This document shows, one piece after another, positions 1 through 64,000 of a stretch of 64,000 nt of DNA. The DNA comes from an uncultured Candidatus Saccharibacteria bacterium. GTDB taxonomy: Bacteria; Patescibacteriota; Minisyncoccia; Phycocordibacterales; UBA6065. A program made the position numbers and the translations under genes. The stretch spans positions 10,465 through 74,464 of the forward strand of contig CAZLHP010000003.1 in the NCBI GenBank assembly GCA_964559755.1. Direction: 5' to 3'. The stretch's first letter is position 1, and the number at the start of each line of letters is the position of its first letter. The notes beneath the pieces were generated by a model that saw only the letters and a list, made by a program, of their open reading frames with translations, was not told the origin of the DNA and searched no databases.

Positions 1-342
1 TTAGCAACAATTACTTTATGTTTTTTACGACAAACATATTTCCGGACACGTTTTCGTAATGAGTAAAAACAAGCAGGAGTCTTTGAATCACATCGGGTGC
101 CCACAGACACAGGATGTTCGGAACACTGCCATGAAAGAGCGTTCATGAGGGAGATTTACGCTTAAGCATACCACAAGAGCGTTTCATGGCTACGCTTCGA
201 TTCTCTACCGAGAACCTCGTCTTACAGACGCAGTACCCGCAGTTGGATATTTTGTTTCGCTTCGCTCACAAAATATACTCAACGGGGCTTCGATTCTCTA
301 ACAAGAGCATCTCCATGCTCTTGTTTACCCGCACAATACAAA

Positions 343-370
343 ATAGCCCCTTTTGGGGCTATTTTGTATT
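343..370 (-). terminator. Rho-independent terminator downstream of the minus-strand tRNA-Arg/tRNA-Gly pair
   Basis: Perfect 10 bp hairpin aaatagcccc/ggggctattt followed by a T-run on the minus strand. Confidence 0.5.
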
Positions 371-371
371 G

Positions 372-442
372 TGCGGGTACCGAGAATCGAACTCGGATCC
401 CTACCTTGGCAAGGTAGTGTTCTACCACTAAACCATACCCGC
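372..442 (-). tRNA. tRNA-Gly(GCC)
   Basis: The reverse complement folds as a cloverleaf: acceptor GCGGGTA/TACCCGC, anticodon arm CTACC-TTGCCAA-GGTAG, T-loop TTCGATT. Confidence 0.8.
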
Positions 443-511
443 AAAAACTTTACACATTCTATATTATACGAAAAAAGCGAAATATCAAACCTACCTTCCC
501 TGAAAAACTGG

Positions 512-583
512 TGTACCCGTCAGGACTCGAACCTGAAATACAACTTTCGAAGAGTTGCGTGATATCCGTTTCACTACGGGTAC
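512..583 (-). tRNA. tRNA-Arg(TCG)
   Basis: The reverse complement folds as a cloverleaf: acceptor GTACCCG/CGGGTAC, anticodon arm CAACT-CTTCGAA-AGTTG, T-loop TTCGAGT. Confidence 0.75.
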
Positions 584-587
584 ATAA

Positions 588-1265
588 TTAGATTGCTTCA
601 TCATAATACTGTATAAGGAGCTTTTGCCAAGCATTCATCGTTCGTATGTGGCTCACACCATATATGCTCATTCTCATACAACCCATGTCTGAAACGGCCT
701 TTTTTGTAGGGTTTTTTGAAGCCTTAAGTACAGTAAAGGCAAAAAGAGATGCCTCTACAGCAAGGGCTTTTGCCCAGAAAGCCAAAATACTCGATTTACT
801 ATGGTCGCCTTGCACTACCACTCTGAAACGAATGTCTTTTTTATCAACAGAGAGAAAGGTTTTTGCCCACCGTACCATGAGACGAATCATTTCAGGCTCT
901 TTTGCTGAAAAATCAAAAACATAGCCTTTTTTGACACCTCCAACCAAACACAAAGAAAGTCCCACAAAAAAGAAGGGGTTATTTTTCCATTTCTTAAAAA
1001 GTTTTTCAGCTCCTTTTATGAGAACACGTTCCCTCTCTATTCTCCGGCTTCGATTAGCAATAAGAGTCGCTACCCTACCCCTCTGTACGCGTTCTTGTGT
1101 ATGAATACGTAGACGTTCTTTCTCTTCATGGGTCAAATCCAAACGAGAAAGCCACAAAGAAAGCAGTCCTTTCGATACAAAAACGTGCTGTCGTATCTCT
1201 TTATAACTCAAACCCTGCTTTCTCAATTCAATGGCTTTTTCTTTATCTTTTGACCTATGCTTCAT
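588..1265 (-). CDS. Hypothetical protein with an N-terminal helix-turn-helix (resolvase/transposase-OrfA-like HTH), possibly a degenerate mobile-element protein
   Basis: ORF with the HTH-like segment KAIELRKQGLSYKEIRQHVFVSKGLLSLWL; no DDE or recombinase catalytic motifs recognised; sits directly upstream of two tRNAs. Confidence 0.35.
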   Translation of the reverse strand: MKHRSKDKEKAIELRKQGLSYKEIRQHVFVSKGLLSLWLSRLDLTHEEKERLRIHTQERVQRGRVATLIANRSRRIERERVLIKGAEKLFKKWKNNPFFFVGLSLCLVGGVKKGYVFDFSAKEPEMIRLMVRWAKTFLSVDKKDIRFRVVVQGDHSKSSILAFWAKALAVEASLFAFTVLKASKNPTKKAVSDMGCMRMSIYGVSHIRTMNAWQKLLIQYYDEAI

Positions 1266-1330
1266 ATTTAGTATAAATATATCATATGGTTCTATTTCCT
1301 CAAAATGTTTTACGGTGTAGAATAAACACA

Positions 1331-2800
1331 ATGAATACGAAAAAATATACTATCCCTCCTGAAGTTTCACATGTAACCGAGACACTCCTAGCTAACGGTT
1401 TTGAAGCATACCTTGTTGGTGGATGCGTTCGAGATCTTGTTTTAAACAAAAAACCAAAAGATTGGGACGTTACGACAAACGCAATTCCGGAACAAATAAT
1501 AAATCTCTTCCCAAAGACGTTTTACGAGAACACCTACGGAACAGTAGGGGTGGTAAACGATGAGGCCACAGACAACACCCTTAAAATAGTAGAAGTTACG
1601 CCATACCGCACAGAATCCGAATATTCAGACAAAAGACGCCCAGACTCTGTTTCTTTCAGCAAAAAAATAGAAGACGACCTCAAACGAAGAGATTTCACTA
1701 TAAACGCACTCGCATTATCAAAAGACGGCTCTATTATTGACCTTTTTAACGGTCAGGATGATTTAGAGAAGGGAATAATCCGTACTGTAGGGGAGGCTCA
1801 CGCTCGTTTTTCAGAAGACGCGCTACGTATTCTTCGTGCAGTCAGAATAGCCACAGAATTGGGGTTTCACGTGGAACCAGATACCGAAAAAGCACTGGAA
1901 ACACACTCTCCACTCTTAAAACACATAGCTCTTGAACGTGTTCGCGACGAATTCACAAGAATTATCATGTCCGATAACCCTATAGCAGGAATCGAGAGAT
2001 GCCATCAGCTTGGAATACTGCGCTACATAATTCCTGAATTAGAGCAGGGAATAGGTGTTGAGCAAAACCAAGCCCACTCATTTGACGTATGGACACACCT
2101 CTTGAAAACACTCCAGCATGCCGCTTTCAAGAAATGGTCTCTTGAAATAAGGCTTTCTGCGCTACTTCATGACATAGGAAAGCCCGCAACACGCAGGTTT
2201 TCACGTGAAACAAACCAATACACATTTTACGGACATGAGGTTGTTGGTGCCAAAATGACCAAGAAAATACTAGAAAGGCTCAAGTTTTCACGTGAAACCG
2301 TAGAAAATGTAACCAAATTCGTTAGATGGCACATGTTTTTCTCAGATACTGAAGAAATTACACTTTCAGCAGTCAGACGAATGATAAACAACGTTGGCAA
2401 GGAAAGAATTTGGGATCTCATGGACCTACGGGCTTGTGACCGCATAGGAACCGGCAGGCCAAAAGAAAACCCCTACAGACTGAGAAAGTACAAGGCGATG
2501 GTTGAAGAGGCTCTCAGAGACCCTATATCAGTCGGATTACTAAAAGTAGACGGCAAAGATATTATGGAGATAACACAATCAGCGCCAGGTCCTAAAATAG
2601 GACTCATTCTAAACGCTCTCCTCGAAGAAGCCCTCGAAGATCCTCGTGTTAATACAAAAGAGTTTCTCACCAAACGTGTGCTCGAACTCTACGCAATGGA
2701 CGAAAAAGAACTTAAGAAACACGCAGTAATAGGGAAAGACAAGAAAGAAAAGGCAGAAGAAACAGAACTAAAAAAGATACGCAGTAAACATAATATTTAA
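1331..2800 (+). CDS. cca: CCA-adding tRNA nucleotidyltransferase (polyA-polymerase head plus HD domain)
   Basis: GGCVRDLVLNKKPKDWDVTTNA nucleotidyltransferase motif and an HD-domain region (LLHDIGK); ATG at 1331. Confidence 0.85.
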   Translation: MNTKKYTIPPEVSHVTETLLANGFEAYLVGGCVRDLVLNKKPKDWDVTTNAIPEQIINLFPKTFYENTYGTVGVVNDEATDNTLKIVEVTPYRTESEYSDKRRPDSVSFSKKIEDDLKRRDFTINALALSKDGSIIDLFNGQDDLEKGIIRTVGEAHARFSEDALRILRAVRIATELGFHVEPDTEKALETHSPLLKHIALERVRDEFTRIIMSDNPIAGIERCHQLGILRYIIPELEQGIGVEQNQAHSFDVWTHLLKTLQHAAFKKWSLEIRLSALLHDIGKPATRRFSRETNQYTFYGHEVVGAKMTKKILERLKFSRETVENVTKFVRWHMFFSDTEEITLSAVRRMINNVGKERIWDLMDLRACDRIGTGRPKENPYRLRKYKAMVEEALRDPISVGLLKVDGKDIMEITQSAPGPKIGLILNALLEEALEDPRVNTKEFLTKRVLELYAMDEKELKKHAVIGKDKKEKAEETELKKIRSKHNI

Positions 2801-2830
2801 AAAAACGGCTTAACAAAGCCGTTTTTTGCT
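2801..2830 (+). terminator. Rho-independent terminator after cca
   Basis: aaacggctt-aacaa-agccgtttttt hairpin plus T-run. Confidence 0.7.
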
Positions 2831-2866
2831 TTGTTTCCCGTGAAACACTTCTTTAAAACAAAAAAC

Positions 2867-3200
2867 AAACCGCCTGAGCGATGATGCTTGGGCGGTTTTG
2901 GTGCAAAGAGCCTCTTAGGGTCAACGAGTTGGCGAATCCACTAGGGAGACGGCGATAAAATAAATATATGCCGTATAGTGGGACCGAGCTCGTTGGCCAA
3001 AGGGTTCTTTAGCAAAGAATGTAAGGAGAGACCACGTGTCTCAACTTACGAGGAGTCTCTCATTGTAGCAGTGAGGAGACTATAAAAATGTGTAAAGAAC
3101 TTTTTCCGAACCGTGTCCTTTAAAAGGATCGTTACTCGGTTCTGGAATAATAATAACAACTATCAAGGACATGTAAAGGACAAGCATGTGGATAACTTAA
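2867..3200 (+). ncRNA. Candidate structured non-coding RNA(s) of unknown class in a 400 nt ORF-free gap between convergent genes
   Basis: No ORF longer than 60 aa. Nested long-range stem GGTCAACGAGTT (2919-2930) / AGCTCGTTGGCC (2987-2998) enclosing the CCACTAG/CTAGTGG and ACGGC/GCCGT helices; further perfect hairpins TTCTTT-agc-AAAGAA, GAGAC-cacgt-GTCTC and AGTCTC...GAGACT; ends at a perfect bidirectional terminator. Confidence 0.3.
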
Positions 3201-3201
3201 A

Positions 3202-3236
3202 CGGCGATGTCTTTTATAAAAGACATCGCCGTTTTT
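3202..3236. terminator. Bidirectional rho-independent terminator (serves xth and the upstream structured RNA region)
   Basis: cggcgatgtctttt-ataa-aagacatcgccg perfect hairpin flanked by an A-run and a T-run. Confidence 0.6.
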
Positions 3237-3242
3237 ATGGCT

Positions 3243-4025
3243 CTATATATTGATTTCTAGAAAAATAGGACAATGATCAGATCCGAGAACATCATGAAAT
3301 ATTTCTGCTTTTTTCACGAGAGGAGCACTCTCTTTGTTCACAAAAAAATAATCTATGCGCCAACCAATATTTCTTTCTCGTGCAAATGTTTTCATGTCCC
3401 ACCACGTGTATGCATTTTTCTTTTCTGGATATTTCAAACGAAACGTATCAACATATCCTGCTGAAATAACATCATCAATCCACGCTCTTTCGATCGGAAG
3501 AAACCCTGTAGTGTTTTGATTCTCTTTTGGTCGAGAGAGATCAATCTCTGTATGTGCAGTATTCACATCTCCCGTAAAGACAATGGCATAGCCTTTTTTC
3601 TTTAAATCCTCAATATACGCCAGAAAAGCGTCATAGTAACGCAGTTTAAAAGCGATGCGCTCCTCACCACCACCTCCATTAGGGAAATACGTGTTTATAA
3701 GTACCCATTTTGTGTTTTTACCCTTAAAAAACAAGGCTACTTGGCGACCCTCTTGATCCAATTCATCTATACCAAACCCATACTCCACCTTTTCAGGAAC
3801 GTTTTTCGTGTATACAGCAACACCACTGTAGCCCTTTTTCATTTTGGAATGATCAAAATACGATGTATATCCTTGAGGAGAGAGCACAGCCTCAGTTAAT
3901 TGATCCCTATGTGCCTTTGTCTCCTGTAAACAGAAAATATCAGGGGATTCATTTAAAATCCAATCAAAAGCACCTTTTTTAACATGGGCACGAATACCAT
4001 TCACGTTCCAGGAAATAATTTTCAT
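3243..4025 (-). CDS. xth: Exodeoxyribonuclease III (AP endonuclease)
   Basis: MKIISWNVNGIRA...CLQETK...GDVNTAHTEIDL...SDHCP ExoIII signature residues; start trimmed to the internal Met of the 309 aa ORF. Confidence 0.85.
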   Translation of the reverse strand: MKIISWNVNGIRAHVKKGAFDWILNESPDIFCLQETKAHRDQLTEAVLSPQGYTSYFDHSKMKKGYSGVAVYTKNVPEKVEYGFGIDELDQEGRQVALFFKGKNTKWVLINTYFPNGGGGEERIAFKLRYYDAFLAYIEDLKKKGYAIVFTGDVNTAHTEIDLSRPKENQNTTGFLPIERAWIDDVISAGYVDTFRLKYPEKKNAYTWWDMKTFARERNIGWRIDYFFVNKESAPLVKKAEIFHDVLGSDHCPIFLEINI

Positions 4026-4062
4026 AGACGTATAGTACCAAATTTCCCCTGTAATAAAAAAG

Positions 4063-4326
4063 CTACACCACAGGGTGTAGCTCGATTTTTTCAAGTGGTG
4101 GTGGAACCACAACCGGAATTTGTGGGCTGTCAGAATACACCACATCCTCATTATACGGAATATAACCCTCAATCCGTTCGTGAAGTAATTCTGGTGTAAC
4201 TACGACCTTAACAGGAATACAGAGTACTCCGGAAACCTTATATATCTGAATTGATGAACGGACGTACACACGAGCGTCATCAGATCGATAAAAAGGCCTT
4301 CCTACCTCGATTTCAAAGGCTTTCAT
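4063..4326 (-). CDS. Small hypothetical protein between xerC and xth
   Basis: ORF only; same strand and tight spacing suggest co-transcription. Confidence 0.3.
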   Translation of the reverse strand: MKAFEIEVGRPFYRSDDARVYVRSSIQIYKVSGVLCIPVKVVVTPELLHERIEGYIPYNEDVVYSDSPQIPVVVPPPLEKIELHPVV

Positions 4327-4371
4327 AGAACTATAATCATAAGTATCCACACAAAACGGGGGCCGGTCAAC

Positions 4372-5295
4372 TTACTTAGACTTCTTGTTGTGAAATTGCT
4401 TATGAATATTACGTAGATGTTTGTCGGTAACGTGAGTATAAATCTGAGTTGTACCAATGTGAGCATGCCCAAGAAGAGCTTGCACTGAGCGCAAATCAGC
4501 ACCATTTGATAACAAATCTGTTGCAAAACTGTGTCTAATAACGTGTGGAGTTACTTTCTTGGAAATACCAGCCTTGATCGCATAGTATTTCACGATACGC
4601 TCAATAGACCTGCGCGTAAGAGGAAAGGAGTCATCATTGCCTTTTTTTTCATATGCCAGCTTCACAAAAAGAGCATCGTCTACGTCACCACGCTTATCAA
4701 GATAGGCTTTTATTGCCTTACGAGCATCGTCTGATATAAAAACCACACGAACTTTGTCACCCTTACCCCTAATAGAAATCTCGTCGGCAGACAAATCAAT
4801 ATCGCGCGAGAGGGAACAGAGCTCAGAAACGCGCAATCCTGTAGAAAACAAAAGCTCTAAAATAGCCTTATCTCTCAAGGATTTAATGTCAGAACCGCTC
4901 GGGACAGCAAGTAAGCGGTGTAAATCATCGTTTGACATGAACTCAATGTGGCGTTCACCGACCTTTGCTAACTCAATCTTGTCTGGAGGAAGAGATGGCA
5001 CGCCTTGGCGCGCTAAATACTTGAGGAATGCCCTCAATGCTATCAGGTAATAATTCTGAGTCTTTTTTTTGAGTGTTTCCCCCGTGGCTTTGTTATTGCC
5101 CGTAGATTGCCTATTGAGCCACAGCCTGAACTCTCGTACTGACGTATCGGTAATGTCAGAAGGGTTATCTTTCTTTAAAAAAGCAATAAAACGAGTGAGG
5201 TAACGGTCGTAATTCTGTACGGTATTCAAACTACGGCCTTTTTCAATCTCAACGTATTCGAGAAATTGTTGTTTCAAAGCTTTGAGAGATGCCAT
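4372..5295 (-). CDS. xerC: Tyrosine site-specific recombinase XerC/XerD family
   Basis: N-terminal SAM-like domain and C-terminal HVIRHSFATDLLSNGADLRSVQALLGHAHIGTTQIYTHV with the catalytic R-H-R-Y pattern. Confidence 0.8.
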   Translation of the reverse strand: MASLKALKQQFLEYVEIEKGRSLNTVQNYDRYLTRFIAFLKKDNPSDITDTSVREFRLWLNRQSTGNNKATGETLKKKTQNYYLIALRAFLKYLARQGVPSLPPDKIELAKVGERHIEFMSNDDLHRLLAVPSGSDIKSLRDKAILELLFSTGLRVSELCSLSRDIDLSADEISIRGKGDKVRVVFISDDARKAIKAYLDKRGDVDDALFVKLAYEKKGNDDSFPLTRRSIERIVKYYAIKAGISKKVTPHVIRHSFATDLLSNGADLRSVQALLGHAHIGTTQIYTHVTDKHLRNIHKQFHNKKSK

Positions 5296-5385
5296 AAGGT
5301 ACAGTATACCAAAGGACCCCGTATATGACTCACGATTTAAAAAGGGCTTGCTTTTTTAAATGTTTCGTGCTACGATATTCGAGCA

Positions 5386-5652
5386 ATGCTTTCAACAACA
5401 AAGAAAAACAAAGTCGTCAAATCAGCCGCGATTCACGACAAAGATACAGGTTCATCTGAGGTTCAAATTGCAATTCTTACGTCACGTATTGAAGAACTTG
5501 CAAAACACCTCAAGAAAAACCAGAAAGATAAGCACTCACGTCGAGGACTCCTCGCTATGGTTGCTGATCGTCAGACACATATCAAGTATCTTTCAACAAA
5601 ATTTCCAAAGCGCTTTGAGGCAATAGCAAAAAAGCTCGACCTCAAGAAATAA
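5386..5652 (+). CDS. rpsO: 30S ribosomal protein S15
   Basis: 88 aa; SSEVQIAILTSRIEELAKHLKKNQKDKHSRRGLLAMVADR matches S15. Confidence 0.9.
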   Translation: MLSTTKKNKVVKSAAIHDKDTGSSEVQIAILTSRIEELAKHLKKNQKDKHSRRGLLAMVADRQTHIKYLSTKFPKRFEAIAKKLDLKK

Positions 5653-5679
5653 ATCTGACACCGAAGCTGTCAGATTTTG
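5653..5679 (+). terminator. Rho-independent terminator after rpsO
   Basis: tctgaca-ccgaagc-tgtcaga hairpin plus tttt. Confidence 0.65.
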
Positions 5680-5795
5680 GCTATAAAAGCTGAAAGTATT
5701 GTATTTTTTACGCTTCATATGTCGGTCATTTTAATAAGTTAGTTTAGTTTCTTTTAGATAAAGCGTCTCGCGCTATACCCTAAAAGCTCTTTTAC

Positions 5796-6446
5796 ATGTC
5801 AGTCATTAAACACAAAGATCAGCGTGTCGGTATTTTTATAGACACACAAAATCTTTATCACTCTGCAAAAAATCTCTACCACGCTCGGGTCAACTTTGAC
5901 CAAGTGGTCAAAGACGCCCTTGCAGATAGACGGCTCATTCGAGCAACGGCCTACGTCATCACCACCGAATCAGGAGATGAAAAAAATTTCTTTGAAGCCC
6001 TAGAAAAAATGGGAATCGAAGCAAAGACAAAAGATCTCCAAATATTTTCAGGAGGCTCCAAAAAAGCTGACTGGGATGTAGGTCTCGCTATTGATGCGGT
6101 TAAACTCGCACCAAAACTCGACGCTGTTATTCTCGTAACAGGTGACGGGGACTTTGTTCCTCTCGTTGAATACCTTCAAATGAACGAAGGTTGTCAGGTT
6201 GAAGTTGTAACGTTCGGTAAGTCAGCCTCAGGTAAACTCAAAGAGGCGACAGACGATTTTATCGATCTCGACAAAAACCCTGGACGATATCTCCTTGGAC
6301 ACAGAGATACACACAAAACAGGAGGGAACACTGAACGAGAGATTCCTCAAAAAAACGAACGCCCACTACGACCTGAACGCCCAGAAAAACCTCAACGATC
6401 AGAATCTCGGATACGTAAAGTCATTCGTGAAAAACAAGACGAATAA
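5796..6446 (+). CDS. NYN/LabA-like domain protein with a basic C-terminal tail
   Basis: VGIFIDTQNLYHSAKNLYH...VILVTGDGDFVPLVEYLQ matches the NYN/LabA (PIN-like) fold motifs. Confidence 0.6.
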   Translation: MSVIKHKDQRVGIFIDTQNLYHSAKNLYHARVNFDQVVKDALADRRLIRATAYVITTESGDEKNFFEALEKMGIEAKTKDLQIFSGGSKKADWDVGLAIDAVKLAPKLDAVILVTGDGDFVPLVEYLQMNEGCQVEVVTFGKSASGKLKEATDDFIDLDKNPGRYLLGHRDTHKTGGNTEREIPQKNERPLRPERPEKPQRSESRIRKVIREKQDE

Positions 6447-6520
6447 ATAGCTATCAGAAAAAACCGGAGCACTTCCGGTTTTTTCTATTCTTCAAACTCA
6501 TTTTCCTATACAATAGAGGT

Positions 6521-7765
6521 ATGGATAGCGTAGAAAACGAAGAGAACAAACAAAAGGAACAAGCCCTCGATAGGGCAGGTTTCAAAAATGAAGGTGTAGA
6601 CATCCTGGGAGATACCCCGTCTGGGGCGTCTGACTCTCTCGAGGAGGTTTCACAAAACCTTCAGAATGTTGCTACTGCACTTGAACAAAATACAATCAAG
6701 CAAACACCGCCACCAGAAATAAAGTCTCCTGAGCCACAAATACAACCTCCCAAAAAACAGCCGAACAGCCAAGCGGAAGAGGAGGGATATATTGAAGTTC
6801 CCGGTGGTAGTACTTTTGGTGGCAAAGGCGGAACTCTTGAAAGCGAAATTGCGCAAGTTCTTCAAGATGCAGAAAAAGTGTCGACCGTAGCACGCCCGAC
6901 AATTCCTATAAATAACCCTGGAATCAAACCTCTTCGAACCTATAAAACTGATACCGAGGAGGCGATACAAAACCAAAGAATGTCTGTGGTTACCATTGCT
7001 GTCGCTGAATCAAACAAAAAAGAGGAACAAAAAATGTCCGCTCCTGAGCAGGAAAAGGTAAAAATTCCTTACGGAGCAATTATTACCAGCATTATACTTG
7101 TTGTTCTCGGAGCTGGAGCTTTCTACGTTGTGTATCTCAAACAAACAAATCCTCCGACCGCACAAATAGAAGGGAACACCGAAGAGACCGCACCTATTGT
7201 AAAAACAAAAAACATTCAAGAGCTCGATTTTGCGAACTCAAGAAACCTTATGTATGACATTGCCCTCAAGGGCTCAAATGCAGGAGGAGCAACAATTGGA
7301 GATATTGTAACGGTGCAACCTGTATCAAACACCGCATCGGGCAAAGTAGTACCTACCGCACAATCCTTTTTTGAAAAAGCGACACCTCTCATACCAGGAA
7401 AGCTCGCTCGATCACTCTCAAAAGAATTTTTTATTGGTATTCACGTGTTTGATGGACCAACACCCTTTATTATCCTAAAAACAACCTTCTTCCAAAATGC
7501 TTTTGCGGGAATGCTCGAATGGGAATCAACAATCACACAAGACCTTGCTCCACTCATTACGCTCTCACATGGCAATGTAAAAGCGGGCACATTCTTTATC
7601 GATAGCGTTGTTAAAAACAAAGATGTGAGAATCATCCGAGGCTCAGAAGGTCAGGACTTACTTTTCTACACATTTGTCGACAGAAACACCATACTCATAA
7701 CCACAAAGAAACTCACCCTTGAGGATCTCATCGCTCGACTTACCACAACAACAGTTGTGCGTTAA
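6521..7765 (+). CDS. Hypothetical membrane protein (acidic and Pro-rich N-terminus, one TM helix, C-terminal globular region)
   Basis: ORF; TM segment IITSIILVVLGAGAFYVVYL; no recognisable family. Confidence 0.4.
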   Translation: MDSVENEENKQKEQALDRAGFKNEGVDILGDTPSGASDSLEEVSQNLQNVATALEQNTIKQTPPPEIKSPEPQIQPPKKQPNSQAEEEGYIEVPGGSTFGGKGGTLESEIAQVLQDAEKVSTVARPTIPINNPGIKPLRTYKTDTEEAIQNQRMSVVTIAVAESNKKEEQKMSAPEQEKVKIPYGAIITSIILVVLGAGAFYVVYLKQTNPPTAQIEGNTEETAPIVKTKNIQELDFANSRNLMYDIALKGSNAGGATIGDIVTVQPVSNTASGKVVPTAQSFFEKATPLIPGKLARSLSKEFFIGIHVFDGPTPFIILKTTFFQNAFAGMLEWESTITQDLAPLITLSHGNVKAGTFFIDSVVKNKDVRIIRGSEGQDLLFYTFVDRNTILITTKKLTLEDLIARLTTTTVVR

Positions 7766-7782
7766 AAATACGTTTTGCACGA

Positions 7783-8187
7783 ATGACTCTATCCTTGTAT
7801 GATAGAGTCATGAAAAATACATTAGACACAGAATACTTCAAAAAGAGACTCGAGACAGAACTCAAGAGTTTAGAAAAGGATCTTGCAACTGTAGGACACA
7901 AAAGTGCATCTAATCCAAAAGACTGGGAACCCGTATCAGGAGATGTTGACGTAAACGCATCAGACTCTGCTGACATCGCTGACAATATAGAAAATTACGA
8001 ATCAAACACAGCGGTTCTCAAACCTCTGGAAATTCAGTACAACGACGTAAAACGCGCTCTCGATAAAATAAAAAAGGGTACCTACGGTATATGTGAAATT
8101 TCTGGAGAGCCTATTGAAAAAGAACGTCTCGAAGCCAATCCATCGGCCCGAACAAGCATCAAGCATAAGGACGCTAAACTACACTAA
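7783..8187 (+). CDS. DksA/TraR-family-like protein (Cys-poor variant)
   Basis: C-terminal GTYGICEISGEPIEKERLEANPSARTSIKHK resembles the DksA/TraR zinc-finger region; preceded by a coiled-coil. Confidence 0.45.
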   Translation: MTLSLYDRVMKNTLDTEYFKKRLETELKSLEKDLATVGHKSASNPKDWEPVSGDVDVNASDSADIADNIENYESNTAVLKPLEIQYNDVKRALDKIKKGTYGICEISGEPIEKERLEANPSARTSIKHKDAKLH

Positions 8188-8192
8188 CCCTT

Positions 8193-9737
8193 ATGAGCTT
8201 TTCAAAGATTCACACGGCACAGAATCATCTTTTAAAAGCTCATATTATTGATATTGAAACCGACTTGTCTCGTGGGTTACACTCGTTTTCAATTGTCGGT
8301 CTAGGGGACAAAGCCGTCGAAGAATCAAAAGACAGAGTTTCTTCTGCAATAAAGAACTCTGGTTTTACGGCTCCAAAAAGTAAAAACGAAAAAATAGTGG
8401 TGTCACTGGCACCAGCAGATATAAAAAAAGAAGGTCCTTCTTTTGATGTGGGCATTGCCCTTGGATATCTCGTTGCGACAGGGGACATTGAATTTAATCC
8501 TGAAAAAACCATTTTCCTAGGAGAACTCTCACTCGACGGAAGCATTCGTTCTATCACGGGCGTACTTCCTCTTATCGTTGAGGCACGTAAGCACGGTTTT
8601 GTCCGTGCATTTGTTCCAAAAGAAAACGCGGAGGAAGCGGCGCTTGTAGAGGGGATCAGTATTTACCCAGCAGCATCACTCACGGAACTCATAGAACACC
8701 TAAACGTCCGCGACAAAAAAAGTACGCCAAAAACCCTACTCGAACAACCAAAAACAGAAATCATTTATACCAAAGAGGATGTGTCTATTGATTTCGACGA
8801 TGTGGAAGGGAACGAAACCGCAAAACGAGGACTTCTCATTGCCGCTGCCGGCGGCCACAACATTGCACTCTTTGGACCACCCGGCACAGGTAAAACAATG
8901 CTTGCAAAAGCATTTAGAAGTATATTGCCACCACTTTCACTTAAAGATGTTTTAGAAGTTACAGCAATTCACTCGATAGCAGGAACATTGAAATCGGCAT
9001 ACATGACACATCCGCCGATACGCTCACCTCATCACACTGCCTCATACGTTTCCCTTGTCGGGGGCGGGGCAGTACCAAAACCAGGAGAGATCACTCTTGC
9101 ACATAAAGGTGTACTTTTTCTCGATGAGTTTCCTGAATTTGATAAAAAGGTTATAGAAACCCTGAGACAGCCCCTTGAAGAAAAAGTTGTCTCTGTTACG
9201 CGCGCACGTGGTTCGGCTCATTTCCCAGCACACTGTATTCTCGTTGCTGCGCTCAACCCATGCCCTTGTGGTAATTTTGGAGTAGAAGGTAAAAAATGTA
9301 TCTGCTCTCCACAGAATATACAAAAATATCAAAGAAAAATATCAGGACCAATCGCTGACCGCATCGACATGTGGATTGAAGTGTCGAAGATAGATTATGA
9401 AAAAATAATTCGTAAAAAACAGAGAGGCAACAGTACTGAGGCCATACGTAGCAGTGTGGCGAATGCGAGAAAAATACAATACGACCGTTTTAAACACAAA
9501 GAAGGTATGCTCAATAGCGATATGGGAGCACGTGATATTCAAAATTTTTTTGAAATGGACGCTCAGGCAGAAAAAATACTTGAACAAGCAGCAAAAAATC
9601 TGGAACTTTCCGCACGAGCATGTCACAAAGTAATGAAACTCGCACGAACAATCGCCGATTTAGATACAAAAGAAAAAGTTGATGAGAAAAGTATTCTCGA
9701 GGCGCTTCAGTACCGACAGAAAAAGACGGAGGTGTAG
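8193..9737 (+). CDS. comM: Mg-chelatase-like AAA+ ATPase YifB/ComM family
   Basis: N-terminal Lon-protease-like domain, Walker A GPPGTGKTM and the C-terminal ChlI region. Confidence 0.8.
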   Translation: MSFSKIHTAQNHLLKAHIIDIETDLSRGLHSFSIVGLGDKAVEESKDRVSSAIKNSGFTAPKSKNEKIVVSLAPADIKKEGPSFDVGIALGYLVATGDIEFNPEKTIFLGELSLDGSIRSITGVLPLIVEARKHGFVRAFVPKENAEEAALVEGISIYPAASLTELIEHLNVRDKKSTPKTLLEQPKTEIIYTKEDVSIDFDDVEGNETAKRGLLIAAAGGHNIALFGPPGTGKTMLAKAFRSILPPLSLKDVLEVTAIHSIAGTLKSAYMTHPPIRSPHHTASYVSLVGGGAVPKPGEITLAHKGVLFLDEFPEFDKKVIETLRQPLEEKVVSVTRARGSAHFPAHCILVAALNPCPCGNFGVEGKKCICSPQNIQKYQRKISGPIADRIDMWIEVSKIDYEKIIRKKQRGNSTEAIRSSVANARKIQYDRFKHKEGMLNSDMGARDIQNFFEMDAQAEKILEQAAKNLELSARACHKVMKLARTIADLDTKEKVDEKSILEALQYRQKKTEV

Positions 9738-9750
9738 AAGGAGGTGTCAG

Positions 9751-9774
9751 CTTTTAGGTGTTAGGTTTTAGAAA
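9751..9774 (+). repeat. Copy 1 of a recurring post-stop-codon motif cttttaggtgttaggttttagaaa
   Basis: Near-identical motif also at 21689-21714 and 22958-22989, each immediately after a stop codon. Confidence 0.5.
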
Positions 9775-9834
9775 ACCAAAAAGTGTTTTAAATTCCTACC
9801 GAAAGCCAACACCTGAAACCTGATAACTGTGTTT

Positions 9835-10887
9835 TTAAAATGGATTTTTCGCTCCACGAATCTCAAAGTGAACATGAGGCCCTGTAGATTTTCCTGTGTT
9901 TCCAAGGGAGCCAATTGTTTCACCCTGCTTGATAAGTTGTCCCTGCTCAACAGACACTGTGTTCATGTGACCGTATAGAGTCTGTGTTCCGTTCGGATGA
10001 GAGATAACGACATACTTTCCATAACCACCATTCCAACCTGAGGAACGAGCAACAATGACAACACCCTCAGCAGAAGCAACAATCGGAGTTCCGATAGCCG
10101 AAGCGATGTCCACAGCATTGTAGCCGTGTAGACCTTGAGACTTACGTCCACCGATGATAGGGCGGAGATAGTACCCTTCGTAAAGAGGACCTCCGCCTCC
10201 CAAAACCTTTGCAGTTGATTTTGTCACAACAACAGAAGGTGCTTCGCCGTCAGGAATAATAAGTTTTGTACCTACAGCGAGAACCTCATCACCTTTGAGG
10301 TTGTTGAAAGTAATTACCTCATCGAGATCTGCTTTATATTTACGCACAATAGAACGGAGAGTGTCCCCTTTAACAACGGTGTAACTCACTCCTGATACCG
10401 GCAAGATAACAAGGGTGTCGCCTTCACGAATAGTATTTGAAATAGCATTTGCCCACTTGATCGTGTTTACAGAAACACCAAACATTTTGGCAATTTCAGA
10501 GAGAGAATCTCCCGCACGAACAACATAGAGACTGATCTGAGAGGACTTGGTGTCATCAATATCTGCAAGGGTTCCAGAAACACCAGTTTCTGTTACGAGA
10601 GCACCACCAGAAGTAATGACGATATCAACATTGGCCTTTGATGAAGCAACGTAGGGATTAAAAGCAGCTTGAAGTAAAGCCATATTTTGACTATTCACTG
10701 TATTTTCAGGAACAGCGGCAGACACCTCTTCACCCATGAGTTCAGACACAAAAGAAAACACTCCGGCATGGAGTGTGACCGGAATGCCAAACACAAACAA
10801 AAAAACAAAAGATGAGCAAAGGATAAACTTTGTAAAAAGTCTTATTTTAAGCCATTTTTTTATCATTTTCGGTGCCAACATACCCAA
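9835..10887 (-). CDS. LysM-domain peptidoglycan hydrolase, peptidase M23 family
   Basis: LysM (GDSLSEIAKMFGVSVNTIKWANAI) and C-terminal M23 motifs HxxxD...GNTGKSTGPHVHFEI; the real start may be the internal Met near 10866. Confidence 0.8.
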   Translation of the reverse strand: MGMLAPKMIKKWLKIRLFTKFILCSSFVFLFVFGIPVTLHAGVFSFVSELMGEEVSAAVPENTVNSQNMALLQAAFNPYVASSKANVDIVITSGGALVTETGVSGTLADIDDTKSSQISLYVVRAGDSLSEIAKMFGVSVNTIKWANAISNTIREGDTLVILPVSGVSYTVVKGDTLRSIVRKYKADLDEVITFNNLKGDEVLAVGTKLIIPDGEAPSVVVTKSTAKVLGGGGPLYEGYYLRPIIGGRKSQGLHGYNAVDIASAIGTPIVASAEGVVIVARSSGWNGGYGKYVVISHPNGTQTLYGHMNTVSVEQGQLIKQGETIGSLGNTGKSTGPHVHFEIRGAKNPF

Positions 10888-10961
10888 AAAAGAAAATGAA
10901 TTGTGAGAGAAAGTAGAAATAAGTCTATATATTAAGCGGTCCTACAGAATTTCTGTTTTAC

Positions 10962-11089
10962 GGCTCTGTGTAGCCATATTTTAGGTGTACGGGCGTTTCA
11001 GTACCCATACACTATACTCTGAGGCTTTTCAAAGTCAACGCCCGTAATCCAGAACTAATCCACAGACAAAAAAGAGGCTACACAGAGCC
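10962..11089 (+). promoter_or_regulatory. Nested inverted-repeat element in the divergent promoter region upstream of pcrA
   Basis: Outer 14 bp arms ggctctgtgtagcc (10962-10975) / ggctacacagagcc (11076-11089), each followed by atattt; inner 9 bp arms acgggcgtt (10989-10997) / aacgcccgt (11037-11045). Confidence 0.35.
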
Positions 11090-11138
11090 ATATTTCGTAA
11101 TTTTTTGAGAGTCCCTTGATTGGTGTTATAGTTTCTTA

Positions 11139-13079
11139 GTGACACATCTCACCGGACTCAATGAGGAGCAGAAAAAGGCGGTTCTTCACACAGAAGGACC
11201 GCTTCTTATACTTGCAGGTGCGGGTGCAGGAAAAACAAAAACTGTTACTCACAGAATATTGCACCTCATTAAACAAGGAACAGCACCTAAAAACATTCTT
11301 GCTATAACTTTTACAAACAAAGCAGCAAAAGAAATGAGGGAAAGAGTGTACCACCTCATACAAAACGACACCGAACTCAATAGACCTATCTCTTTTGACG
11401 AGAGGCCTTTTGTAAGTACTTTTCACTCCCTCGGAGTACATATTATGAAAGAAAACAGTGTCCTTCTCGGACTACCAAAACATTTTGGTATTTTTGATAG
11501 AGGCGATTCAAAGAGGGTGGTCAAAGAAGCACTTGAAGAAAAGGGATTGGATACCAAAGAATACGATCCGAACCTTATCTTGAACATGATTTCTCGAGAA
11601 AAAGGAAATGATGTGACCTTGGAAGGCTTTAGAGATCGTGGGTTGTCCGACTACATGAGCGATATCATCCAAAGTGTTTGGGAAAAATACGAAAAGGCGC
11701 TCGAGCGAGAAAAAGCAGTGGACTTTGACGATCTTCTTCTCAAAACAGCTCGCTTACTTAGAACGAATACCGAGGTACGAGAGCACTATCAAAAAACATG
11801 GACGTACATTCATGTGGATGAGTATCAGGATACAAACAAAGTTCAATATTCAATAATGAAGTCACTCGCGGGTGAAAAGAAAAATATATGCGTAGTTGGA
11901 GATGTCGACCAAAACATTTATAGCTGGAGAGGTGCAGATATAAAGAATATTTTAAATTTCGAAAAAGATTTTGCAGGAGCAACGACAATAATGCTCGAGG
12001 AAAACTACCGATCAACACAAACCATACTCTCTGTTGCAAATCACGTTATCAAAAAAAATAAAAACAGATTTGAAAAAAATCTCTTTACTAAAAAAGGGGC
12101 AGGGGAGCTTATAACCGTTTTTGAGGCTTTTGATGAAAATGACGAAGCGCGTTTTGTTGCCGACAAAGCTACAGACCTTATAGAAAAAGGTGTTTCTCCC
12201 CAGGAAATAGCTGTACTGTACCGAGCAAACTTTCAATCACGTGTGCTCGAGGAGGCGTTTCTCACGAAAAGCGTTCCATATCAAGTGCTCGGTGTAAAAT
12301 TCTTTGAGAGAAAAGAAGTGCGTGATGTTCTGGCCTACATACGAGCATCCCTTAACCCAGACTCTCTCTCTGATCTGAAAAGGATTATAAATGTACCGCC
12401 TCGAGGAATCGGCAAAGTAACTATCGCAAAAATATTTGGTGGTCAGGAATCAGACCTATCATCCGCCCACAAAGAAAAGTGGCAAAACTTTAAAGACCTC
12501 CTCATGCGAATAAAAAACGTCACCCAGACACAGAAGACGTCGGATGCAGTAAAGTACGTCATTAAGCAATCGGGAATGGAGGAACATTTTTCAAGCGGAA
12601 CAGGTGAGGACGAGGAACGTCTCGAAAACATACGAGAGCTCGCAACCCTAGCTTCAAAATATGACATCATGCCTCCAGGAGAAGGCATCGAAAAACTTCT
12701 TGAAGAATCAGCGCTTCATAGTGATCAAGATGAGATGAAGGAAGAACAAAATGCTGTGAGACTCATGACTGTACACGCATCGAAAGGACTTGAGTTTGAT
12801 TACATTTTTATTGTTGGACTCGAACAGGATCTTTTTCCTCACAAACCAGGAGAGAGTAAAAAAGGATCACGAGACAATGAGGAAGAAAGAAGGCTTTTTT
12901 ATGTGGCGCTGACGCGAGCACGACTCAAACTCTTTCTTACGTATGCAAATATGCGTACGTTATTTGGATCCCGACAAATGAGCGTCCCTTCAGAATTCAT
13001 TTTTGACATACCTGACGAGCACCTCCAAAAAGAAGAGCGTTTCGAAGGAAGAAAAAAAGTTATCTATTTTGATATATAA
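11139..13079 (+). CDS. pcrA: ATP-dependent DNA helicase UvrD/PcrA/Rep family
   Basis: LNEEQKKAVLHTEGPLLILAGAGAGKTKTVTHRI (Walker A), DEYQDTN (motif II) and the downstream helicase motifs. Confidence 0.85.
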   Translation: MTHLTGLNEEQKKAVLHTEGPLLILAGAGAGKTKTVTHRILHLIKQGTAPKNILAITFTNKAAKEMRERVYHLIQNDTELNRPISFDERPFVSTFHSLGVHIMKENSVLLGLPKHFGIFDRGDSKRVVKEALEEKGLDTKEYDPNLILNMISREKGNDVTLEGFRDRGLSDYMSDIIQSVWEKYEKALEREKAVDFDDLLLKTARLLRTNTEVREHYQKTWTYIHVDEYQDTNKVQYSIMKSLAGEKKNICVVGDVDQNIYSWRGADIKNILNFEKDFAGATTIMLEENYRSTQTILSVANHVIKKNKNRFEKNLFTKKGAGELITVFEAFDENDEARFVADKATDLIEKGVSPQEIAVLYRANFQSRVLEEAFLTKSVPYQVLGVKFFERKEVRDVLAYIRASLNPDSLSDLKRIINVPPRGIGKVTIAKIFGGQESDLSSAHKEKWQNFKDLLMRIKNVTQTQKTSDAVKYVIKQSGMEEHFSSGTGEDEERLENIRELATLASKYDIMPPGEGIEKLLEESALHSDQDEMKEEQNAVRLMTVHASKGLEFDYIFIVGLEQDLFPHKPGESKKGSRDNEEERRLFYVALTRARLKLFLTYANMRTLFGSRQMSVPSEFIFDIPDEHLQKEERFEGRKKVIYFDI

Positions 13080-13115
13080 TCAAAAACCATCTATCGTAAA
13101 ACCTATTAAAAAACT

Positions 13116-13892
13116 ATGTCCTTATTTGCAAAAAAATCACTTGGCCAAAACTTTCTTATATCCCCACGAATAACAGAGACCATTGCGCACACCGCTGACC
13201 TGAAAAAAGGCGACTGCGTGCTCGAAATAGGACCCGGCAAAGGCATGCTCACCCGCGAACTTCTCAAAACAGGTGCTCATGTTATTGCCGTAGAAAAAGA
13301 CGACCGCCTTATTCCTATACTCCTTGAAAACTTTGCTCGCGAAACACGAGAGGGAAGGTTTACCCTTATACATGGAGACATTCTAGAAATAGACCTGAGC
13401 ACGGTTATCACCGAACCCTACAAAGTAGTGGCGAACATTCCTTACTATATTACGGGAGAAATATTCAGACTTTTTCTTTCTGATATAAAAAACAAACCCA
13501 CAGCGATACTGCTTATGGTCCAAAAAGAAATTGCACAGAGACTCAAAGATACAAAAGAAAGCATCCTTTCCTTGTCAGTAAAAGCATATGGAAGTGTTTC
13601 TATTGTTACGCACGTATCCCGAGGAAATTTTTTCCCCGTACCAAACGTAGACTCGACAGTCATACACATACACTCAATCCATGATCCTTTTGTAAACAGC
13701 GATCACGAACAAAGGTTTTTTGAAATCGTAAAAGCAGGATTTGCACACAAGCGAAAAAAACTTATCTCAAACCTAAACAATGTGTTTGAAAAAGAAAAAA
13801 TACATACCTTATTTAAAGAAAATAATATAGCAGAAAACGTGAGGTCTGAGGACATTCCTCTAGAAACATGGTTACTCTTGGCGCAAAAATAA
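13116..13892 (+). CDS. rsmA: 16S rRNA (adenine1518-N6/adenine1519-N6)-dimethyltransferase
   Basis: SLGQNFLISPRI...VLEIGPGKGMLTREL SAM-binding motif and the NIPY motif. Confidence 0.85.
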   Translation: MSLFAKKSLGQNFLISPRITETIAHTADLKKGDCVLEIGPGKGMLTRELLKTGAHVIAVEKDDRLIPILLENFARETREGRFTLIHGDILEIDLSTVITEPYKVVANIPYYITGEIFRLFLSDIKNKPTAILLMVQKEIAQRLKDTKESILSLSVKAYGSVSIVTHVSRGNFFPVPNVDSTVIHIHSIHDPFVNSDHEQRFFEIVKAGFAHKRKKLISNLNNVFEKEKIHTLFKENNIAENVRSEDIPLETWLLLAQK

Positions 13893-13894
13893 AT

Positions 13895-14281
13895 TTATTT
13901 TCCAGCAGGAAGACCTGTTCCCACAAAACCCATCACCCCAATACTTGGTAGAGGGAAACACCCTGTTACTGCATACATCCAACACGCCTGTACACCAGGG
14001 ACATACGCTCCGAGATGAGGCACACCAGGAACTGTTGGCAAATAATTCGCCATAACATAGGTACCAGCAGGATAATAAACGAGAGGTCCTGTAACAGGAA
14101 GAGATGACAAATAGAGAGGTGCAAACCATGCCCATGTAGCAACTGAACACGTACAAGGAATAGTTTCAACAGGCCACCCTCCGAACTGGAGAAGTGGCGG
14201 AACGAGAGCGCTCGTCGTAAAAGGTAGGACGCTACAAAACGCAAAGGCCATAGTCACAACAAAATACAAAACTCGTTTCAT
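13895..14281 (-). CDS. Small secreted Pro/aromatic-rich hypothetical protein
   Basis: ORF with an N-terminal signal peptide; operon-like with the upstream minus-strand gene. Confidence 0.4.
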   Translation of the reverse strand: MKRVLYFVVTMAFAFCSVLPFTTSALVPPLLQFGGWPVETIPCTCSVATWAWFAPLYLSSLPVTGPLVYYPAGTYVMANYLPTVPGVPHLGAYVPGVQACWMYAVTGCFPLPSIGVMGFVGTGLPAGK

Positions 14282-14284
14282 GAT

Positions 14285-15439
14285 TTAAAATTGAACGTTA
14301 AAAACAAAAGTATCTTTATTATACCCCTGAGGAGTAGCGACGATAACCAAGACCTGTATTACCTTACCCTTTACATAGTCCAAATCTTTAATTTTTGACA
14401 CAAGACTTGAATCAGAGAGTCTGAATTGAATAGATGAATCAGAGACAGAAATATTTTCTATAACACCAAGTGAGGTATAGAGACCGGATGCGCCTGAAAA
14501 ATGTTCTCCGTACAGAGTAATACTATCGAGATACGACGGAAGGGAAGGTGAGACTGAAGTAATGACGGGACGAGGTATGGGATTTTGAGTGATAGTCAGA
14601 CGAATAGGCTGGGAGTCGTTCCTGCTTGTACCTTTGCTGTTCGTAACCCATGCATCGTATACACCATCTGAAATACCTGAAGGCACAACAAAAGAAAGAG
14701 TCATTCCGTCTGCACTTGATAAACCAGACACCTCGTAACCACCGATCGATACTGTGTTTTCTGTTGATGTAAAACCAAAACCAGAAGCAATGAGTTCTGA
14801 TCCAGGACGAATCTGTGTCTCAGAAAAAGCAAAAAGTTTGAGTGGAGAATTTTTGAGACGATCGTAGAAACCCTGAAGTGAGAACCGTGCTTCATTTTGA
14901 GATGATACAGAACCACTCGGACGAGAAAAGGTGCTGTTTGTTTTTGCAACAGAGGGGATAGGTGTTTCTTTTTTTGAAAAAGAAAGAGGAGGGGGAACTA
15001 CATCAACAATACTCGTGTTCACTCTTTCGTTTTTTGGATTTGAAATTTTTTCTTTACAATACGCCTCTGAGTAAGCCCCCACTACAAACGAACACAAAGA
15101 AGTGTCTTGTTTTTCATAAGCAACCTGAGTCACACAATCGTTTGATTCAACTTGGTTTTTTGAAAAACAATCATATACAGCCTCATTTTTTTCATTCTTT
15201 TCAACAGTTACAGTGTACGAAGGGAGAGTGTTCTGTTTTGTATCTGAACCAACAAAGATCTCTTTGAAACAAGGAAGAAGAGGATTCTCTCCTTGAAAAG
15301 CAACACAAGGAATCTCCCCCTGAGAGGCAACAGGAGCATTGTTTTCCTTTTTTAAAAACCACCAGAGAGAAAGTCCGATGCAAACCGAGAGAAATATTAT
15401 AAAAAAAATTTTCTTTTTCACACGTATAGTATAACTCAA
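14285..15439 (-). CDS. Hypothetical secreted/membrane-anchored protein
   Basis: ORF; N-terminal TM/signal segment FFIIFLSVCIGLSLWWF. Confidence 0.45.
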   Translation of the reverse strand: MSYTIRVKKKIFFIIFLSVCIGLSLWWFLKKENNAPVASQGEIPCVAFQGENPLLPCFKEIFVGSDTKQNTLPSYTVTVEKNEKNEAVYDCFSKNQVESNDCVTQVAYEKQDTSLCSFVVGAYSEAYCKEKISNPKNERVNTSIVDVVPPPLSFSKKETPIPSVAKTNSTFSRPSGSVSSQNEARFSLQGFYDRLKNSPLKLFAFSETQIRPGSELIASGFGFTSTENTVSIGGYEVSGLSSADGMTLSFVVPSGISDGVYDAWVTNSKGTSRNDSQPIRLTITQNPIPRPVITSVSPSLPSYLDSITLYGEHFSGASGLYTSLGVIENISVSDSSIQFRLSDSSLVSKIKDLDYVKGKVIQVLVIVATPQGYNKDTFVFNVQF

Positions 15440-15493
15440 GAGACATCACATAGAGAAAACGATACTAAAATCATTTCTGATATACTTACAAGC

Positions 15494-16453
15494 ATGATGA
15501 AAAGTAAAATTATCCTAGCTCTCATTATTGCGTCTTTTTTTATTCTTACAGCGTTTCTTATTAAAGTGAACCAGACAAAGAAAACCCCTGAAAAGAGCGA
15601 TGTTGCTGTGATTATTGACTCTACGGTCAAAAAAGCACTTGCTGAAGACTCGGATGAGGACGGTCTCAAGGACTGGGAAGAGGGAATACGCGGAACAGAC
15701 CCTAATAAAGCAGATACCGACGGTGATGGAACTGATGACGGTGTGGAAATACAAGACGGCCGAGATCCACTCGTACTAGGGCCAAATGACAAGGAAAACA
15801 CTAATGAAACCGAAGAAAATCTCCTTCCAAAGAAAAAACCCACCGCAACAGACCTTTTTTCACGAGAAATACTAGAAAAATACCTAGAAGCAAAGAAAAA
15901 CGGGCTTGAAATAGACACCAGTCTGGAAGAACAGATCGCAAACATGGTATTAAACAAGGATTACGAAGGAGAAATAACCTTTTTTGATGAAAACAACTTA
16001 GTGACTAGCCCAAACGAAAGTCCTGATTTTATAAGGTCCTACGGAAACGCTATTGGCACCATTCTTACAACACCCCCTGTTCCAAACACGCCCAATGAGA
16101 TAGAAATTCTGAAGGACATTCAAATTAATGGCTTAACAGAGGATCATATAACAAACTCAAAGCTTCTCGTCGAAAGGTATAACTTCATGTTGTCGAAACT
16201 TGTTTTAATGACGACTCCCAAAGAAGCGTCCACCTCCCATGTCGAAATAATAAGAGGAATCCAGGTGTTGCGTGACACAGCAGAAACAATACAAACTTTC
16301 GAAAATGACCCTATAGGATCTCTCCCTAAAATAGCACGCTATGAGGAGGGTTTAGGCTTGCTGACCACAGGAACCGGGAATTTAAAATCTTACTTTATCA
16401 AAAAAAATGTATTTTTTTATTCGAACGAAAATGGATACATTTTTTTTGAATAA
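15494..16453 (+). CDS. Membrane-anchored hypothetical protein with acidic calcium-binding-like (thrombospondin type 3-like DxDxDG) repeats
   Basis: N-terminal TM; DSDEDGLKDWEEGIRGTDPNKADTDGDGTDDGVEIQDGRDP. Confidence 0.45.
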   Translation: MMKSKIILALIIASFFILTAFLIKVNQTKKTPEKSDVAVIIDSTVKKALAEDSDEDGLKDWEEGIRGTDPNKADTDGDGTDDGVEIQDGRDPLVLGPNDKENTNETEENLLPKKKPTATDLFSREILEKYLEAKKNGLEIDTSLEEQIANMVLNKDYEGEITFFDENNLVTSPNESPDFIRSYGNAIGTILTTPPVPNTPNEIEILKDIQINGLTEDHITNSKLLVERYNFMLSKLVLMTTPKEASTSHVEIIRGIQVLRDTAETIQTFENDPIGSLPKIARYEEGLGLLTTGTGNLKSYFIKKNVFFYSNENGYIFFE

Positions 16454-16496
16454 TCTGTTTTAGTGGATATTTCAGAATGTTTTATTTGTTCCCCTA

Positions 16497-18818
16497 ATGT
16501 ATAATAAAAGAACAAGTTCCCCATTATTTATGAAGAGTGTGTACATAAAAATACTCTCGGTAGCCTTGGTTCTATCATTCGTTATTCCGAATACGTTCTT
16601 TCTTTATCCTAAAAAAGTAGAAGCGACTGGCGGAGCAGAGTCGTGTGCTGCAGGATACGTAATTGCAGGTGTGAGTAAAATAGTAGCAGCTATTTCTTCA
16701 GTTTACAGCGTACCTGATGAAAGCTCGGGAAATAACGCCTCCAATTATCAACAAGAAGCCTCAGCCTATAGTGGTTCTTTTACCGAATGTATCCTAAGGC
16801 CCCTTGCACAACACATGCTTATTTCTTTAATACGTAGACTTGGAGCGAGTACAGTTGAATGGGTAAATTCTGGTTTTGAAGGGAAACCTCTCTTTGTAAC
16901 AGACTTCGAAGGACTTCTCACTGATACTGCAGATGGAGTAATTGGAAAATTTATTGAAGGATCAGAACTTGGCTGGCTTTGTAAAGATTTTTCTCAACAG
17001 ATTAGTCTCTCTCTCGCTCTCAAATACAGCAAACCTACTCGTGAGAAATTCAGATGCACCCTGAGTGATATTGCAAATAACGCAGAAAACTTTTTAGAAG
17101 ATAATGGCGGACGAGGTTGGGACAACTGGCTCACACTCACCACACAACCGCAAAACAATGTGTATGGCGCGTACTTTACCGCTCAAGGAGAACTAGCACA
17201 AAGAGTTGCAGCAAAAGTAAATGACAAAACTCAGGAGGTTCAGAGAAATGCCGGCTTCCTCAACTTTACCTACTGTGAGGAAATGGAAACAATGGACGAC
17301 GCAATCGCGCGCGTAAGTGGAGCTACTTCGCCTTATGAGGTTGGAGGCTCAAATCTTCAGACAACGGCTCAACCAATACCAGAGTGTAAAGCTGGAAAAA
17401 CAAAAACGGGTACCCCAGGATCAATCATCGGTAGCAAACTCAGTAGCGTTATGAACCAAAGTGAAATACAAAATGCCGTTGCGACTGAGATTGATCAGGT
17501 TATTGGAGCCATTCTCAATCAACTCGCAGAAAAAGCAATGGATGGAGCGCAGGGTATACTTGGCCTTAGCAAGAAAAAATCTGTACAAACAGGATCAAGC
17601 TACCTAGCAAAATATAGGCAAGAATTATACGGTGCACAGTCCGGAACAGGAAGTATTATAATTCCCGCAACCTCAGAAATAGAAAATTACCGAGTAGAAA
17701 ATTACCTAGAAGCAATAGATTTAATAAACACCGATCCTCGAACGAAAGACCTACTTGCAACAACATCGAGGATAGCAAACGAGATTACCGAGGGACAAAT
17801 CGAAGCTAATGAGGAGGTTGTAAACAACCAAAATAATCCGACAGAAAGAAACACCGCACTTCTCAGGCCATCCACACAATCAAGCTCTGGCCTAGGTAAC
17901 GCATCGAATGCGGTAAATGGAATCAACGACGGTAACGTGACTCAGTATCTACCTCCCTCAATCACAGGGGAGGAACAAAACCCTTGGTGGCAAACAAACC
18001 TAGGAAGAAATACCTCAATACGCGAAGTTCGTATTTGGCGTGTCACAAATAAACCTGTATCTCAAACACTCGAGCAAATACAAGTAATCGTCTATGACGA
18101 AAATGACAATCAAGTTTGGCAGAGTAGTCCATTGTTTCCCACTGAGTCGAGCCCAAATCCACTCGTTGTACCTGTAGGAATTACAGGAAGCAAAGTTAGA
18201 ATACAAAAATTCGGAACGCTCGACTACCAGTGTAGAGAAACATTCTCTTTTGATGATCAGTATGAATATGATAGTTGTTATAGACCTCTTGAACTGGTTG
18301 AAGTCGAAGTTATTGAGACCATCACATCTCCAACAGTAAGTGGACCAGGTGGTGGTGCTACACCGACAATTCCAACAAATCCAACCACTAACCCTCCTAC
18401 AGGTAATCAAACCGGAGGAGCAAGTGTGTCAATGCAGAGTAATTCAACTGTCACATCAAGCATTCCTCTCAGTTATACATCAAGCGTCTCGTCAGTCTCA
18501 TCACGAACAGGGATTACTGTTATAACAAGCCTACAAACATCAGGTGGGGCTCCTGTGTCATTCTCTAGTGTGTTTGGATCGCTCGATCTCTACCACGGAA
18601 GACAAAACGGGACACTTTCTCTTGTTTCAATAACTGGAACAACTGAGTCATCTATTGTTATACGAGGAATGAGTCTTGATCCAAACAATGGTTACCGAAT
18701 AAACCTAAATGGAGCAAAGAGGGTAGGAGTCAGTGGTAATTACGTGATTGAAGTGAGAGTCCTTGATAGTGCTGGAAACAATCTCACCACACAACGAATA
18801 AACTTCGTAGTACAATAA
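16497..18818 (+). CDS. Large (773 aa) surface protein with a discoidin/F5-8 type C-like carbohydrate-binding module and a Ser/Thr/Pro-rich linker
   Basis: N-terminal TM/signal; NPWWQTNLGRNTSIREVRIWRVTN...VRIQKF resembles F5/8 type C; S/T/P-rich low-complexity region; first gene of the T4SS-like cluster. Confidence 0.5.
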   Translation: MYNKRTSSPLFMKSVYIKILSVALVLSFVIPNTFFLYPKKVEATGGAESCAAGYVIAGVSKIVAAISSVYSVPDESSGNNASNYQQEASAYSGSFTECILRPLAQHMLISLIRRLGASTVEWVNSGFEGKPLFVTDFEGLLTDTADGVIGKFIEGSELGWLCKDFSQQISLSLALKYSKPTREKFRCTLSDIANNAENFLEDNGGRGWDNWLTLTTQPQNNVYGAYFTAQGELAQRVAAKVNDKTQEVQRNAGFLNFTYCEEMETMDDAIARVSGATSPYEVGGSNLQTTAQPIPECKAGKTKTGTPGSIIGSKLSSVMNQSEIQNAVATEIDQVIGAILNQLAEKAMDGAQGILGLSKKKSVQTGSSYLAKYRQELYGAQSGTGSIIIPATSEIENYRVENYLEAIDLINTDPRTKDLLATTSRIANEITEGQIEANEEVVNNQNNPTERNTALLRPSTQSSSGLGNASNAVNGINDGNVTQYLPPSITGEEQNPWWQTNLGRNTSIREVRIWRVTNKPVSQTLEQIQVIVYDENDNQVWQSSPLFPTESSPNPLVVPVGITGSKVRIQKFGTLDYQCRETFSFDDQYEYDSCYRPLELVEVEVIETITSPTVSGPGGGATPTIPTNPTTNPPTGNQTGGASVSMQSNSTVTSSIPLSYTSSVSSVSSRTGITVITSLQTSGGAPVSFSSVFGSLDLYHGRQNGTLSLVSITGTTESSIVIRGMSLDPNNGYRINLNGAKRVGVSGNYVIEVRVLDSAGNNLTTQRINFVVQ

Positions 18819-18824
18819 AAAATA

Positions 18825-19553
18825 ATGCGTCGATTTCTATCAAAAAAAATCATGGTGGCACTTGTACTCTGTAGCATGGGAGTATTTCTTTTTGTGCCCC
18901 AGACTTCATACGCAGATGTATTAGACGTAGCGAGTTTTGTAGCAAATACCCTTTACGGCTCTATAGGAAAAGCTCTTTATGAATTACTCCAGACACCTCT
19001 ATCTTGGATACTCAGTTTAGCTGGTCAAATACTTGATTTCACAATCACTCTGTCTCTATCGGCAACAGACTTGTTTAATTCACCTGCCGTCAGCATCGGA
19101 TGGAAAGCAGTGCGGGACATTTTTAACATGTTCTTTATTTTCTCGCTTATCTACATATCCATAAAAACAATACTCAAATCAGGAGGATACAAAACATCAG
19201 ACGCTCTCAAGAACGTCATTATTGGCGCCGTCCTTATAAACTTCAGCCTATACTTCACAAAGATAGTTATTGATATTTCAAATGTTTTTGCTGTATGGAT
19301 TTACAATGGAATACAGGGATTAACTCCTGGTGGGGGAGGTGGAATAAGCAAGACAATACAAGACATCTTTTCATTTGAAAAAATGTTTCAAACAAAAGAG
19401 GTTAATGATTTGTCAGCATTTGCTGCTATTTTTGCCCTCATATTCCTCTATGCTGCTTCAATAAAAATATTTCTAGAGGTGAGCTTCTTGTTTATCACTC
19501 GAACCGTTATGTTTGTTTTTTTACTTATTATGTCTACTATTGGCTTTGTTTGA
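18825..19553 (+). CDS. Polytopic membrane protein, N-terminal part of a VirB6/TrbL-like T4SS component (ends at an in-frame TGA)
   Basis: Five or more hydrophobic helices; the frame stays open through the TGA at 19551-19553 into the next ORF. Confidence 0.45.
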   Translation: MRRFLSKKIMVALVLCSMGVFLFVPQTSYADVLDVASFVANTLYGSIGKALYELLQTPLSWILSLAGQILDFTITLSLSATDLFNSPAVSIGWKAVRDIFNMFFIFSLIYISIKTILKSGGYKTSDALKNVIIGAVLINFSLYFTKIVIDISNVFAVWIYNGIQGLTPGGGGGISKTIQDIFSFEKMFQTKEVNDLSAFAAIFALIFLYAASIKIFLEVSFLFITRTVMFVFLLIMSTIGFV

Positions 19554-21089
19554 GAAGTATTTCCTAAACTAGCAAGTGATAGTAAAAGATGTAAAGAGGA
19601 TCTTATAGGACAAGCCCTCGTAGCCCCTGTTTTTTTACTCCTTCTCTACATCACTCTTCTTTTCGTTGACAACATCCAACAAACAACCTTGTTTGTAAAC
19701 AGTAAGCCGACAATGGACTCGACCACAAAATCAAGCTTCACTTTTGTTGATTTTGCTTTATTTATGATCACCTATTTCATGATAAAGAAGAGCCTAGACG
19801 TCGCAAAGGACTTTTCTGGTAAATCAGGTGACATGATCACAGGAGCAATCAAAGGGGGACTGGGTATAGCTCTTGGTGCTGTATCAGGAGGAGCCGCACT
19901 GGTCGGAAGAAGAGTTATTGGCGGAGCGGCAGCTTCTCTTGCTCAAAATGCTGCTCTTAGTAATGCGGCTGCGGGTAAGTCTGGAATCGTAAACCAGCTC
20001 GCTGGTAAGGCGATCCTAGGGGCTGCACGCGGAACAGCTTCATCAAACTTTGATATCCGATCGACGGGCATACTTAAAGGGCTCAGTGCTGAGACTAAAG
20101 CTCTGGGAGTCGACATAAGTAAAACTCAAAAAGGAGGCTTCAAACAAGCTGTTAAAGACAGAGGAGAAAAAGAGAAAAAATATGCTGAAGAATTCGGAGA
20201 TGACAAAGACGGTATCTCTCGCCGAATAGCCTATGCAGAAAGTCGAAAGGGTAGCATCCTTGCTCGGCTTGCAATAGGAAACAAAAATACGGAAAAAATG
20301 GCAGGTAAGCTCCGCAATGAAGCAGGTTTAGCATTCACAAAAGCTGAAAGTGAAGATGCGCAGAAAGATGCGCAGAAGATAAAAAATCTTATTGTTGACG
20401 CTCAGATCGTAAATGAGGTCTTAAAAAAGACAACTTCAGCGGCCACAACAGAAGACGTGAATGGGTTCATCAACCAAGCCTCGTCGGGTCTTGATAACTT
20501 CCTAGAAAATAGGAAAAAAGACATGAGAAATGACAAAATAAAGCTCATGGCAAAAGCAAATCACTTAGATCGAGAGATTGATGAACATATAGCGAAAGGA
20601 AACTACGAGCGAGCAGACGAGATTCGTGGCGATAGTGACTATGCTATTTTTTCAAACATAAGAAGAGGAGCTACCAAAGCTGAAATAGAGGATGCAGCGA
20701 ATATAGGCGAATTTACAAAAGAAGATTTCGACGCAACACTTAAGAGGTACAAGACAAGAGTTATTAAAATGCAAGAACAAGTTGCAGATGCTCAACAAAT
20801 ACTCAGCCAGGCTAAACAACTTGATACTTTGATTGGAAAGAAAACCCGCGTTAATGATGCGATAAAGAAGATTACAGATGACATTATAGGCAAAGAAAAG
20901 AAATGGAATAAGCAGGGTGAAGAAACTCAAGCAGGATCGGGCCTTAATGCAGAATTGAGTGAAAGCAAGAGGAAAGCTACCCGAGCAAAAGGTGAGTCCC
21001 GTACTCTAGGCGCAGAAGGAGGAGGTGGAAGACCTCCGAAAGAAGAAGATGAGGATGAGGAAGAAAACCCTGCTGATAAAAAAACCTAG
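19554..21089 (+). CDS. Continuation of the VirB6/TrbL-like protein: two more TM helices, a Gly/Ala-rich segment, a long coiled-coil and an acidic tail (or a separate gene from the TTG at 19689 / ATG at 19713)
   Basis: Same frame as 18825-19553 with no stop between 19554 and 21089; the architecture (TM block plus hydrophilic C-terminal extension) is typical of TrbL/VirB6. Confidence 0.4.
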   Translation, partial: EVFPKLASDSKRCKEDLIGQALVAPVFLLLLYITLLFVDNIQQTTLFVNSKPTMDSTTKSSFTFVDFALFMITYFMIKKSLDVAKDFSGKSGDMITGAIKGGLGIALGAVSGGAALVGRRVIGGAAASLAQNAALSNAAAGKSGIVNQLAGKAILGAARGTASSNFDIRSTGILKGLSAETKALGVDISKTQKGGFKQAVKDRGEKEKKYAEEFGDDKDGISRRIAYAESRKGSILARLAIGNKNTEKMAGKLRNEAGLAFTKAESEDAQKDAQKIKNLIVDAQIVNEVLKKTTSAATTEDVNGFINQASSGLDNFLENRKKDMRNDKIKLMAKANHLDREIDEHIAKGNYERADEIRGDSDYAIFSNIRRGATKAEIEDAANIGEFTKEDFDATLKRYKTRVIKMQEQVADAQQILSQAKQLDTLIGKKTRVNDAIKKITDDIIGKEKKWNKQGEETQAGSGLNAELSESKRKATRAKGESRTLGAEGGGGRPPKEEDEDEEENPADKKT

Positions 21090-21092
21090 CAT

Positions 21093-21689
21093 ATGGATAA
21101 AAATATTCAAAAAAAATATGAATCTCTGCCTGACGATGTAAGAAAGGCAATTGACTCGACTGAACTGCCTTTAAAGCTTCAGAAAATTTCTTCTGATCAA
21201 GGTCTTCATGTGGATCAAGCAGGAATTCTTGAGGAAGAAGTTGCTTCTGTCATGCTTGGAATAATCCATCCTGACGAGTTCGTAGATGCAATCGAGGAAA
21301 GGCTTGGCATATCAACGGAAAAAGCGATTGATATCACCACATCTGTCAATATGGAGATTATTATACCGATTCGAGAGTCGCTCATGACTCTTCATGAAAA
21401 AGAAAGCTCTATAGAAACCAGAGCTGAGGAAATCTTACCCTCAAAAGAAGAAGTTCTGCACGAAATTGAAAACCCGACCCAAAACGAAGCGCCTAAGAAA
21501 CCATCTACAGAACTCATGGTGGGCAGGCTCACTGGTATAGTTCAAATTCCTGGAGGGAAGAGCCAAATCCCTGTTAAAAAACCTACTCTACCCGCACAAC
21601 CAATACAGCCAATTCAAAAAACTGTTAGCCAGAGCCCGAATGACCAGAGACCTCGATCATCTGACCCTTATAGAGAACCTGTAAACTAG
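21093..21689 (+). CDS. Acidic hydrophilic hypothetical protein of the T4SS-like cluster
   Basis: ORF, translationally coupled (4 nt gap) to the upstream gene. Confidence 0.4.
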   Translation: MDKNIQKKYESLPDDVRKAIDSTELPLKLQKISSDQGLHVDQAGILEEEVASVMLGIIHPDEFVDAIEERLGISTEKAIDITTSVNMEIIIPIRESLMTLHEKESSIETRAEEILPSKEEVLHEIENPTQNEAPKKPSTELMVGRLTGIVQIPGGKSQIPVKKPTLPAQPIQPIQKTVSQSPNDQRPRSSDPYREPVN

Positions 21690-21714
21690 TTTTTAGGTGT
21701 CAGGTTTTAGAAAG
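21689..21714 (+). repeat. Copy 2 of the post-stop motif gtttttaggtgtcaggttttagaaag
   Basis: See 9751-9774. Confidence 0.5.
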
Positions 21715-21777
21715 AAGGGCTTAATGTTATATTGTATGTACTAAAAGCTAAAAGCTTTAACCTCAAACCTTTTACAT

Positions 21778-22218
21778 ATGCGATTTCAAGTTCCACAATT
21801 CATAGAAGTAGAAGATAAAATATTTGGACCTCTCACCCTTAAACAATTCCTATATCTCGCAGGAAGTGGTGGTTTAGCATTTATAGTCTATAGTTTCATT
21901 GGTAATCTTTTTATAACAGCACTGTTTGTCATTCCTATAGCAAGCACAGGAATTGCTTTAGCCTTCTACAAAGTAAACAACAAACCTTTCATTTTTGTAC
22001 TCGAGGCTGCGATTAAATACTATTTTTCTGAAAAACTCTACATCTGGAGGAAAAAAGAAAGACAAGTAATACAAGCGAGCCAAAAAGAAAACTCTGACGT
22101 ATCAAGTCTCTACATTCCAAAACTATCAGACAGCAAACTAAAAGACCTCACATGGAGTCTCGATATAAAACAAGCACAGAATCCAGCACAGGGGAAAGGA
22201 GGAAAGAATACTTTTTAA
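21778..22218 (+). CDS. PrgI/VirB3-like small membrane protein of Gram-positive-type conjugation systems
   Basis: EDKIFGPLTLKQFLYLAGSGGLAFIVYSF followed by a second TM helix; matches the PrgI-family pattern; located just upstream of VirB4. Confidence 0.5.
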   Translation: MRFQVPQFIEVEDKIFGPLTLKQFLYLAGSGGLAFIVYSFIGNLFITALFVIPIASTGIALAFYKVNNKPFIFVLEAAIKYYFSEKLYIWRKKERQVIQASQKENSDVSSLYIPKLSDSKLKDLTWSLDIKQAQNPAQGKGGKNTF

Positions 22219-22304
22219 TAAAAACCTTGGGTATTATAAACAGATTCAATTATTAAATAGTAAGGTATAATTCTTATTGTCATATACTCTATATTTAAAG
22301 CCTC

Positions 22305-22952
22305 ATGCCTTCTCAAGTAAAATCAAAAACATCCCAGGATTTTGTTCCTATAAAAGAAATCCGCCAGAGTACGGTTGTACTCAAAGATGGATCCTTGCGC
22401 GGTGTTGTTATGGCATCCTCGATAAACTTTGCCCTCAAATCAAACGAGGAACAACAGTCTGTTATGTATCAGTTTCAGAACTTTTTGAATTCACTCGACT
22501 TTTCTGTACAAATTTTTATCCAGTCACGTCGTCTCGATATTAGACCATATATAGCCCTTCTCGAAGGGCGTCTCAAAGAACAAGTAGGGGACTTGCTGAA
22601 AATACAAACGAGAGAGTATATAGAATTCATAAAAAACTTTACTGAGAACTCAAACATAATGACAAAAACCTTCTTTGTTGTTGTTCCATATACACCACCC
22701 GTACTCAATTCAAAAACAGGACCAGGATCATTTCTCAGTAAACAAAAACAATCCTCTGCTTCAAATGCAGAAATGAAGCTCGAGCAGTTCGAAGAACACC
22801 GAAGTCAGCTTGAACAGCGTATCAGCGTTGTAGAACAAGGCCTCGTGCGTTGTGGTATCAGAACAATACAACTCGGAACAGAAGAGGTCGTTGAACTTTT
22901 CTACAAAATATTCAATCCTGGAGATACCGAAAAACCAATACCGTTGGCGTAA
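22305..22952 (+). CDS. VirB4/TraE/Orf16-like ATPase, N-terminal fragment (residues 1 to about 210 of a roughly 815 aa protein)
   Basis: QDFVPIKEIRQSTVVLKDGSLRGVVMASSINFALKSNEEQ...LNSLDFSVQIFIQSRRLD follows the conserved N-terminal domain of Gram-positive VirB4 homologs; ends ...ELFYKIFNPGDTEKPIPLA* just after the homology. Confidence 0.6.
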   Translation: MPSQVKSKTSQDFVPIKEIRQSTVVLKDGSLRGVVMASSINFALKSNEEQQSVMYQFQNFLNSLDFSVQIFIQSRRLDIRPYIALLEGRLKEQVGDLLKIQTREYIEFIKNFTENSNIMTKTFFVVVPYTPPVLNSKTGPGSFLSKQKQSSASNAEMKLEQFEEHRSQLEQRISVVEQGLVRCGIRTIQLGTEEVVELFYKIFNPGDTEKPIPLA

Positions 22953-22957
22953 TTAAG

Positions 22958-22989
22958 CTTTTAGGTAATAGGTTTTAGCTTTTAGAAAA
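22958..22989 (+). repeat. Copy 3 of the post-stop motif cttttaggtaataggttttagcttttagaaaa
   Basis: See 9751-9774; lies between the VirB4 N-fragment stop and the Avd-like gene start. Confidence 0.5.
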
Positions 22990-23352
22990 ATGATTAGTTC
23001 CTACAAAGATTTGGTAGTTTGGCAAAAATCCATAGAGCTAGTTAGTGAGATCTATAAAACGACCCAACTATTTCCAAAAGAAGAGATGTTTAGCTTAACC
23101 TCTCAAATACGTCGAGCCGCTATTTCCATACCATCAAACATCGCGGAAGGGAGAGGGAGAAGCACCAGAAAAGACTTTGTACATTTTCTATACATTGCTA
23201 AAGGGTCGCTTTCTGAACTAGAAACTCAACTATTTATCAGCAAAGACCTGCAACTATTACCAAAAGAAAACTTTGATGTGCTTTATCAAAAAACAAGCGA
23301 GATTGGAAAATTATTACATGGTATTATTAATAAGCTAAAAGCTGAAAACTAA
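22990..23352 (+). CDS. Four-helix-bundle protein of the '23S rRNA intervening-sequence protein' / DGR Avd-like family
   Basis: 120 aa; YKDLVVWQKSIELVSEIYKTTQLFPKEEMFSLTSQIRRAAISIPSNIAEGRGR...GSLSELETQL matches the family consensus closely. Confidence 0.8.
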   Translation: MISSYKDLVVWQKSIELVSEIYKTTQLFPKEEMFSLTSQIRRAAISIPSNIAEGRGRSTRKDFVHFLYIAKGSLSELETQLFISKDLQLLPKENFDVLYQKTSEIGKLLHGIINKLKAEN

Positions 23353-23363
23353 AACCTCTCCCC

Positions 23364-25172
23364 ATGGGACTATTTGATTTTTTAAAACCAAAACGCCAAG
23401 GATCGCTCGTAGCACCAGTACTCCCTCAACAAATCTATGAGGCTGGTATTCTAGAGCTCAAAGACGTTATTGCGCCCTCAGCACTCAAGGTCACACCTCG
23501 CGAACTCAATCTAGGAGACAAAATTTGTCGAAGTTTTTTTGTTATATCATATCCACGCTTTCTCACAGAGAGCTGGTTTGCTCCGATCATTAACTTAGAT
23601 AAGGTTTTTAACATATCGATATTCATTCATCCTGTTGAAACAGCAAAGGTTCTCCGTCAGTTTCAGAAAAAAGTGGCTGAAGTACAGAGCCAGATAAACA
23701 TCAGAGAGCAAAAAGGACTTGTGCGTGACCCTATGCTCGATACTGCATACCAAGACCTCGAATCTCTCCGTGACCAGTTGCAACAAGCCCAAGAAAAACT
23801 TTTTGATGTAGGGCTCTACATCACCATCTACGCAGATACTGAGGCAGATCTCGACAAAACAGAGTCGGAGGTTAAATCAATACTTGAATCAAAGCTTGTC
23901 TATGTAAAACCAGCACTTTTTCAACAAGAGCAAGGTTTCCGCTCAAATATCCCCACCGCATCTGACGAGCTTGTTGTACATTCAAAACTCAACTCATCTC
24001 CACTTTCAAGTCTTTTTCCTTTTATTTCATTCGACCTTACGTCCGACAAGGGTATTCTCTATGGAATCAACAGGCACAACTCTTCACTCGTTCTGTTCGA
24101 CCGATTTTCCCTTGAAAACTACAACTCTATAACATTTGCAAAGTCTGGATCAGGTAAATCATATACAACAAAGCTGGAGATATTGAGAACCCTCATGTTT
24201 GATACAGAAGTCATCGTAATAGACCCTGAAAGGGAGTATGAGTACCTTGCCGAAGCGACAGGAGGAAAGTATTTCAACATTTCTCTCAATTCCGAGCATC
24301 ACATCAATCCATTTGAACTTCCTATCGCGCGTGAAGATGAATCTCCTGCAGACGTTTTGAGGTCAAACATTATCAATCTCGTGGGACTCTTTCGTATTAT
24401 GATGGGAGGACTCTCTCCCGAAGAGGACGCGATCATTGATCGTGCTATCACCGAGACCTACGCACTCAAAGACATCACTCCTGATTCTGATTTTGCAAAC
24501 ATAGAACCACCACTTCTTTCTGATTTTGAACTTGTCCTTGCTGGCATGGAGGGAGGGGAGTCTCTCGTGCAACGGCTCACAAAATACACCAAGGGTACCT
24601 GGTCAGGATTCATCAATCGTCCAACAAACGTAGATATCAGTGCAAAATTCATAGTGTTCTCTCTTCGCGACATGGAAGACGAGTTAAAACCAGTAGCAAT
24701 GTATATCGTGACTCACTATATATGGAATGCTGTTCGCAAAAACCTCAAAAAACGCCTCCTTGTTATCGATGAGGCTTGGTGGATGATGCGTTCTGAGGAT
24801 ACTGCATCATTCCTCCTCGGCATGGCGAAACGTGGACGTAAATACTTCCTAGGTCTTGCAACTATCACACAAGACGTTGATGACTTTATGAAATCACCTT
24901 ATGGATTGCCTATTGTTACCAACTCATCTATTCAGATACTCCTCAAACAGTCTCCTTCATCTATCGACAGGCTTCAGCAAACATTCAACCTCACCGATGA
25001 AGAAAAGTACCTTCTTCTCGAGTCAGATGTTGGTGAGGGTATCTTCTTTGTGGGACTAAAACACGTAGCAATCAAAATAATTGCGTCCTATACAGAAGAC
25101 CAAATCATCACCTCAGACCCCTCTCAGCTTTTGGCAATAAAACAAGCGAGAAAGACGGCCGAAGGACTCTAA
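23364..25172 (+). CDS. VirB4/TraE/Orf16-like ATPase, C-terminal fragment carrying the ATPase domain
   Basis: Resumes the homology where the N-fragment stops (FDFLKPKRQGS...DVIAPSALKVTPRELNLGDKICRSFFVISYP); Walker A FAKSGSGKSYTTK, Walker B LLVIDEAWWMM. Confidence 0.75.
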   Translation: MGLFDFLKPKRQGSLVAPVLPQQIYEAGILELKDVIAPSALKVTPRELNLGDKICRSFFVISYPRFLTESWFAPIINLDKVFNISIFIHPVETAKVLRQFQKKVAEVQSQINIREQKGLVRDPMLDTAYQDLESLRDQLQQAQEKLFDVGLYITIYADTEADLDKTESEVKSILESKLVYVKPALFQQEQGFRSNIPTASDELVVHSKLNSSPLSSLFPFISFDLTSDKGILYGINRHNSSLVLFDRFSLENYNSITFAKSGSGKSYTTKLEILRTLMFDTEVIVIDPEREYEYLAEATGGKYFNISLNSEHHINPFELPIAREDESPADVLRSNIINLVGLFRIMMGGLSPEEDAIIDRAITETYALKDITPDSDFANIEPPLLSDFELVLAGMEGGESLVQRLTKYTKGTWSGFINRPTNVDISAKFIVFSLRDMEDELKPVAMYIVTHYIWNAVRKNLKKRLLVIDEAWWMMRSEDTASFLLGMAKRGRKYFLGLATITQDVDDFMKSPYGLPIVTNSSIQILLKQSPSSIDRLQQTFNLTDEEKYLLLESDVGEGIFFVGLKHVAIKIIASYTEDQIITSDPSQLLAIKQARKTAEGL

Positions 25173-25211
25173 AAAAGAAAAAACGAATCAAAAACACACC
25201 TTCCACATGGT

Positions 25212-26243
25212 GTGTTTTGCGTCATGAGCTTTGTGATATACTTATGCAGTATGGTTCGCACACCACTCATATTTTTTTTATCGTTTTTATTTTTCGCTCT
25301 TTCACCGTCTCTTTATGCGCAAACCCCACCAGGAAGTGGGGGAGTGAGTATCAGTCTCGTTCCTGAAAACCCAAAACCCAACCAGACCGTTACAGTAAAA
25401 ACTCAAAGCTTTAGCACAAATCTTGATAATGCGACTTTTAAATGGTCGGTGAACGGAAAAGTCGTTGCAGAAGGTGTTGGCATGAAACAATTTGATGCGC
25501 AAACAGGAAAAAGTGGATCAATCACAAGTATTCAAGTTGAAATAAGCACTCAAAACCTGGGCGTAATCCGCGACAGCATAACTTTTCGACCAACAGAAGT
25601 AACGCTCCTGTGGGAATCCGATGGTTACCTTCCTCCTTTTTACAAAGGAAGAGCTTTCTACACACTCGGAGGATCACTCAAGGTGGTAGCAATACCTGAG
25701 TTTTTTAGTTCACAAGGAAAAAGGATGAATCCAAAGGATCTTGTATACACATGGAAAAAGAACGGCGAGGTTGTTGCAGACGCTTCGGGATACGGAAAAG
25801 ATTTCTTTATTTCAGACAAAACATCATACCTACGAGATGGTAATGATATAAGCGTAGAGGTTTCAAGTCCCCGAGAGAACATTACAGGAGGAGCATCACT
25901 AGTTGTTGAACCACAACAACTAGAAATACTCATGTATGAAAAGAGCCCTCTCTATGGAATACTTTTTAATAAAAATCTCCCAACGTCGTTCAGTCTTACC
26001 AACGAAGAAATAACTCTCTATGCGGTACCTTTCTTTTTCTCAACACAAACACAATCCTTAGGGGAACTTTCTTTTGAGTGGACAATGAACAACAACCCTA
26101 TCCGAAATGCTGCAGGTAGCAACGAGTTAACCCTACGAAAAGAAACGGGACAAGTAGGTAGCTCAGACATCGGCCTAACAATTCAACACCCTCGCAAGGT
26201 GCTTCAGGGAACAACTATGAAGACTCGCATACTTTTTCAATAA
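25212..26243 (+). CDS. Secreted hypothetical protein (signal peptide, beta-rich)
   Basis: ORF with a hydrophobic N-terminus ...FFALSPSLYAQ. Confidence 0.4.
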   Translation: MFCVMSFVIYLCSMVRTPLIFFLSFLFFALSPSLYAQTPPGSGGVSISLVPENPKPNQTVTVKTQSFSTNLDNATFKWSVNGKVVAEGVGMKQFDAQTGKSGSITSIQVEISTQNLGVIRDSITFRPTEVTLLWESDGYLPPFYKGRAFYTLGGSLKVVAIPEFFSSQGKRMNPKDLVYTWKKNGEVVADASGYGKDFFISDKTSYLRDGNDISVEVSSPRENITGGASLVVEPQQLEILMYEKSPLYGILFNKNLPTSFSLTNEEITLYAVPFFFSTQTQSLGELSFEWTMNNNPIRNAAGSNELTLRKETGQVGSSDIGLTIQHPRKVLQGTTMKTRILFQ

Positions 26244-26246
26244 CAC

Positions 26247-27395
26247 ATGAATACGTATTTTAAAAGAATTACCTTAGGAGTCTGTATTTTTTTAGGACTT
26301 TGTTTGTATACAAGTGTTTTTGCTCTTGATTACATACCCCTTACCACCATTCCAGGTGTTACTGTAAAAGGTACTGCCCTGAGGACTCCCCAAAACCTCG
26401 TCCTTGGTATATATACAGCTTCAATAGGTATTGCATCAATTCTTGCAGTCATCATGGTCATTATTGGTGGTATAAAATACACCACAATGGAATCCTTCAA
26501 TGCAAAAACTGATGCAAAAAAACAAATAACATCAGCCTTCCTAGGACTTGTACTTCTCCTTGGTTCATACCTTCTCCTGAGAACAATAAACAAAGACCTT
26601 GTTGAGTTTGATACAAAACTACCTTCATCAGGAGGACAAGGCCTTGAAAGATTAAGCGCAGAAAGAGAGGCTATTAATGTTCAAATACACGACCTAAGAA
26701 GAAGCTATGCCGCCGCAGACGCAAAAACAAAAACTGCTCGAGAAGAAGCAGCAACCCTCCTTGCTGAAAAAAACACCCTTACTGCACGTTACAACATCAT
26801 AGGCGACAAGAACTCTCCTGAAGCAATAGAGCTGGCTAGACAAATAACATCAATCACATCAAGACATGCAAGCAAAACACAAGAAGTCGCGGATCTTGAT
26901 AATGCGGCCCAGAAACTTAGACGTGATGGTTTAGCCCTTATATATACACAACAAATACGAACGGAGCTCTCTGCTGGAAATTTTGATGTGGCAAATGATA
27001 TACTTCAGAAAACTATTAATCTAGAGCAACAAAAAATACAACTGCTCAAGGACCAAAACGCCCCTCAAGAAGAAATTCAAAAAGCTGAAGTAAACAAGAC
27101 CCACACTGTTGCACAGCTATCTTCAGAAGCAGACACGGCGCGAGCACTAAACGAACTCGGTAAAAACCTTGTATCAATAGACAAAACCAAGGTTACAGAA
27201 TTACGCATAAAAATAATGGCAGATGCTCTCAGGGCGGTTTCTTCTATTAACCAGACAGATCCGACAAAAGCGGCCGCTCTACGAAAAGAGGCACTTGATA
27301 ACATCAAAAAAATCGACGATGCTTTAAATGCTAAATATAGATGCACACAATCAACAACACCGACTTTTGAAACCTTAGGAACTTGTAGTATTTAA
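26247..27395 (+). CDS. VirB2/TrbC-like pilin-type N-terminus fused to a long coiled-coil C-terminal region
   Basis: Signal/TM, then LVLGIYTASIGIASILAVIMVIIGGIKYT ... ITSAFLGLVLLLGSYLLL (two hydrophobic helices as in T4SS pilins), then about 270 aa of heptad-rich sequence. Confidence 0.4.
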   Translation: MNTYFKRITLGVCIFLGLCLYTSVFALDYIPLTTIPGVTVKGTALRTPQNLVLGIYTASIGIASILAVIMVIIGGIKYTTMESFNAKTDAKKQITSAFLGLVLLLGSYLLLRTINKDLVEFDTKLPSSGGQGLERLSAEREAINVQIHDLRRSYAAADAKTKTAREEAATLLAEKNTLTARYNIIGDKNSPEAIELARQITSITSRHASKTQEVADLDNAAQKLRRDGLALIYTQQIRTELSAGNFDVANDILQKTINLEQQKIQLLKDQNAPQEEIQKAEVNKTHTVAQLSSEADTARALNELGKNLVSIDKTKVTELRIKIMADALRAVSSINQTDPTKAAALRKEALDNIKKIDDALNAKYRCTQSTTPTFETLGTCSI

Positions 27396-27400
27396 AAACC

Positions 27401-28615
27401 ATGTCAAAAAAAATATTTATAACACTCATACTTATCGCTCTCATCTCTCTTGTTTTTGGAGTATGGTTTTTAATGATGGACAAGAATCCAAACGATACGC
27501 TTAGCCAAACTGACGAAGAAAATCTTTTTCCTTTTGGACAAGGCGGAGTAAATACACCAATAAACCCCGGCACAACAAATCAGACAACTACTACTCCTGA
27601 CTTTGATTCAGACTATATACCTCGTTTGAGAAAAATATCAGAGACACCAGTAGCTGGGGGAGTCGTATTCACCAACAAACTCGGAACGATTATTCGTTAT
27701 GTTGAACGAGCGACAGGACATATCTTTGAAACATACAGCGATTCTATTGAAGTAAAAAGAATATCAAACACCACAATACCTAAAATAGAAGAAGCGTTGT
27801 GGTCAAATCAAGGTAACCAAGTACTTTTCCGTTATTTACGCGATGACAATCAAACAATTCGTACCTTCTATGCACGAATAAGCACCACAACTGTTCCGGA
27901 TCAGGCTATCGAGGGTATATTTCTCCCAGACAACATAGCAAAGATAAGCGTTTTTGGAGACAGAATGTTCTATACATCAAAAACAGAGACAGGATCAACA
28001 GGGATCATCGCAAACATTGATGGGACAAAGAAAACAGCACTCATAAACTCTCCCTTTAACACATGGAGTCACACATGGAGTCAACCAGGATCGGTTTTGC
28101 TTTTCCCGAGCCCAAGCTACCTAGCAACAGGATTCATCTACACCCTCAACACAGCGTCAGGTGAGTATATAAAAGTGAGCCCAGGGGCTCCTGGCCTCTC
28201 AGGACTCGGCAACAAAGACGGATCTCTCATACTTATGAGCGGTAAAAAAGGGTTAGGAGTAGGTACAGCTGTTCTCAACACAAAAACAGGAGAGACTACA
28301 AACCTTTCTCTACAAACAATGACCGACAAGTGCGTCTGGAGCACGCTTGATGCCGTAGTGCTCTACTGTGCAATCTCTCAAGCATTACCGCAAAACAACT
28401 ATCCTGATGCGTGGTACCAAGGAAAGGTAACTACCAATGACTCCGTTTGGAAAATAAACACCGAAACAGGGGACACCGAAGAAATACTTAGTCCTCAAAT
28501 AGAAGCCCTCGAAGAGATTGATATGGTAAACCTTTCTCTCGACGCACAAGAAAATGTCTTACTCTTCATCAACAAAAAAGACTTAACCTTGTGGGCATAC
28601 AGCCTTCGCTTCTAA
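27401..28615 (+). CDS. Membrane-anchored/secreted hypothetical protein (beta-propeller-like)
   Basis: ORF with an N-terminal TM; last gene of the cluster. Confidence 0.4.
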   Translation: MSKKIFITLILIALISLVFGVWFLMMDKNPNDTLSQTDEENLFPFGQGGVNTPINPGTTNQTTTTPDFDSDYIPRLRKISETPVAGGVVFTNKLGTIIRYVERATGHIFETYSDSIEVKRISNTTIPKIEEALWSNQGNQVLFRYLRDDNQTIRTFYARISTTTVPDQAIEGIFLPDNIAKISVFGDRMFYTSKTETGSTGIIANIDGTKKTALINSPFNTWSHTWSQPGSVLLFPSPSYLATGFIYTLNTASGEYIKVSPGAPGLSGLGNKDGSLILMSGKKGLGVGTAVLNTKTGETTNLSLQTMTDKCVWSTLDAVVLYCAISQALPQNNYPDAWYQGKVTTNDSVWKINTETGDTEEILSPQIEALEEIDMVNLSLDAQENVLLFINKKDLTLWAYSLRF

Positions 28616-28651
28616 ACAAAAAACCACTCGATCTCTCGAGTGGTTTTTTGT

Positions 28652-29419
28652 TTAGTTAATAGGAGCTAACTTCTCCTGATCTTTTTTAGATAATTCCTTT
28701 CTAACAAAAAGCTCTTGGAAGATGGTAAAGATATTACTTGTCGTCCAGTATATAGCGAGAGCACCGGCTGCGTGGTACGAAACAAAGAAAATAAAAAGAG
28801 GGAGGAAATATTTCATCTGAAGATTCATATTACGCGCCAAATCATCAGAAAAACTTGCCCCTTCTTTACGAGGTTGAGTTTTTGGAGAAGCAAGATATGC
28901 GTATATAAACTGTGTTATGCCGGCACAAAGCGCCAAAACATAACTTTTTTGTGTGACATCAAAGATACCGAGGAATATCTCATTTATAGCGGTAGGAACC
29001 TTAATAAAAGAATAGAGAATCTCTGTATTAAAAACCTCTAAACCATTGGAATAAAAAACTTTGTATAAAGCAAAAAGTATTGGGATCTGAATAAGGAGCA
29101 AGAGAATGCCAGAAAAAGGGTTTATATTCTTTGTTTTATAGTATTCCATCACCTTGAGAGCCTGCTCCTGTTTGTTTGGATATTTTTCTTTTATAGAACG
29201 AATGTCTTTATCAGAAAGCTTCATGATTATCTGAGTTCTCACAGCTTTACGCGTCAAAGGAAACAAAATAACTTTTACAAACAAAGTGAGAATTACCACA
29301 ACAATACCAACATCAGCCCACGGAAGGGCGCCTATGAGAAACACAAAACCATTATAAAGAGGGTCGAAAACAAACGTGTGATATAAATATGAAAACATAG
29401 AGTTAATACTACTGCACAT
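28652..29419 (-). CDS. yidC: Membrane protein insertase YidC/Oxa1 (short form)
   Basis: ILTLFVKVILFPLTRKAVRTQIIMKLSDKDIRSIKEKYPNKQEQALKVMEYYKTKNINPFSGILLLLIQIPILFALY; start set at the ATG at 29419. Confidence 0.8.
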   Translation of the reverse strand: MCSSINSMFSYLYHTFVFDPLYNGFVFLIGALPWADVGIVVVILTLFVKVILFPLTRKAVRTQIIMKLSDKDIRSIKEKYPNKQEQALKVMEYYKTKNINPFSGILLLLIQIPILFALYKVFYSNGLEVFNTEILYSFIKVPTAINEIFLGIFDVTQKSYVLALCAGITQFIYAYLASPKTQPRKEGASFSDDLARNMNLQMKYFLPLFIFFVSYHAAGALAIYWTTSNIFTIFQELFVRKELSKKDQEKLAPIN

Positions 29420-29448
29420 CAAACTATTCCTCAACAAAGAAACGAAAA

Positions 29449-29784
29449 CTAGAGAATTGAACCTTTTTTAAGAAGAGAAAGTAGCGTTTCTCTCATAGTA
29501 AACACGTCGAGATCTAGAGACTTCTTAACAACAAAAACAACGTCAAATGAGGGCTTAACCTCATCAAGAACCGAAAGAAGTACGTTATAACCGGCCCTGC
29601 GTATAGCATTTCTCTTTACAGCGGTCTTCACAGCTTTTGAAGAAACTGAGAAAGCAAAGCGTGTTGGCGCCGTATCTTGCCTTTTTATATACACGAGAGA
29701 AATCTCTTGTCCAAAGACGCTTTTCCCTGACGCAAATACGTTCTTAAGTAGGGAAGTAGTGAGTCTTCTATTTTTTACTAACAT
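29449..29784 (-). CDS. rnpA: Ribonuclease P protein component
   Basis: 111 aa basic protein; RNase P protein pattern; conserved rpmH-rnpA-yidC order. Confidence 0.8.
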   Translation of the reverse strand: MLVKNRRLTTSLLKNVFASGKSVFGQEISLVYIKRQDTAPTRFAFSVSSKAVKTAVKRNAIRRAGYNVLLSVLDEVKPSFDVVFVVKKSLDLDVFTMRETLLSLLKKGSIL

Positions 29785-29793
29785 AGTAGAGAA

Positions 29794-29928
29794 CTATACA
29801 CCGAGCTTCTTTCGGCCTTTGTGCATTCGTCTCTTTATAGTCTTTCGTCCTCCTTTGGTTTTAGTTCGAGAAAGGAAGCCGTGAGCACGAGCATGTTTTC
29901 TATTTTTTGGTTTATATACGATTGCCAT
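29794..29928 (-). CDS. rpmH: 50S ribosomal protein L34 (absent from the ORF track because it is under 60 aa)
   Basis: The reverse complement translates to MAIVYKPKNRKHARAHGFLSRTKTKGGRKTIKRRMHKGRKKLGV*. Confidence 0.85.
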   Translation of the reverse strand: MAIVYKPKNRKHARAHGFLSRTKTKGGRKTIKRRMHKGRKKLGV

Positions 29929-30079
29929 AAATGAATGGTTTATTTTAAAACAAAATCTTTCTGAACAAAAATATTCTTATTAACAGATTGTTCACATATT
30001 ATTAACATATTTACTCATTTTCCACAAGTATTAAAATTCCATTAAGCCTTTATACTTAGTCTCAACCAAACACACAACT

Positions 30080-31426
30080 ATGTCTGAAACAAAAAAAATT
30101 TGGGATGGTGTACTCGGTGAAATAGAACTCCAAGTTTCAAAAGCAAACTTCAACACATGGTTCAGGGATACTTTTATATCAAAAATAGACGATGGCGTGG
30201 TTCACGTTGCAGTGCCAAACGCTTTTGTACGAGACTGGCTCCTCAATAAATATCATAAATGCATCCTCAAGAGCTTGAGAGATAGCGGTAAAGACATCAG
30301 ATCTGTTGAATATAATATTTCTAAGTCGGATAGTAAAAAACAAGAAACCGAAATTATTCGAAAGGTTTCTCCTACAAACGAGCTTCCTCTTCAGGATTTT
30401 TATATAAACAAAGAAGACAATCTCAACCCTCGTTATACCTTTGAATCCTTTATTGTAGGGCCTTTCAACGAACTTGCTCACGCGGCATCACAAGCAGTGC
30501 TTAAAAAACCAGGTATTTCCTACAATCCGCTCTTCATTTATGGCGACACAGGAAGAGGAAAGACTCACCTCATCCAGTCAGTAGGGAACTATCTCAAAAA
30601 TAACGGCTCTAATTCAAAGGTTATTTATGTGACTTCAGAAAAATTTGTTGTTGATTACGTCAACGCTGTTCAAGGTGGAAAAATGAACCTTTTTAAAGAA
30701 AAGTATAGAAAATATGATGTGTTCATCATGGACGATACGCAATTTCTTTCAGGAAAAGAGAAATGCCAGGAAGAACTCTTTCACCTTTTCAATACTTTTT
30801 ACGACAATAATAAACAAATTATCTTTTCCTCTGATAGGCACCCGAACTATATAGATAATCTTGAGGATCGTCTCAAATCTCGTTTTGCTGCGGGTATGAT
30901 TGTTGATATTTCTGCACCAGATCATGAATCTCGTATGGCAATACTCAAAACAAAAGCTAAAGTTAACAATGTTTTTGTTGATGATCAGATTTTAGACTTC
31001 ATTGCTTCAAATATAGAAGGGAATATCCGTGAACTTGAGGGTATTTTCAACTCTATTGTGATGCAAACACAACTAAAACAGAGAACATTGAACCTTATTG
31101 AGGTAAAAAACCTTATAAAAGACTCCTCAAAACCAAAAAAGTCGCTCTCAGTGAAAGAAATAGTCAAAATAGTCTCTGATTATTACAACGTTGAAGAGAA
31201 TTTTATCTATGAAAAGACAAGAAAGAAGGAGATTGTTAAACCTAGGCAGATTATTATGTATCTTTTAAGAGAAGATATGAATATTTCATACCCTTCGATA
31301 GGAGAGAAGCTTGGTGGCAGAGACCACACGACTGTTATACACTCATGTGAGAAGATAAAAGAAGACATAAAGACAAACAACCTTCTTTCTCAGGAGTTAA
31401 GCCATATCCGCTCCCTCATGTTTTAA
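30080..31426 (+). CDS. dnaA: Chromosomal replication initiator DnaA
   Basis: N-terminal domain, AAA+ Walker A GDTGRGKTHL, and the C-terminal DNA-binding signature. Confidence 0.95.
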   Translation: MSETKKIWDGVLGEIELQVSKANFNTWFRDTFISKIDDGVVHVAVPNAFVRDWLLNKYHKCILKSLRDSGKDIRSVEYNISKSDSKKQETEIIRKVSPTNELPLQDFYINKEDNLNPRYTFESFIVGPFNELAHAASQAVLKKPGISYNPLFIYGDTGRGKTHLIQSVGNYLKNNGSNSKVIYVTSEKFVVDYVNAVQGGKMNLFKEKYRKYDVFIMDDTQFLSGKEKCQEELFHLFNTFYDNNKQIIFSSDRHPNYIDNLEDRLKSRFAAGMIVDISAPDHESRMAILKTKAKVNNVFVDDQILDFIASNIEGNIRELEGIFNSIVMQTQLKQRTLNLIEVKNLIKDSSKPKKSLSVKEIVKIVSDYYNVEENFIYEKTRKKEIVKPRQIIMYLLREDMNISYPSIGEKLGGRDHTTVIHSCEKIKEDIKTNNLLSQELSHIRSLMF

Positions 31427-31656
31427 GTGGATAACCTTGGGGATAAGTATGTGGATTGCTGTGAATTAACCTGGGTATGAAATGTTGAGTACTGACCCTT
31501 TATTCACAGAGTAAAAAATCATCCACTTTATCAACGTTTTTTATGCACAGTGAGGTAGGGTATAAAACAATCGAAAAGTGCTTAAAAATAAGGCTTTGAG
31601 AGCTATCCCCACAAGTCACAGGTATTATAATAATAATAGACTTATATAATAAGATT
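31427..31656 (+). promoter_or_regulatory. Putative oriC: DnaA-box cluster plus an AT-rich unwinding element between dnaA and dnaN
   Basis: Boxes agtggataa (revcomp TTATCCACT), ttattcaca, ttatgcaca, tatccccaca, tgtggattg; AT-rich ttataataataatagacttatataataa next to dnaN; a TTTTCCACA box also upstream of dnaA at about 30019. Confidence 0.6.
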
Positions 31657-32757
31657 ATGAAGCTAGACTGTGTAAAAGAAAAAATCACCGAAGGAATCAA
31701 TCGAGTTGAGAAGACTACGGGAAAGAATCTCAATCTTCCTATTCTTTCTTGCGTACTTCTCAAAACTGATAAGAATAATCTTATTATCAGATCAACTAAT
31801 CTTGATATTGGTGTTGAAGTTTCAATACCTGCAAAAGTTCATAGAGAAGGAAGTGTTGCTGTTTCAGGATCAATCCTTGCTTCTTTCTTGGCATGTGTAA
31901 AAAATGAAAAAAACATTACCCTCGAACTTGTTGATGGTAATTTGGTTATAAAAACAAATTCTTTATCAACAACAATAAAAGCTCAATCTTCTGAAGATTT
32001 TCCTACACTACCTCAAGTAGGGAAGGAAAAGACTTTTACAATAAACCCTGCTGTTTTTGTAACAGGATTAAAACATGTTTGGTACGCAGCTTCTCATTCA
32101 ACAGTAAAGCCAGAACTCGCTAGTGTATACGTACACCCGTATGACGACTCTCTTGTTTTTGTTTCAACAGACTCTTTTCGCTTGGCTGAGAAAAAAATGC
32201 GTGCCAAAGACGTAAAAGACTTTACTCCTGTTATTATTCCTTCAAAAAACATAGGCGATATTATACGTATCCTTGAAACCGTTGATGAGGATGTTGAAAT
32301 TTTGTTTGATAAAAATCAAATTGCTTTCGAAGCTTCTGGTTTGTATCTCGTCTCACGAGTTATTGATGGAACATTTCCTGATTATCGACAAATTATTCCT
32401 AAAAATCATTCCACGGAAGTTATTGCGCTCAAAGCTGACGTTGTCGACTCGTTTAAAGGCTCAAATATCTTCTCAGACAAGTTTAATCAGATACACATGA
32501 CAGTTCTACCGCATGACAAGGTTTTTGAGATTAAAACGAACAACAGCGACATTGGAGAGTATGTTCAAAAAGTAGATTCTTCTCTTTCTGGTGAAAATAT
32601 TGAAATGAACTTTAATCACAAATATATTGCAGATTCTTTTCAATCTCTCGATTCAGATAGTATCTCCTTTACTTTTAATGGACAAAATAAGCCTTTGATC
32701 ATTCAGGGAGTATCTGACAAGTCCTTTTTGTACCTTGTAATGCCTATGAATAAATAG
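31657..32757 (+). CDS. dnaN: DNA polymerase III beta sliding clamp
   Basis: 366 aa with the three-domain clamp pattern; conserved dnaA-dnaN synteny. Confidence 0.9.
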   Translation: MKLDCVKEKITEGINRVEKTTGKNLNLPILSCVLLKTDKNNLIIRSTNLDIGVEVSIPAKVHREGSVAVSGSILASFLACVKNEKNITLELVDGNLVIKTNSLSTTIKAQSSEDFPTLPQVGKEKTFTINPAVFVTGLKHVWYAASHSTVKPELASVYVHPYDDSLVFVSTDSFRLAEKKMRAKDVKDFTPVIIPSKNIGDIIRILETVDEDVEILFDKNQIAFEASGLYLVSRVIDGTFPDYRQIIPKNHSTEVIALKADVVDSFKGSNIFSDKFNQIHMTVLPHDKVFEIKTNNSDIGEYVQKVDSSLSGENIEMNFNHKYIADSFQSLDSDSISFTFNGQNKPLIIQGVSDKSFLYLVMPMNK

Positions 32758-32761
32758 GAAT

Positions 32762-33013
32762 ATGTTTAATGTTCAGGACTATTTAGCAAAGTTTTTAAAA
32801 CTAGGTGCTCACCACGAGCTTGCGCATAAGGTTTTCAATGAGGTTGTTGCTTCTTTTTTCTCTCTACCGGTTTCCGCAATAAAATTTACTTACAAAGACG
32901 GTATTTTTATTCTTTCTTGTTCTCCTGCAATAAAAAATGCTCTTTTCGTTAAAAAGAGCATTCTTATGGAGGAAATAACAAAGAGAGGTGTTAAGGTTTT
33001 TGATATTCGTTAG
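32762..33013 (+). CDS. Small protein after dnaN, possibly DUF721/DciA-like
   Basis: 83 aa; GIFILSCSPAIKNALFVKKSILMEEI resembles the DUF721 core; position next to dnaN is typical. Confidence 0.3.
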   Translation: MFNVQDYLAKFLKLGAHHELAHKVFNEVVASFFSLPVSAIKFTYKDGIFILSCSPAIKNALFVKKSILMEEITKRGVKVFDIR

Positions 33014-35535
33014 TTCGTTGTTGAGAATTGAAGCGTTTTTTCACCTCTGTTGTATACGTTGTCTATTCCAATTATTTTTATTTCATTACTTTTTTGAAGA
33101 TTCGGTAGGTCGGCCACTTGTAGTGTTGTGGTGAATGGACTTGTTAGTGTTGAAATATACGCACCGTTTACATAGATCATTACTTTTGAGAGGGGATACC
33201 TTCCTTGAGAAGACACAGTGAACTGAATTTTTTGATTAACAACCATTCCGTCTTGAAGGTTTGAAACGTTTAGTTTAGGACTAGCTTCTGGGGTATGGAT
33301 ATCATCACTTAGTTGAGGTTCTTTGAAGTCTACTTGATCTGGGTAGTTATTTTTCTCTGCCCATAGTCGTACAGCACCTTCCCATTTCTCAAACTGAGGG
33401 TCTTTATCAGGATTAACCGGTTGTGCACCGTGAGGATCGTCTTTGTTTATCCAATAGAGAATAGAGTGCACTTCTTGTATAACTTCTTCCTTTCTTGTTT
33501 CTTCTGGAGTGTATTCAGTGGCCTTTTTTCCACTAATCGTATCTATTTCATAGGTACGGCCACCTTTCCAAATACCTCTAAAAACAGGTTTCAAGTCTCT
33601 TTCAGGAACAGATGGTTTTTTAAAGTTTTCCTGTGGGTACTGAGAGAGAACATAGCGCATAAATTCATTCCATAGAGGAGCAACTATTTGTCCGGCAACT
33701 TTCTTTTCCATAGGTGTGTTGTCATTGTTACCTGCCCAAACACCAAGAACGAGGTAGGGGGTGTATCCAAGTGTCCATGCGTCTTTGTAATCGTTTGTTG
33801 TTCCTGTTTTTACAGCAACATCATATCCTGGAAAATGTAGGAGAGAGTTTCTACCGTATGATGCGGTACGTGCTTCGTTGTCACTCAAAACATCTGATAT
33901 TGTTTGGGCAACGTAGGCAGGAAGAACCTCTTTTCGAGTTGTTGTTTTTTCAAACAGGATGTCTCCTCGGTTATTTTCGACACGCTCGATTGGTTGATAA
34001 GGCACTCGTACTCCGTTGTTTGCAAACACTCCATAAGCACTTGTGAGATCGAGTAGGGAAACCTCTCCACCTCCAAGAACGAGAGTAAGTCCGTACTGAT
34101 TTGCATCACTGAGGCCTGTTATTCCCATGTTTTTTGCTAAAGCAAGGGCTTCTTTTATGCCAACCAAATAAAGGGTTTTTATTGCAGGTATGTTGATAGA
34201 CTGAGCGAGAGCTTCTCGTAGGGTGATGGGGCCTCTAAAGAGATCATCATAGTTTCCTGGTTTATAACAAATTTTCTCATCTGTTTCTGGAGGAAGAGGT
34301 TTTCCTTCAGCGTCACATCTACTACTGAATTCAGTTTCCACATCAAAAAGAACTGTTTCTGGTGTATAGCCTTCGAGGAAAGCTTGAGCGTATACAATTG
34401 GTTTAAAGGTTGATCCTGGCTGTCTGCTCGCTGTTGATACATTGAAGTTTCCATCAATTTCTTTGTCAAAGTAGTCTCGTGAGCCGACCATAGACAAAAT
34501 GTCTCCTGTTTTTGGGTCGAGCGCTATGAGTGCAGCGTTTTCAGCGTTGAACTTCTCTTTGTTTTCAAGCGCTTTTCTCTTTACGATTTCTTCTGCTTTG
34601 ACTTGAAGATCATAATCAAGAGTGGTTATAACCTTTAGTCCGCCATTTTCTATCATATCCTGCCCGTATTTTTGTTCAAGGATTTCTTTTACAAAGAGGA
34701 CAAAGTGAGGAGCCTTTATTCCGAATTCATTCTTGGGTAGAAATTCAACTTTTTCATTCAAGGCTCCTGTGTACTCAGTATCAGAGATAAAACCATTTTC
34801 TTTCATTCTTTTTAGAACGAGATTTTTTCTCTCTTCAAGTTTGTCTGTGTTTTTCCCGTATGGTGAGTAGAATGTTGTTGCCTGGGGGATTGCGGCAAGG
34901 TATGCAGCTTGGGCGAGGGTCACATCTTTTGCACTTACTCCAAAAAACTGACTACTCGCTTCTTCTACGCCGTACATGCTTCCGCCATAAGAGGTTTCGT
35001 TGAGGTAAATACCGAGAATCTCGTCTTTCGATACAACTCGTTCTAGTTTGAGTGCGAGTACCCACTCTTTTAGTTTTCGTGAGATTTGCTTGTCTTTTGT
35101 AAGAAGCGCGTTTTTAACAACCTGTTGGGTTATTGTCGAACCTCCTTGTCCGTATGATCCTGTGACAAGATTGGCAAGTACCGCACGAAGAAAGGAGAGG
35201 GGGCGTATACCGTTGTGTTCGTAGAATTGGTCATCTTCTATGGCAACAGTCGCATTTTTTATATTTCGGGAGATGTCTCCAAAAGGAATAACCGTTCTTT
35301 TTGTTCCTTGAAATACATCGTAGAGTAATATTTTACCCGTTCGATCGTATATTTTTGTTGACTCAGAAACTTTTCGTTGCTCGAAAGAACTCAGATCTGG
35401 CAACTTGAACGTGGATATCCACAACAGGAAAATACCAACACTCACAAGGAGTAGGCTTAAGCTGATGAAAAAAAAGGGGTGCTTATGAAATTCTTTACTA
35501 AACAGAGAGCGAGAGGTCTTCATAACTTGATACAA
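33010..35535 (-). CDS. Bifunctional penicillin-binding protein 1A (glycosyltransferase plus transpeptidase) with a C-terminal extension
   Basis: GT51 motifs (AIEDDQFYEHNGI, GGSTITQQ) and transpeptidase SxxK/SxN/KTG motifs. Confidence 0.85.
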   Translation of the reverse strand: MYQVMKTSRSLFSKEFHKHPFFFISLSLLLVSVGIFLLWISTFKLPDLSSFEQRKVSESTKIYDRTGKILLYDVFQGTKRTVIPFGDISRNIKNATVAIEDDQFYEHNGIRPLSFLRAVLANLVTGSYGQGGSTITQQVVKNALLTKDKQISRKLKEWVLALKLERVVSKDEILGIYLNETSYGGSMYGVEEASSQFFGVSAKDVTLAQAAYLAAIPQATTFYSPYGKNTDKLEERKNLVLKRMKENGFISDTEYTGALNEKVEFLPKNEFGIKAPHFVLFVKEILEQKYGQDMIENGGLKVITTLDYDLQVKAEEIVKRKALENKEKFNAENAALIALDPKTGDILSMVGSRDYFDKEIDGNFNVSTASRQPGSTFKPIVYAQAFLEGYTPETVLFDVETEFSSRCDAEGKPLPPETDEKICYKPGNYDDLFRGPITLREALAQSINIPAIKTLYLVGIKEALALAKNMGITGLSDANQYGLTLVLGGGEVSLLDLTSAYGVFANNGVRVPYQPIERVENNRGDILFEKTTTRKEVLPAYVAQTISDVLSDNEARTASYGRNSLLHFPGYDVAVKTGTTNDYKDAWTLGYTPYLVLGVWAGNNDNTPMEKKVAGQIVAPLWNEFMRYVLSQYPQENFKKPSVPERDLKPVFRGIWKGGRTYEIDTISGKKATEYTPEETRKEEVIQEVHSILYWINKDDPHGAQPVNPDKDPQFEKWEGAVRLWAEKNNYPDQVDFKEPQLSDDIHTPEASPKLNVSNLQDGMVVNQKIQFTVSSQGRYPLSKVMIYVNGAYISTLTSPFTTTLQVADLPNLQKSNEIKIIGIDNVYNRGEKTLQFSTTN

Positions 35536-35596
35536 AATAACATCAAAAACACTCTCTTACAAGACAGAATTAACATTTTTTGATACATTTCTCTAT

Positions 35597-36820
35597 ATGA
35601 TATTCACCAGTAAAACAAAAATAATTGTAGAAGAGGCAAAAATTGATGAGTTTCTAACTCGGTCGGTAGAAAAAGTGTATCCGAGCGCAGATTTTTTAAA
35701 GAAGACACTTTTATTAGGGAAACAACTTTCTTTTTATTTTGGGATTGATCCGACGGGGCCATCTATACATATTGGACATGTTATTCCACTTTTAGCCCTA
35801 GCGCGTCTTCAAAAGCTTGGACACAAAGTCACTCTTCTTATAGGTGATTTTACAGCAATGATTGGGGACCCTGATAAGCTATCAACAAGAGAGCCTCTAA
35901 GTAAAAAACAAGTTTTAGCTAATTTAAAAGATTATAAAAAACAAGCCTCTAGAATTATTGACTTTCACGGAGCGAATAAGGCCAACATTGTTTTTAATAG
36001 TAAGTGGCTTTCAAAAATGAATTTCGAAGATGTTCTTTCTCTTGCTTCTAAAATGACCCTTCAGCAAATGATTGAAAGGGACCTGTTTGATAAACGCATA
36101 AAAGAAGGTAGGCCAGTTTATCTTCATGAGTTTATGTATCCTTTAATGCAGGGTTACGACAGTGTTTCCCTACAGACGGACGGGGAAATAGGAGGTAATG
36201 ATCAAACTTTTAATATGCTTACCGGTAGAAATCTAGAAAAAGAGATTCTAGGTAAAGAAAAGTTTGTTTTGACCACAAAACTACTTACTGATTCTTCTGG
36301 TAAAAAAATGGGTAAGTCTGAAGGAAACATGGTTGCTTTATTAGATAAACCATCGGATGTTTTTGGAAAAATTATGAGTTGGGGTGATGGCTCCATTGTT
36401 CCCGCCTTGGAGTACTGTACAACATTGCCAATGTCAGAAATTGAAAAAACAAAGGATAATCTTGCAAAAGGTTTAAATCCTCGCGATGAAAAGAAAAAAC
36501 TTGCTTATGCAATAACTGAGCTTTGTTTTGGTCCTAAGGATGCTCAGTATGCTATGGAAATTTTTGAAAAGACTTTTCAAAAAAAAGAAATTCTTGATGA
36601 TGTTCCTGAGATTGTTGCTGCTGCTGGGGACGACATTGGTGCCCTTTTAATTGAAAAAGGTTTTGTCTCATCGAAAACAGAATTACGGAGACTTGCTTCG
36701 TTTGGAGCAATCACTGAGGTTGGTAAAAATAAAAAGATTACTCAAGAAGAAATTTCAACTATTAAAGATGGTACATATAAAATTGGGAAACATCGTTTTG
36801 TAAAAATAATAATAAAATAA
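35597..36820 (+). CDS. tyrS: Tyrosyl-tRNA synthetase
   Basis: Class I HIGH (PTGPSIHIGH) and KMGKS motifs; C-terminal S4-like domain. Confidence 0.8.
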   Translation: MIFTSKTKIIVEEAKIDEFLTRSVEKVYPSADFLKKTLLLGKQLSFYFGIDPTGPSIHIGHVIPLLALARLQKLGHKVTLLIGDFTAMIGDPDKLSTREPLSKKQVLANLKDYKKQASRIIDFHGANKANIVFNSKWLSKMNFEDVLSLASKMTLQQMIERDLFDKRIKEGRPVYLHEFMYPLMQGYDSVSLQTDGEIGGNDQTFNMLTGRNLEKEILGKEKFVLTTKLLTDSSGKKMGKSEGNMVALLDKPSDVFGKIMSWGDGSIVPALEYCTTLPMSEIEKTKDNLAKGLNPRDEKKKLAYAITELCFGPKDAQYAMEIFEKTFQKKEILDDVPEIVAAAGDDIGALLIEKGFVSSKTELRRLASFGAITEVGKNKKITQEEISTIKDGTYKIGKHRFVKIIIK

Positions 36821-36850
36821 AAAAACCGCTTTTAAGCGGTTTTTTTGTTA
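36821..36850. terminator. Bidirectional terminator between tyrS and the convergent acidic-protein gene
   Basis: aaaaaaccgctt-ttaa-gcggtttttttg. Confidence 0.65.
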
Positions 36851-37069
36851 CCAACTGTCTGCGCCATCATCTTCCTCTGAGTCGAGAGGGTCTTCCTCCT
36901 CATCGTCATCATCTGCGCCATAGTAGGTGTCATGGAGATCATCACCGTCGTCGCTTGTAACCTTTTTGGGATCAAAATCGTCCTCCTCTTCTTTTTCTTC
37001 CTCTTCTGGTTTTACGACTTTTTTATCCTCATCTTCCGGTAATTCTTTTTTATCTTTTTTGTGTGGCAT
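36848..37069 (-). CDS. Highly acidic 73 aa hypothetical protein
   Basis: ORF; D/E-rich low complexity. Confidence 0.3.
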   Translation of the reverse strand: MPHKKDKKELPEDEDKKVVKPEEEEKEEEDDFDPKKVTSDDGDDLHDTYYGADDDDEEEDPLDSEEDDGADSW

Positions 37070-37167
37070 ATAACAGTCAGTGTTTAATTTTTTTACGGGA
37101 CGAATCTATTTTTAGCAGATTCGTTTTTGTTTGTGAAGACCCACGCTCTGTGGAAAAGTTTTTTCAA

Positions 37168-37392
37168 AAAGCCGGAGCCTGACGAGGCGAGGATGGGTCG
37201 CAGAAATTTTCACCAGAAAATTATCTGTGACAGCGAGTTCGTTAGAACCGCTCACTTGCGAAGCACGTGAGATATGGGGTGGGTCCCATATCGTAAAGCC
37301 GGAGCCTGACGAGGCGAGGATGGGTCGCAGAAATTTTCACCAGAAAATTATCTGTGACAGCGAGTTCGTTAGAACCGCTCACTTGCGAAGCA
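37168..37392. repeat. Perfect 98 nt tandem direct repeat (copies 37168-37265 and 37295-37392, 29 nt spacer); copy 2 contains the last 8 codons of ruvC
   Basis: Both copies read aaagccggagcctgacgaggcgaggatgggtcgcagaaattttcaccagaaaattatctgtgacagcgagttcgttagaaccgctcacttgcgaagca. Confidence 0.7.
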
Positions 37393-37845
37393 AGTGAGCC
37401 CCACCGCAATCGCGTCGTATTCGTCGTCGTATTCTATTTCCTTGGTGATTACTACAAGTTTTGGAATCATAGAGATGATGTGTTCCTTGTCGCTTTTTCC
37501 ATAACCAGTCACTGCAACTTTTATTTGTCCTGGTCCGTATTCAAAAACAGGCAGAGAGTGTGCTGCGGCTTGAAAGAGTATAACGCCTCGCGCTTCCGCT
37601 ACGAGTAACGCGGTTTTTTGGTTTGTGCTAAAAAAGAGAGATTCAATCGCCAGAGCGTCTGGTTTGTGCTCAGCTATTATTTTTTCAATTTCTTTTCCTA
37701 TGAGACAAAGTCTTTCGCCGTGTGAAAGTTTTGTTGAAGTTTTAAAACATTCAGAAAAGAGCACTTTTTCTTTGGTGCTTTTTTGTTTTTCAATAATAGC
37801 GATCCCAAGACGTTCATAACCAGGATCGATTGAGATGAGTTTCAT
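37369..37845 (-). CDS. ruvC: Holliday junction resolvase RuvC
   Basis: MKLISIDPGYERLGIAII... RNase H-fold catalytic pattern. Confidence 0.85.
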   Translation of the reverse strand: MKLISIDPGYERLGIAIIEKQKSTKEKVLFSECFKTSTKLSHGERLCLIGKEIEKIIAEHKPDALAIESLFFSTNQKTALLVAEARGVILFQAAAHSLPVFEYGPGQIKVAVTGYGKSDKEHIISMIPKLVVITKEIEYDDEYDAIAVGLTCFASERF

Positions 37846-37853
37846 AACGATTT

Positions 37854-38381
37854 TTATTCTACATTCGTGAAAATCTCCTGTACTTCGTCATTGTTTTCGA
37901 GATCATCAACGAGTTTTTCTAGAATAGCGAGATCTGCATCCTCGAGAGACACAGTCGAGGTCGCTATCCATTCAGCACCTTTTTTTTCAAATGCCCATGA
38001 TGCCGAGCCGGGTGAGGCGAGAGAGAAGCCGTTATCAGAGAGTATGTGTTTTACTTCTTGAGCAGCTTTATTTTTGTTGGAGGTGAGAGCTTCGATGATT
38101 AAAGCACATCCTCCGGGCCCGTATGACTCGTAGGTGATTGTTTCAAGTCCTTGTGCACTCTCGGTAGCTTTCTTGATTGCACGTTCAATTGCATCGTTCG
38201 GCATATTAACTCCGCGGGCACGTTCAATTGCTGTGCGCACTCCTGCGGCATCTTTGTTTCCTTTTGCTTTTCGCACCTCATCAGTAATAAGACGTGAGAA
38301 TTTTGAGAACTGTTTTGATTTTTGTGCGTCTGTCTTAGCTTTTTTGTGTTTTATTTGTGACCATTTGTTATGTCCTGCCAT
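37854..38381 (-). CDS. yebC: YebC/PmpR-family transcriptional regulator (short form)
   Basis: MAGHNKWSQIKHKKAKTDAQKSKQFSKFSRLI...; conserved ruvC-yebC-ruvB neighbourhood. Confidence 0.8.
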   Translation of the reverse strand: MAGHNKWSQIKHKKAKTDAQKSKQFSKFSRLITDEVRKAKGNKDAAGVRTAIERARGVNMPNDAIERAIKKATESAQGLETITYESYGPGGCALIIEALTSNKNKAAQEVKHILSDNGFSLASPGSASWAFEKKGAEWIATSTVSLEDADLAILEKLVDDLENNDEVQEIFTNVE

Positions 38382-38421
38382 AGTAAGTGAGAATTATGAA
38401 TGTGGTATAGAGTACATTTTT

Positions 38422-39462
38422 CTATAACCCTAAACCGTTTTTAATGTTTAAATGTTCATACCCTTTTGTTGTAACAGTGCGCCCTCGAGGAGTTCTCTCT
38501 ATGAGACCTAGCTGGAGGAGATAGGGTTCGTGAACCTCCTCAATAGTCTCTTGTTCCTCAGAGAGGGAAGCGGCAAGAGTATTTAATCCCACAGGGCCAC
38601 CTCCAAATTTATCAATAATCGTTTTGAGTAAATCCCTGTCCGCATGTGTTAGTCCTAAAGCATCGATTCCAAGCATGGAGAGTGTTTTTTCAACGGTCGT
38701 TTTCGATACGGTTGTTTTTTCTACTTGGGCGAGATCTCGCACTCTTTTGAGTAGGTAGTTTGCTGTACGAGGTGTAAAACGTGATCGTTTCGCGATTTCC
38801 TCTGCGGGCTCACCATCGATAGCGATACCGAGAATCTTTGCGGAACGATTGAGAATGTCTTCTATTTCTTTGTGTGTGTAGAATTCAAGTTTAAAGACGC
38901 CTCCAGAGAAACGAGACCGTAGCGGAGAGGAGAGCATTGCTATGCGTGTTGTGGCGGCAATGAGTGTAAAAGGTGGTAAGTCGAGTTGTATTGTTCGCGC
39001 TGAAGGTCCTTTTCCTATAATAATGTCGAGCGTCCCTGATTCCATTGCAGGGTAGAGCACTTCTTCTATTGTTTTGTTGAGGCGGTGAATTTCATCGATA
39101 AAGAGAATATCCCCCGATGAGAGGTTTGTGAGTATCGAAGCCAAGTCTCCAATTTTCTCAATGGCAGGGCCAGAGGTTGCTTTTATTTGAGCGCCTGTTT
39201 CTTTTGCTATGAGATGTGCTAGTGTTGTCTTTCCCAAGCCTGGAGGGCCATAAAAGAGTATGTGTTCGGGCGGGTGATTTCGTTCTCGTGCGGCAGTGAG
39301 GAGTACGTGGAGGTTGTCTTTTATGTTCTTTTGACCAATGTACTCTTTCCAGGATGACGGCCTCAAGGTTTGGTCGAGAAACAATACATCAGCCTCTCCG
39401 ACATTTTTTGTCTGAGCCTTTGATGGGGGTGTGTTTGGAGAGGGGGAGGGGGTACTTGACAT
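38422..39462 (-). CDS. ruvB: Holliday junction branch-migration ATPase RuvB
   Basis: Walker A GPPGLGKTTLA, sensor motifs, C-terminal winged helix. Confidence 0.9.
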   Translation of the reverse strand: MSSTPSPSPNTPPSKAQTKNVGEADVLFLDQTLRPSSWKEYIGQKNIKDNLHVLLTAARERNHPPEHILFYGPPGLGKTTLAHLIAKETGAQIKATSGPAIEKIGDLASILTNLSSGDILFIDEIHRLNKTIEEVLYPAMESGTLDIIIGKGPSARTIQLDLPPFTLIAATTRIAMLSSPLRSRFSGGVFKLEFYTHKEIEDILNRSAKILGIAIDGEPAEEIAKRSRFTPRTANYLLKRVRDLAQVEKTTVSKTTVEKTLSMLGIDALGLTHADRDLLKTIIDKFGGGPVGLNTLAASLSEEQETIEEVHEPYLLQLGLIERTPRGRTVTTKGYEHLNIKNGLGL

Positions 39463-39685
39463 TTGGAATGGTTTGTGCTAGTCTATCTATGTACAGCTCA
39501 CGTGAGCTTTTTCTTTTCCAGAGTATAAATCTCTAAGCAATTAGACCTTACGGTTTACTAGCGTAACTTTTGAGGACGTTCTGGTTGTCTGCTTCGGCAT
39601 TCTTGCTGGTGCTATCCTTGGAACTACGCTTAACTTAACGGGCAACGTTCAAGTATTGCTTGGAGATTTATCTTCTGGAACCGAA

Positions 39686-39715
39686 ATTCCCCGAGAGGGG
39701 ATTTTCTTTTGCTTC
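39686..39715 (+). terminator. Plus-strand-specific terminator-like hairpin between minus-strand genes
   Basis: cccc-gaga-gggg then attttctttt; implies a short plus-strand transcript (see findings). Confidence 0.4.
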
Positions 39716-39810
39716 TTTAAAAATGGTACTCCTTGAGAGTGGTGTTTGCAATACAAAAAAGGCTTAGGAACACATAAAAAGCCTTTAGAAAAGTCTTTAC
39801 TTTTCCAAGA

Positions 39811-40179
39811 TTATTTGTGTGGAGTTTGTTTTTGAGCGCGGGCGTATTCTTGTTGAAACTGAGACAGCTCGTGATGATGTTTTTCGCTCTCTTTTTTGAG
39901 TTGAGCAAGCTCGGTTTCTGATTTTCTCAGTGTATTTTCGTTTTTTACCACCAAGCGTTCTGCTTCGAGCTTTTGCGCTTTGATTTTCTCTATCTCGGTT
40001 TGCTTCTGGTGTATTTCTGCATCACTTGTTTTGATAGTGTTCCTCTCTTTGAGTATTTCTGCGTTTAGTCGTTGTACCTCAGCTTCTTTTTCGTGAAGTT
40101 CGCGCTCACTTGTTGCCATCTCTATCTTGAGACGTTCCAATGCATCAGAAATGGATTGTATATCGTTGTGTGTATTCAT
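39811..40179 (-). CDS. Coiled-coil hypothetical protein
   Basis: ORF; heptad-rich; sits directly upstream of the GspE/PilB ATPase. Confidence 0.4.
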   Translation of the reverse strand: MNTHNDIQSISDALERLKIEMATSERELHEKEAEVQRLNAEILKERNTIKTSDAEIHQKQTEIEKIKAQKLEAERLVVKNENTLRKSETELAQLKKESEKHHHELSQFQQEYARAQKQTPHK

Positions 40180-40180
40180 T

Positions 40181-41854
40181 TTATTTTAAGTCTATAACTC
40201 GTTCGAGCTCTTCTAAGGACGTTGTTCCGCTCAGTACTTTTATAATACCGTCCTGAGACATGGTGAGGATGCCTTGAGTAGAGGCAGCTTTTTGTATGTC
40301 AGCCTCACTTGTGCTGTACTCTATTGCTTTGTTAATGTTTTCGTCTGTAAGTATTCCTTCGTAAATACCAACACGTCCTATGTAGCCAGTCATATGACAT
40401 TTTTCGCACCCAACCGGTTTAAAACGAGATGCGCGCTCCGCAGGTATTTCGTTTTTGTCAGTTATTGAGTTGAGGATGCTTTCTATTTTTGTTTTTTCTT
40501 CGGCGGTCATCTCAACTTTTTGTTTACAGTGCGGACAGAGCTTGCGCACGAGTCGTTGAGCAAGCGTTATGTTTATTGCAGACGAGATGATGCGCGGATT
40601 TACGCCGAGATCAATGAGGCGAGGGAAGGAGCCCGCTGCTGAGTTTGTGTGGAGTGTCGAGAACACGAGGTGTCCCGTGAGAGATGAGTTTACGGCGATT
40701 TGAGCGGTTTCGTTGTCGCGGATTTCTCCAATCATGATGACGTCGGGGTCCTGGCGAAGTGTTGAGCGGAGCCCTTCAGAAAAGGTGTAGTTTTTTTCGC
40801 TCTCGACCTGTGTTTGAACAATACCCGGGAGATGGTACTCAATAGGATCTTCGATGGTTATGATTTTTACATCAGGACTGTGAATTTTTTTGAGAAACGC
40901 GTAGAGCGTGGTCGTCTTTCCGGAACCTGTTGGTCCTGTGGTGAGAATCATTCCATTTGGCCGAGTTATTTGTTTGAGAATAACCGAGAGTAGTTTTTGT
41001 GGAATACCAAGCTCCTCGAGAGGTACTTGAATTGATTTCGGGTTGAGAATTCGAAGTACAATCGATTCACTATATGCTCCCGGTAGAATAGATGTACGGA
41101 TTTCGATATCGCCCTCGCTTATTTTTATACTGAAACGTCCGTCCTGTGCTTCTGATTTTACGTTGAGCTTGAGTCCAGAGAGGAGTTTGATACGAGAGAG
41201 GAGGAGGTTGTATGTTTCGAGGTCAAAATCAACGATGTTGGTGAGTACTCCATCGAGGCGGTAGCGGAGTCGTACGTACTTTTCCTCAGGTTCTATGTGT
41301 ATGTCAGATGCTTTTATAGAGAGAGCTCCCGAGAGAACAATTTCAAGTATTTTTGAAATACGGAGTCCTTTTTTGAGTTTGATTATTTCTCCGATAATTT
41401 TTTGAACATCCTCAATTGTTTTTACTTGTTCAATAAATGTAGAGAGATCGTGACTCGAGATATCGAAGGCACCAGCTTTTGATTCTGTTGAGAAAGACAG
41501 GTCGCTATAACGCGCCCATGCTTTTTCAAGGCTCGCTGTAGAGACCACAATAATAGTCACCTCAAAACCTTTTCGAGTAAGTCCGTCTACGAGTTCAGGT
41601 ATTTTTTCGTTTGTAGGAGAGGTGACTGCAAGCTTAACTTTTTTACCAACGAGACTTGTTGTTGCAACTTTTGCTTCGCGTGCTTCTTTTTCAGGAACAA
41701 GCCTGAGCGCATCCATGTTGATAGGGATGAGGGTGAGGTTTGCGTACTCAAGGCCATTTCTGTGGGCGACAATTTGAGCAAGATCCTCTTCTTCTTTTTT
41801 TCTAAATTCACCGAGCTTTTTGTCCTGTTTTTCTTCATCAAATGAGATAGTCAT
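40181..41854 (-). CDS. Type II secretion / type IV pilus assembly ATPase (GspE/PilB family)
   Basis: Walker A GPTGSGKTTTLYA, Asp/His boxes and the C-terminal tetracysteine CPHC...CEKC. Confidence 0.85.
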   Translation of the reverse strand: MTISFDEEKQDKKLGEFRKKEEEDLAQIVAHRNGLEYANLTLIPINMDALRLVPEKEAREAKVATTSLVGKKVKLAVTSPTNEKIPELVDGLTRKGFEVTIIVVSTASLEKAWARYSDLSFSTESKAGAFDISSHDLSTFIEQVKTIEDVQKIIGEIIKLKKGLRISKILEIVLSGALSIKASDIHIEPEEKYVRLRYRLDGVLTNIVDFDLETYNLLLSRIKLLSGLKLNVKSEAQDGRFSIKISEGDIEIRTSILPGAYSESIVLRILNPKSIQVPLEELGIPQKLLSVILKQITRPNGMILTTGPTGSGKTTTLYAFLKKIHSPDVKIITIEDPIEYHLPGIVQTQVESEKNYTFSEGLRSTLRQDPDVIMIGEIRDNETAQIAVNSSLTGHLVFSTLHTNSAAGSFPRLIDLGVNPRIISSAINITLAQRLVRKLCPHCKQKVEMTAEEKTKIESILNSITDKNEIPAERASRFKPVGCEKCHMTGYIGRVGIYEGILTDENINKAIEYSTSEADIQKAASTQGILTMSQDGIIKVLSGTTSLEELERVIDLK

Positions 41855-42018
41855 GGTGATAAGTATAAAGGATAAAGACCAAAGAGGTAAGGGTAAAGAG
41901 GGTGAAATAAGCCCTCTACAAGGCCTCGAGAGAGGGGATTGACAAAAGCCTATAATTTGGTATAATAGTAGAGTAACAGTATATACATGGTGTGTGTACT
42001 GAAAAAGGAGAACTTTCT

Positions 42019-42456
42019 ATGAAAACGGCTATCTTGTTCTTTGTCAGTCTCGTTTCGTTTTTCCTCTCTGGTTGTGTCGTTCTTCCGGGTCCGCGAGTTG
42101 TGGGACCGGTGTCCGCAAGTGTTTCAGCCCCAAGTGTTTCGATGGTCGGACCATCAAACAATCTCGTCGTGAATATGCTTTACGGCAGGTCGGGGTTGTT
42201 CGTAAAGAATAATTACCAAAAGTTTGTTTTGGTAATCAACACGAACAACGGTCAGTCTGTTCGGCTTGAAACCGGACAGAGTGCCCAAATCCTCACGATC
42301 GGTTTGACTAACGGTGACGAAATGTCTGCACAAGCAGACTTCTACACCAAAGACGGGACCTATGTGGGTTACGATGACTACACCACGCGAGTCTATTACA
42401 GGAATGGATCACCCTTCGTCAGAAGGTGGGAACCAAACCTAAGACAGGTTCGCTAA
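42019..42456 (+). CDS. Putative lipoprotein
   Basis: Signal peptide with the lipobox LSGC. Confidence 0.45.
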   Translation: MKTAILFFVSLVSFFLSGCVVLPGPRVVGPVSASVSAPSVSMVGPSNNLVVNMLYGRSGLFVKNNYQKFVLVINTNNGQSVRLETGQSAQILTIGLTNGDEMSAQADFYTKDGTYVGYDDYTTRVYYRNGSPFVRRWEPNLRQVR

Positions 42457-42535
42457 GCAAAAGAGGCTTCGATTATATCGAAGCCTCTTTTTTTGTGGGT
42501 TGTACGCAGGGAGCATTCTGGTCTAGTATGAATAT

Positions 42536-42970
42536 ATGACATCGCATAGTCCTTTAGAAACAAAAAAAATAGCGGAAGAGTTCGTTAATCGCCTCATTTC
42601 TGGCGCTAAAAACAGCGGTGCAACCGTTCTGTGCCTCTATGGCGACTTGGGTTCAGGTAAAACAACATTTACTCAACATCTCGCATCTACTCTTGGTATA
42701 GAGGATCATGTTGTGAGCCCAACATTCATTATCATGAAAAGCTATGAGCTAAAAACCAAAAGCTGGAAGCTTCTCTATCATATCGATGCGTACCGTCTCG
42801 ATGGGGAAGAGGGTATGGAAAAACTTGGTTGGAAGGAGATAATTGAAAATCCGGAAAATCTTGTTGTTGTTGAGTGGCCTCAGCGTATAGAAAAAATCCT
42901 GCCCAGAGAATACACGCGTATCAATTTTACGTTTATAGACGATGTGACACGCGAAATTACTTTTTCTTAA
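42536..42970 (+). CDS. tsaE: tRNA threonylcarbamoyladenosine biosynthesis protein TsaE
   Basis: LYGDLGSGKTTFTQHLASTLGIEDHVVSPTFIIM. Confidence 0.8.
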   Translation: MTSHSPLETKKIAEEFVNRLISGAKNSGATVLCLYGDLGSGKTTFTQHLASTLGIEDHVVSPTFIIMKSYELKTKSWKLLYHIDAYRLDGEEGMEKLGWKEIIENPENLVVVEWPQRIEKILPREYTRINFTFIDDVTREITFS

Positions 42971-42991
42971 TCCTCCTTTTCTTTTTGAGGT

Positions 42992-45400
42992 ATGATAGAA
43001 GGAATGACTTCTCCCGGAAAAAACAAAAGACTCGTTCTCCTTGATTCTCACGCGATACTTCATCGTGCGTATCATGCGTTGCCGGATTTTGCTTCAAGCC
43101 AAGGTGTTCCTACTGGCGCACTTTACGGCCTCTCGACAATGCTTATTGGAATTATTGATGATTTAAAGCCTGATTACATTGTGGCGTGTTTTGACCTGCC
43201 TAAACCAACTCATAGACACGAGGCATACAAAGAGTACAAGGCTGGCCGTGCAAAAACAGATGAAAACCTTGTTTTGCAAATAAAACGATCTCGTGATGTT
43301 TTCTCTGCATTCGGTATTCCGCTCTACGACAAAGAGGGGTTTGAGGCCGATGATATTTTAGGAACAATCGTTGAGAACTTAAAAAGTAGACCAGATATTG
43401 AAATTATTGTTGCGTCGGGTGATATGGACACATTACAGCTTGTTTCATCAAAAAAGGTTCAGGTGTATACGATGAAAAAGGGGATCAAAGACACCATACT
43501 CTATGACGAAGACGCGGTGATGGAACGTTTTGGTTTTGGGCCGGAACTTTTGCCTGACTACAAAGGTCTCCGAGGTGACCCATCAGACAATATTATTGGC
43601 ATCAAAGGTATTGGTGAAAAAACAGCGACTATTCTTATAAAAGAGTTTGGCACCATTGAGAATATGTACGAGAAGCTCAAGGAGTCAGGTTTTAGGTGTC
43701 AGCTTTCAGGAATAACCCCGCGAATCCTAGAGCTTATCAAAAACGGCGAAGAGGAGGCTCTGTTTTCAAAAATGCTTGCGACTATTCGGCGAGACGCACC
43801 TATTAATTTTCAGTTGCCTGAAAAAACATGGAAAGAAGCTTTTGATCCCAACAAAACCAACGCCCTTTTCACAGAGCTTGAGTTTCGAACATTAGGAACA
43901 CGTCTCAAGGGAGTAGTATCTGGTACTCCTCTCGCTTCTTCAGAGGAAAAGGAGGTGGTGGTTAATCGTAGTGATGTGTCTTCCGTTGATCCTAAGGAAT
44001 TTGAAGAAACAGCAATTGCACTATGGCTTGTTACTTCGTCTGTAACAAATCCCACCATGGAGGATATTCTCAACTTTGCTCACACGGATACTTTTTCGCA
44101 GGCGCGTGAAGTTATTTTTGCTGAGCTTGAAAAGAGAAAACTCATGTCTGTTTTTGAAACAATAGAAAAACCGCTTTTGCCCATTGTCCGAAAAATGGAT
44201 GAGAGGGGAGTGAGAGTAGATGTTGAGTATTTAAAAAAGTTAGGAAAAGAGTACCACGCGCAGTTGGACACGCTTGAAAAAAGCATTTGGAAGATGGCAG
44301 GGAAAGAGTTCAATGTCGCATCACCAAAACAACTCGGCGAAGTTTTGTTTACTGATTTAGGACTCAAGGCAAAAAACCAAAAGAAGACCGGCACGGGCGC
44401 ACTGTCTACAAAAGAGTCTGAACTGGAGAAGCTCAGAGAGGCGCATCCTATCATTGGTGAAATAATAAAATACCGTGAATTAGCAAAGCTTTTAGGTACA
44501 TATATAGATACTATTCCTGATCAGGTGGACGGCTCGGGACGTTTGCATGCTCATTTTTTGCAAGCGGGCACTACCACAGGACGTATGTCTTCTGAAAATC
44601 CAAATCTTCAGAATATTCCAAACAAGACAGAGCTCGGTCGTGCAATACGCAGGGCATTTATTGCAGACAAAGATTATACACTCCTTGCTCTCGATTACTC
44701 ACAGATAGAGTTACGCATTGCTGCGTTTTTATCTAAAGATGAAAAACTTATCGATATATTCAAAACAGGCAAGGATGTTCACTCTGCTGTAGCTTCTCAG
44801 GTTTTTGGCGTTGCCGAAACAGAAGTGACAAAAACTATGCGTAGTCAGGCAAAAGTTATCAATTTCGGTATTTTGTACGGCATGGGCGTGAACGCTCTCA
44901 AGGCAAATCTCGGCACAAGCAGAGATGATGCTCAAAAGTTTTATAATGACTACTTTGCAAAGTTTAGTACCTTGGCGTCGTACCTCGATCGGGTAAAGGC
45001 AGAGGCTTCTCGACAAGGTTATGTTGAAACGTTCTTTGGTCGCAGGAGATATTTCGAAGGCATCAACTCAAAACTTCCTTTTATTCGTGCGGCAGCGGAG
45101 CGTATGGCGATCAATGCGCCTATTCAGGGCACCGAAGCCGACATTGTAAAACTCGCAATGATCCGCATCGAAGATTTTTTGAATTCAAAAAAACTTACAG
45201 ACAAGGTACACCTTATCCTTCAGGTTCATGACGAGCTTGTGTATGAGGTTAAAAAAAGTGAAGTAAAAAATGTGGTGTCTGATTTCAAAAAAATTATGGA
45301 AAGCATTATTGATCCAAAAGATATTTTTGGAATTACCTGTGTAGCAGAGGCAAAGGTGGGGGATAATTGGGAAGAGATGGAGAAGATACCTAGTAACTAG
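42992..45400 (+). CDS. polA: DNA polymerase I (5'-3' exonuclease plus polymerase domains)
   Basis: FEN-like N-terminal domain; polymerase motifs A, B (RRxAKxxNFGxxYG) and C (QVHDELVYEV). Confidence 0.9.
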   Translation: MIEGMTSPGKNKRLVLLDSHAILHRAYHALPDFASSQGVPTGALYGLSTMLIGIIDDLKPDYIVACFDLPKPTHRHEAYKEYKAGRAKTDENLVLQIKRSRDVFSAFGIPLYDKEGFEADDILGTIVENLKSRPDIEIIVASGDMDTLQLVSSKKVQVYTMKKGIKDTILYDEDAVMERFGFGPELLPDYKGLRGDPSDNIIGIKGIGEKTATILIKEFGTIENMYEKLKESGFRCQLSGITPRILELIKNGEEEALFSKMLATIRRDAPINFQLPEKTWKEAFDPNKTNALFTELEFRTLGTRLKGVVSGTPLASSEEKEVVVNRSDVSSVDPKEFEETAIALWLVTSSVTNPTMEDILNFAHTDTFSQAREVIFAELEKRKLMSVFETIEKPLLPIVRKMDERGVRVDVEYLKKLGKEYHAQLDTLEKSIWKMAGKEFNVASPKQLGEVLFTDLGLKAKNQKKTGTGALSTKESELEKLREAHPIIGEIIKYRELAKLLGTYIDTIPDQVDGSGRLHAHFLQAGTTTGRMSSENPNLQNIPNKTELGRAIRRAFIADKDYTLLALDYSQIELRIAAFLSKDEKLIDIFKTGKDVHSAVASQVFGVAETEVTKTMRSQAKVINFGILYGMGVNALKANLGTSRDDAQKFYNDYFAKFSTLASYLDRVKAEASRQGYVETFFGRRRYFEGINSKLPFIRAAAERMAINAPIQGTEADIVKLAMIRIEDFLNSKKLTDKVHLILQVHDELVYEVKKSEVKNVVSDFKKIMESIIDPKDIFGITCVAEAKVGDNWEEMEKIPSN

Positions 45401-45488
45401 GTATGGTTAACTTTTAACCAAGCAAAAGAATTTTTCTTTTCTCTCAGACGGGTTAAGAGTAAACTGTTATAAGTCATTAGTTTATCCT

Positions 45489-46202
45489 ATGTTTTATTTT
45501 ATTTACGGAAACAACAAAGAGAAAACAAGGAGCAAGGCTCACGAATTGCTCGATATTATGAAGGGAAAACGCCCACAGTCTGCTTTTGTTCATGTGGACT
45601 CTGATTCGTTTTCTCCTGCGCTTGTTGATGAATTGTCGGGTAGCCAGGGTTTGTTTGATCACAAGAGTATTGTTTTTCTCGATGGTGTGATGGCAGACGC
45701 AGAGAGTAGAGATGTGCTTTTAGGCAAGGTATGTGAACTCAAAGAGTCAGATAATGCTTTTGTACTACTTGAAACGAGTGCGACAAAAGAAGTTTTGAAA
45801 AAAATAGAAAAGGGCGCCGAAAAAGTTTTTGTATTTGAAGATGAGAAAGTAAAAAAAGAAAGTTCGAGTTTGTTTTCGCTTGCAGATGCTTTGGGCAGGA
45901 GAGATAGAAAGGCTCTGTGGATGGGGGTGGTGAGCGCTTTCGAAAATGAAGTTGCTCCCGAAGAGTTGCACGGAATATTGTTTTGGCAGGTAAAAAGTAT
46001 GATTCTCGCGACGCTCACAAAAAAAGCCGAAGAGGCAGGACTCAATCCGTATGTTTTTACAAAGTCTCAGGGTTTTGCACGAAATTTTAAAAATGATGAG
46101 TTGCTTTCTTTGTCCGCAGAGTTGGTAGATATGTACCATGACGCCCATCGGGGAAAGCGTAATTTTAAATTAGCCCTCGAGCAGTTTGCTTTAGGTGTTT
46201 AA
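45489..46202 (+). CDS. holA: DNA polymerase III delta subunit-like (short)
   Basis: 237 aa; holA-like N-terminal pattern; weak call. Confidence 0.45.
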   Translation: MFYFIYGNNKEKTRSKAHELLDIMKGKRPQSAFVHVDSDSFSPALVDELSGSQGLFDHKSIVFLDGVMADAESRDVLLGKVCELKESDNAFVLLETSATKEVLKKIEKGAEKVFVFEDEKVKKESSSLFSLADALGRRDRKALWMGVVSAFENEVAPEELHGILFWQVKSMILATLTKKAEEAGLNPYVFTKSQGFARNFKNDELLSLSAELVDMYHDAHRGKRNFKLALEQFALGV

Positions 46203-46238
46203 AAAACCACGCTACTGGAGCGTGGTTTTCTCTAGCTC
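46182..46238 (+). repeat. Left copy of a perfect 57 bp direct repeat (last 21 nt of holA plus its terminator hairpin); the right copy is at 49470-49526
   Basis: cagtttgctttaggtgtttaaaaaaccacgctactggagcgtggttttctctagctc is identical at both positions. Confidence 0.8.
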
Positions 46239-46255
46239 AAAATATGTAAAAAATT

Positions 46256-46360
46256 CCCTCTGCATTTATACGGACTTGGGACCGTTTCTTTCTTGCGAAA
46301 GAAGTTGCATTACATTGTGCGAATTTTATGGTTATACTCGCAAACCCCTGAATAATCAGG
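46256..46360 (+). repeat. Roughly 100 nt repeat family: copy 1 (copy 2 at 47141-47245 is near-identical; a degenerate copy 3 is at 47959-48030)
   Basis: ccctctgcatttatacggacttgggaccgtttctttcttgcgaaagaagttgcattacattgtgcgaattttatggttatactcgcaaacccc; its internal hairpin tctttc-ttgc-gaaaga is replaced in copy 3 by the compensatory ttctct-gttta-agagaa. Confidence 0.7.
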
Positions 46361-46363
46361 GTA

Positions 46364-46705
46364 TTACTCCACAAGGTGCACAGTTCTGTACGTGCGGAAT
46401 GTATCGATCCTGGTGTTAACTAGGACCCCCTCTTTGTCAAAAGAGTCGATTTTGTCGTAATAAACGACAACCTCAACCTTGTCACCCTCCGTGGCTTTCT
46501 CCTCTTTGCCTCTATAGCTGACCACTTTTTCTGAAGGAGGCACCCGGACCGACCAGGTGTACGATCCGTCTTTTTCCGGCCGAACTTGGGTGATGATTCC
46601 AGGGAATTCCTGGTGTTCTGTGGTGCGGACCCACTTTACCTCCCTCGAACAACCACACAGAGCAATAATCGCGACGCCTACTAATAACAAGATGAATTTC
46701 TTCAT
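46364..46705 (-). CDS. Lipoprotein (113 aa)
   Basis: Signal peptide with the lipobox ALCGC. Confidence 0.5.
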   Translation of the reverse strand: MKKFILLLVGVAIIALCGCSREVKWVRTTEHQEFPGIITQVRPEKDGSYTWSVRVPPSEKVVSYRGKEEKATEGDKVEVVVYYDKIDSFDKEGVLVNTRIDTFRTYRTVHLVE

Positions 46706-46763
46706 GTTTAAATTCCTTCCTCAACTCTTGTGTCATCTCAACATGAGACGCTTAGCAAAAGTT

Positions 46764-46828
46764 TTCGGTTTCGGAAGTGAGTGCGTATAGCACGGTTGCG
46801 CGCTCGCTTCCGAAACCGAATTGTTTTT
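46764..46828 (+). other. 22 bp-arm inverted repeat (20/22 matches) followed by ttgttttt: a very stable terminator-like hairpin
   Basis: ttcggtttcggaagtgagtgcg ... cgcgctcgcttccgaaaccgaa. Confidence 0.5.
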
Positions 46829-46830
46829 AC

Positions 46831-46888
46831 AAAGAACTTCCGTTTCGTCCTTTTGGACTCATCAGTCGGAATACACATTCCGAGACAG
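46831..46888 (+). repeat. 58 nt repeat family: copy 1 (copy 2 at 47539-47597, about 90% identical)
   Basis: aaagaacttccgtttcgtccttttggactcatcagtcggaatacacattccgagacag; contains the perfect hairpin cggaat-acac-attccg. Confidence 0.65.
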
Positions 46889-47246
46889 GGAGCGTTTTTA
46901 AAGAGAACGCTCAGGGAGCCATCTAGGCTCAAACTCTTTGAAATATAAGAGAGATCGTGGCTTCGATCTTTCGGCATCTCTTATTGCCGGCAATCTATCC
47001 ATTAGATAGTGGATTCAATTGCACATCTTTAGGTTAAGATGTTGCCGTCTTCTAGACGGTCTAAACCTGCGGGCAGTTTCTAATGTCTGCCTCACCACCT
47101 TTTCCCCTCTTCTTTCGAAGTGACTTCGGGGCGGGAAGTACCCTCTGCATTTATACGGACTTGGGACCGTTTCTTTCTTGCGAAAGAAGTTGCATTACAT
47201 TGTGCGAATTTTATGGTTATACTCGCAAACCCCGGAACGATCCAGA

Positions 47247-47489
47247 TTATTTTTTCTTGGCTGACCCTCCGAATCCTCGAAGTACTACACGAAGCCCTAT
47301 CACTATCACCAGTAGTACCACACCTGTTTCAACTACAGGCCACAGGGCACGCACCAAGTTAGAGACTGCGGTCTTTCCCATATCTGGGTTAAATGACAAG
47401 GCCACAGCTAAAAGGATGCCGAATGTCCACAAGGATCTCTTCGGTGTCCCGAACAAAAAAATCAACCACTGTCTAATGTACGAGTTCAT
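47247..47489 (-). CDS. Small two-TM membrane protein (80 aa) with a KKK tail
   Basis: ORF with two clear hydrophobic helices; competes with a plus-strand ORF that spans repeat copy 2. Confidence 0.35.
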   Translation of the reverse strand: MNSYIRQWLIFLFGTPKRSLWTFGILLAVALSFNPDMGKTAVSNLVRALWPVVETGVVLLVIVIGLRVVLRGFGGSAKKK

Positions 47490-48132
47490 GTGTTAAATTC
47501 TTTTTAAAAGAAACTAACATCTGAACTCGTACTAATTTAAAGAACTTTCTGTTTCGCTCTTTTGAGCTCATCAGTCGGAATACACATTCCGAGACAGAGC
47601 ACCGAATTTAAAATTCGGAGGATTTTTGTGAGTTTTCTCTCAGAAGCACAACGTGCTTCACGTTCCGATTTAAAGCAATCTGGATAGCGTGCCATTCAAT
47701 CGGAATGGTGGCGGATTAGGTTCTGTTGCCAAGTGAATCACACTCCGCGTGCTGTATTTCTACAGGCGCAGGCAATTCGCTCCTTAGCGAACCGGGATCA
47801 CTTGGAAAAGCTCCACAGTGCAATCTGGTTGAACCAGATACACGTAGATAGCCTCCGAAGTGACCCGCCGGATGTACCGGGCCATGTTGTGAAGTAGAAA
47901 AACATTTAGCTTTTCTTTTATTTCACTTTCACCCTCACAACTAAATTCAAAGATCATTCCTCTGCATTTATATGGGCTTGGAACCATTTCTCTGTTTAAG
48001 AGAAGCTGCATTACTAATACCTGTTGACCACCACAGGTGAGGAGTGTTCTTTACGTAAAACACATAAAACGTTTTTGCCTCTTTTTACAGAACCGGACTT
48101 TGTTCGAACCTTTTTATAGGTGTTAATACCCC

Positions 48133-48477
48133 TCACGAGACAGACCAGAGGCTAAATACAAATTTCGCCCCTGCCACCTCCTCAGTGGTGTACTCGTGCC
48201 GATTTTCCAACCGGGGAAGGCCGGTAACGCCCATGACCAGCAGACGGTCACCGGGCGCGAGCGCCACGCTCGGAGCCTTACTGGGAATCTCGACTTTGAG
48301 CCCAAAGCGTTGCTCCATCACATCGATGGAGGCCTTATGGCTGGGGTTGAGACAACTAACGACGCCGTCCTCCATGACGTCTCGTGCCTGATCGACCGTA
48401 AGGTCGAGTTTGGCAATCGTGACGTTTCCGGGGAACATCGAGGGCGCTAGGCCGAAGCCGAAGTAGATCTTATTCAT
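48133..48477 (-). CDS. DUF1874-family protein (AcrIII-1 / Crn2-like cyclic tetra-adenylate ring nuclease homolog), markedly GC-rich relative to its surroundings
   Basis: 114 aa; MNKIYFGFGLAPSMF...VTIAKLD...VSCLNPSHKASI...LPRLENRH...KFVF aligns, from memory, with SIRV1 gp29 / STIV B116, including the catalytic His (..SH..) and Glu (..RLE..) positions; GC about 55-60% by eye against roughly 40% background. Confidence 0.55.
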   Translation of the reverse strand: MNKIYFGFGLAPSMFPGNVTIAKLDLTVDQARDVMEDGVVSCLNPSHKASIDVMEQRFGLKVEIPSKAPSVALAPGDRLLVMGVTGLPRLENRHEYTTEEVAGAKFVFSLWSVS

Positions 48478-48685
48478 GGTATCTATTTTCCTGTACTGGT
48501 GTATTGTTTGGGCACACCTGGTTAAAACCCGTTACTGTGCGAAATTCAACGAACTGTTACTTTGTAATTATAGCATAGTGAACAGAATTGTCAATATATT
48601 TACTTTAAAATACTCCCATGATTTACTTATATGTAAGCGTTTTAATGAAAATGGCTCTATTTAATAATTAATCTGTCACAAAGTT

Positions 48686-49456
48686 ATGACAAAAATAGAT
48701 GATAAGGTGTTAATCGACTCTGGGTTAACCAAAGAGCAAGCAAAAATTTACCTGTATCTTTTGGATGCCGGACTATCGAACGCCAAGGTAATTGCTCAAA
48801 AAACAAAGGTGGGAAGGGCACTAACATACAAAGTTATTGAACAATTGATAGAGATGGGTCTAATAGAGAAACGGGAAGACATTGCGAAAGTGGCTTTGTT
48901 TAAAGCCAGCCATCCATCTGCCATAAAAAACATTTTAGAAAAAAACAAACAAGTGGTTGATTTTGCAAATGAAAGTTTTAGCAAGTCATATGGCATGCTT
49001 TGTTCGCAATTCAATATTTTAAACGGGAAACCTCATGTAAAGTTTTTGGAAGGACTAGATGGTTTGCAAGAAATGTATAACGACATCCTTGATGAAGGTC
49101 AGGACATAAAACTTTTTCGTTCCTTTCTCGATCACAAAGATGAGCAGGTGACGAAAATATTACGTGAGCACATGAAGAAACAGGCGACAAAAGGAATACG
49201 AGTTAAAATGATCGGTCCACACAGAAATGATGTGACTCTTGAAGAGTTGAAAAAGAAAGACATCGAGCGTTTGGTTACAAGAAAAACGATTCATGAGGGC
49301 TTTCTTATTCCTTCACAGGTAATCGTTTATGGTAATAAAGTTTCGATAACTGATTTTAAAAATTTAATAATAACAATCATTGAAAATGAATGCGTAAAGG
49401 ATTCTTTTGAAAGAATGTTCGATTATACATTTGATAACCTAAAGGATACTTATTAA
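48686..49456 (+). CDS. TrmB-family transcriptional regulator
   Basis: N-terminal TrmB-type wHTH LTKEQAKIYLYLLDAGLSNAKVIAQKTKVGRALTYKVIEQLIEMGLIEK plus a C-terminal effector-like domain. Confidence 0.55.
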   Translation: MTKIDDKVLIDSGLTKEQAKIYLYLLDAGLSNAKVIAQKTKVGRALTYKVIEQLIEMGLIEKREDIAKVALFKASHPSAIKNILEKNKQVVDFANESFSKSYGMLCSQFNILNGKPHVKFLEGLDGLQEMYNDILDEGQDIKLFRSFLDHKDEQVTKILREHMKKQATKGIRVKMIGPHRNDVTLEELKKKDIERLVTRKTIHEGFLIPSQVIVYGNKVSITDFKNLIITIIENECVKDSFERMFDYTFDNLKDTY

Positions 49457-49469
49457 TCTGTTTGCTGGA

Positions 49470-49526
49470 ACAGTTTGCTTTAGGTGTTTAAAAAACCACG
49501 CTACTGGAGCGTGGTTTTCTCTAGCT
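49470..49526 (+). repeat. Right copy of the 57 bp direct repeat (see 46182-46238)
   Basis: Identical 57-mer, immediately after the trmB-like stop. Confidence 0.8.
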
Positions 49527-49939
49527 CCAGCTTGAGAAGGAGTTGGAGTTGTTCGTTTGGTTTTTCTTCGTGCGTGTTGTGGCAATGACAGGTGCATCTC
49601 CAGCCACCGTATACACCCGGGGGAGAACTTTGACCAATTGCGCAGAGCGAGTGGTCACCTTTTTCACATTCAGGAGTGATTCGTAGGAATACCATAGTTA
49701 GGGGAGCATTCTTTCCTAAGGGTACTTGAGGCGGAGAGGAAGTCAACGGAGAGGGAGGGGTAGCTGGATATCGATCGTTACGGGGTCAGAATCAGTGTTG
49801 GAATCTCCCGCGCCTCTCAACTCGCCGTCGCTCGTTTCGGGCTGGGCACCAGCTCGCATGATTTTTTACTAAAAATCATTGGCTCCGCTGTTCGATTCCA
49901 AACGCGAGCAAAATTGTTTGCTCGCTCTAGCCACACAAA

Positions 49940-49966
49940 AACCGCCCGAAGGCGGTTTGTTTTTTG
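49940..49966 (-). terminator. Terminator downstream of the minus-strand tRNA-Lys
   Basis: aaaccgcc-ttcg-ggcggttt followed by a T-run on the minus strand. Confidence 0.6.
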
Positions 49967-50039
49967 TGCGGCTAGTTGGAATCGAACCAACGACCCTCTG
50001 CTTAAAAGGCAGGTGCTCTACCGACTGAGCTATAGCCGC
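49967..50039 (-). tRNA. tRNA-Lys(TTT)
   Basis: Reverse complement GCGGCTATAGCTCAGTCGGTAGAGCACCTGCCTTTTAAGCAGAGGGTCGTTGGTTCGATTCCAACTAGCCGCA; anticodon loop CTTTTAA. Confidence 0.8.
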
Positions 50040-50135
50040 ATTTCGCTTGTTTATAACCTGATTATTCAACAAATTGCGATGGAATCGATAATACCACGAA
50101 ATTGCCAAATGACAATTTCTCGCTAGTATTGTCTC

Positions 50136-50615
50136 ATGTCTTCATCTTTTCAAAAATGTATTCTCCTGCACAACATTCGTTCGGTCTACAATGTAGGTGC
50201 GATATTCCGTACAGCTGATGCTCTAGGCGTCTCAAAAATATATCTTTCTGGGTATACGCCAACGCCCTTGGATAGGTTTGGTGTTCCGCGAAATGATTTT
50301 GCAAAATCAGCCCTCGGTGCTGAGAAAAGTGTTCCATGGGTTTTTGTAAAAAGCCCTAGCGCGCTTCTCAAAACCCTTTCGAAAGAAGGCTTTTCTATTT
50401 GTGCTGTAGAGCAGGACACTCGTTCTATTGATTACAAAAAAGCCCCACGCAAAAATAAAATGATTGTTTTGTTTGGTAATGAGGTGCGCGGGCTTTCTCC
50501 AACACTTCTCTCAAAGGCGGATGTGGTTATAGAAATACCGATGCGCGGTACAAAAGAGTCGCTCAATGTTTCTGTTTCGGCAGGTATCGTACTTTTTAAA
50601 CTTTTTGATAGGTAA
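50136..50615 (+). CDS. SpoU/TrmH-family RNA 2'-O-methyltransferase
   Basis: SPOUT motifs LFGNEVRGLS and IPMRGTKESLNVSVSAGIVLF. Confidence 0.75.
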   Translation: MSSSFQKCILLHNIRSVYNVGAIFRTADALGVSKIYLSGYTPTPLDRFGVPRNDFAKSALGAEKSVPWVFVKSPSALLKTLSKEGFSICAVEQDTRSIDYKKAPRKNKMIVLFGNEVRGLSPTLLSKADVVIEIPMRGTKESLNVSVSAGIVLFKLFDR

Positions 50616-50627
50616 GCTTCGTATTTC

Positions 50628-51578
50628 CTAATACGTTATTGCATCAAGTACTGTATTTTTACTATCAAGTATTTTTATGATCTCTCTTTTTTCTTTCCAG
50701 AGTTCGGTTGCGTTGCTCAAAAATAGCCTCCATTCATTACGAAAGAAACTTGTATCGTTTTTGTGAGATGCAACGCATCCATTGTAGTTGAGTGTGGTTT
50801 GTACAAAAGCGCTACATTCTTTTGAGAGGGTTGAGGGTATATTTTTTGTATAAATAGAACAGCGAGGTATTTTTTTTACAAAATCGGTACATGCTTCTTC
50901 ATCAATTCCTGAAGCCTTGAGTTCGTCGAGGGGTTCCGGACATTCTTGTCGTAGTTCAGGTGTGTATGTTTGGAATTGACCGAGGTATCCACTACAGATG
51001 TTTACCTTGAAGGACTCTCCAATAGGGGATCTGCCTGTACTGACAAAGGCACGCTCACCTGGAACAAGAGATATTTTTTCATTTTTTGATGCAGAGCCGA
51101 GAATGGGCAGTGACACTCCTTGAGGAATGACAATTTCTTTGTTGGTGACTGTGCTTTTGATTTTAATTCCTGTGAGTGTAAACGATCCCGTGTTTTTTGT
51201 GCTCGCGACAATACGAAGATACTCTTTTTGAGGGTCAGACAATTGCGCTCCACTGAAGCCGTCAATCACGAGAGGTCTGAGCGAGAGAGGGGATTTGTGT
51301 ATGAGTTCGGCCTCTTTTATTTTTTCTGCAAAAGCAGAAATATCCTCCTCAATAGTGTCGAGGTTTATCGCGTTTTTTGGGAGTCTTAATTCTGTTTTTC
51401 CGTTGTTATAAAGTGAGTTGATGTAGCCACCGCCGTATGCTTGCCCAGAGTCGATAGGGGCAAGTGGTCTTAGGAAAACTCCTTGTCGTGCTATTTCACG
51501 TTCTGGTCCTCCAGTCAAAAACCACGCAACTCCAAGTCCTACAAAAGCCCATATAAGCCATTTAGCAGTATCATCCAT
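50628..51578 (-). CDS. Secreted hypothetical protein with a Cys-rich C-terminal part
   Basis: ORF with a signal/TM N-terminus WLIWAFVGLGVAWFL. Confidence 0.45.
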   Translation of the reverse strand: MDDTAKWLIWAFVGLGVAWFLTGGPEREIARQGVFLRPLAPIDSGQAYGGGYINSLYNNGKTELRLPKNAINLDTIEEDISAFAEKIKEAELIHKSPLSLRPLVIDGFSGAQLSDPQKEYLRIVASTKNTGSFTLTGIKIKSTVTNKEIVIPQGVSLPILGSASKNEKISLVPGERAFVSTGRSPIGESFKVNICSGYLGQFQTYTPELRQECPEPLDELKASGIDEEACTDFVKKIPRCSIYTKNIPSTLSKECSAFVQTTLNYNGCVASHKNDTSFFRNEWRLFLSNATELWKEKREIIKILDSKNTVLDAITY

Positions 51579-51622
51579 ACTCGTTATGATAAAACAGAAT
51601 TACATAACAGGGAACTAGTGGT

Positions 51623-52549
51623 TTAGGCTCTCGTCTGGTGTATTGGGCAAAAATGAGCGCTCCTTCCTCCGATTTTTATTTTTGTGAGTATTCCTGTACA
51701 CCCACGTTTACTGCAGGGGAGGCCATCTTTTTGATATGCTTTGTGCTTTTTTTGAAAGGTACCACGCTCGCCAAAAATATTTCGGTAGTCAGACATGGAA
51801 TCTCCCCCTAGGTCTATGCCTGTACGAAGTAGTGTACGCATAGCCTTAAACATTTTTTGTAGAGTTTTTTCTGAGAGCGTATTTGTTTTGGTGAGGGGGT
51901 GAGTGTCGACTAACCAGAGTATTTCGTCAGAATAGATATTCCCAACGCCTGCAACAACAGTATGATCCATAAGCACTGTTTTTACAGGTTTGTTTTTTCC
52001 CAGAGTCAGACGTTCTTTGAATACTTTCTCGGTAAAATTTTTGTCGAGGGGTTCTGGGCCACTTGTAGAGAGGTGAGGAGAAGAGGCAAGGTTTCGTGTG
52101 GGGATGAGGGTCACTTTTGCAAATTTTCTCATGTCAGATAAGACAAGGTGATGACCGTTTGAAAGACAAAGCACGAGACGCACATGTCTATTAAAAGGAT
52201 CAGCAAGTGCGATATTGTCTACAGCACTCCACACTCCTTTGTTGTTTTTATATTTTCCATAGAGGAGATGTCCCGTCATTTTCATATGCACGAGAATGGT
52301 TTGCTCAGATGGTTTTCCCTGAGGGAGGGAGAGGTGAATGAGTACATTTTTTGCCCGTCTTGTTGCGTGTAGTATCCGCGCCCCACGAATTGTTTTTTTG
52401 AACAGAGAAAAGTAAGAAGGGTTTTTTATAGTACCCTCGTGCATTTTTAGTGGACTCGCGTAGTTTGTCCACACGTCAGTAATGATGAGATTTTTTACGG
52501 TGGCGTTTACTCCATCGACCGTTGTTTGTACTTCGGGCAGTTCTGGCAT
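51623..52549 (-). CDS. mutM: Formamidopyrimidine-DNA glycosylase (Fpg/MutM/Nei family)
   Basis: N-terminal MPELPEV, H2TH region and a C-terminal zinc finger. Confidence 0.85.
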   Translation of the reverse strand: MPELPEVQTTVDGVNATVKNLIITDVWTNYASPLKMHEGTIKNPSYFSLFKKTIRGARILHATRRAKNVLIHLSLPQGKPSEQTILVHMKMTGHLLYGKYKNNKGVWSAVDNIALADPFNRHVRLVLCLSNGHHLVLSDMRKFAKVTLIPTRNLASSPHLSTSGPEPLDKNFTEKVFKERLTLGKNKPVKTVLMDHTVVAGVGNIYSDEILWLVDTHPLTKTNTLSEKTLQKMFKAMRTLLRTGIDLGGDSMSDYRNIFGERGTFQKKHKAYQKDGLPCSKRGCTGILTKIKIGGRSAHFCPIHQTRA

Positions 52550-52624
52550 ACCCTACAAACTACGTTTGTTATTTTGTATTGTCAAAAAAACACCCTTCCG
52601 ATTGTATCGGAAGGGTGAATATTA

Positions 52625-53122
52625 TTACGTAACAATAATGAAGTCTTTTGTTTGCAGGAATACCGTCCCTGTAAAATCAGTGTTTCGAAACTGATTTACG
52701 AGTAGGTGTGAAAGGGCGAGTTCAACACCTTTTGAATCGATAACGATTCCTCCCAAGTCTTTTTTTACTGGAATGATTACCCAGCCACTGAAAGGTGAAA
52801 GCCCCATGAATTCTTTGTATCGCTGATCTGCTGTAGGGTTCTTTTGAACCACACAGAGAAACTCAGTCCATGCGAGCCTGTCTTTCTCGACGAGTTTCTT
52901 GATGAACTCTTGCTCCGCTTTTTCACAGTCCTCTTCTGAGGCATGATCAAGCATAGCGTCGAGTTTTGGTGGTAGGAGGGGTAGGGAGGGCAATCCCTTT
53001 GCTCCCTGAGGGTTTTTGAGGTACTCGATGAAATCATCGAGACTCCTGAGAAGGAGTGCCCATTCAAACTCAGAACAAATCGTTTTCATAGATAGTATTT
53101 GAGGTTTCTGTTCCTCTATCAC
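52625..53122 (-). CDS. Hypothetical protein (165 aa)
   Basis: ORF only. Confidence 0.4.
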   Translation of the reverse strand: MIEEQKPQILSMKTICSEFEWALLLRSLDDFIEYLKNPQGAKGLPSLPLLPPKLDAMLDHASEEDCEKAEQEFIKKLVEKDRLAWTEFLCVVQKNPTADQRYKEFMGLSPFSGWVIIPVKKDLGGIVIDSKGVELALSHLLVNQFRNTDFTGTVFLQTKDFIIVT

Positions 53123-53137
53123 AATACTATATTACTA

Positions 53138-54403
53138 TCACTTTGTCAATTTCTTGTGTAATTCCTCTTTGGCCACGAGCGCGTCGCTCCAAGGGGTTTT
53201 TGTGCCGTTAGGCCCCATGATGTAGGGGTCAGTGCCTTTGCCGGTGATGAGTACAGAATCTCCTGTGTTGGCCAAAGAGAGAGCGTGCGCTATTGCTTCG
53301 CGCCTATCCATGATAATGGTTGGTTTTTTGCTCATCTCTTGTGCCATGTCGCGCACTATTTTTTCAGGGATATCGTCATAGGGGTCTTCATTAGTAAGAA
53401 TTATTTCATCACATTCTTTTTCTGCGATATGTGCCATCTCATTTCTTTTCCACACATCTCGTCCTCCACCTGTGTTTCCTAGCACACAAATACGGCGAGT
53501 GTTTTGAAATACGTCGTAGAGTTTTTGGAGAGAGTCTGGCGTGTGCGCATAGTCCACAATGACAGTGAAGTCTTGTCCTTCTTCAATTCTCTCTACACGT
53601 CCGCGTATGCCAGAGAATTTTTCCAGAGCTTTTTTAATGGTTTCGATAGAGATCAACTGTGTTTGTGCGTACGTGATTGCTCCTAGGCAGTTGTATATAT
53701 TAAACACACCAGAGAGGGGTGAGGTTATAGGTGTGTCTCGAACAGTCATTGTGAATCCTTGTTTCTGGAGAGTGTAAGGTTCTGCTTGGGAGAGGGAGTA
53801 AGTGTGTTTTTCTGGAACACGAAGAGAGAGAAATCGGTGCGCTTCTTTGTCGTCCTTATTTATAATGAGAGATCTTTTTTCTTTGCGTGATATTTCAACT
53901 TGTTTTGCGATTGCTACTTTTGCTGCCACATAGTTTTCGTACGAACCATGAGATTCAATATGTTCTGGTGCGAGGTTTGTAAAGATGAGTGAGTCGAGCT
54001 GTATGTGTTTGTGCCGATAGAGTTCTGCGCCCTGAGAAGTCATTTCTAGTATTGCGTAGTTACAGCCAGCATTGACTGCTTTACGTAAAAAAGACTGAAC
54101 GAAAAATCGTCCCGGCATAGACATTTTGTAGAGATTATCTGTCGATTCGGCATCTATTTTAAAACGGATGGTATTTGAAACTGCTGTTTTGAAACCAGCT
54201 TCTTCTAGAATTGCATTCAGTATTTCCGTAACAGAACTTTTACCTTTTGTGCCTGTAACACCTATGACGGTTATATGGCGAGAGGGGAAGCGGTAGAGTA
54301 CTGCGCCTATGAGCGCCATTACTCTGTGGTAGGGCTTTTGAATGATTTTAAAAAGCCTTTTCGGAATGTATTTTTTTATTTTAAAAAGAATCGTGTCTAG
54401 CAT
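53138..54403 (-). CDS. Mur ligase family protein (MurE/MurF-like; ends with a TGA stop)
   Basis: P-loop VIGVTGTKGKSSVTEIL plus the Mur ligase middle and C-terminal domain pattern. Confidence 0.7.
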   Translation of the reverse strand: MLDTILFKIKKYIPKRLFKIIQKPYHRVMALIGAVLYRFPSRHITVIGVTGTKGKSSVTEILNAILEEAGFKTAVSNTIRFKIDAESTDNLYKMSMPGRFFVQSFLRKAVNAGCNYAILEMTSQGAELYRHKHIQLDSLIFTNLAPEHIESHGSYENYVAAKVAIAKQVEISRKEKRSLIINKDDKEAHRFLSLRVPEKHTYSLSQAEPYTLQKQGFTMTVRDTPITSPLSGVFNIYNCLGAITYAQTQLISIETIKKALEKFSGIRGRVERIEEGQDFTVIVDYAHTPDSLQKLYDVFQNTRRICVLGNTGGGRDVWKRNEMAHIAEKECDEIILTNEDPYDDIPEKIVRDMAQEMSKKPTIIMDRREAIAHALSLANTGDSVLITGKGTDPYIMGPNGTKTPWSDALVAKEELHKKLTK

Positions 54404-54412
54404 AAGGGCTTT

Positions 54413-54979
54413 TTATTTTCCTAGTATTTTTAGAGCTTTTTTTACACGGTCACTGGTGCTCGTGTGACTCGTATCAACTTGTTTGAGCGCCTCGCGTGCG
54501 TCTTTTTGTGTAAAACCAAGTGACTTGAGGGCCTCGATAGCATCAACCTCATCGCGGAGAGAAACTCCATCCGATTCTTCAGCGCCAAACTTTCCTTTGA
54601 GTTCCAAAACTATTTTGTCTGCAAGTTTTTTACCAACGCCAGAAACCTGCGTGAGGTGAGAAGTGTCTCCTGTTGAAACTGCCTTACGAATATTTTGAAC
54701 ACTCGATACGTTGAGTATACCGAGAGCTGTTTTTGGTCCGATGCCTGATATAGAGATGAGGAGTTCAAAAAAATCCCGTTCATCCTTGTCGATAAAACCG
54801 TAGAGGGTTTGGGAATCTTCACGTACTGCGTGGTGTGTCCACAAACTAAGGGGAGAACCTTCTTTTGCTTTGTCGACAATGCGCCCTGTCGTCCAAACGG
54901 TATAACCAACGCCTTGTATATCGAGTACAAGTGAGCGTTCGTTTGTATCAAGCACTGTTCCTGAAAGATGGGATATCAT
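54413..54979 (-). CDS. ruvA: Holliday junction DNA helicase RuvA
   Basis: MISHLSGTVLD...LDIQGVGYTV; HhH motifs. Confidence 0.85.
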   Translation of the reverse strand: MISHLSGTVLDTNERSLVLDIQGVGYTVWTTGRIVDKAKEGSPLSLWTHHAVREDSQTLYGFIDKDERDFFELLISISGIGPKTALGILNVSSVQNIRKAVSTGDTSHLTQVSGVGKKLADKIVLELKGKFGAEESDGVSLRDEVDAIEALKSLGFTQKDAREALKQVDTSHTSTSDRVKKALKILGK

Positions 54980-55104
54980 GGTTTTGATTATAGAACATAA
55001 AAGACTCTACGTAGAGCTTTGGTTACAGGTTTTTTGGTCACAAGGCGTTTTTTCCTGTAATGGGTTGCCTTTTTTGGTTCTTTCTGTTAATGTAACTGCC
55101 ACAT

Positions 55105-55368
55105 ATGCCAATAACATCAAGCGCAAAAAAAGCACTCCGTGTATCAAAACGAAAGCGTGTTTATAACGTTCGTACGAGAGATGCTATCGTAGATATCACA
55201 AAGAAAATAAAGAAGCTTGTCGCAGACAAGAATCAGAAAGAAGCAATGAAACTTCTTCCTACTGCTTACGCTATTTTTGATAAGGCAGCAAAGACAGACT
55301 TCATAAAAACTAATACTGCCGATAGAAAGAAATCTCGACTTTCAGCAATGATAAAGAAGGTTGCTTAA
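55105..55368 (+). CDS. rpsT: 30S ribosomal protein S20
   Basis: MPITSSAKKALRVSKRKRVYNVRTRDAIVDITKKIKKLVA... Confidence 0.85.
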   Translation: MPITSSAKKALRVSKRKRVYNVRTRDAIVDITKKIKKLVADKNQKEAMKLLPTAYAIFDKAAKTDFIKTNTADRKKSRLSAMIKKVA

Positions 55369-55470
55369 AAAAATCCCCGAAAGGGGATTTTTTTGACAAG
55401 GTACTTGAGGTGACGTAATGTCTGTATGGGCTTGGTTCTCAAAACAATCTAATAAAGAAAGGTCTAAATC

Positions 55471-55845
55471 ATGGCTGTTAAACAAAGCGCAGAGGATACT
55501 CCCTGTATGATCGAACAAAATATTGCAGTCGAGGGCCCTTACTTCTCATCACTTCAGGACAAGGCGCATGGTATTGAGGAGGTTCGGGATTTCTGTGTAA
55601 AATTTGGGGCGATTTTAAACGATCTCAATAAAAACATAGTTTCTCTGTGTGGAGGTGACCACTGCGCAATTGCTTCATGGTATTTGCGTTTGGCAAACCT
55701 ACACGCTCACCTGGGCTTTATTCAAAGAGAGCTTGAGCGGAGCCCGTTCATTGATTGGTACAAGGTTGCGACCTCAATGTCGACGCTCAATGTTCATCGA
55801 ACAGCAATCCTGAGTACTTTGGCACTCAACGGAGTGCAGCTCTAA
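55471..55845 (+). CDS. Hypothetical protein (124 aa)
   Basis: ORF only. Confidence 0.35.
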   Translation: MAVKQSAEDTPCMIEQNIAVEGPYFSSLQDKAHGIEEVRDFCVKFGAILNDLNKNIVSLCGGDHCAIASWYLRLANLHAHLGFIQRELERSPFIDWYKVATSMSTLNVHRTAILSTLALNGVQL

Positions 55846-55940
55846 CAAAGAAACAAAAGCGACACAACAGTGTGTCGCTTTTTTAATGGGGATGGTTTTA
55901 TTATTGTGTTCGGACACTCTTTGTTGTAACGTGTACATAC

Positions 55941-56012
55941 GCTCTCGTCGTTCAATGGATAGGACGCAAGTTTGCGGAACTTGCAATATAGGTTCGATTC
56001 CTATCGAGAGCA
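55941..56012 (+). tRNA. tRNA-Arg(GCG)
   Basis: GCTCTCG-TC-GTTCAATGGATAGGAC-G-CAAGT-TTGCGGA-ACTTG-CAAT-ATAGGTTCGATTCCTAT-CGAGAGC-A; every stem pairs. Confidence 0.75.
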
Positions 56013-56026
56013 CAAAAAAACAAAAA

Positions 56027-56046
56027 CAGCGAAGGCTGTTTTTTTT
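56027..56046 (+). terminator. Terminator after tRNA-Arg(GCG)
   Basis: cagc-gaag-gctg followed by tttttttt. Confidence 0.55.
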
Positions 56047-56159
56047 GCGCTCTCGAGAAGGCGTGGGGCGCCTTCGTATAGGAATCGAAAAGGTTCTCCC
56101 ATATTTTTGAGGATTTCCATCCGAAAAAATGGGAAACCTATACTGTCGCTGTAAGCGAA

Positions 56160-56177
56160 GATTTCCTATCGAGAGTA
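56160..56177 (+). repeat. Direct repeat of the tRNA-Arg(GCG) 3' end (att-like), about 150 nt downstream of the tRNA
   Basis: gatttcctatcgagagta matches tRNA positions 57-72 (gattcctatcgagagca) with one insertion; inverted partial copies ataggaatcgaa at 56071-56082 and 56197-56208. Confidence 0.55.
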
Positions 56178-56247
56178 CGGGGTGCTTTCTTATAGGAATC
56201 GAATTTGTATCGTTTAAGGTTTTAGATTAAATGCTAGAATTTATAAT

Positions 56248-56730
56248 ATGAATGAATCACGAGAGAAGTTCTCAGCAAGAGAATTGTTACAGGATTTCGA
56301 GGCTACACATAAGTATGTTTTTCATGGCTCAGAGGAGGTAGATTTAGATTATTTAGAACCTCGTCAAGCCTACAATCATAGAAATGGTGAGCGGGAGCTA
56401 GATGGAGATCCTGCGGTGTTTGCGTCCTCAAAAGCAGATTACGCTATTATGATGGCGCTTATAAACAAAAACAATTGCCCCGAAGGTTTTCGTTCCTCTG
56501 CTTCATCAAAGCAAAAAGAGAATGGTGAAATACTTTTAAAATTACGGGCTACAAAAGGTTCAGTCGATCAGTTAAATAGTGGGTCTTTTGGGTGTGTGTA
56601 CGTTTTTGATAAAAATATCTTTCACAAAAGAGAGGGAGGTGCGGAGTATATAAGTAGCATTAGGGTGACTCCTGTAAAAAAAGTTAAGGTCACAAAAGCC
56701 GATCTACCGCCATATATTGAGATTTTTTAA
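56248..56730 (+). CDS. Hypothetical protein (160 aa)
   Basis: ORF only; lies between a tRNA-Arg and a tRNA-Ser. Confidence 0.4.
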   Translation: MNESREKFSARELLQDFEATHKYVFHGSEEVDLDYLEPRQAYNHRNGERELDGDPAVFASSKADYAIMMALINKNNCPEGFRSSASSKQKENGEILLKLRATKGSVDQLNSGSFGCVYVFDKNIFHKREGGAEYISSIRVTPVKKVKVTKADLPPYIEIF

Positions 56731-56754
56731 AACAAAGTTTGGTTGTATAAAAAC

Positions 56755-57225
56755 CTACACTCCAAAATGCTCGAGGAGTTTTGCCAAAAAAGATTCCTCC
56801 AGTATTTCTTCTTTGAGATTTTTTATGAGTTCATTTTTAAGCTCAGCGGTATCTACTGATCCAATAGGGAGGGTGATGAGAGGGAGAAACATTTTTTTTG
56901 ATTTGAGGAGAAGTTTTTTTTGACGCGAAGATTCTTCAATCCAAAAACTTTCAAGGGTAGTAAAGGGGAGGAGGATGTTATTTGTTCGAATACCTTTTTC
57001 TTGCACTTCTATTTCGATGAGGGATGGTTTTTTAAATGAGAGGAGCGTTATTGCAAAGATACCGAGGATTACAACAATACCAAAGAGCACATTACCGATA
57101 ATGATTGAAGCGCCAGCACAGGCAACACCGATTATTCCAAATATCCAATACCAGTCGGCTGTTTTACGCACAATGGTGCGCTCAGGTGTTCTCCAGAGAA
57201 TGTTTTTTGAAGAATACGTTGGCAT
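56755..57225 (-). CDS. Membrane protein, possibly a bacterial PH-like (YdbS/YdbT-type) domain
   Basis: Two adjacent TM helices (WYWIFGIIGVACAGASIIIGNVLFGIVVILGIFAITLL) followed by a roughly 80 aa domain. Confidence 0.35.
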   Translation of the reverse strand: MPTYSSKNILWRTPERTIVRKTADWYWIFGIIGVACAGASIIIGNVLFGIVVILGIFAITLLSFKKPSLIEIEVQEKGIRTNNILLPFTTLESFWIEESSRQKKLLLKSKKMFLPLITLPIGSVDTAELKNELIKNLKEEILEESFLAKLLEHFGV

Positions 57226-57420
57226 GAATAGTAGTATAGCAGAAGAGGGGTGGAGGGGAGAGATTTAGGAGAGGAGAGAGATTCGGTCGTTACACGACCA
57301 GTATCCCGATTGGCGCGAATACGCGACTCAATCGGGCTTCGAATCTCACACGCAAGCGTCTCCACGCTTGCTCCTATTCGCATAAAAAAATCACACCGTT
57401 GCCGGTGGATTTTTATAATG

Positions 57421-57507
57421 CGGATGGGGTGAGATTCGAACTCACGGCCCCCTTGCGAAGGCGACAGTTTTCAAGACTGTTGCTTTAGACCACTCAGCCA
57501 CCCATCC
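57421..57507 (-). tRNA. tRNA-Ser(TGA)
   Basis: The reverse complement has a long variable arm; anticodon arm ACAGT-CTTGAAA-ACTGT; acceptor GGATGGG/CCCATCC. Confidence 0.8.
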
Positions 57508-57849
57508 ATATACTTACTTAACCACAAGAGACAACTTACAACAAATGGAGAAAAATCGCAAAGATTTTTTCATAAGCGAAGGGTCACTCGTCCGGCTAGT
57601 ATAACAAAAAGCCCGTTCGTTTAAAAACGAACGGGCACAGGGCGCTTTTTGTTTATACACAAGTGCCTTTTCAGAGGCGCACAGGTTCGAGTTCGTAGCG
57701 ACAGGCTACACCATGACACGTGCATGATCTCAACGCTCGCGCTTTTCACGTCTCGATTTGTTGCCGGTTTGCTACCCGTGTAGAGTACCAATCTTGTGGG
57801 ATCCGTATGTAGTATATACCAACCGATGTGATAGGGTACAATACAATCT

Positions 57850-58233
57850 ATGAGATATGTAGGTATCGACTACGGCGAAAAGCGTATTGGAATAGCACTC
57901 TCTGACGCCGAGGGTCGTTTTGCTTTTTCAAAAGAAGTTATCCAAAATGTTTCAAATCCTACAGACGCTGTCGTGGCTTTTTGTTCCAAGGAAGGGGTGA
58001 GCACGGTTATAGTGGGGGAATCAAAAAATTATAAAGGAGAGAATAATTCAATAATGAAGAGAATCGTTCCTTTTGTGGAGTCTCTTAAAAAGGCAGGGCT
58101 CTCTGTCGTGTGGGAGCCAGAGTTCATGTCTTCTCAACAGGCCGAGTATCACCAAGGCGCTATCAAGAAATTAGACGCTTCTTCTGCTGCAATTATTTTA
58201 CAAAGCTATCTCGATAAAAAGAATTCTCGTTAG
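57850..58233 (+). CDS. ruvX: Putative pre-16S rRNA nuclease / Holliday junction resolvase-like YqgF
   Basis: MRYVGIDYGEKRIGIALSD. Confidence 0.8.
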   Translation: MRYVGIDYGEKRIGIALSDAEGRFAFSKEVIQNVSNPTDAVVAFCSKEGVSTVIVGESKNYKGENNSIMKRIVPFVESLKKAGLSVVWEPEFMSSQQAEYHQGAIKKLDASSAAIILQSYLDKKNSR

Positions 58234-58321
58234 AATATACTCACAACTAGTAACTTTTAACCAAAGAAGATAAGATGTGAATGTTACCTAGGTTAAAAGC
58301 GAATAGTAATTAGTTAATTTC

Positions 58322-58732
58322 ATGATCTCCTACGAAGAATTTTCAAAAGTTGAGCTCCGTGTTGGCAAGATAGTTTCAGCCGAACCGGTACCAAAATCAG
58401 ACAAACTTCTCAAATTGTCTGTAGATTTTGGGTGCGTGCCTCAAATTCCAGAGCCGGCAGGTGAAATTGATGAAGACATTCCCGCAGGAGTAAATAGTGA
58501 GCCTGTCCCAGAATCTCGAGAAATTCGTCAAATCCTCTCGGGTATCGCAAAGCATTTTCCTGATGCGAGTTCTCTTGTTGGAAAAAAGTGTATGTTCGTA
58601 ACAAACCTCGCTCCGCGTATGATGATGGGAATGGAGTCCAACGGTATGATTCTTGCTGTTTCTACTGACGACGGACATTTTTCTCTTCTTGAGCCAAACA
58701 ATTCTATTCCTGAGGGTACTAAAGCAAAATAA
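58322..58732 (+). CDS. tRNA-binding domain protein (CsaA / MetRS C-terminal EMAP-like)
   Basis: EEFSKVELRVGKIVSAEPVPKSDKLLKLSVDFG ... OB-fold pattern. Confidence 0.7.
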   Translation: MISYEEFSKVELRVGKIVSAEPVPKSDKLLKLSVDFGCVPQIPEPAGEIDEDIPAGVNSEPVPESREIRQILSGIAKHFPDASSLVGKKCMFVTNLAPRMMMGMESNGMILAVSTDDGHFSLLEPNNSIPEGTKAK

Positions 58733-58734
58733 CA

Positions 58735-59337
58735 ATGCCATCTTTTCTTAATCCACAGTTTCTTGTTGAAACATTAGGGCTCATTGGCGTGTATGGAATC
58801 GTTTTTGCTGAGTCCGGTTTGTTTTTCGGTTTTTTTCTTCCAGGCGATTCTCTTTTGTTTACAGCGGGATTGTTTGCTTCGCAGGGGTATATCAATATTT
58901 TTCTTCTCCTTGTCGGTACCACGCTCTGTGCAATAGCGGGGGACAGTGTGGGGTATGCCTTTGGTAAGAGAGTAGGCCCCGCACTCTTTTCACGTGAGGA
59001 TTCTTTTTTCTTTAAAAAGAAGCACGTTGAACACGCTCGGGTGTTTTATGAAAAGTACGGTGTTAAAACTATTGTGTTTGCACGTTTCGTTCCTATTGTG
59101 AGAACTTTTGCTCCTATCGTTGCAGGTGTGGCAAATATGAATTATCGAACATTTCTTTTTTACAATATTATTGGAGGTTTTTCATGGGTGTGGAGCATGA
59201 CTCTTGCTGGATTTTTCCTCGGCACCCTCGTTCCAAACATAGAAAAATACCTTCACTATATTATTTTCGGTATCATTGTTTTGTCTTTTGTTCCTGTTGT
59301 TGTTGAAGTTATCAAAGCGCGTTCTCACAGAGGGTAA
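58735..59337 (+). CDS. dedA: DedA-family membrane protein
   Basis: GVYGIVFAESGLFFGFFLPGDSLLFTAG signature. Confidence 0.75.
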   Translation: MPSFLNPQFLVETLGLIGVYGIVFAESGLFFGFFLPGDSLLFTAGLFASQGYINIFLLLVGTTLCAIAGDSVGYAFGKRVGPALFSREDSFFFKKKHVEHARVFYEKYGVKTIVFARFVPIVRTFAPIVAGVANMNYRTFLFYNIIGGFSWVWSMTLAGFFLGTLVPNIEKYLHYIIFGIIVLSFVPVVVEVIKARSHRG

Positions 59338-59464
59338 ATTGTTGAAGATTCCTGTATGTAAACAAGAGAGGGTGTAGTATACTTTTTACATGGCTTCAGG
59401 TTCTAAAACATCTTCACATTTCAAAAATTTTCAGTCGATTTTTCCACCACCACGTTTTCTGCTT

Positions 59465-60478
59465 ATGTCGCGGATCGGTGTGGATATTTCAAATGGGTTT
59501 CTCAGGCATGTGCGTTTTGAGGACTCGCTCAAAGGTATAAAACTCGCATCATGGGAACAAAAAAACATTTCTCGTTTTGATCCAGACGGTATTTCAGATC
59601 CAGAGCGTGATGATCTCAAGAAAAAAATTGTCGCCCTCAAAGGTGAGCTCGGGACAAACACGGTTCGTGTGGTGATCCCCGATGACGAAGTGTATCTCTT
59701 TCGTATCACTATTCCTTATACAGAAGGGGAGGATCTTCGAAGTGCTGTCGAGTTTAAGCTTGAGGAAAACCTACCTATCGCACCGTCTGATACTTTGTTT
59801 GAGTACGATGTTGTTGGTACTAATCAAGCAGGAACAATAACGCTTTCTGTTTCTGCGGTGTCTCGAGCTTTTGTTTCAAAGATGCTTGAGTTTTTTCAGT
59901 CATGTGGTCTCGATCCCATACGAGCAGACACGGAGGCGCGTTGTTTGGCGCGGTCTCTATCAAAACAGACAGCAGAGGATGTTGAGCTCATTGTTTCAAT
60001 AAGCGGTTTTAGTACTTCTTTTATTATCGCTCGTTCAGGCAAGCCTCTTTTTAGCTCAAACACTCCTATTGGCTCAAAGGATATCAGTCAGGCAATCGCC
60101 AAATCCTTTTCTCTTTCTGAGGTTGAGGCTGAGAAAATGAGAAAACAAAATCTTTCAACTCCTTATACGGATAACGTTGAGTTTCTCAATGGTATTTTGC
60201 CGGTAATGGCTTCTCTCAAGGATGAAATAAACAAGGTGATTGTGTACTGGAACACACACGGAGAAACTCATGAGGGACTCGGTCCCGTGTCGAGAGTGAT
60301 ACTTGCCGGAGAGGACGCAGCTCTCTCTGGTGTTGTGAGGTATGTTGGTAGTGGCGTTTCTGTGCCTGTCGTTTTAGGTGATGTGTGGACAAACATTCTC
60401 TCGTTCAAGGAATACATCCCAAAGATAACCAAGGACGAATCGCTATCGTACGGCGCCGTTGTAGGAATTTGTTTTTAA
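59465..60478 (+). CDS. pilM: Type IV pilus assembly protein PilM-like (actin/FtsA-fold)
   Basis: RIGVDISNGFLRHVRF... and operon with PilN/PilO-like genes; the start could be upstream at 59390. Confidence 0.55.
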   Translation: MSRIGVDISNGFLRHVRFEDSLKGIKLASWEQKNISRFDPDGISDPERDDLKKKIVALKGELGTNTVRVVIPDDEVYLFRITIPYTEGEDLRSAVEFKLEENLPIAPSDTLFEYDVVGTNQAGTITLSVSAVSRAFVSKMLEFFQSCGLDPIRADTEARCLARSLSKQTAEDVELIVSISGFSTSFIIARSGKPLFSSNTPIGSKDISQAIAKSFSLSEVEAEKMRKQNLSTPYTDNVEFLNGILPVMASLKDEINKVIVYWNTHGETHEGLGPVSRVILAGEDAALSGVVRYVGSGVSVPVVLGDVWTNILSFKEYIPKITKDESLSYGAVVGICF

Positions 60479-60482
60479 CTAT

Positions 60483-61019
60483 ATGTTCGATTTTCTTCCT
60501 CAAGATTTCAAGATAAAAGCACGTCGTCTCTACCGAGGCAGGCTTATGCTCTTGTACGTGTGTGCAGGGTGCATACTTTTTCTCGTATCTTTTTTGTTGT
60601 TGTTGCCTTCACAAATGCTTGCGCTCGCAAAAAAGAAGAGCCTCGAAGGGGAGCTCTCTGCACTCAAACAGTCTCTCTCTATAAAAGGGAATAGTACCGT
60701 AGAGAGTTTTGTTGATGCCTCAAAGGAAAAAATGTCTGTTGTTGAGCGTACAGAAGGAGTAAAACTCTTTAGTGATTCTCTCTCGGAATTTTTTTCATAT
60801 TACACACCCGGTATTTCTCTCAATTCTGTAACGTTCGAGCGCGCAGAAAAACAAAACATTATACGAGTATCTGGTGTAGCACAGACTCGAGACGCACTCT
60901 TGGAATTTTCAAAGTCTCTCAAGTCAAACCATCGTTTTGAAAGCGTGGATCTGCCTGTGTCGAATCTCGCTCGTAATAAAGACATTGATTTTTCAATCAC
61001 CGTAATGGAAAACATCTAA
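60483..61019 (+). CDS. pilN: PilN-like single-TM pilus assembly protein
   Basis: Basic N-terminus, one TM, periplasmic coiled-coil; size and position after pilM. Confidence 0.45.
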   Translation: MFDFLPQDFKIKARRLYRGRLMLLYVCAGCILFLVSFLLLLPSQMLALAKKKSLEGELSALKQSLSIKGNSTVESFVDASKEKMSVVERTEGVKLFSDSLSEFFSYYTPGISLNSVTFERAEKQNIIRVSGVAQTRDALLEFSKSLKSNHRFESVDLPVSNLARNKDIDFSITVMENI

Positions 61020-61023
61020 CATT

Positions 61024-61560
61024 ATGAAATCCTTTTTTCAAAAAACATTTAGCATTGTCATTGCGAGTATAACCATTATCGTGCTCGGTGCGTGGGGATA
61101 TTTTCTCTACGTAGTTCGTGCAAATCAAAATGAAATAGTGGCACTCTCTCAAACAATCGTGAACGAAAAAGACAAAAGTGGGCGATTGGCATCTGTACGT
61201 GCTCTCGCTATAAATATTGAAGAAGACATAAAAAAACTCGATGATGTGTTCATTGCGAGCGACGACGTGGCTTCTTTTGTTGAATTACTTGAGACCGAGG
61301 CGGACGCTTCGAATGCTTCAATTTCTATTGGCTCAATAAACGTAGACGACAAAGTTAAAGGCTCGGTACAACCTCTCGTTGTGCGTATTGAGGCCGAGGG
61401 TTCTTGGGGAAGCATACTTTCCTATGTAACTCGCCTTGAACATTTGCCCAAGACGATACAAATCAATAAGGTTATACTGACAAAAGCAGAGGCGAGAGAG
61501 TCAAAAGCTCGCGTGTGGAGATTGCAGGCAGATGTCACTACTCATGTTGTCAAAAAATAA
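61024..61560 (+). CDS. pilO: PilO-like single-TM pilus assembly protein
   Basis: One TM plus a coiled-coil periplasmic domain; position. Confidence 0.4.
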   Translation: MKSFFQKTFSIVIASITIIVLGAWGYFLYVVRANQNEIVALSQTIVNEKDKSGRLASVRALAINIEEDIKKLDDVFIASDDVASFVELLETEADASNASISIGSINVDDKVKGSVQPLVVRIEAEGSWGSILSYVTRLEHLPKTIQINKVILTKAEARESKARVWRLQADVTTHVVKK

Positions 61561-61868
61561 TGAAATTTCTAACTTTTTTTAAAAAAATAAAGAATAGTTT
61601 TTCTGGGTTAGGCTCAAACCCTCTCAAGGATTGGTTTTTGCTTCTCGCTCTTTTTGCTTTCTTTTTTGTGACGTCACTTACATTTCATGCCGTGGTTTTC
61701 TTTGCTGTAGATTCGAGTGATCAGGTTGTTGCCACATCCACGTCGTCTGTTCTTGAAACTCTCGATAGAGAGAGGCTCAAGAATGTGCTGAAAAAGATTG
61801 ATGAGCGTATCACAAATGGGGTAGGGGCCGAGGAATCCATACAAAAGCTTTCTGACCCGTCCCTCTAG
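61560..61868 (+). CDS. Small single-TM membrane protein (PilP-position)
   Basis: The ATG overlaps the pilO-like stop (taATGa); one TM helix. Confidence 0.3.
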   Translation: MKFLTFFKKIKNSFSGLGSNPLKDWFLLLALFAFFFVTSLTFHAVVFFAVDSSDQVVATSTSSVLETLDRERLKNVLKKIDERITNGVGAEESIQKLSDPSL

Positions 61869-61903
61869 CTTTCATTCGTTTTTCGGATAGTATACGTATA
61901 TAA

Positions 61904-61976
61904 CCCCTTGTAGTTCAATGGATCAGAACAGCGGACTTCTAAGCCGTTAATGTTGGTTCGATTCCAACCGAGGGGA
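61904..61976 (+). tRNA. tRNA-Arg(TCT) (anticodon stem has an A31-G39 mismatch)
   Basis: CCCCTTG...GTTCAATGGATCAGAAC-A-GCGGA-CTTCTAA-GCCGT-TAAT-GTTGGTTCGATTCCAAC-CGAGGGG-A. Confidence 0.6.
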
Positions 61977-62107
61977 CAAGTGTTAAGAAAAAGTGAACTG
62001 CTTCACTTTTTTAACTTGTCCCAATCGCAGCGATGTTGCTTTGCAACCGCGAGATGGGGTCGCGAGTACTTAGTAGAATTCGAGCTCTGCGAAGAATTAT
62101 ACTTAGT

Positions 62108-62293
62108 AACTTGTGACGACAAGACAAAAAATATCCAATCGTGGGTACTGGTTGTGTAACAACCGATAGGTGTACTCACGTTCCAACCGATCGTGACGAC
62201 AAGAAAAAATATCCTACTTGGAAAACCGTGGGTTTCCCAAATGTTCGATAGCGAAGCGTCCAACCGATTGTGACGACAAGACAAAAAACATCC
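62108..62293 (+). repeat. Three degenerate roughly 30-34 nt direct repeats (62108-62136, 62183-62214, 62260-62293) separated by roughly 45 nt spacers that share cgtgggt: iteron-like
   Basis: ccaaccgat[c/t]gtgacgacaaga(c)aaaaaa[t/c]atcc. Confidence 0.6.
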
Positions 62294-62340
62294 AACCGAA
62301 AAACGATAAGGTAAATTTTTTTACTATTTTTTCTCCATGT

Positions 62341-62385
62341 ACCACCATCACCAACTCTTACGACCGTGAAGGTTGGTGATGGTGG
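62341..62385 (+). other. Perfect 14 bp-stem hairpin followed by an A6-G9 tract
   Basis: accaccatcaccaac - tcttacgaccgtgaag - gttggtgatggtgg; then aaaaaagaggggggggg. Confidence 0.6.
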
Positions 62386-62602
62386 AAAAAAGAGGGGGGG
62401 GGTGAAAAATCTTGTGGTTACGCATATTTTCTCACCGTCGTTCGAAAATTGAGGAAACCGGTATATCTTGTGGTCAGGAATAATTATTCGCCGTCGCAAA
62501 TAATTTTCCCGACCCGACCTCGCGGTTTTTTGAAGCAAAAAAACATCGCTGCGGTTCGCACAAACTAAAAACCTGCCGCAGGGCAGATTTTTTTCACGCT
62601 TG

Positions 62603-62675
62603 TGCGCCCTGAGGGACTTGAACCCCCGACCTTATCAGTGTAAATGATCTGCTCTACCAACTGAGCTAAGGGCGC
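62603..62675 (-). tRNA. tRNA-Val(TAC)
   Basis: Reverse complement GCGCCCTTAGCTCAGTTGGTAGAGCA-GATCA-TTTACAC-TGATA-AGGTC-GGGGGTTCAAGTCCCTC-AGGGCGC-A; a terminator hairpin ctgcc-gcag-ggcag lies downstream on the minus strand. Confidence 0.75.
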
Positions 62676-62790
62676 GTGTGTATAACTATATATACTATTA
62701 CTTTTCAAACATCAACTATCAAAGACTATCTTACATTAACGTATTTATCAAGAAACTGTTCGTTTGGTGTTTTTGTGGTATGGTCAATAC

Positions 62791-63519
62791 ATGACTATAG
62801 ACGTTATATACGAAGACGACTCAACCCTCGTGCTCGCCAAGCCCGCGGGCCTTGTGGTACATAGCGATGGAAGGACGGAGGAGGCTACACTCACTTCATG
62901 GCTTCTCAAGACATATCCATATCTACAGGGTGTGGGTGGTACGGTGCGTATTGACTCAGGTTCTGAAGAACCTCGTGTGGGTATTGTGCATCGCCTCGAT
63001 AGAGAGACGTCGGGTGTGATTCTCGTTGCAAAGACAGAAGAAGCTTTTGCTTTTTATCAGGAGCAATTCAAGGGAAGGGAAGTTAAAAAAATATACCAAG
63101 GTATTGTGTGGGGAAGCATGAAGGAAGACATCGGCACCATAAATCGTCCCCTTGGTCGTAGTACAAAAGATTTTCGTATGAGAGTGGTTGGTTCTCAAGC
63201 GAGAGGAACGCTCCGTGAGGCAATTACAAAATACCGCGTTCTCGAGAGGGCTAATGGTTTTTCTTTTGTTGAGTTTTATCTTTTGACAGGACGCACACAT
63301 CAGATTCGTGCTCACATGAGATCAGCAGGCTATCCTCTCGTTTCGGACTCTCTCTATGGTATGGCAGACAAAGGTGAGGCTCTCGGTATACAGAGGGTTG
63401 CTCTCCATGCACTATCACTTCATTTCACTCTTTTGTCAGGGAAAGAAATTGACGTTAAAGCCCCATATCCTCTCGATTTTGTGCAGGCTCTCGAGTCCAT
63501 GCGAAAAGGGAACCTCTAG
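62791..63519 (+). CDS. RluA-family pseudouridine synthase (RluD-like, no S4 domain)
   Basis: VLAKPAGLVVHS...GIVHRLDRETSGVILVAKT catalytic-Asp motif. Confidence 0.8.
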   Translation: MTIDVIYEDDSTLVLAKPAGLVVHSDGRTEEATLTSWLLKTYPYLQGVGGTVRIDSGSEEPRVGIVHRLDRETSGVILVAKTEEAFAFYQEQFKGREVKKIYQGIVWGSMKEDIGTINRPLGRSTKDFRMRVVGSQARGTLREAITKYRVLERANGFSFVEFYLLTGRTHQIRAHMRSAGYPLVSDSLYGMADKGEALGIQRVALHALSLHFTLLSGKEIDVKAPYPLDFVQALESMRKGNL

Positions 63520-63570
63520 AAAAGGAAGGCCTTGCGAATGCTCAAAGCCTGTGTTAGATTAAGCACCTAT

Positions 63571-63966
63571 ATGAAAAGCGCAGTAAAAACATCACCGGTA
63601 AACATGGAGGAACGAAAGAAACTTGGTCTTCGTTCTGGAGACACTATTCGTGTGTGGCAGAAAATTAAAGAAGGCGATAAGACTCGTCTTCAGGCTTTTG
63701 AGGGTCTTGTTTTGTCTCGAAAACACGGTGACGAAGCAGGTGCAACATTCACTGTTCGAAAAGTAGTAGACGGTGTGGGCGTGGAAAGAATTTTTCCTCT
63801 CTATTCTCCTATAATTGATGAGATTGAGATCGTTCGTCGTTCAGAAGTTCGTCGCTCAAAGTTGTACTTTATCCGCGAGAAGGCTTCAAAGGAAATCCGC
63901 CGTCAGATGAGCAAGGAACGCTCAATGAAGGAGGTAGAAACAAAAACAGAAGAAGTTGCAGCATAA
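63571..63966 (+). CDS. rplS: 50S ribosomal protein L19
   Basis: [25 protein letters not shown]...[31 protein letters not shown]. Confidence 0.85.
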
Positions 63967-64000
63967 CAAATTCCGCCTCTGGCGGTTTTTTGTTTAAAGC

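Follow-up and report, generated by a model that had tools for sequence, protein, structure and literature searches.

A chromosomal type IV secretion gene cluster of the Patescibacteria clade beside the replication origin of a Paceibacteria genome

The accessible text of Quinonero-Coronel 2025 (PMC12102498) describes a type IV secretion system (T4SS) found throughout the phylum Patescibacteria, with TrsD and pilins among its components, no relaxase and a location near dnaA, and in it a non-conjugative reading was reached for the phylum as a whole. In Southlakia the T4SS and its pilin array were essential for growth on the host (Wang 2023, as reported in PMC12857230 and PMC11665869), and tubular structures seen at the parasite-host interface may be T4SS pili (bioRxiv 10.64898/2026.06.21.733656). 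Among systems of other bacteria, the MPF_FATA apparatus of the Staphylococcus plasmids pGO1/pSK41 (TrsB-TrsL) has the local order pilin-like (CagC-family) protein, VirB3-like TrsC, TrsD and VirB4 (TrsE). The T4SSs of Mycoplasma belong to mobile ICEs, through which DNA is transferred. ComB of Helicobacter pylori works in a diderm envelope; it includes homologues of VirB7/9/10 and is not known to require a VirB2-type pilus.

The window analysed here, a stretch of DNA of 64 kb in all, carries at positions 15494-28615 a 13 kb cluster of eleven genes (A to K), all on the + strand and separated by intergenic gaps of 3-88 nt. A co-directional, T4SS-like surface-apparatus cluster had been proposed at this place by the first-pass annotation; every open reading frame named there was recovered at the same coordinates, and HMM annotation matched the main components to T4SS families. 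The cluster is bounded by uvrD-ksgA on one side and by yidC-rnpA-dnaA-dnaN on the other (28652-32757; yidC and rnpA on the - strand, dnaA and dnaN on the + strand, from Pfam matches), and it adjoins oriC, the minimum of the cumulative GC skew lying at ~30-32 kb of the window. The yidC-rnpA-dnaA-dnaN flank is likewise present in 39-40 of 41 relatives, and the synteny comparison across CPR genomes recovered the order uvrD-ksgA-(A to K)-yidC-rnpA-dnaA-dnaN in 80 species-level Paceibacteria genomes, a recurrence that places the cluster far beyond chance. Genes E, F, H, I and K were each found in all 41 loci with full flanks, at which the median identity of H was 81% and that of DnaA 62%, a contrast biased upward because the loci were selected through similarity to H (VirB4).

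It is therefore very probable that the cluster is a vertically inherited chromosomal T4SS of the Patescibacteria clade, lying beside oriC in a Paceibacteria (Parcubacteria) genome and derived from monoderm (MPF_FATA) conjugation machinery. As judged from the sequence, the core consists of C (extended VirB6-like), E (PrgI/VirB3), F and H (a TrsD-like VirB4 N-domain and the VirB4 ATPase, a two-gene VirB4) and J (one VirB2-like pilin, extended by a helical part). Around it are five lineage-specific proteins, of which A, B, I and K are envelope proteins peculiar to the clade and D is soluble. Profile searches recognised no VirB8-like or VirB1-like component in the cluster. The Gram-positive-type character assigned to the components earlier was borne out by matches to PrgI, TrsD, CD1110-type VirB4 and the Mycoplasma-ICE pilin-like and VirB4 models, all MPF_FATA families.

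Nothing essential distinguishes the cluster from the Patescibacteria-clade T4SS as presented in the accessible parts of PMC12102498 and of the Tn-seq study of Southlakia epibionticum (Wang 2023 Cell). Shared with that system, to the extent covered by these parts, are a VirB4 lying near other Paceibacteria VirB4s with an adjacent TrsD homologue, PrgI/VirB3, a VirB6-like protein, a PF18895 VirB2-like pilin, the absence of relaxase and T4CP nearby, and the site itself, by dnaA/dnaN/rnpA/ksgA, which is the one given for Paceibacteria in PMC12102498. Some details lie outside the account in the available text of PMC12102498. The window has only one pilin, whose C-terminal domain is helical and ~250 aa long, in place of the short-pilin arrays that are typical of Saccharimonadia and Microgenomatia; the others are the conserved accessory proteins A, B, D, I and K and a four-helix-bundle cassette in the operon.

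The pSK41 system and the cluster share the local gene order, a TrbL-family VirB6 (TrsL) and a VirB4 divided into a TrsD-like gene and an ATPase gene, and the likeness is remote in sequence (hhalign of F against TrsD, E=0.012). pSK41 is, however, a plasmid with relaxases, a VirD4-like TrsK, the CHAP hydrolase TrsG and the topoisomerase TrsI, none of which occurs in the cluster. As for Mycoplasma, the Mbov_0397 VirB4 model was matched by F (2.5e-12) and H (5.9e-76) and the Mbov_0395 pilin-like model weakly by J (2e-4), the scores of all three being under the equivalog cutoffs. Both hosts are wall-reduced or monoderm with small genomes; the locus described here is fixed in the chromosome, unlike the Mycoplasma ICEs.

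H (23364-25172, + strand, 602 aa) is the VirB4 ATPase core. It scored 372.5 bits against NF045971 (CD1110-family VirB4; cutoff 325), matched P-loop_TraG (1.7e-26) and the VirB4 C-terminal domain of PDB 4AG5 (6.8e-41), and is 76-90% identical across the 80 Paceibacteria species. F (22305-22952, + strand, 215 aa) is a TrsD-like protein corresponding to the detached VirB4 N-terminal domain, with NCBIfam matches to VirB4_plasma (positions 100-233, 2.5e-12), TrsD (3.3e-8) and TIGR00929 (positions 4-180); its precomputed annotation is PF26593 TraC-like. The two proteins tile one VirB4, F covering profile positions ~2-180 and H positions 185-733 of the CD1110-type protein. The family of F comprises 2289 cluster representatives, nearly all of them stand-alone proteins, and a natural F+H fusion such as P0090 (797 aa) is rare. 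Wherever both F and H were found in a relative (78/78), each had its own gene, with a spacer usually of 1-10 nt. Hence the split VirB4 of the first-pass annotation is real as to its two parts, but it is no break: the two-gene form is the native state in the clade.

In the window the trsD-virB4 spacer, normally 1-10 nt, holds the cassette G (22955-23357, + strand), absent from the first-pass annotation, which parts F from H and consists of a 120-aa four-helix-bundle gene (22990-23352) bracketed by inverted repeats at 22955-22985 and ~23330-23357. Its product, a '23S rRNA IVS protein' (bAvd-like), matched PF05635 (4e-43) and TIGR02436 (1e-41), and the ungapped inverted-repeat score was above that of 394/394 controls. 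Intervening sequences of 23S rRNA with genes for PF05635 proteins are likewise bracketed by inverted repeats, whereas this cassette is placed in the spacer of a protein-coding operon and not in 23S rRNA. A four-helix-bundle gene occupies the trsD-virB4 spacer in merely 5/79 genomes, and G is an inserted passenger cassette. Cassettes of this type recur at several spacers of the T4SS operon in relatives.

C (18825-21089, + strand, 754 codons) is an extended VirB6/TrbL-like polytopic membrane protein whose hydropathy indicates a signal segment and some 5-6 TM helices, with a hydrophilic tail of ~470 aa. The window's own protein gave no match in a TrbL profile search, and PF04610 (TrbL) was matched by 4/41 of its orthologues; alignment with pSK41 TrsL by hhalign gave E=6e-4 over an SP..WW..L motif. 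The polytopic nature proposed at first agrees with the predicted helices; the VirB6/TrbL assignment itself is weak. The gene reads as two open reading frames in the same frame (18825-19553 and 19689-21089) with one TGA (19551-19553) between them, and is a single frame in 55 relatives (median 773 aa). The TGA is one of five G>T/C>A changes unique to the window within 57 nt, and near-identical strains (92-98% identical) keep C as an intact frame of 737-753 aa; on these grounds it is probably a sequence artefact. If it were real, the window copy of the T4SS would be without an intact VirB6.

The stop in virB6 and the foreign cassette between trsD and virB4, together with the derivation of the components from conjugation machinery and a tyrosine recombinase gene at 4372-5295, could be taken to mean that the cluster is an integrated ICE, or the relic of one, deprived of its relaxase and T4CP and in the course of pseudogenisation. 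Such an origin is highly improbable. That 80 species keep the locus among the same housekeeping genes, with VirB4 76-90% identical, indicates strong purifying selection and not decay, all members of the clade have VirB4 as two genes, and the virB6 stop, missing in near-identical strains, lies amid changes resembling sequencing damage. The recombinase gene is 10 kb off, among housekeeping genes, GC content is uniform, and no tRNA genes, repeats or att signature flanking the cluster were found in the 64 kb. VirD4 and relaxase, reported earlier as missing from the cluster, were also not found among the scanned frames of the window (all those of at least 200 aa and most of those of 110-200 aa), so that the search for a complete conjugative module disclosed none. 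A conjugative element or its decaying remnant is thus largely refuted. Since the locus lies beside dnaA within a conserved order of housekeeping genes, it is not an ordinary ICE, and the non-conjugative, host-interaction role (attachment, uptake) favoured in the first-pass annotation is a reasonable and supported reading, in keeping with that published for the phylum. According to the available text of PMC12102498, most genomes of Patescibacteria encode T4CP homologues at a distance from virB4, and a VirD4 may be encoded elsewhere in the source genome.

E (21778-22218, + strand, 146 aa) is the PrgI/VirB3-like protein expected there, a two-TM hairpin with two hydrophobic segments that matched PF12666 (E=1.7e-11, 44.9 bits, cutoff 27). 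J (26247-27395, + strand) is the VirB2-like pilin (PF18895, T4SS_pilin, 27.2 bits, cutoff 26.6) and the only VirB2-like frame within the window. A signal peptide (residues 1-26) is followed by a helical hairpin (48-114), from which a linker leads to a C-terminal domain (132-364) that is helical throughout and closes with two Cys residues; structure prediction by AF2 (mean pLDDT 75.6) returned the hairpin and the helical domain. The fusion of a pilin to a helical part of ~250 aa, first described as unusual, is real but common: 21/21 database homologues share the architecture (347-539 aa), the median length in relatives is 306 aa, and a long extension is the norm in the clade. With a 250-aa extension on every subunit, J could meet steric difficulty in forming a pilus of the VirB2 type.

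The accessory proteins gave no assignable fold in profile searches, PDB searches or the AF2 model of B. A (15494-16453, + strand, 319 aa) is membrane-anchored or secreted, with one N-terminal hydrophobic segment (residues 5-23) and TSP3-type repeats (PF18884, TSP3_bac, 29.4 bits, cutoff 25), in agreement with the Ca-binding-repeat membrane protein foreseen; it is moderately conserved in the lineage (24/41 full-flank relatives). B (16497-18818, + strand, 773 aa) has an N-terminal anchor, a clade-conserved domain at about residues 100-360 (a motif block in orthologue alignments) and a variable C-terminal part, here with a weak discoidin/galactose-binding-like domain at residues 460-568. The anchored 773-aa protein stands, but its discoidin label is weak: the PF22633 match (24.3 bits) is below the cutoff of 27.8, and an F5/8-type-C match occurs in just 2/33 orthologues; the AF2 model (pLDDT 49) was unusable. 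Of the three proteins annotated as secreted, two (I and K) carry a hydrophobic segment at the N-terminus, and D (21093-21689, + strand, 198 aa) is devoid of any; D, soluble and detected in 19/41 full-flank relatives, matched no family in profile searches. I (25212-26243, + strand, 343 aa), always after virB4, is a beta-rich secreted or anchored protein with weak Ig/PKD-like signals (BiPBP_C and PKD_3, all sub-threshold). K (27401-28615, + strand, 404 aa), the final gene, has one N-terminal TM segment, matches DUF5050 weakly and probably bears a beta-propeller-like ectodomain. Sequence searches of I and K against the PDB gave no match.

From these parts a working model can be drawn, in which a VirB4 hexamer with TrsD and VirB3 would dock onto the VirB6 translocon and spend ATP to pull the Sec-inserted pilin J out of the membrane. 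J would then assemble into a surface filament or conduit across the thin monoderm envelope, and B, which combines a conserved base with a variable tip of lectin/Ig-like kind, may join A, I and K in making up the part that spans the envelope or adheres.

The same apparatus might work in the uptake direction, as do the archaeal Ced system and H. pylori ComB, importing host DNA or RNA through the pilin filament into a cell unable to make nucleotides, and we regard this as a tentative alternative. H. pylori ComB, which serves a purpose other than conjugation, likewise has no coupling protein or relaxase, and import has been proposed for Southlakia, in which ComEC is dispensable but the T4SS essential (both in PMC11665869). 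A preprint (10.64898/2026.06.21.733656) reports that host RNA is fed upon and that VirB4 is monophyletic. H matches the DNA-import ATPase models CedB (4e-8) and CedD (1.5e-3) weakly, but only over the generic P-loop region and far under the cutoffs; comM and uvrD lie just upstream, but as conserved housekeeping synteny they are no evidence of function. Profile searches recognised no DNA-binding or nuclease component in the cluster, and the direction of transport is not indicated by the sequence.

Export of effectors or toxins that permeabilise or manipulate the host, without a dedicated T4CP or via a distant VirD4 homologue, is rather unlikely. Secretion without T4CP has precedents (Bordetella Ptl, Brucella VirB) and many Patescibacteria encode T4CP homologues at other sites in the genome, both from the available text of PMC12102498, effector delivery is a speculation quoted in PMC11665869, and the operon encodes the Sec-dependent A, B, I and K. 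However, profile searches of the cluster proteins detected no domain of an effector-like, toxin or hydrolase type, and the t4cp gene is non-essential in Southlakia whereas the T4SS genes are essential (PMC12102498, same text).

By extrapolation from the genetics of Saccharimonadia, another class, we infer that the locus functions as a T4SS, which would serve host contact and the macromolecule exchange needed for epibiotic growth and not conjugation. The window copy is an ordinary member of a system already described in 2023-2025, a chromosomal T4SS/pilus system beside the replication origin that nearly all Patescibacteria (CPR) carry and that is biologically important.

The segment 15494-28615 was found to carry eleven closely packed genes, here designated A to K, all on the + strand and separated by spacers of 3-88 nt. 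HMM annotation matched component families of a type IV secretion system (T4SS), in line with the T4SS-like cluster of co-directional genes foreseen by the first-pass annotation. The locus is a T4SS of the Patescibacteria clade, derived from MPF_FATA, and its features match those described by Quinonero-Coronel et al. 2025 (PMC12102498); thus the initial interpretation was correct and already published, and the locus is a rediscovery with no new kind of system. In the available text of that survey, the VirB4 proteins of Patescibacteria form a monophyletic clade inside MPF_FATA that was recorded in 2417 of 3035 genomes; TrsD homologues adjoin virB4, and the loci include PrgI/VirB3, VirB6 and VirB2-like pilins of PF18895. 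Relaxases are almost never found there, T4CP genes are seldom close by, and the Paceibacteria loci lie beside dnaA, dnaN, rnpA and ksgA (PMC12102498). The window locus shares with these systems a TrsD gene next to virB4, PrgI/VirB3, a PF18895 pilin and the proximity of dnaA, as well as the absence of relaxase and T4CP, here across 64 kb. Gene E (21778-22218) encodes the PrgI/VirB3 protein, as had been predicted (PF12666, 1.7e-11, 44.9 bits against a cutoff of 27).

The VirB4 ATPase is encoded by gene H (23364-25172), the product of which scored 372.5 bits with the CD1110-family VirB4 model, the prototype of MPF_FATA (cutoff 325), across profile positions 185-733 of 752, and matched the structure of a VirB4 C-terminal domain (4AG5) at 7e-41. 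Its membership of the clade rests on this score together with 76-90% identity to the VirB4 proteins of 80 Paceibacteria/Parcubacteria MAGs. Gene F (22305-22952) encodes a TrsD-like protein corresponding to the N-terminal part of VirB4. It aligned with the first ~120-180 positions of VirB4 models (VirB4_plasma, 2.5e-12; TIGR00929, positions 4-180; CD1110, positions 2-118) and with the TrsD model NF041427 at E=3.3e-8, under the curated cutoff, while hhalign comparison with TrsD of pSK41 was marginal (E=0.012) and the F profile gave no match among PDB sequences. As F covers the early profile positions and H positions 185-733, the two proteins tile one full-length VirB4. An origin of F as a duplicate of the N-domain of H was rejected, since neither BLASTP nor hhalign revealed similarity between F and the N-terminal 250 aa of H, and F matches the segment upstream of the part covered by H.

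VirB4 had been described beforehand as split, and it is indeed divided between two genes, but no disruption is involved. F and H are separate, adjacent open reading frames in all 78 relatives that have both, usually 1-10 nt apart and in varying relative frames, the median being 213 aa for F and 606 aa for H. The two-gene state is therefore normal in the relatives and not the result of damage. The staphylococcal plasmid pSK41 likewise carries TrsD followed by VirB4 as separate genes. An exhaustive phmmer search with F recovered 2289 cluster representatives, nearly all of them stand-alone proteins. A fused form of the clade's two-gene VirB4 exists but is rare: the database protein P0090 (797 aa, representative library) is a natural TrsD-VirB4 fusion, residues 2-214 of which correspond to F (47% identity) and residues 225-793 to H (55%). 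The available text of the 2025 survey reports no VirB3-VirB4 fusions and does not discuss TrsD-VirB4 fusions (PMC12102498).

Gene C (18825-21089) is occupied by two open reading frames, 18825-19553 and 19689-21089, which lie in one frame with a single TGA (19551-19553) between them. Hydropathy analysis of the product indicated a signal segment, 5-6 transmembrane helices and a hydrophilic tail of ~470 aa, a topology consistent with VirB6. Profile searches with C of the window gave no direct family match, whereas four of 41 orthologues matched PF04610 (TrbL/VirB6; best E=2.6e-4), and weak or faint precomputed matches to TrbL, TrbL_3 and DUF8208 were found among the orthologues. The orthologue profile aligned with TrsL of pSK41 (hhalign, E=6e-4, probability 28%) over a conserved 'SP...WW..L' stretch. 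Assignment of C as a VirB6-like polytopic membrane protein is plausible but weak.

In 55 relatives, C is intact as a single open reading frame (median 773 aa), and contigs of strains 92-98% identical to the window carry an uninterrupted C of 737-753 aa. Five changes peculiar to the window, each G>T or C>A, set it apart from the two closest contigs (L089 and L090); they lie at 19536, 19550, 19551, 19580 and 19592, a stretch of 57 nt, and the remainder of the gene is virtually identical. The changes replace a near-invariant Pro by Thr, Glu by Asp and a near-invariant Trp by Cys, and turn a Gly codon into the stop; the codons are intact in the 98%-identical strains. The cluster of changes around the TGA probably stems from faulty sequencing or assembly; at most, it is a lesion of very recent date. 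Recoding of UGA (code 4 or 25) was discarded as the cause of the stop, since TGA ends two other open reading frames, code 11 leaves the remaining genes intact, and near-identical strains read GGA where the window has the stop codon. As a stop codon TGA is rare in the window, ending two of 60 open reading frames of at least 110 aa (the internal one in C aside) versus 46 ending in TAA and 12 in TAG.

The only VirB2-like open reading frame in the window is gene J (26247-27395), which matched T4SS_pilin (PF18895) with 27.2 bits against a cutoff of 26.6. In the protein, the signal peptide is followed by a conserved Y-x-PLTTIPG motif and a VirB2-type helical hairpin (residues 48-114), which a flexible linker connects to an all-helical C-terminal domain (132-364; pLDDT mostly 85-95), with a Cys pair at the C terminus. 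Hydropathy analysis placed hydrophobic segments at 8-26, 58-76 and 93-111, and the modelled helices of the hairpin span 48-80 and 84-114. This arrangement of a signal peptide and two hydrophobic helices with a short charged loop between them fits the VirB2/TrbC pilin layout, and the hairpin is kept in 21 homologues. J had been read as an unusual fusion of a pilin to a coiled-coil. The model of the product bears out a pilin hairpin followed by a helical domain; the supposed rarity did not hold, because the same architecture is common to all 21 database homologues (347-539 aa) and, together with the lengths in syntenic relatives (median 306 aa), it marks the helical extension as typical of the clade. 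Foldseek comparison of the J model with the PDB gave no significant neighbour and returned generic helical proteins only (best E=0.05). A match to the IpaB coiled-coil, at rank 48, was judged meaningless.

Of the remaining products, A (15494-16453, 319 aa) contains a bacterial TSP3 Ca-binding repeat above the Pfam cutoff and one N-terminal hydrophobic segment, in agreement with its earlier description as a Ca-binding-repeat membrane protein. B (16497-18818, 773 aa) is anchored at its N terminus, and its supposed discoidin domain is weak: a discoidin/F5-F8 type C (galactose-binding) match at residues 460-568 reached 24.3 bits, under the cutoff of 27.8, and the domain occurs in only two of 33 orthologues and is absent from 31. 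One orthologue matched at 7.9e-8, and the database protein P0022 has a precomputed PF22633 match. In B, a conserved base is joined to a variable C-terminal part, the lectin/Ig-like portion being present in only two of the 33 orthologues; an AF2 model of its N-domain had a pLDDT of 49. Three further proteins had been taken as secreted, which agrees with I (25212-26243) and K (27401-28615), both N-terminally anchored or secreted and lacking a convincing family, but not with D (21093-21689), which is soluble and matched no family. Searches of PDB sequences with I and K gave nothing usable, and PHROGs brought nothing further for A, B, D, I and K.

The cluster is flanked by uvrD and ksgA upstream and by yidC, rnpA, dnaA and dnaN downstream (Pfam), with dnaA 1.5 kb away. 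The cumulative GC skew has its minimum at ~30-32 kb of the window, which together with the origin-type flanks indicates that the cluster abuts the replication origin. A search with H against one genome per species yielded 358 relatives, and the comparison was made on the best 80 of these, all Paceibacteria/Parcubacteria MAGs with an H identity of 76-90%. The synteny comparison foreseen for this locus disclosed the same order, uvrD-ksgA-[A B C D E F H I J K]-yidC-rnpA-dnaA-dnaN, recurring across these best 80 of the 358, with chromosomal housekeeping flanks. Of 41 fully flanked loci, all contained E, F, H, I and K, 40 contained C, 34 J, 33 B, 24 A and 19 D. Comparison of the 80 loci (L001-L080) with window segments 23364-25172 and 30080-31426 showed VirB4 to be more conserved than DnaA and DnaN, with median identities of 81% for H, 63% for F, 62% for DnaA and 48% for DnaN, the value for H being somewhat inflated by the selection of loci by H similarity.

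No relaxase or VirD4 had been noticed in the cluster, and this extends to the whole 64-kb window: no relaxase family was found among the scanned open reading frames, every one of at least 200 aa included, and no T4CP of the VirD4 or TcpA type was matched. An ordinary ICE, with a module of relaxase, VirD4 and oriT, had been named as the competing reading; besides relaxase and T4CP, ICE boundaries were not found either, the cluster having no flanking direct repeats and no adjacent tRNA gene. That the cluster is an ICE in decay is highly improbable, for the GC content across the window is uniform (0.39-0.42) and in 80 species the cluster is bordered by conserved housekeeping genes.

The rest of the window carries housekeeping genes and type IV pilus genes, the latter including pilB and pilMNO (40181-41854; 59390-61560). 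Two genes upstream of uvrD encode a ComM-like, competence-associated protein (8193-9737) and, on the minus strand, an M23/LysM peptidase (9835-10887), the latter a candidate VirB1 analogue. Dispersed direct repeats at 46176-49527 (107 nt in two copies, 38 nt in three set 885 and 817 nt apart, 63 nt in two and 51 nt in two) alternate with small open reading frames of 113-137 aa and may represent a repeated small-gene array or mobile units. A 104-nt unit is present at 37168-37398 in two tandem copies, 99% identical and 127 nt apart from start to start, located at the 3' end of ruvC (37369-37845, minus strand) and immediately downstream. An Rfam scan of the window detected tRNAs only, and a promoter and terminator scan was uninformative, with fewer promoter-like sites than in shuffled sequence.

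Gene G (22990-23352) encodes a 120-aa four-helix-bundle protein (PF05635, 4.4e-43; also TIGR02436) and is inserted in the F-H spacer, which is normally tiny, between two protein-coding genes. With its inverted repeats it forms a cassette at 22955-23357. The G family is very large, with members 55-63% identical across phyla, including homologues from Flavobacteriia. Further PF05635 cassettes, all co-directional, were located in related loci at L012 9592-9990, L023 2996-3379, L034 445-822 and 1542-1934, L036 9551-9721, L024 8536-8904, L062 8425-8790, L071 8418-8825, L074 8553-8801, L070 8461-8748, L035 2601-2990, L038 5711-6148, L093 4001-4366 and L096 4001-4360. The cassettes of relatives occupy at least four different spacers (F-H, E-F, D-E or B-C) and always run in the direction of the operon. 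Within 1.33 Mb of related loci and the window itself (~1.4 Mb), 13 copies were detected, every one inside the T4SS operon, as are two further Paceibacteria homologues chosen by G similarity alone; a Bacteroidota-like homologue lies between recJ and a cytidylyltransferase gene.

The inverted repeats are built of short, periodic TAG-rich units, the sequence of which varies by copy while complementarity is kept. RNAduplex energies of the flanks did not differ from those of random controls, and an ungapped inverted-repeat score was used instead. By this measure the window cassette exceeded all 394 controls and six of ten related cassettes exceeded all of theirs; overall, seven of 11 cassettes scored above all ~340-390 positional controls. 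The intervening sequences of 23S rRNA similarly consist of a PF05635 open reading frame bracketed by inverted repeats, but they reside inside the 23S rRNA gene and are cut out by RNase III, whereas the G cassette lies in a protein-coding operon. Judged by sequence, G resembles such an intervening sequence moved into an mRNA operon and is a putative mobile element. A role as the Avd protein of a DGR was rejected, as there is no reverse transcriptase among the annotated open reading frames and no TR/VR repeat pair near the cluster; Avd models score far below four-helix-bundle models on G. Tentatively, and with the odds somewhat against it, G might be a small mobile cassette that rides on operons and strongly favours the T4SS operon of Paceibacteria or, more generally, operons under very high transcription, rRNA operons of other phyla included. 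Were the stem an RNase III site, cleavage of the polycistronic T4SS mRNA would take place at the cassette, between trsD and virB4, and expression would not be abolished. A solo cassette-arm motif, CTAAAAGCTAAAAGCT, was observed at 21727-21771 in the D-E spacer, where other genomes have a cassette. Over 31 nt the motif shows 84% complementarity with the arm at 22955-22985, so that the pair would bracket E and F, and it may be the footprint of an earlier insertion. The cassette is a small curiosity apart from the T4SS itself and may merit separate attention.

With the T4SS component set in place, the following mechanism can be proposed. VirB4, TrsD and VirB3 would dock on the VirB6 channel, and the docked VirB4 would pull the Sec-inserted pilin J out of the membrane, to be built into a surface filament or conduit; envelope-spanning or adhesive functions may be served by B jointly with A, I and K. 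According to the available text of two articles citing Wang et al. 2023, the T4SS and pilin array are essential for growth of Southlakia on its host (PMC12857230, PMC11665869), and current speculations on this system, in a T4SS review and a PNAS perspective, include effector delivery and nucleic-acid uptake (PMC12857230, PMC11665869). For the window locus, import of host nucleic acid appears rather doubtful as the specific function, and export of effectors appears unlikely. A 2026 preprint describes tubular structures at the parasite-host interface that may be T4SS pili (bioRxiv 10.64898/2026.06.21.733656).

What is possibly new at this locus is peripheral, namely the G cassette, the clade-typical pilin ectodomain and the conserved partners that lack an assignment. 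Few machines have been demonstrated to be indispensable for epibiotic life in this very large uncultivated radiation, and the T4SS of Patescibacteria is one of them. The locus in the window is a clean Paceibacteria example of it, with an extremely conserved VirB4 that exceeds DnaA of these genomes in conservation and is obligately encoded by two genes, a single pilin with a large helical ectodomain, and five conserved envelope or soluble partners that lack an assignment, which are obvious targets for structural work.

Follow-up and report, generated by a model that had tools for sequence, protein, structure and literature searches.

Bacterial intervening sequences (IVSs) and the S23p/IVP proteins have raised questions of origin, mobility, and function since the early 1990s. 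To our knowledge, work on these elements has been almost confined to rRNA, a setting in which occupied and unoccupied sites do not lend themselves easily to comparison. rRNA IVSs are bordered by complementary sequences, occupy fixed sites with a sporadic distribution among strains, carry a sense ORF of the S23p/IVP family, and are excised by RNase III without ligation (PMC4990558). Each takes the place of the tetraloop on a pre-existing helix (PMC4990558). In addition, cas operons have been reported to contain IVP-family genes between their own genes (PMC3936711), and the family has a conserved GxxRxxxSxxxNxxE motif (PMC3936711; Lin et al. on XCC0516). Separately, TrsD, a remote homologue of the N-terminal portion of VirB4, has been described as the commonest T4SS component of Patescibacteria, mostly adjoining virB4 (PMC12102498).

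Here we describe a locus in which these systems meet, at positions 22305–25172 of a Candidatus Saccharibacteria contig segment (CAZLHP010000003.1; "the window" is the whole 64,000-nt stretch analyzed). Three plus-strand ORFs, with 411 nt between the stop of the first and the start of the third, are present as a prior sequence-only reading of the same DNA had described them. We propose, with a probability of roughly 85%, that trsD and virB4 are anciently separate genes and that the gap between them holds a 411-nt selfish cassette built like a 23S rRNA intervening sequence. The exact trsD–cassette–virB4 arrangement recurs on eight independent contigs from different samples and is therefore not an assembly artefact. 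The features of the locus and its operon context are as follows.

21778–22218, plus strand: prgI (VirB3-like; PF12666, 1.7e-11), same T4SS operon, context; its synteny is kept in all relatives examined
22305–22952, plus strand: trsD-type gene (215 aa), a stand-alone protein homologous to the N-terminal domain of VirB4; host gene, outside the cassette
22953–23363, plus strand: IVS-like cassette (411 nt) occupying the entire trsD–virB4 spacer, composed of 5′ arm, IVP gene, and 3′ arm
22956–22985, plus strand: 5′ arm with repeated AGCTTTTAG and TTTTAGG motifs (inverted repeats I1–I4, folds, duplex z)
22990–23352, plus strand: IVP gene, 120-aa four-helix-bundle protein of the 23S-rRNA-IVS protein family (PF05635/TIGR02436/NF008911; profile matches)
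23332–23357, plus strand: 3′ arm CTAAAAGCTGAAAACTAAAACCT, overlapping the last IVP codons (inverted repeats, folds, duplex z)
23364–25172, plus strand: virB4 (602 aa), CD1110/TraC-type conjugation ATPase; host gene with Walker A and B motifs

The two flanking genes correspond to different parts of VirB4. The 215-aa protein matches the N-terminal parts of VirB4_plasma (100–233), TIGR00929 (4–180), and CD1110 (2–118; NCBIfam). Its score against the TrsD/TraD model NF041427 (3.3e-8, 33.6 bits) is far under the cutoff of 200 bits, so kinship with staphylococcal TrsD is remote. The 602-aa protein covers profile positions 185–733 of 752 of CD1110-type VirB4 (about 4e-111), passes NF045971 (4.2e-111, 372.5 bits versus a cutoff of 325), and also matches PF19044 and AAA_10. 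Its translation contains the Walker A (KSGSGKS) and Walker B (LLVIDEAW) motifs previously assigned to it.

The sequence-only reading held that the insert had split a formerly intact virB4, making it an intervening sequence of a protein gene with or without rejoining at the RNA or protein level. Consistent with that idea, the two ORFs (215 + 602 aa) jointly span a full VirB4, the insert lies exactly between the halves, and a fused 797-aa relative (P0288) exists that is 45–55% identical to the window proteins. Residues 1–210 of the 215-aa protein align to P0288 1–214 and residues 27–594 of the 602-aa protein to P0288 225–793 (55% identity), which places the break in a short variable linker between the two homology blocks, as the earlier reading anticipated. 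Homology does resume in the third ORF, although some 26 residues in and not, as had been stated, at the next residue. However, the distribution of the two genes argues strongly against splitting by the insert. All close homologues of the N-terminal part are stand-alone proteins: this is true of 120/120 best homologues of the 215-aa protein (209–222 aa) and of nearly all of the best 150 cluster representatives at 50% identity, down to 36% identity, with stand-alone homologues (~211 aa) annotated as PF26593 TraC-like. trsD is a separate gene just upstream of virB4 in 78/78 species-representative loci (median gap 8.5 nt), and in 54/78 the gap is ≤25 nt without any insert. Insert-free junctions of 4, 6, and 19 nt occur, and relatives L004, L007, and L008 are among those without an insert. 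Each host ORF also has a start and a stop codon of its own, and there is no sign of an intron or intein, an Rfam search of the window having returned only tRNAs. That the insert-free relatives arose by secondary excision, each time leaving the same stop and start codons, is implausible across 61–98% identity. Uniformly two-part VirB4 without an insert had been named beforehand as the observation that would count against splitting, and it is what most relatives show, as an ancestral split. Since the two genes are separate at every locus, mostly without an insert, and TrsD is already published as a T4SS gene in its own right, the splitting hypothesis is very improbable.

Instead, trsD and virB4 are anciently separate neighbors in a chromosomal, origin-proximal Patescibacteria T4SS operon, with a normal gap of 1–25 nt, and the cassette neither splits VirB4 nor takes part in rejoining it. 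The window pair is an ordinary member of the TrsD + VirB4 arrangement known from MPF-FATA (pGO1-type) systems and Patescibacteria (PMC12102498), from which it shows no essential difference: a stand-alone homologue of the VirB4 N terminus of ~200 aa lies directly upstream of a virB4 whose ATPase scores above its family cutoff, prgI/VirB3 and a VirB2-like pilin are in the operon, and dnaA, dnaN, and ksgA are nearby.

The sole ORF within the cassette encodes the four-helix-bundle protein, and no transposase-encoding parent was detected. Membership of the PF05635/TIGR02436 family, first suggested from the letters alone, is confirmed well above cutoffs by PF05635 (4.4e-43, 146.3 bits, cutoff 33.8; profile positions 1–106 of 106) and TIGR02436 (1.1e-41, 141.5 bits, cutoff 24), and the best assignment is NF008911 (161.5 bits, cutoff 137). 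By sequence, the protein matches PDB entries 2GSC (the XCC0516 pentameric four-helix bundle; 1.4e-23) and 2RLD (4.8e-9). It carries the RxxxSxxxNxxE core of the family motif as RAAISIPSNIAE, in the context SQIRRAAISIPSNIAEG (R-AAI-S-IPS-N-IA-E), with only the leading G of GxxRxxxSxxxNxxE off its canonical offset; the cassette proteins of L004 and L098 share this core. The window cassette and the L090 copy differ at four nucleotides in the IVP gene, all 4/4 synonymous, a pattern indicative of purifying selection on the protein. The exact 120-aa protein was found at this one site only and its nearest relatives are ≤63% identical; there is therefore no sign of a recent move of this full-length copy.

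Proteins of this fold also include Avd, the accessory protein of diversity-generating retroelements (DGRs), and the IVP might accordingly be an Avd or the remnant of a DGR. It shares with Avd of Bordetella phage BPP-1 (bAvd) a pentameric four-helix-bundle superfamily and detectable sequence similarity: the Pfam bAvd-like model gives 42.5 bits against a cutoff of 40 (a superfamily-level match), PHROG 3206 ("Avd protein of DGR") 6e-12, and NF033474 3e-10. However, the NF033474 score of 40.2 bits falls below the Avd equivalog cutoff of 80, whereas the IVS-protein models give 141–161 bits, and the genomic context differs, with T4SS genes as neighbors in every relative and no DGR target gene. No reverse transcriptase (RVT) was found among the 30 largest remaining window ORFs or the scanned T4SS neighbors, and the window contains no direct repeats suitable as a template/variable repeat pair. 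Because neither component turned up in these searches of the window, the cassette is not a DGR, and we regard an Avd identity as having almost no chance of being correct.

The IVP gene is bracketed by complementary arms of 26–30 nt made of short repeats. Spacing is tight: trsD and the IVP gene are 37 nt apart, the IVP gene and virB4 11 nt, and the 3′ arm ends 6 nt short of the virB4 ATG. The arms pair with each other in both MFE and centroid folds, and the flank-to-flank duplex is stronger than expected (z = −4.45, 0/60 shuffles as good). Folding of the whole insert shows no extra stability relative to shuffles (z = −0.44), with significance limited to the terminal duplex. No target-site duplication was seen at the window cassette junctions.

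Strain-level comparisons reveal a cassette that was inserted secondarily, can be dispensed with, and is gained and lost. Among strains whose flanking genes are 97.7–100% identical, the trsD–virB4 junction carries an intact cassette, a ~94-nt miniature, or an unrelated 124-aa cassette. L089, L090, and L092 have the same cassette (99–100% identical), and L091 and L097 have the ORF-less miniature, which keeps both arms and forms a hairpin (z = −2.8 and −4.4). L098 has the unrelated 124-aa cassette, and no recombination-tract signature was found beside this replacement. In L094–L096 the contigs end at the junction. L009, a relative at 88% nucleotide identity, retains a deletion remnant of the cassette. 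The miniatures of L091, L097, and L009 all retain the last IVP codons and hence derive from ORF-bearing cassettes. Thus, the cassette decays to ORF-less hairpin miniatures, and unrelated cassettes can take the same site.

Across related species, such cassettes are found in three spacers of the T4SS operon, with 31/31 hits on the operon strand, and these spacers host cassettes of several lineages. IVP relatedness does not follow the spacer: median identity is 33.9% within a spacer versus 33.7% between spacers. In this comparison of operon copies, the window IVP is closest (59%) to a copy in the prgI–trsD spacer.

These patterns also bear on whether the T4SS has domesticated the IVP as an accessory or regulatory component, such as a partner of TrsD/VirB4 that binds nucleic acid, in which case it would not be the product of a selfish cassette. 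Such a role could explain the sense orientation of the gene, its close fit between its operon neighbors, its repeated occurrence in the T4SS operons of several species, and its apparent purifying selection (the 4/4 synonymous differences). Binding of nucleic acid and of a polymerase is known for Avd relatives, and the family recurs in cas operons. Yet ~60/80 species have no IVP cassette in the operon; strains whose flanks are nearly identical variously have the gene, lack it, or carry a replacement; it occupies three different operon positions without positional lineages (median identity ~34%); it readily decays to pseudogenes and miniatures; and most members of the family lie outside T4SS loci. 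We consider domestication improbable. Of the earlier suggestion, a naturally split VirB4 plus an adopted accessory gene, the first half is accordingly retained and the second is not.

Further copies in the window are consistent with a selfish cassette that leaves ORF-less derivatives. The 5′-arm motif TTTTAGGTNNNAGGTTTTAG occurs three times in the window versus 0.01 expected, and the 3′-arm motif CTAAAAGCTNNAANCTNAAACCT has three matches at two loci versus 0 expected, one in the window cassette and two overlapping in the spacer upstream of prgI. Three additional features were identified.

21690–21777, plus strand: ORF-less miniature of the same cassette type in the orfB–prgI spacer (direct repeat D5, alignment, both arm motifs, with arm-motif matches at 21691 and 21741/21748)
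22219–22304, plus strand: 3′ remnant of ~75 nt, left in the prgI–trsD spacer by an IVP cassette of another type, that of L004 (alignment)
9738–9834, plus strand: third ORF-less arm-pair copy, outside the T4SS operon (exact 5′-arm motif at 9752–9771)

Folding of the first of these alone is not significant (z = −0.2), so its assignment rests on sequence similarity. The second aligns with the final IVP codons (GIINR...), with the TAAGGTATAATTCTTA stretch, and with the 3′ arm of the 121-aa cassette that L004–L006 carry intact at this same prgI–trsD site. The third follows a ComM/Mg-chelatase-like gene at a convergent junction and folds as a long hairpin (z = −2.88). These copies resemble MITEs and REP-like elements in that ORF-less derivatives of ~90–120 nt retain the two ends of the full-length element, form hairpins, and sit in intergenic spacers in more than one copy per genome. 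In contrast to MITEs, neither a transposase-bearing parent nor a target-site duplication was detected for the cassette, whose parent encodes only the four-helix-bundle protein and which is present in few copies (three arm pairs in 64 kb).

Terminal stems are a common property of IVP genes. A terminal duplex with z ≤ −3 flanks 44/80 IVP genes (55%) versus 4/158 control ORFs (2.5%) in a fixed-window test, in which about half of IVP genes, including that of L098, have no significant stem. None of 20 related IVP loci contains rRNA (0/20). The cassettes of L163 and L167 are 90% identical over their whole 466 nt while their flanks are unrelated, and for L163, L167, and L150 the block of homology includes the arms and stops sharply outside them. 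No conserved target motif or target-site duplication was found for these sister cassettes.

One alternative is that the stem-loops are native host hairpins (terminators, attenuators, or REP-like sequences) and that IVP genes land in pre-existing loops, much as rRNA IVSs take over the tetraloop of an existing helix. ORF-less hairpins do occur at the same junction elsewhere (L049, z = −6.9; L080, z = −6.0; L068, z = −11.4). However, the gaps of most relatives (1–25 nt) are too small for a hairpin, and the miniatures described above keep IVP codons. Arms are wholly unlike between cassettes at the same site (those of the window, L098, and L001), whereas related IVPs at different sites share arm sequences, and the sharp boundaries in L163, L167, and L150 fall beyond the arms. 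Arms and ORF therefore move as one, and an origin from host hairpins is unlikely.

The selfish cassette proposed here most closely parallels the 23S rRNA IVSs with an S23p/IVP ORF of Leptospira, Coxiella burnetii, Brucella, and Xanthomonas (PMC4990558). Both have an ORF of the same protein family, sense to the host transcript, in an element of ~400–450 nt with short direct repeats upstream of the ORF; both occupy fixed, tolerated sites sporadically among strains, include ORF-less versions and decaying ORFs, and lack a recognizable mobility enzyme. In the window, complementary arms form a stem around the ORF, and the conserved site is filled in some strains, holds ORF-less variants in others, and is empty in most species. 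The differences concern the host. The window cassette lies in an intergenic spacer between two protein genes and not at the tip of an rRNA helix (16S/23S helix 9, 25, or 45); the Rfam search found no rRNA in the window; and there is no fragmented host RNA that needs to be held together. Moreover, the Coxiella ORF is reported to be decaying and probably untranslated (PMC4990558), in contrast to the signs of purifying selection on the window IVP. The earlier description of a mobile IVS-like element is thus essentially upheld, except that it occupies intergenic spacers and does not insert at domain boundaries.

By analogy with rRNA IVSs, the cassette would be cotranscribed with the T4SS operon and RNase III would cut its stem. 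Such excision without religation is suggested by the stem architecture and by the rRNA precedent (PMC4990558); the window itself contains no rnc gene. Cleavage would release the IVP message and part the trsD from the virB4 message, leaving both coding sequences unaffected, and the tight spacing would preserve virB4 translation. RNA-level processing of the stem, which the sequence-only reading had raised, is plausible on these grounds and is not needed for VirB4, because nothing has to be rejoined. Spread may involve insertion without a transposase inside the element, together with homologous recombination via the highly conserved flanking genes.

That reading had also taken the arrangement to be undescribed, a claim weakened by the IVP-family genes already reported inside cas operons. 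As here, these are small genes wedged in protein-coding operons (e.g., cmr3–cmr2) and carry the RxxxSxxxNxxE motif (Zhang & Ye, PMC3936711). They differ in having been read as possible functional partners of Cas nucleases, in a study whose scope did not include flanking stems, strain polymorphism, or mobility (PMC3936711). A broader and rather doubtful possibility is that IVP cassettes are a widespread, unrecognized class of mobile element, of which the classical 23S rRNA IVS would be the first-noticed niche. Under this tentative scenario, taken as a whole, a repeat-built stem and a pentameric four-helix-bundle protein would form a self-contained unit that colonizes tolerated sites in operons that are both conserved and highly transcribed (rRNA helices, T4SS/cas intergenic spacers). 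The protein might recognize its own arms and act directly in mobility, perhaps through an RNA or single-stranded intermediate and a polymerase acting in trans, given its homology to Avd, the cofactor of the DGR reverse transcriptase.

Together, our results recast an apparently split VirB4 as the ordinary, published TrsD + VirB4 arrangement of Patescibacteria. They place the same kind of element as the rRNA IVS between protein genes, where filled, empty, miniature, and replaced alleles can be seen in near-identical strains and where cassettes move between three spacers within a single operon. Since cultivable Bacteroidota harbor close members of the family, RNase III processing and mobility can be tested experimentally. 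More generally, IVP genes are recast as the cargo of discrete stem-loop cassettes, which urges caution toward guilt-by-association readings of IVP genes in cas loci and of "Avd-like" genes near defense genes.

The 411-nt spacer between trsD and virB4 (22953-23363) is filled by a stem-loop cassette, sense-oriented and dispensable, that was inserted secondarily into an ancestral gap between the two genes. The sequence-only reading placed three ORFs here, and all three lie on the plus strand at the coordinates it gave, with 411 nt from the first stop to the third start. The locus reads as follows:

22305-22952, plus strand: trsD (N-fragment) ORF, 215 aa, matching the N-terminal part of VirB4 profiles
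22956-22985, plus strand: 5′ arm of the cassette, imperfect complement of the 3′ arm
22990-23352, plus strand: IVP ORF, 120 aa, of the 23S rRNA intervening sequence (IVS) protein/four-helix-bundle family
23332-23357, plus strand: 3′ arm, overlapping the last IVP codons and ending 6 nt before the virB4 ATG
23364-25172, plus strand: virB4 (C-fragment) ORF, 602 aa, matching the ATPase part of VirB4 profiles

The trsD-cassette-virB4 arrangement is common to eight independent contigs and is therefore not an assembly artifact. For the N-fragment protein (window 22305-22949) a local Pfam scan returned no family; PF26593 (TraC-like) is the precomputed annotation of identical or near-identical proteins. 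Aligned to a fused VirB4-like relative of 797 aa (P0288), N-fragment residues 1-210 correspond to 1-214 and C-fragment residues 27-594 to 225-793, so that the break falls in a short variable linker. P0288, a distant relative with 45% and 55% identity to the respective halves, is the single fused TrsD-VirB4 and may be either a genuine fusion or a sequencing or annotation artifact.

The claim that the insert had itself split a VirB4 gene is refuted by the relatives, in most of which trsD and virB4 are two separate genes with no insert. All 120 best N-fragment homologs (73-100% identity; Paceibacterota/Parcubacteria) are stand-alone proteins of 209-222 aa, and nearly all of the best 150 representatives of 50%-identity clusters, down to 36% identity, are ~200-260 aa long, the fused 797-aa protein being one of the 150. 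Relatives at 76-89% identity have trsD-virB4 gaps of 4, 6 and 19 nt with nothing between. Scanning species-representative genomes with an alignment of the N-fragment returned 80 loci, 78 with both genes; 0/78 are fused, the median gap is 8.5 nt, and the gap is ≤25 nt in 54/78. Because the genes are separate without an insert in most relatives, the insert split nothing and occupies a preexisting gap, an outcome that the sequence-only reading had itself named as disproof. A split VirB4 is already known, which explains away the original claim: TrsD, distantly homologous to the N-terminal part of VirB4, outnumbers every other T4SS component of the phylum (Patescibacteria), adjoins virB4 in 1,664 cases and is essential in Ca. 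S. epibionticum (PMC12102498). The T4SS setting in the window is as published, with prgI, a VirB2-like pilin and nearby dnaA, dnaN, yidC and ksgA. The yidC, dnaA and dnaN genes lie at 28655-32757, just downstream of the operon, which makes the window a chromosomal origin region and fits the published origin-proximal placement of Patescibacteria T4SSs.

The middle ORF belongs, as the sequence-only reading had proposed, to the four-helix-bundle family PF05635/TIGR02436, of which it is a full-length, high-scoring member (PF05635, 4.4e-43; TIGR02436, 1.1e-41; NF008911, 161.5 bits vs. a cutoff of 137). Its sequence matches PDB 2GSC (XCC0516, a solved pentameric four-helix bundle; 1.4e-23) and also 2RLD. 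This protein is the only product that the element encodes, with no other enzyme inside. Its resemblance to Avd of diversity-generating retroelements (DGRs) is at superfamily level only (PHROG 3206, 6e-12), and within the limits of the window we exclude that it is a DGR Avd: it scores below the Avd cutoff (NF033474, 40.2 vs. 80 bits), no reverse transcriptase occurs among the 30 largest remaining window ORFs and the T4SS neighbors scanned, and the window holds no TR/VR repeat pair.

The cassette is an IVS-like element of mRNA spacers. Its arms, composed of short repeated motifs (AGCTTTTAG / TTTTAGG), are paired in both MFE and centroid structures, and the flank-to-flank duplex has z = -4.45, equaled in 0/60 shuffles. 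Folding of the whole insert is not significant against shuffles (z = -0.44); only its terminal duplex is informative. In ORF-bearing 23S rRNA IVSs, complementary sequences border the element, short repeats precede the ORF, and the ORF is in sense orientation and of the S23p family (PMC4990558); the window cassette has the same architecture. A promoter/terminator scan of 21600-23600 found nothing beyond shuffled expectation, Rfam found only tRNAs in the window, and PADLOC gave no match.

Cassettes undergo gain, loss and replacement at the level of strains and decay to ORF-less miniatures. Contigs that match the window's trsD and virB4 at 97.7-100% nucleotide identity have one of three different contents at the junction: the window's cassette at 99-100% identity (L089, L090 and L092), a ~94-nt ORF-less miniature in which both arms and the final ~35 nt of the ORF remain and which forms a hairpin (L091 and L097; z = -2.8 and -4.4), or a 124-aa IVP that is unrelated and has arms of its own (L098). 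Three further contigs with identical trsD (L094, L095 and L096) stop 1-170 nt past its stop codon, consistent with assembly breaks from strain heterogeneity at the cassette site. In L009, the species representative nearest to the window (flanks 88% identical in nucleotides), the window's cassette survives as a deletion remnant; a relative at 92% protein identity (L001) has a hairpin with a different arm type (z = -3.56), and in L004, a relative at 89%, the site is empty and spans 4 nt. Flank SNP haplotypes are shuffled relative to junction content; there is no cluster of mismatches beside the junction and no recombination-tract signature around the L098 replacement. The window and L090 cassettes show four differences, all in the ORF and all synonymous, and the indication of purifying selection on the IVP is weak but consistent. 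Protein search, metagenome scan and exact-protein look-up found near-identical copies of the window IVP at this same junction only, and its next relatives are ≤63% identical, which argues against a recent burst of this copy. Relatives at 55-63% occur in cultivable Chryseobacterium or Flavobacterium.

A tblastn search of the window found no further IVP copies, only copies at the level of the arms: each arm motif has three matches, against 0.01 (5′) and 0.00 (3′) expected. The additional cassette-derived sequences in the window are:

9738-9834: third arm-pair copy, outside the T4SS operon, at the junction where a ComM/Mg-chelatase-like gene converges with an M23/LysM peptidase gene
21690-21777: miniature without an ORF, with both arm motifs of the 411-nt insert's cassette type, in the orfB-prgI spacer; also in L089
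22219-22304: 3′ remnant of another type of cassette, in the prgI-trsD spacer; L004-L006 have this type intact (121 aa) at the corresponding site

The copy at 9738-9834, site of the third 5′-arm match, forms a long hairpin (z = -2.88). The miniature at 21690-21777 and the remnant at 22219-22304 were identified by sequence only, and neither folds significantly. Together with the 411-nt insert, they make all three upstream spacers of the window operon a cassette or its remains. The 22219-22304 remnant retains TAAGGTATAAT, which might act as a -10 element for trsD. Other repeats in the window include 63-nt direct repeats, 97% identical and with a terminator-like hairpin inside (46176-46238 and 49465-49527), on either side of ~3.3 kb that holds small ORFs and a TrmB-like regulator, beside tRNA-Lys (49966-50039). 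Further repeats lie at 46251-46357/47136-47242 and 46838-46888/47547-47597, and the bracketed region may be a small island or duplicated module. Elsewhere, 37168-37398 holds two 104-nt copies, 99% identical and 127 nt apart (a near-tandem duplication).

Across relatives, the same operon spacers receive diverse cassettes. Searching all fetched loci with a profile gave 31 IVP ORFs or fragments, 31/31 on the operon strand, in the orfB-prgI, prgI-trsD and trsD-virB4 spacers; the flanks covered downstream of virB4 contained none. The trsD-virB4 junction holds intact cassettes in five other species and, in one, a frameshifted pseudogene:

L029:4622-5117: frameshifted IVP pseudogene at the trsD-virB4 junction, with its own repeat arms TTTCTAAAT... 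/ ...TTAGAAATTAGGA

In ~10 more species this spacer exceeds 50 nt without an IVP ORF, mostly forming hairpins with repeat-built arms (e.g., L049, z = -6.9; L080, z = -6.0; L068, z = -11.4). Three other species have GC-rich inserts of 213-510 nt without IVP similarity at this junction (L025:4634-4846, L073:4658-4948 and L074:4637-5146), the last with terminator-like hairpins and a possible 108-aa ORF. That the IVP is a domesticated T4SS accessory gene, as its place in the operon might suggest, is unlikely given this sporadic, positionally variable and rapidly decaying distribution.

Arms and ORF are inherited together, and the protein is conserved. We rejected site-specific IVP lineages, since protein relatedness is independent of spacer position (median identity 33.9% within vs. 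33.7% between spacers). The window's IVP most resembles copies from other spacers, one at prgI-trsD (59%) and one at orfB-prgI (51%), and L038, at trsD-virB4, is closest to L070, at orfB-prgI (72%). Related proteins at different sites have arm motifs in common, an AAGCT type in the window's cassette, L085 and L031; CAACAACC/GGTTGTTG motifs are common to L034 and L077. Higher protein identity goes with more arm k-mer sharing, and this trend, with the motifs shared across sites, indicates that arms and ORF travel as a unit. An origin from host hairpins invaded later by ORFs is unlikely, because cassettes that occupy one site have different arms, related cassettes share arms across sites, and miniatures keep ORF remnants.

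The stem-flanked form is typical of the family, and the form is mobile. Among the best 80 metagenomic relatives of the window IVP (45-59% identical), with gaps of ~50 nt to neighboring genes, the terminal duplex reaches z ≤ -3 in 44/80 (median -3.4), compared with 4/158 among ORFs of 100-160 aa in these loci that are not IVP genes (median -0.13). Both neighbors are co-oriented in 34/59 cases in the metagenome sample, by crude ORF calls, a count given no weight here. In two cassette pairs, L163/L167 and L150/L163, 82-90% nucleotide identity extends from end to end of the cassettes and takes in the arms, between unrelated flanks:

L163:1600-2080, L167:545-1030 and L150:160-670: sister IVP cassettes, sharp-ended homology blocks

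Their left end has the palindrome GGATCAnC...GTTGATCC and then GGATTC/GGGTCC repeat arms; their right end is ...CTCCCAAnTAA. No target-site duplication was found at the junctions of the window cassette or of these sister cassettes. Ribosomal RNA was present in 0/20 related IVP loci checked; rRNA is only one habitat of IVP cassettes.

By analogy with rRNA IVSs (PMC4990558), the cassette would be cotranscribed with the operon, and RNase III would cut the stem, releasing the IVP message and parting those of trsD and virB4, with both of these coding sequences left intact. Judging from spacing, the 37-nt and 11-nt gaps would keep the IVP gene and virB4 tight, SD-poor and coupled, as is typical of the operon. 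Spread from strain to strain is probably aided by homologous recombination in the flanking genes, which are very conserved.

IVP genes between protein-operon genes have been noted in cas loci, as possible functional partners (PMC3936711). In mostly non-subscription literature, we found no account that treats IVP genes outside rRNA as discrete, mobile stem-loop cassettes that form miniatures and turn over between strains. The biology of the cassette is an informative by-product of this analysis, and makes it easier to approach the old question of how IVSs move and what IVPs do.

Follow-up and report, generated by a model that had tools for sequence, protein, structure and literature searches.

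A block of 3.3 kb in the window (the whole stretch of DNA analysed here, 64,000 nucleotides) is a discrete insertion/deletion unit that is bounded exactly by direct repeats and varies between strains. Our data make it probable that this island belongs to the chromosome of a Candidatus Taylorbacteria-like bacterium (CPR/Patescibacteria) as an accessory module, which was inserted with duplication of 57 bp, whose RNA is cut by ribozymes, and which is unstable through its direct repeats. As such, it would offer a compact natural case of why bacteria put self-cleaving ribozymes around accessory genes.

Table 1. Features of the island and its surroundings, with positions in the window
Feature	Position	Strand	Evidence or remark
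yebC/ruvB junction, 40 bp	38382..38421	.	empty in window; TrmB/DUF1874/array module there in several related genomes
holA (DNA polymerase III delta; target gene, 3' end duplicated)	45489..46202	+	Pfam DNA_pol3_delta_C and NCBIfam holA, both under cut-offs
Left 57-bp direct repeat (attL-like)	46182..46238	.	exact match; junction crossed by independent contigs L100, L199
Twister-P1 ribozyme 1, 3' of lipoprotein cassette	46252..46316	-	Rfam RF03160, 62.3 bits, E=1.4e-12; predicted cleavage 46312/46311
Cassette ORF, 113 aa, N-terminal signal/lipoprotein-like peptide; ORFan	46364..46705	-	ORF translation
Hammerhead type III ribozyme 1, 5' UTR of lipoprotein cassette	46837..46891	-	Rfam RF00008, 42.9 bits, E=6.5e-7; predicted cleavage 46884/46883
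Spacer A, 245 nt, structured non-coding	46892..47136	-	MFE -80.3 kcal/mol, z=-4.55; 0/200 shuffles as stable
Twister-P1 ribozyme 2, 3' of membrane cassette	47137..47201	-	Rfam 60.7 bits, E=4e-12; predicted cleavage 47197/47196
Cassette ORF, 80 aa, small hydrophobic/membrane protein; ORFan	47247..47489	-	ORF translation
Hammerhead type III ribozyme 2, 5' UTR of membrane cassette	47546..47600	-	Rfam 44.3 bits, E=2.6e-7; predicted cleavage 47593/47592
Spacer B, 353 nt, highly structured non-coding	47601..47953	-	MFE -128 kcal/mol, z=-6.55; 0/100 shuffles as stable
Twister-P1 ribozyme 3, 3' of DUF1874 gene	47954..48017	-	Rfam 60.8 bits, E=3.7e-12; predicted cleavage 48013/48012
DUF1874/AcrIII-1/Crn2-fold protein, 114 aa; first array gene	48133..48477	-	Pfam PF08960, E=0.0019, below cut-off
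Sigma-70-type promoter (TTGACA, 16 nt, TG, TATAAT)	48567..48594	-	12/12 consensus match only
TrmB-family winged-helix regulator, 256 aa; divergent from array promoter	48686..49456	+	Pfam PF01978, E=3.3e-11
Right 57-bp direct repeat (attR-like)	49471..49527	.	exact match; junction crossed by L084, L184, L185
orf64 (Cys/His-rich, 64 aa; outside island)	49501..49695	-	last 27 nt within 57-mer
tRNA-Lys(ttt)	49966..50039	-	conserved holA neighbour in clade; landmark of insertion hot spot

A repeat-bounded insertion between holA and orf64

The 57-mer occurs just twice in the window, both times on the + strand and with 0 mismatches, and 100 shuffles gave an expectation of 0 for a second match; the likeness runs on weakly, to 63 nt at 97%. 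The preliminary description had recognized both exact copies, with the second placed one nucleotide too far left (49470-49526 instead of 49471-49527), and had seen the left one overlap the end of holA. This overlap consists of the last 6 sense codons and the stop, followed by a hairpin and T-run (46203-46229) that form a bidirectional terminator, and the opposite strand of the left repeat carries a copy of the orf64 3' end. The right repeat is the terminator for TrmB on the + strand and holds the real 3' end of orf64 (the last 8 sense codons and the stop) on the - strand, a gene end that the preliminary description did not mention. Because the 57-mer spans the 3' ends of both holA and orf64, which are convergent in the empty allele, its duplication leaves the two genes and their common bidirectional terminator intact. 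No homologues of orf64 were found. Across strain contigs its reading frame of 195 nt has a single difference, whereas the 85 nt ahead of it have 9, indels among them.

An empty site had been proposed as a check, in the form of holA, one 57-mer and the tRNA-Lys region, and this arrangement is found in contig L091 (GCA_020049755.1), which carries the holA 3' end, a single 57-mer, the right flank, tRNA-Lys and SpoU without the island. Its nucleotides 1-126 match 46113-46238 at 100% and its nucleotides 64-5688 match 49465-55088 at 98.8%, while the same metagenome also contains an occupied contig, L081. The empty allele is seen in this one contig only, which begins 63 nt left of the repeat, and we take that start to be a real k=127 branch point. 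The allele could equally represent a RecA-type deletion between the 57-mers.

Comparison with related genomes likewise favours an insertion, as the synteny of polA and holA is kept in 80 relatives and neither a DUF1874 homolog nor a twister is present at any of these 80 polA loci. About 40 related species keep the polA-holA-SpoU order. Of 10 loci scanned, 8 were confirmed to have tRNA-Lys in the gap, which measures 520-880 bp in many species as opposed to 3934 bp here, or 608 bp once the island is subtracted. The GC-rich DUF1874 gene (0.54-0.56) and the GC-rich right flank (0.47-0.53 over 49450-50050) reported earlier were both recovered, against ~0.40-0.43 nearby, as was the tRNA-Lys to the right of the island.

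A possible, though less probable, origin is site-specific integration, in which an integrase-less element bearing its own holA 3' end as attP is inserted and excised by an integrase of the tyrosine or serine type, whose gene lies at another place in the genome or on a helper element, and the 57-mers are attL and attR. A repeat composed of a gene 3' end and terminator, with sharp outer borders, is consistent with such an element, as are the empty site, the presence of the module at differing sites in differing genomes, and the behaviour of the holA-tRNA-Lys-SpoU interval as a hot spot, which in other genomes holds a large serine recombinase, a reverse transcriptase and DUF3800. Contigs L085 and L184 count against a simple target duplication, in that the holA-like attR arm on their TrmB side is diverged (7 of 24 nt plus an indel) beside an exact core of only 33 nt, which suits an element-borne attP arm better. 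However, the island contains no recombinase or integrase, as had been noted at the outset, and the lone recombinase in the 64 kb (4372-5295) is of the Xer type. No circular junction contig was seen, and neither the JGI metagenome collection nor IMG/VR, both of which were scanned, contains the 57-mer core, so that no free element was detected there. Furthermore, the module lies at yebC/ruvB in L095, L099, L106, L111 and L119, and no long direct repeats were found to flank it at this or other sites, which also means that target duplication is not general to the module.

Ribozymes and structured spacers of the array

What had been described as about 1.5 kb of repeat-rich non-coding DNA does contain repeats, but these are really three twister-P1 ribozymes and two type III hammerheads, accompanied by two structured spacers. 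Each of the two ORFan cassettes has a hammerhead on its 5' side and a twister on its 3' side, with the spacers in between. All five ribozymes score just under the Rfam gathering scores (60.7-62.3 vs 67.2 for RF03160; 42.9-44.3 vs 48.5 for RF00008), and hammerhead stem III is short, at 4-5 bp. With models of our own, twister 1, in which both pseudoknots are paired, reaches 95 bits, hammerhead 1 reaches 83.6 bits and hammerhead 2 reaches 87.6 bits. Twister 2 belongs to a 107-nt repeat with 95% identity to the module of twister 1, whereas in twister 3 two helices and both pseudoknots carry compensatory changes relative to the other two; such changes likewise separate stem II of the two hammerheads. 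Twister pairing is 94.4%, with 9 pairs doubly changed including both pseudoknots, compared to 32-47% in slid controls. Hammerhead 1 shows the covariation of its family, whose 44 distinct sequences are 98.6% paired with double changes in 13 of 15 pairs (slid controls, 24-51%). The island ribozymes are predicted to self-cleave in vivo. Clustered hammerheads are known to flank variable single genes, with cleavage both in vitro and in vivo (PMC3088659), and the island represents a variant of this arrangement. Twisters and hammerheads have common gene neighbourhoods, for reasons unknown (PMC6765202).

In the strain contigs the array occurs in cassette variants V0, V1 and V1', which are nested deletions between twister copies with every junction inside such a copy, and they probably arose by recombination between the repeats.

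We propose that the insertion point of the module was the bidirectional terminator shared by holA and orf64, between these two convergent genes, and that insertion doubled 57 bp containing both 3' ends and the hairpin, with the result that both genes and both transcription stops would survive. The array is likely to be one transcription unit: a near-perfect sigma-70 promoter, ~90 nt upstream of the DUF1874 start and divergent from TrmB, would produce a single minus-strand RNA of roughly 2.4 kb with the order AcrIII-1/Crn2-fold gene, twister 3, spacer B, hammerhead 2, membrane ORF, twister 2, spacer A, hammerhead 1, lipoprotein-like ORF, twister 1 and terminator. Co-transcriptional cutting by the five ribozymes would put each of the three genes on a monocistronic mRNA of its own (about 548, 396 and 572 nt) and release two structured non-coding RNAs (420 and 313 nt) as well as a tail of ~110 nt. 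Spacer A would be freed by the cuts of twister 2 and hammerhead 1, and spacer B by those of twister 3 and hammerhead 2. The ends so made would be 5'-OH and 2',3'-cyclic phosphate, and cutting may make the stability and the translation of one cassette independent of the others. Recombination between direct repeats, either the ribozyme modules or the 57-mers, would then remove one cassette, both, or the whole island.

An integron-like idea was raised by Weinberg 2017 for the 'DUF1874 motif' (PMC5737381). Applied here, the ribozyme modules, or the hairpin of related arrays, would be attC-like DNA sites at which a tyrosine recombinase moves cassettes, and RNA self-cleavage would be secondary. We consider this improbable. 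The island does have promoterless, same-orientation ORFan cassettes behind one strong promoter, which come and go between strains with junctions inside a repeated module, and in related arrays one intergenic region after another has a conserved, imperfect hairpin (array strand, 37 copies; other strand, 1). Yet no integron-type integrase lies beside the array, whether in the window or in the other loci inspected, and the variants observed are all simple deletions between direct repeats. The repeats, moreover, are bona fide ribozyme folds, and their covariation, pseudoknots included, indicates that selection acts on the RNA.

Encoded proteins and the module in related genomes

The gene content listed in the preliminary description (DUF1874-like, TrmB, lipoprotein-like and small membrane ORFs) is confirmed, now with the coordinates in Table 1. 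The profile of the DUF1874 protein matches AFV3-109 in the PDB (E=1.1e-3) with the histidine aligned, and this catalytic histidine is invariant. Using an AF2 model of the protein (pLDDT 91.9), Foldseek returned AcrIII-1, B116 or Crn2 structures for all of the top 17 PDB matches (TM 0.56-0.75; 0.59-0.75 for the 16 with E <= 1e-3). The protein is a candidate cA4 ring nuclease. No genes of type III CRISPR or of cOA turned up. The divergent TrmB regulator may control the array promoter. As for the cassettes, a search of 5.8 billion clusters with the 113-aa ORF gave a single match, to a variant with 99% identity, and the 80-aa membrane ORF, without a Pfam or PHROG match, has its start codon in a hairpin (47478-47532) with 27-nt arms that are 85% complementary.

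The earlier view saw an insertion into the holA 3' end and offered a provirus remnant as one possible source. The first part stands for the most part, on the discrete repeat-bounded unit, the empty site and the crossed junctions, but the second is largely refuted, and a decayed prophage or plasmid remnant is now a very unlikely source of the island. The DUF1874/AcrIII-1 family is widespread among viruses as well as mobile elements (bioRxiv 10.1101/778746), clustered hammerheads are often linked to prophages (PMC3088659), and the GC content is atypical. Against this, no PHROG family matched with E below 0.005 and none of known function, blastn against 50,697 phage and 72,556 plasmid records found nothing, and IMG/VR (2.9 million contigs) gave no DNA match and just 7 distant DUF1874 relatives, while homologues sit among housekeeping genes in long chromosomal contigs. 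Least credible of all is an assembly artefact or a generic terminator module repeated by chance, since, although short-read contigs L082, L083, L085 and L090 break within the 57-mer as at a repeat to assemblers, both junctions are crossed by contigs that come from different samples and assemblers, a GOS scaffold (L100) among them, which refutes an artefact, and the 57-mer has no further copy in the window or in the two scanned collections.

TrmB, DUF1874 and the cassette array are a conserved cellular module that related Taylorbacteria-like contigs bear at other chromosomal sites, often between yebC and ruvB, and the divergent TrmB/DUF1874 pair was found again in 24 of 61 related loci. All 57 hammerhead hits are on the DUF1874 strand. 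Without redundancy, 45 hammerheads are distributed over 22 of 67 loci at a median of 64 nt upstream of the next ORF, and members of the family usually sit shortly 5' of small ORFs.

An insertion at the overlapping 3' ends of holA and orf64

The 3.3-kb block between the two 57-mers had been read as an insertion into the 3' end of holA, and a contig from another metagenome assembly (L091, GCA_020049755.1) bears this reading out, as it carries holA, a single 57-mer, orf64, tRNA-Lys and SpoU in this order and lacks the island. Nucleotides 1-126 of this contig match positions 46113-46238 of the window at 100%, and nucleotides 64-5688 match 49465-55088 at 98.8%. The same assembly also holds an occupied contig (L081) that is identical to the window. 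The empty contig starts 126 nt ahead of the point at which the empty and occupied alleles diverge, which we infer to be the outcome of a k=127 assembly graph in which both alleles coexisted. L100, a GOS scaffold, and L199 span the left junction (attL), and L084, L184 and L185 span the right junction (attR), all from samples and assemblers other than those of the window. An assembly artefact is excluded, and so is an ancient fixed duplication, which the preliminary description had set against an insertion.

The 57-mer is present in exactly two copies within the window, against 0 expected by chance; the preliminary description was right about the exact repeat and wrong by 1 in the position of its second copy (see the table). 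Likeness beyond the 57-mer is weak, extending 6 more bases leftward (63 nt at 97%), and the right-hand end is abrupt. Across strain contigs orf64 has 1 difference in its 195-nt ORF compared to 9 differences, frame-breaking indels included, in the 85 nt upstream of its ATG, and for this reason we treat it as a real gene. No homologues of orf64 were found, and look-ups of its protein for more empty-site contigs found the protein not to be on record. As gene ends are found in both repeats, the 57 bp represent the overlapping 3' ends of two convergent genes together with their shared terminator. The core of the 57-mer has 0 matches in JGI metagenome contigs and IMG/VR, and thus gives no evidence for a free element or a generic module.

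To the right of the island, a structured RNA at 49528-49965 was considered and rejected (z=-1.9, no Rfam match), a conserved 64-aa ORF being found there instead. The plus strand at 49879-49905 has a stretch, GCTGTTCGATTCCAAAC, that is similar to the T-arm of the adjacent tRNA-Lys on the opposite strand; it could be a tRNA fragment from an older integration event in the hot spot. In a strain about 94% identical to the window, contig L184 (positions 1-171, compared with 49773-49966) is unrelated beyond the upstream region of orf64, so that the stretch from orf64 to tRNA-Lys is likewise strain-variable.

The host is a CPR bacterium near Candidatus Taylorbacteria, with a PolA that shares at most 66% identity with the 80 best species representatives. 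The order polA-holA-SpoU followed by a 316-aa gene is retained in about half of the 80 polA loci, and 8 of 10 such loci scanned with ARAGORN have tRNA-Lys(ttt) in the holA-SpoU gap. At the same place the remaining two (L021, 13678-13751; L006, 14311-14384) are called 'tRNA-Stop (tta)', probably an anticodon-register call (position 35 against 34). The gap measures 520-880 bp in many relatives and 3934 bp in the window, or 608 bp without the island, and none of the 80 related polA loci has a DUF1874 homologue or a twister. In other relatives the interval holds 2-7 kb of unrelated cargo, and it is therefore a hot spot. The interval of L074 (13327-19004) contains a large serine recombinase, a reverse transcriptase and a Schlafen/AlbA_2 ATPase, that of L006 (14460-17639) a DUF3800 protein and a TrmB homologue or regulator, and that of L057 (16126-17064) a LAGLIDADG protein overlapping the tRNA.

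Origin of the island

Repeats that carry the target 3' end, together with an empty attB in relatives, are what an integrative element would leave, and the island has both. It has no integrase, as the preliminary description had observed; the only recombinase of the 64-kb window (4372-5295) is of the Xer type, and no cognate integrase was found in the window. In L085 and L184 the arm of attR on the TrmB side is a 3' end of holA that has diverged at 7 of 24 positions and by an indel, and it adjoins an exact core of 33 nt. Because TrmB is 98.8-99.5% identical in these contigs, the divergence of the arm did not come from point mutation. Either the island would long have had its own attP-like holA arm, or the 57-mer of the window may be a product of gene conversion.

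One way in which the island could have reached the holA site is by an integrase acting in trans. The position of the repeat at a gene 3' end, the attP-like arm and the hot spot speak for this, but neither a recombinase gene nor a circle junction supports it (no contig that we fetched joins the TrmB end through a 57-mer to the twister 1 side), and we regard it as plausible, though less likely than not. A provirus remnant, the other origin suggested earlier, is not borne out: we found no recognisable phage gene families and no similarity to phage genomes, and the island DNA had no match in phage and plasmid collections. The exact twister and hammerhead strings have 0 matches in IMG/VR.

Predicted ribozymes of two self-cleaving classes in the island

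What had been described as 1.5 kb of repeat-rich non-coding DNA does contain repeats, but an E-value scan of the window with Rfam found five predicted self-cleaving ribozymes there, all on the minus strand. The twisters score 62.3, 60.8 and 60.7 bits (E 1.4e-12 to 4e-12) against a gathering threshold of 67.2 bits for RF03160, and the hammerheads 44.3 and 42.9 bits (E 2.6e-7 and 6.5e-7) against 48.5 bits for RF00008; the homologous hammerhead of the related locus L093 reaches 52.5 bits with the same model. All five scores are slightly under the curated thresholds, and formal membership by score is therefore not reached. Despite this, the structural evidence for their identity is strong.

All three twisters have the UAA of the cleavage site, the GGUCCCAAG-CC loop, UAAA and GAGG, and they form helices P1, P2 and P4 and two pseudoknots. 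Twister 3 differs from twisters 1 and 2 in its paired positions by compensatory changes only, which affect two helices and a single pair per pseudoknot. When the homologue of locus L107 is included (4 sequences only), 94.4% of cells are paired, compared to 32-47% in slid controls, and 9 pairs show double changes, one in each pseudoknot among them. The CUGAUGA...GAAA core and the GUC triplet are intact in both hammerheads, which have three stems, are open at stem III (a helix of only 4-5 bp in both) and differ from each other by compensatory changes in stem II. In the whole hammerhead family (44 distinct sequences) 98.6% of cells are paired, with double changes in 13 of 15 pairs. A 107-nt module made up of 40 nt of 3' UTR and a twister is 95% identical between the two cassettes and the hammerhead module of about 74 nt is 85-90% identical, while the ORFs between the modules are unrelated.

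Features of the island, its target site and related loci (window positions unless another contig is named)
Feature	Position	Strand	Description	Predicted cut
holA	45489-46202	+	last six sense codons and stop inside left 57-mer	
Left 57-mer	46182-46238		attL-like	
Terminator hairpin	46203-46229		T-runs on both strands; inside left 57-mer	
Copy of orf64 3' end		opposite to holA	last eight sense codons and stop; inside left 57-mer	
Twister 1	46252-46316	-	type P1, RF03160, full-length model match	46312/46311
Hammerhead 1	46837-46891	-	type III, RF00008	46884/46883
Twister 2	47137-47201	-	type P1, RF03160, full-length model match	47197/47196
Hammerhead 2	47546-47600	-	type III, RF00008	47593/47592
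Twister 3	47954-48017	-	type P1, RF03160, full-length model match	48013/48012
Promoter	48594-48567	-	sigma-70 consensus, 12/12, extended -10	
Right 57-mer	49471-49527		attR-like	
orf64 (genuine copy)	49695..49501	-	64 aa; 3' end inside right 57-mer	
CACTTTATTGAGTTCA...GGATTCATAGAGT hairpin	L099 1252-5589		sites in related locus	
CACTTTATTGAGTTCA...GGATTCATAGAGT hairpin	L093 8974-9020, 10141-10187		sites in related locus	
CACTTTATTGAGTTCA...GGATTCATAGAGT hairpin	L095 8457-10275		sites in related locus	

A possible third hammerhead at 48125-48147 was rejected, as it overlaps the stop of the DUF1874 gene and has no CUGAUGA core; next to it, 60 nt form a conserved 3' block. This block (48066-48125, minus strand) lies directly 3' of the DUF1874 stop, is 80-92% conserved in L123 (440-488), L093 (9868-9926) and L099 (3202-3261), likewise after ORFs, and is possibly a shared 3' UTR element.

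Proposed transcription unit and predicted RNA processing

On the minus strand the promoter is followed by the DUF1874-like ORF, twister 3, spacer B (353 nt), hammerhead 2 and an 80-aa membrane ORF, and then by twister 2, spacer A (245 nt), hammerhead 1, a 113-aa signal-peptide ORF and twister 1, which is separated by 13 nt from the left 57-mer with its terminator. TrmB is divergent from the array promoter and its 3' end falls 14 nt short of the right 57-mer. Spacers A and B fold much more stably than shuffled controls (z=-4.55 and -6.55) and match no Rfam family.

We propose that the island is one regulated transcription unit and that its ribozymes would cleave the RNA into six pieces, namely three mRNAs, two structured RNAs and a terminal fragment. 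A cassette mRNA would then start with a 5'-OH and the hammerhead body, and its last part would be a short 3' UTR carrying a terminal cyclic phosphate. The proposed processing matches the precedent of the clustered hammerheads of Agrobacterium, Azorhizobium and Clostridium, for which such cutting has been proposed and has been shown in vitro and in vivo (PMC3088659), and it fits the view that the exact ribozyme class does not matter (PMC6765202).

Two hairpins lie close to the cassette ORFs. The one at 47478-47532 (minus strand) has 27-nt arms that are 85% complementary and encloses the start codon of the 80-aa membrane ORF, and the other (29-nt arms, 46757-46827) is between hammerhead 1 and the lipoprotein ORF; both may control translation or stability after cleavage.

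Proteins encoded by the island

The 114-aa lead protein matches the Pfam family STIV_B116-like (PF08960) weakly, at 18.8 bits (E=0.0019) against a gathering score of 26 bits, and many of its close homologues carry a precomputed match to this family. A profile of 42 homologues found AFV3-109 in the PDB (E=1.1e-3) and aligned the conserved histidine of the lead protein, H47, which is invariant in all 42, with the GH histidine of AFV3-109. In SIRV1 gp29 His47 is the absolutely conserved catalytic histidine and the general acid of AcrIII-1 (bioRxiv 10.1101/778746). The AlphaFold (AF2) model of the lead protein has a pLDDT of 91.9, and the top 17 Foldseek matches in the PDB are all AcrIII-1, B116, AFV3-109 or Csx1-Crn2 structures (2j6b, 6scf, 8y7f, 8y7g, 8y6z, 2x4i and 2j85). 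The first 16 have a probability of 1.0 and TM scores of 0.59-0.75, the 17th (8y6z) 0.96 and 0.56, and the next match drops to 0.04, which places the predicted structure in the B116/AcrIII-1 fold. Profile, modelled fold and His47 together indicate that the protein is a distant member of the cA4 ring-nuclease fold that retains the catalytic histidine, cA4 cleavage being a candidate activity. Among the ORFs examined we noticed no type III CRISPR or cOA effector genes.

TrmB (256 aa) has a solid Pfam match. The cassette proteins have no Pfam match and no meaningful PHROG match, and for the 113-aa signal-peptide protein a 99% variant was the only match among 5.8 billion clusters.

Cassette variants in the population

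Contigs from other samples show four array states behind a common TrmB/DUF1874 head. V2 is the state of the window with both cassettes (L100, L081). In V1 (L101, L186, L187, L197) the membrane cassette is gone, leaving DUF1874, a twister, spacer A, hammerhead 1 and the lipoprotein ORF; in V1' (L102) the lipoprotein cassette is gone, leaving the membrane cassette, a twister and the 57-mer; and in V0 (L189) both are gone, with only DUF1874, a twister and the 57-mer left. The variant junctions are all inside a twister copy. Together with the empty site the variants form a nested series, each member of which is explainable as a direct-repeat deletion from the window arrangement, and they would arise through recombination between the repeats.

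In the strain with the P0001 allele the DUF1874 ORF (48133-48477 compared with L101 and L184-L189) is only 84.6% identical to that of the window, whereas TrmB is 98.6-98.8%, the intergenic region about 97% and the 3' UTR 94% identical; the lead gene itself is therefore mosaic, and the pattern in these sequences suggests allelic replacement or diversifying selection on it. Horizontal transfer of cassettes was also considered and dropped, as the comparison of the lipoprotein cassette (99.8-100% identical across backbones) with TrmB (98.6-98.8%) was not decisive.

The module at other loci

The DUF1874-like protein has at least 168 homologues, with 56-91% identity among the 120 listed, whose few named sources are Taylorbacteria, Patescibacteria or plain 'bacterium'; some lie on contigs of as much as 681 kb. 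A divergent TrmB lies upstream in 24 of the 61 loci with enough upstream sequence, and downstream of DUF1874 the loci fetched have an array of small ORFs without Pfam matches. The module is located between yebC and ruvB in several species (L095, L099, L106, L111, L119), and in the window this junction measures 40 bp and is without the module; the place of the module on the chromosome therefore varies between lineages. At these other sites no long direct repeats flank it, and the repeats detected there are intergenic motifs within the arrays.

Using a hammerhead covariance model built from the two window copies and one relative, we searched 754 kb of DUF1874 loci and found 57 hammerheads, every one on the DUF1874 strand. 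The 45 that are non-redundant are in 22 of 67 loci, chiefly of closer relatives. They start at a median of 453 nt past the DUF1874 stop and end at a median of 64 nt ahead of the next ATG ORF, a distance of 120 nt or less in 29 of 42 cases compared to 30% of random positions. Regex and covariance scans for twisters over 80 polA-syntenic and 86 DUF1874 loci found them only in the window and in L107, where the twister is directly after the DUF1874 gene as in the window, so that the twister is the rare partner and the hammerhead the common one. Rfam E-value scans of ten related loci found no pistol, hatchet, twister-sister or HDV-like ribozymes.

Comparison with known systems

Since 2011-2014 it has been an unanswered question why the hammerheads and twisters of bacteria occur in common gene neighbourhoods (PMC3088659, PMC6765202). 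Like the clustered ribozymes that these reports describe from mobile or prophage regions of bacteria (Perreault et al. 2011, PMC3088659; PMC6765202), those of the island bracket single genes of varying identity on one strand, combine two unrelated classes side by side and have the proposed role of turning a polycistronic RNA into single-gene RNAs; in the literature one of the flanked genes is ardA, an anti-defence gene, and the lead gene of the island has an anti-CRISPR fold. The island differs in being on a CPR (Taylorbacteria-like) chromosome and not in a prophage, with no integrase nearby, in having a hammerhead 5' and a twister 3' of each ORF with long structured spacers from twister to hammerhead, in its conserved TrmB and DUF1874 lead pair, and in the population data, which reveal the empty site and a nested series of cassette losses.

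Both ribozyme classes were known before, as were their clusters around variable genes and the neighbourhoods that they share. New are a CPR host, a regular bracketing by a hammerhead on the 5' side and a twister on the 3' side with long structured spacers, a conserved head of TrmB and an AcrIII-1-fold gene, the recurrence of hammerhead-punctuated arrays behind a DUF1874 gene across many metagenomes, and the population snapshot of an empty site and cassette-level deletions. We found no literature linking hammerheads or twisters to CPR bacteria or DUF1874 genes, apart from a motif noted in 2017. The locus extends the phenomenon to CPR bacteria and offers a small, fully delimited natural system for the neighbourhood question, with one promoter, one regulator, five ribozymes of two classes, ORFan cassettes and an anti-CRISPR-fold lead gene, and with natural variants at hand that lack one, two or all cassettes. 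It makes direct predictions: six RNA fragments (about 548, 420, 396, 313, 572 and 110 nt), five cleavage coordinates and a His47-dependent cleavage of cA4. For annotation, the 'repeat-rich non-coding DNA' of small islands can be ribozyme punctuation.

With att-flanked islands at gene or tRNA 3' ends the island shares direct repeats by which the 3' end of the target is restored, an empty allele in the population and a tRNA-adjacent hot spot, but it has neither integrase nor mobility genes, the 3' end of a second, convergent gene is restored as well, and the cargo is a small regulated array, unlike that of a typical island. As in acr-aca operons and AcrIII-1/Crn2 loci, a small gene of the AcrIII-1 fold with an invariant catalytic histidine stands beside an HTH regulator, with small variable genes coming after it; here, however, the regulator is a divergent 256-aa TrmB type, and the lead-gene family is conserved across many CPR chromosomes. 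Segments bracketed by ribozymes would have a 5'-OH and a 2',3'-cP, which an RtcB-type ligase could circularise as in retrozymes and viroid-like circular RNAs, although the island lacks a reverse transcriptase, an LTR or target-site features, and identical units in tandem.

Integrons are similar in their one promoter, their small, same-orientation, mostly ORFan cassettes with structured repeats between them and the differing cassette content of close strains. In contrast to integrons, the island lacks both intI and attI, with TrmB, promoter and DUF1874 heading the array here and in related loci, and its repeats, in which no R''/R' consensus of attC is seen by eye, are ribozyme folds constrained at the RNA level. 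That the DUF1874-led arrays of Taylorbacteria-like CPR bacteria are an RNA-punctuated counterpart of integrons, with ribozyme-bordered cassettes of ORFan effectors and structured RNAs whose cleaved pieces are circularised or re-joined, so that the ribozyme sites both punctuate expression and are where cassettes are lost, gained or exchanged, is a speculation to which we give little credence. If it were true, the locus would be a hypervariable one, possibly with anti-defence or host-interaction functions of an episymbiont, and the long structured spacers would themselves be two 'cassettes', functional and non-coding, of an undescribed class of RNA.

The motif noted in 2017, the 'DUF1874 motif', occurs in consecutive intergenic regions, and its authors considered that it might be an attC of an unusual kind (Weinberg et al. 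2017, PMC5737381). The island shares with it the alternation of motif and ORF near DUF1874 genes and a run that no integrase heads, and differs from it in that the recurring elements are recognised ribozymes. In the related arrays a conserved imperfect hairpin, CACTTTATTGAGTTCA...GGATTCATAGAGT, is found in consecutive intergenic regions of 17 of 78 DUF1874 loci. The array strand has 37 copies and the opposite strand 1, and control loci amounting to 1.3 Mb have 2. The window has no copy of this hairpin, and Rfam has no match to it; it may correspond to the motif published in 2017, or else to a processing site of the RNase III type in place of a ribozyme.

Four more distant loci (L139, L140, L144, L161) have intergenic direct repeats of 45-120 nt on both sides of the DUF1874 gene; Rfam E-value scans of L139, L144 and L161 found no ribozyme match, and the four arrays use motifs not yet described. 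In L099 a 65-nt repeat (CGTAATTCT-hairpin-GCGCCTGACGAGCGGAAACTGTTGG) is present at 302-366, 870-934 and 4698-4762. It includes a hammerhead-like CUGACGAG...GAAAC string without stem II, and one of its copies directly adjoins a hammerhead match at 365-430.
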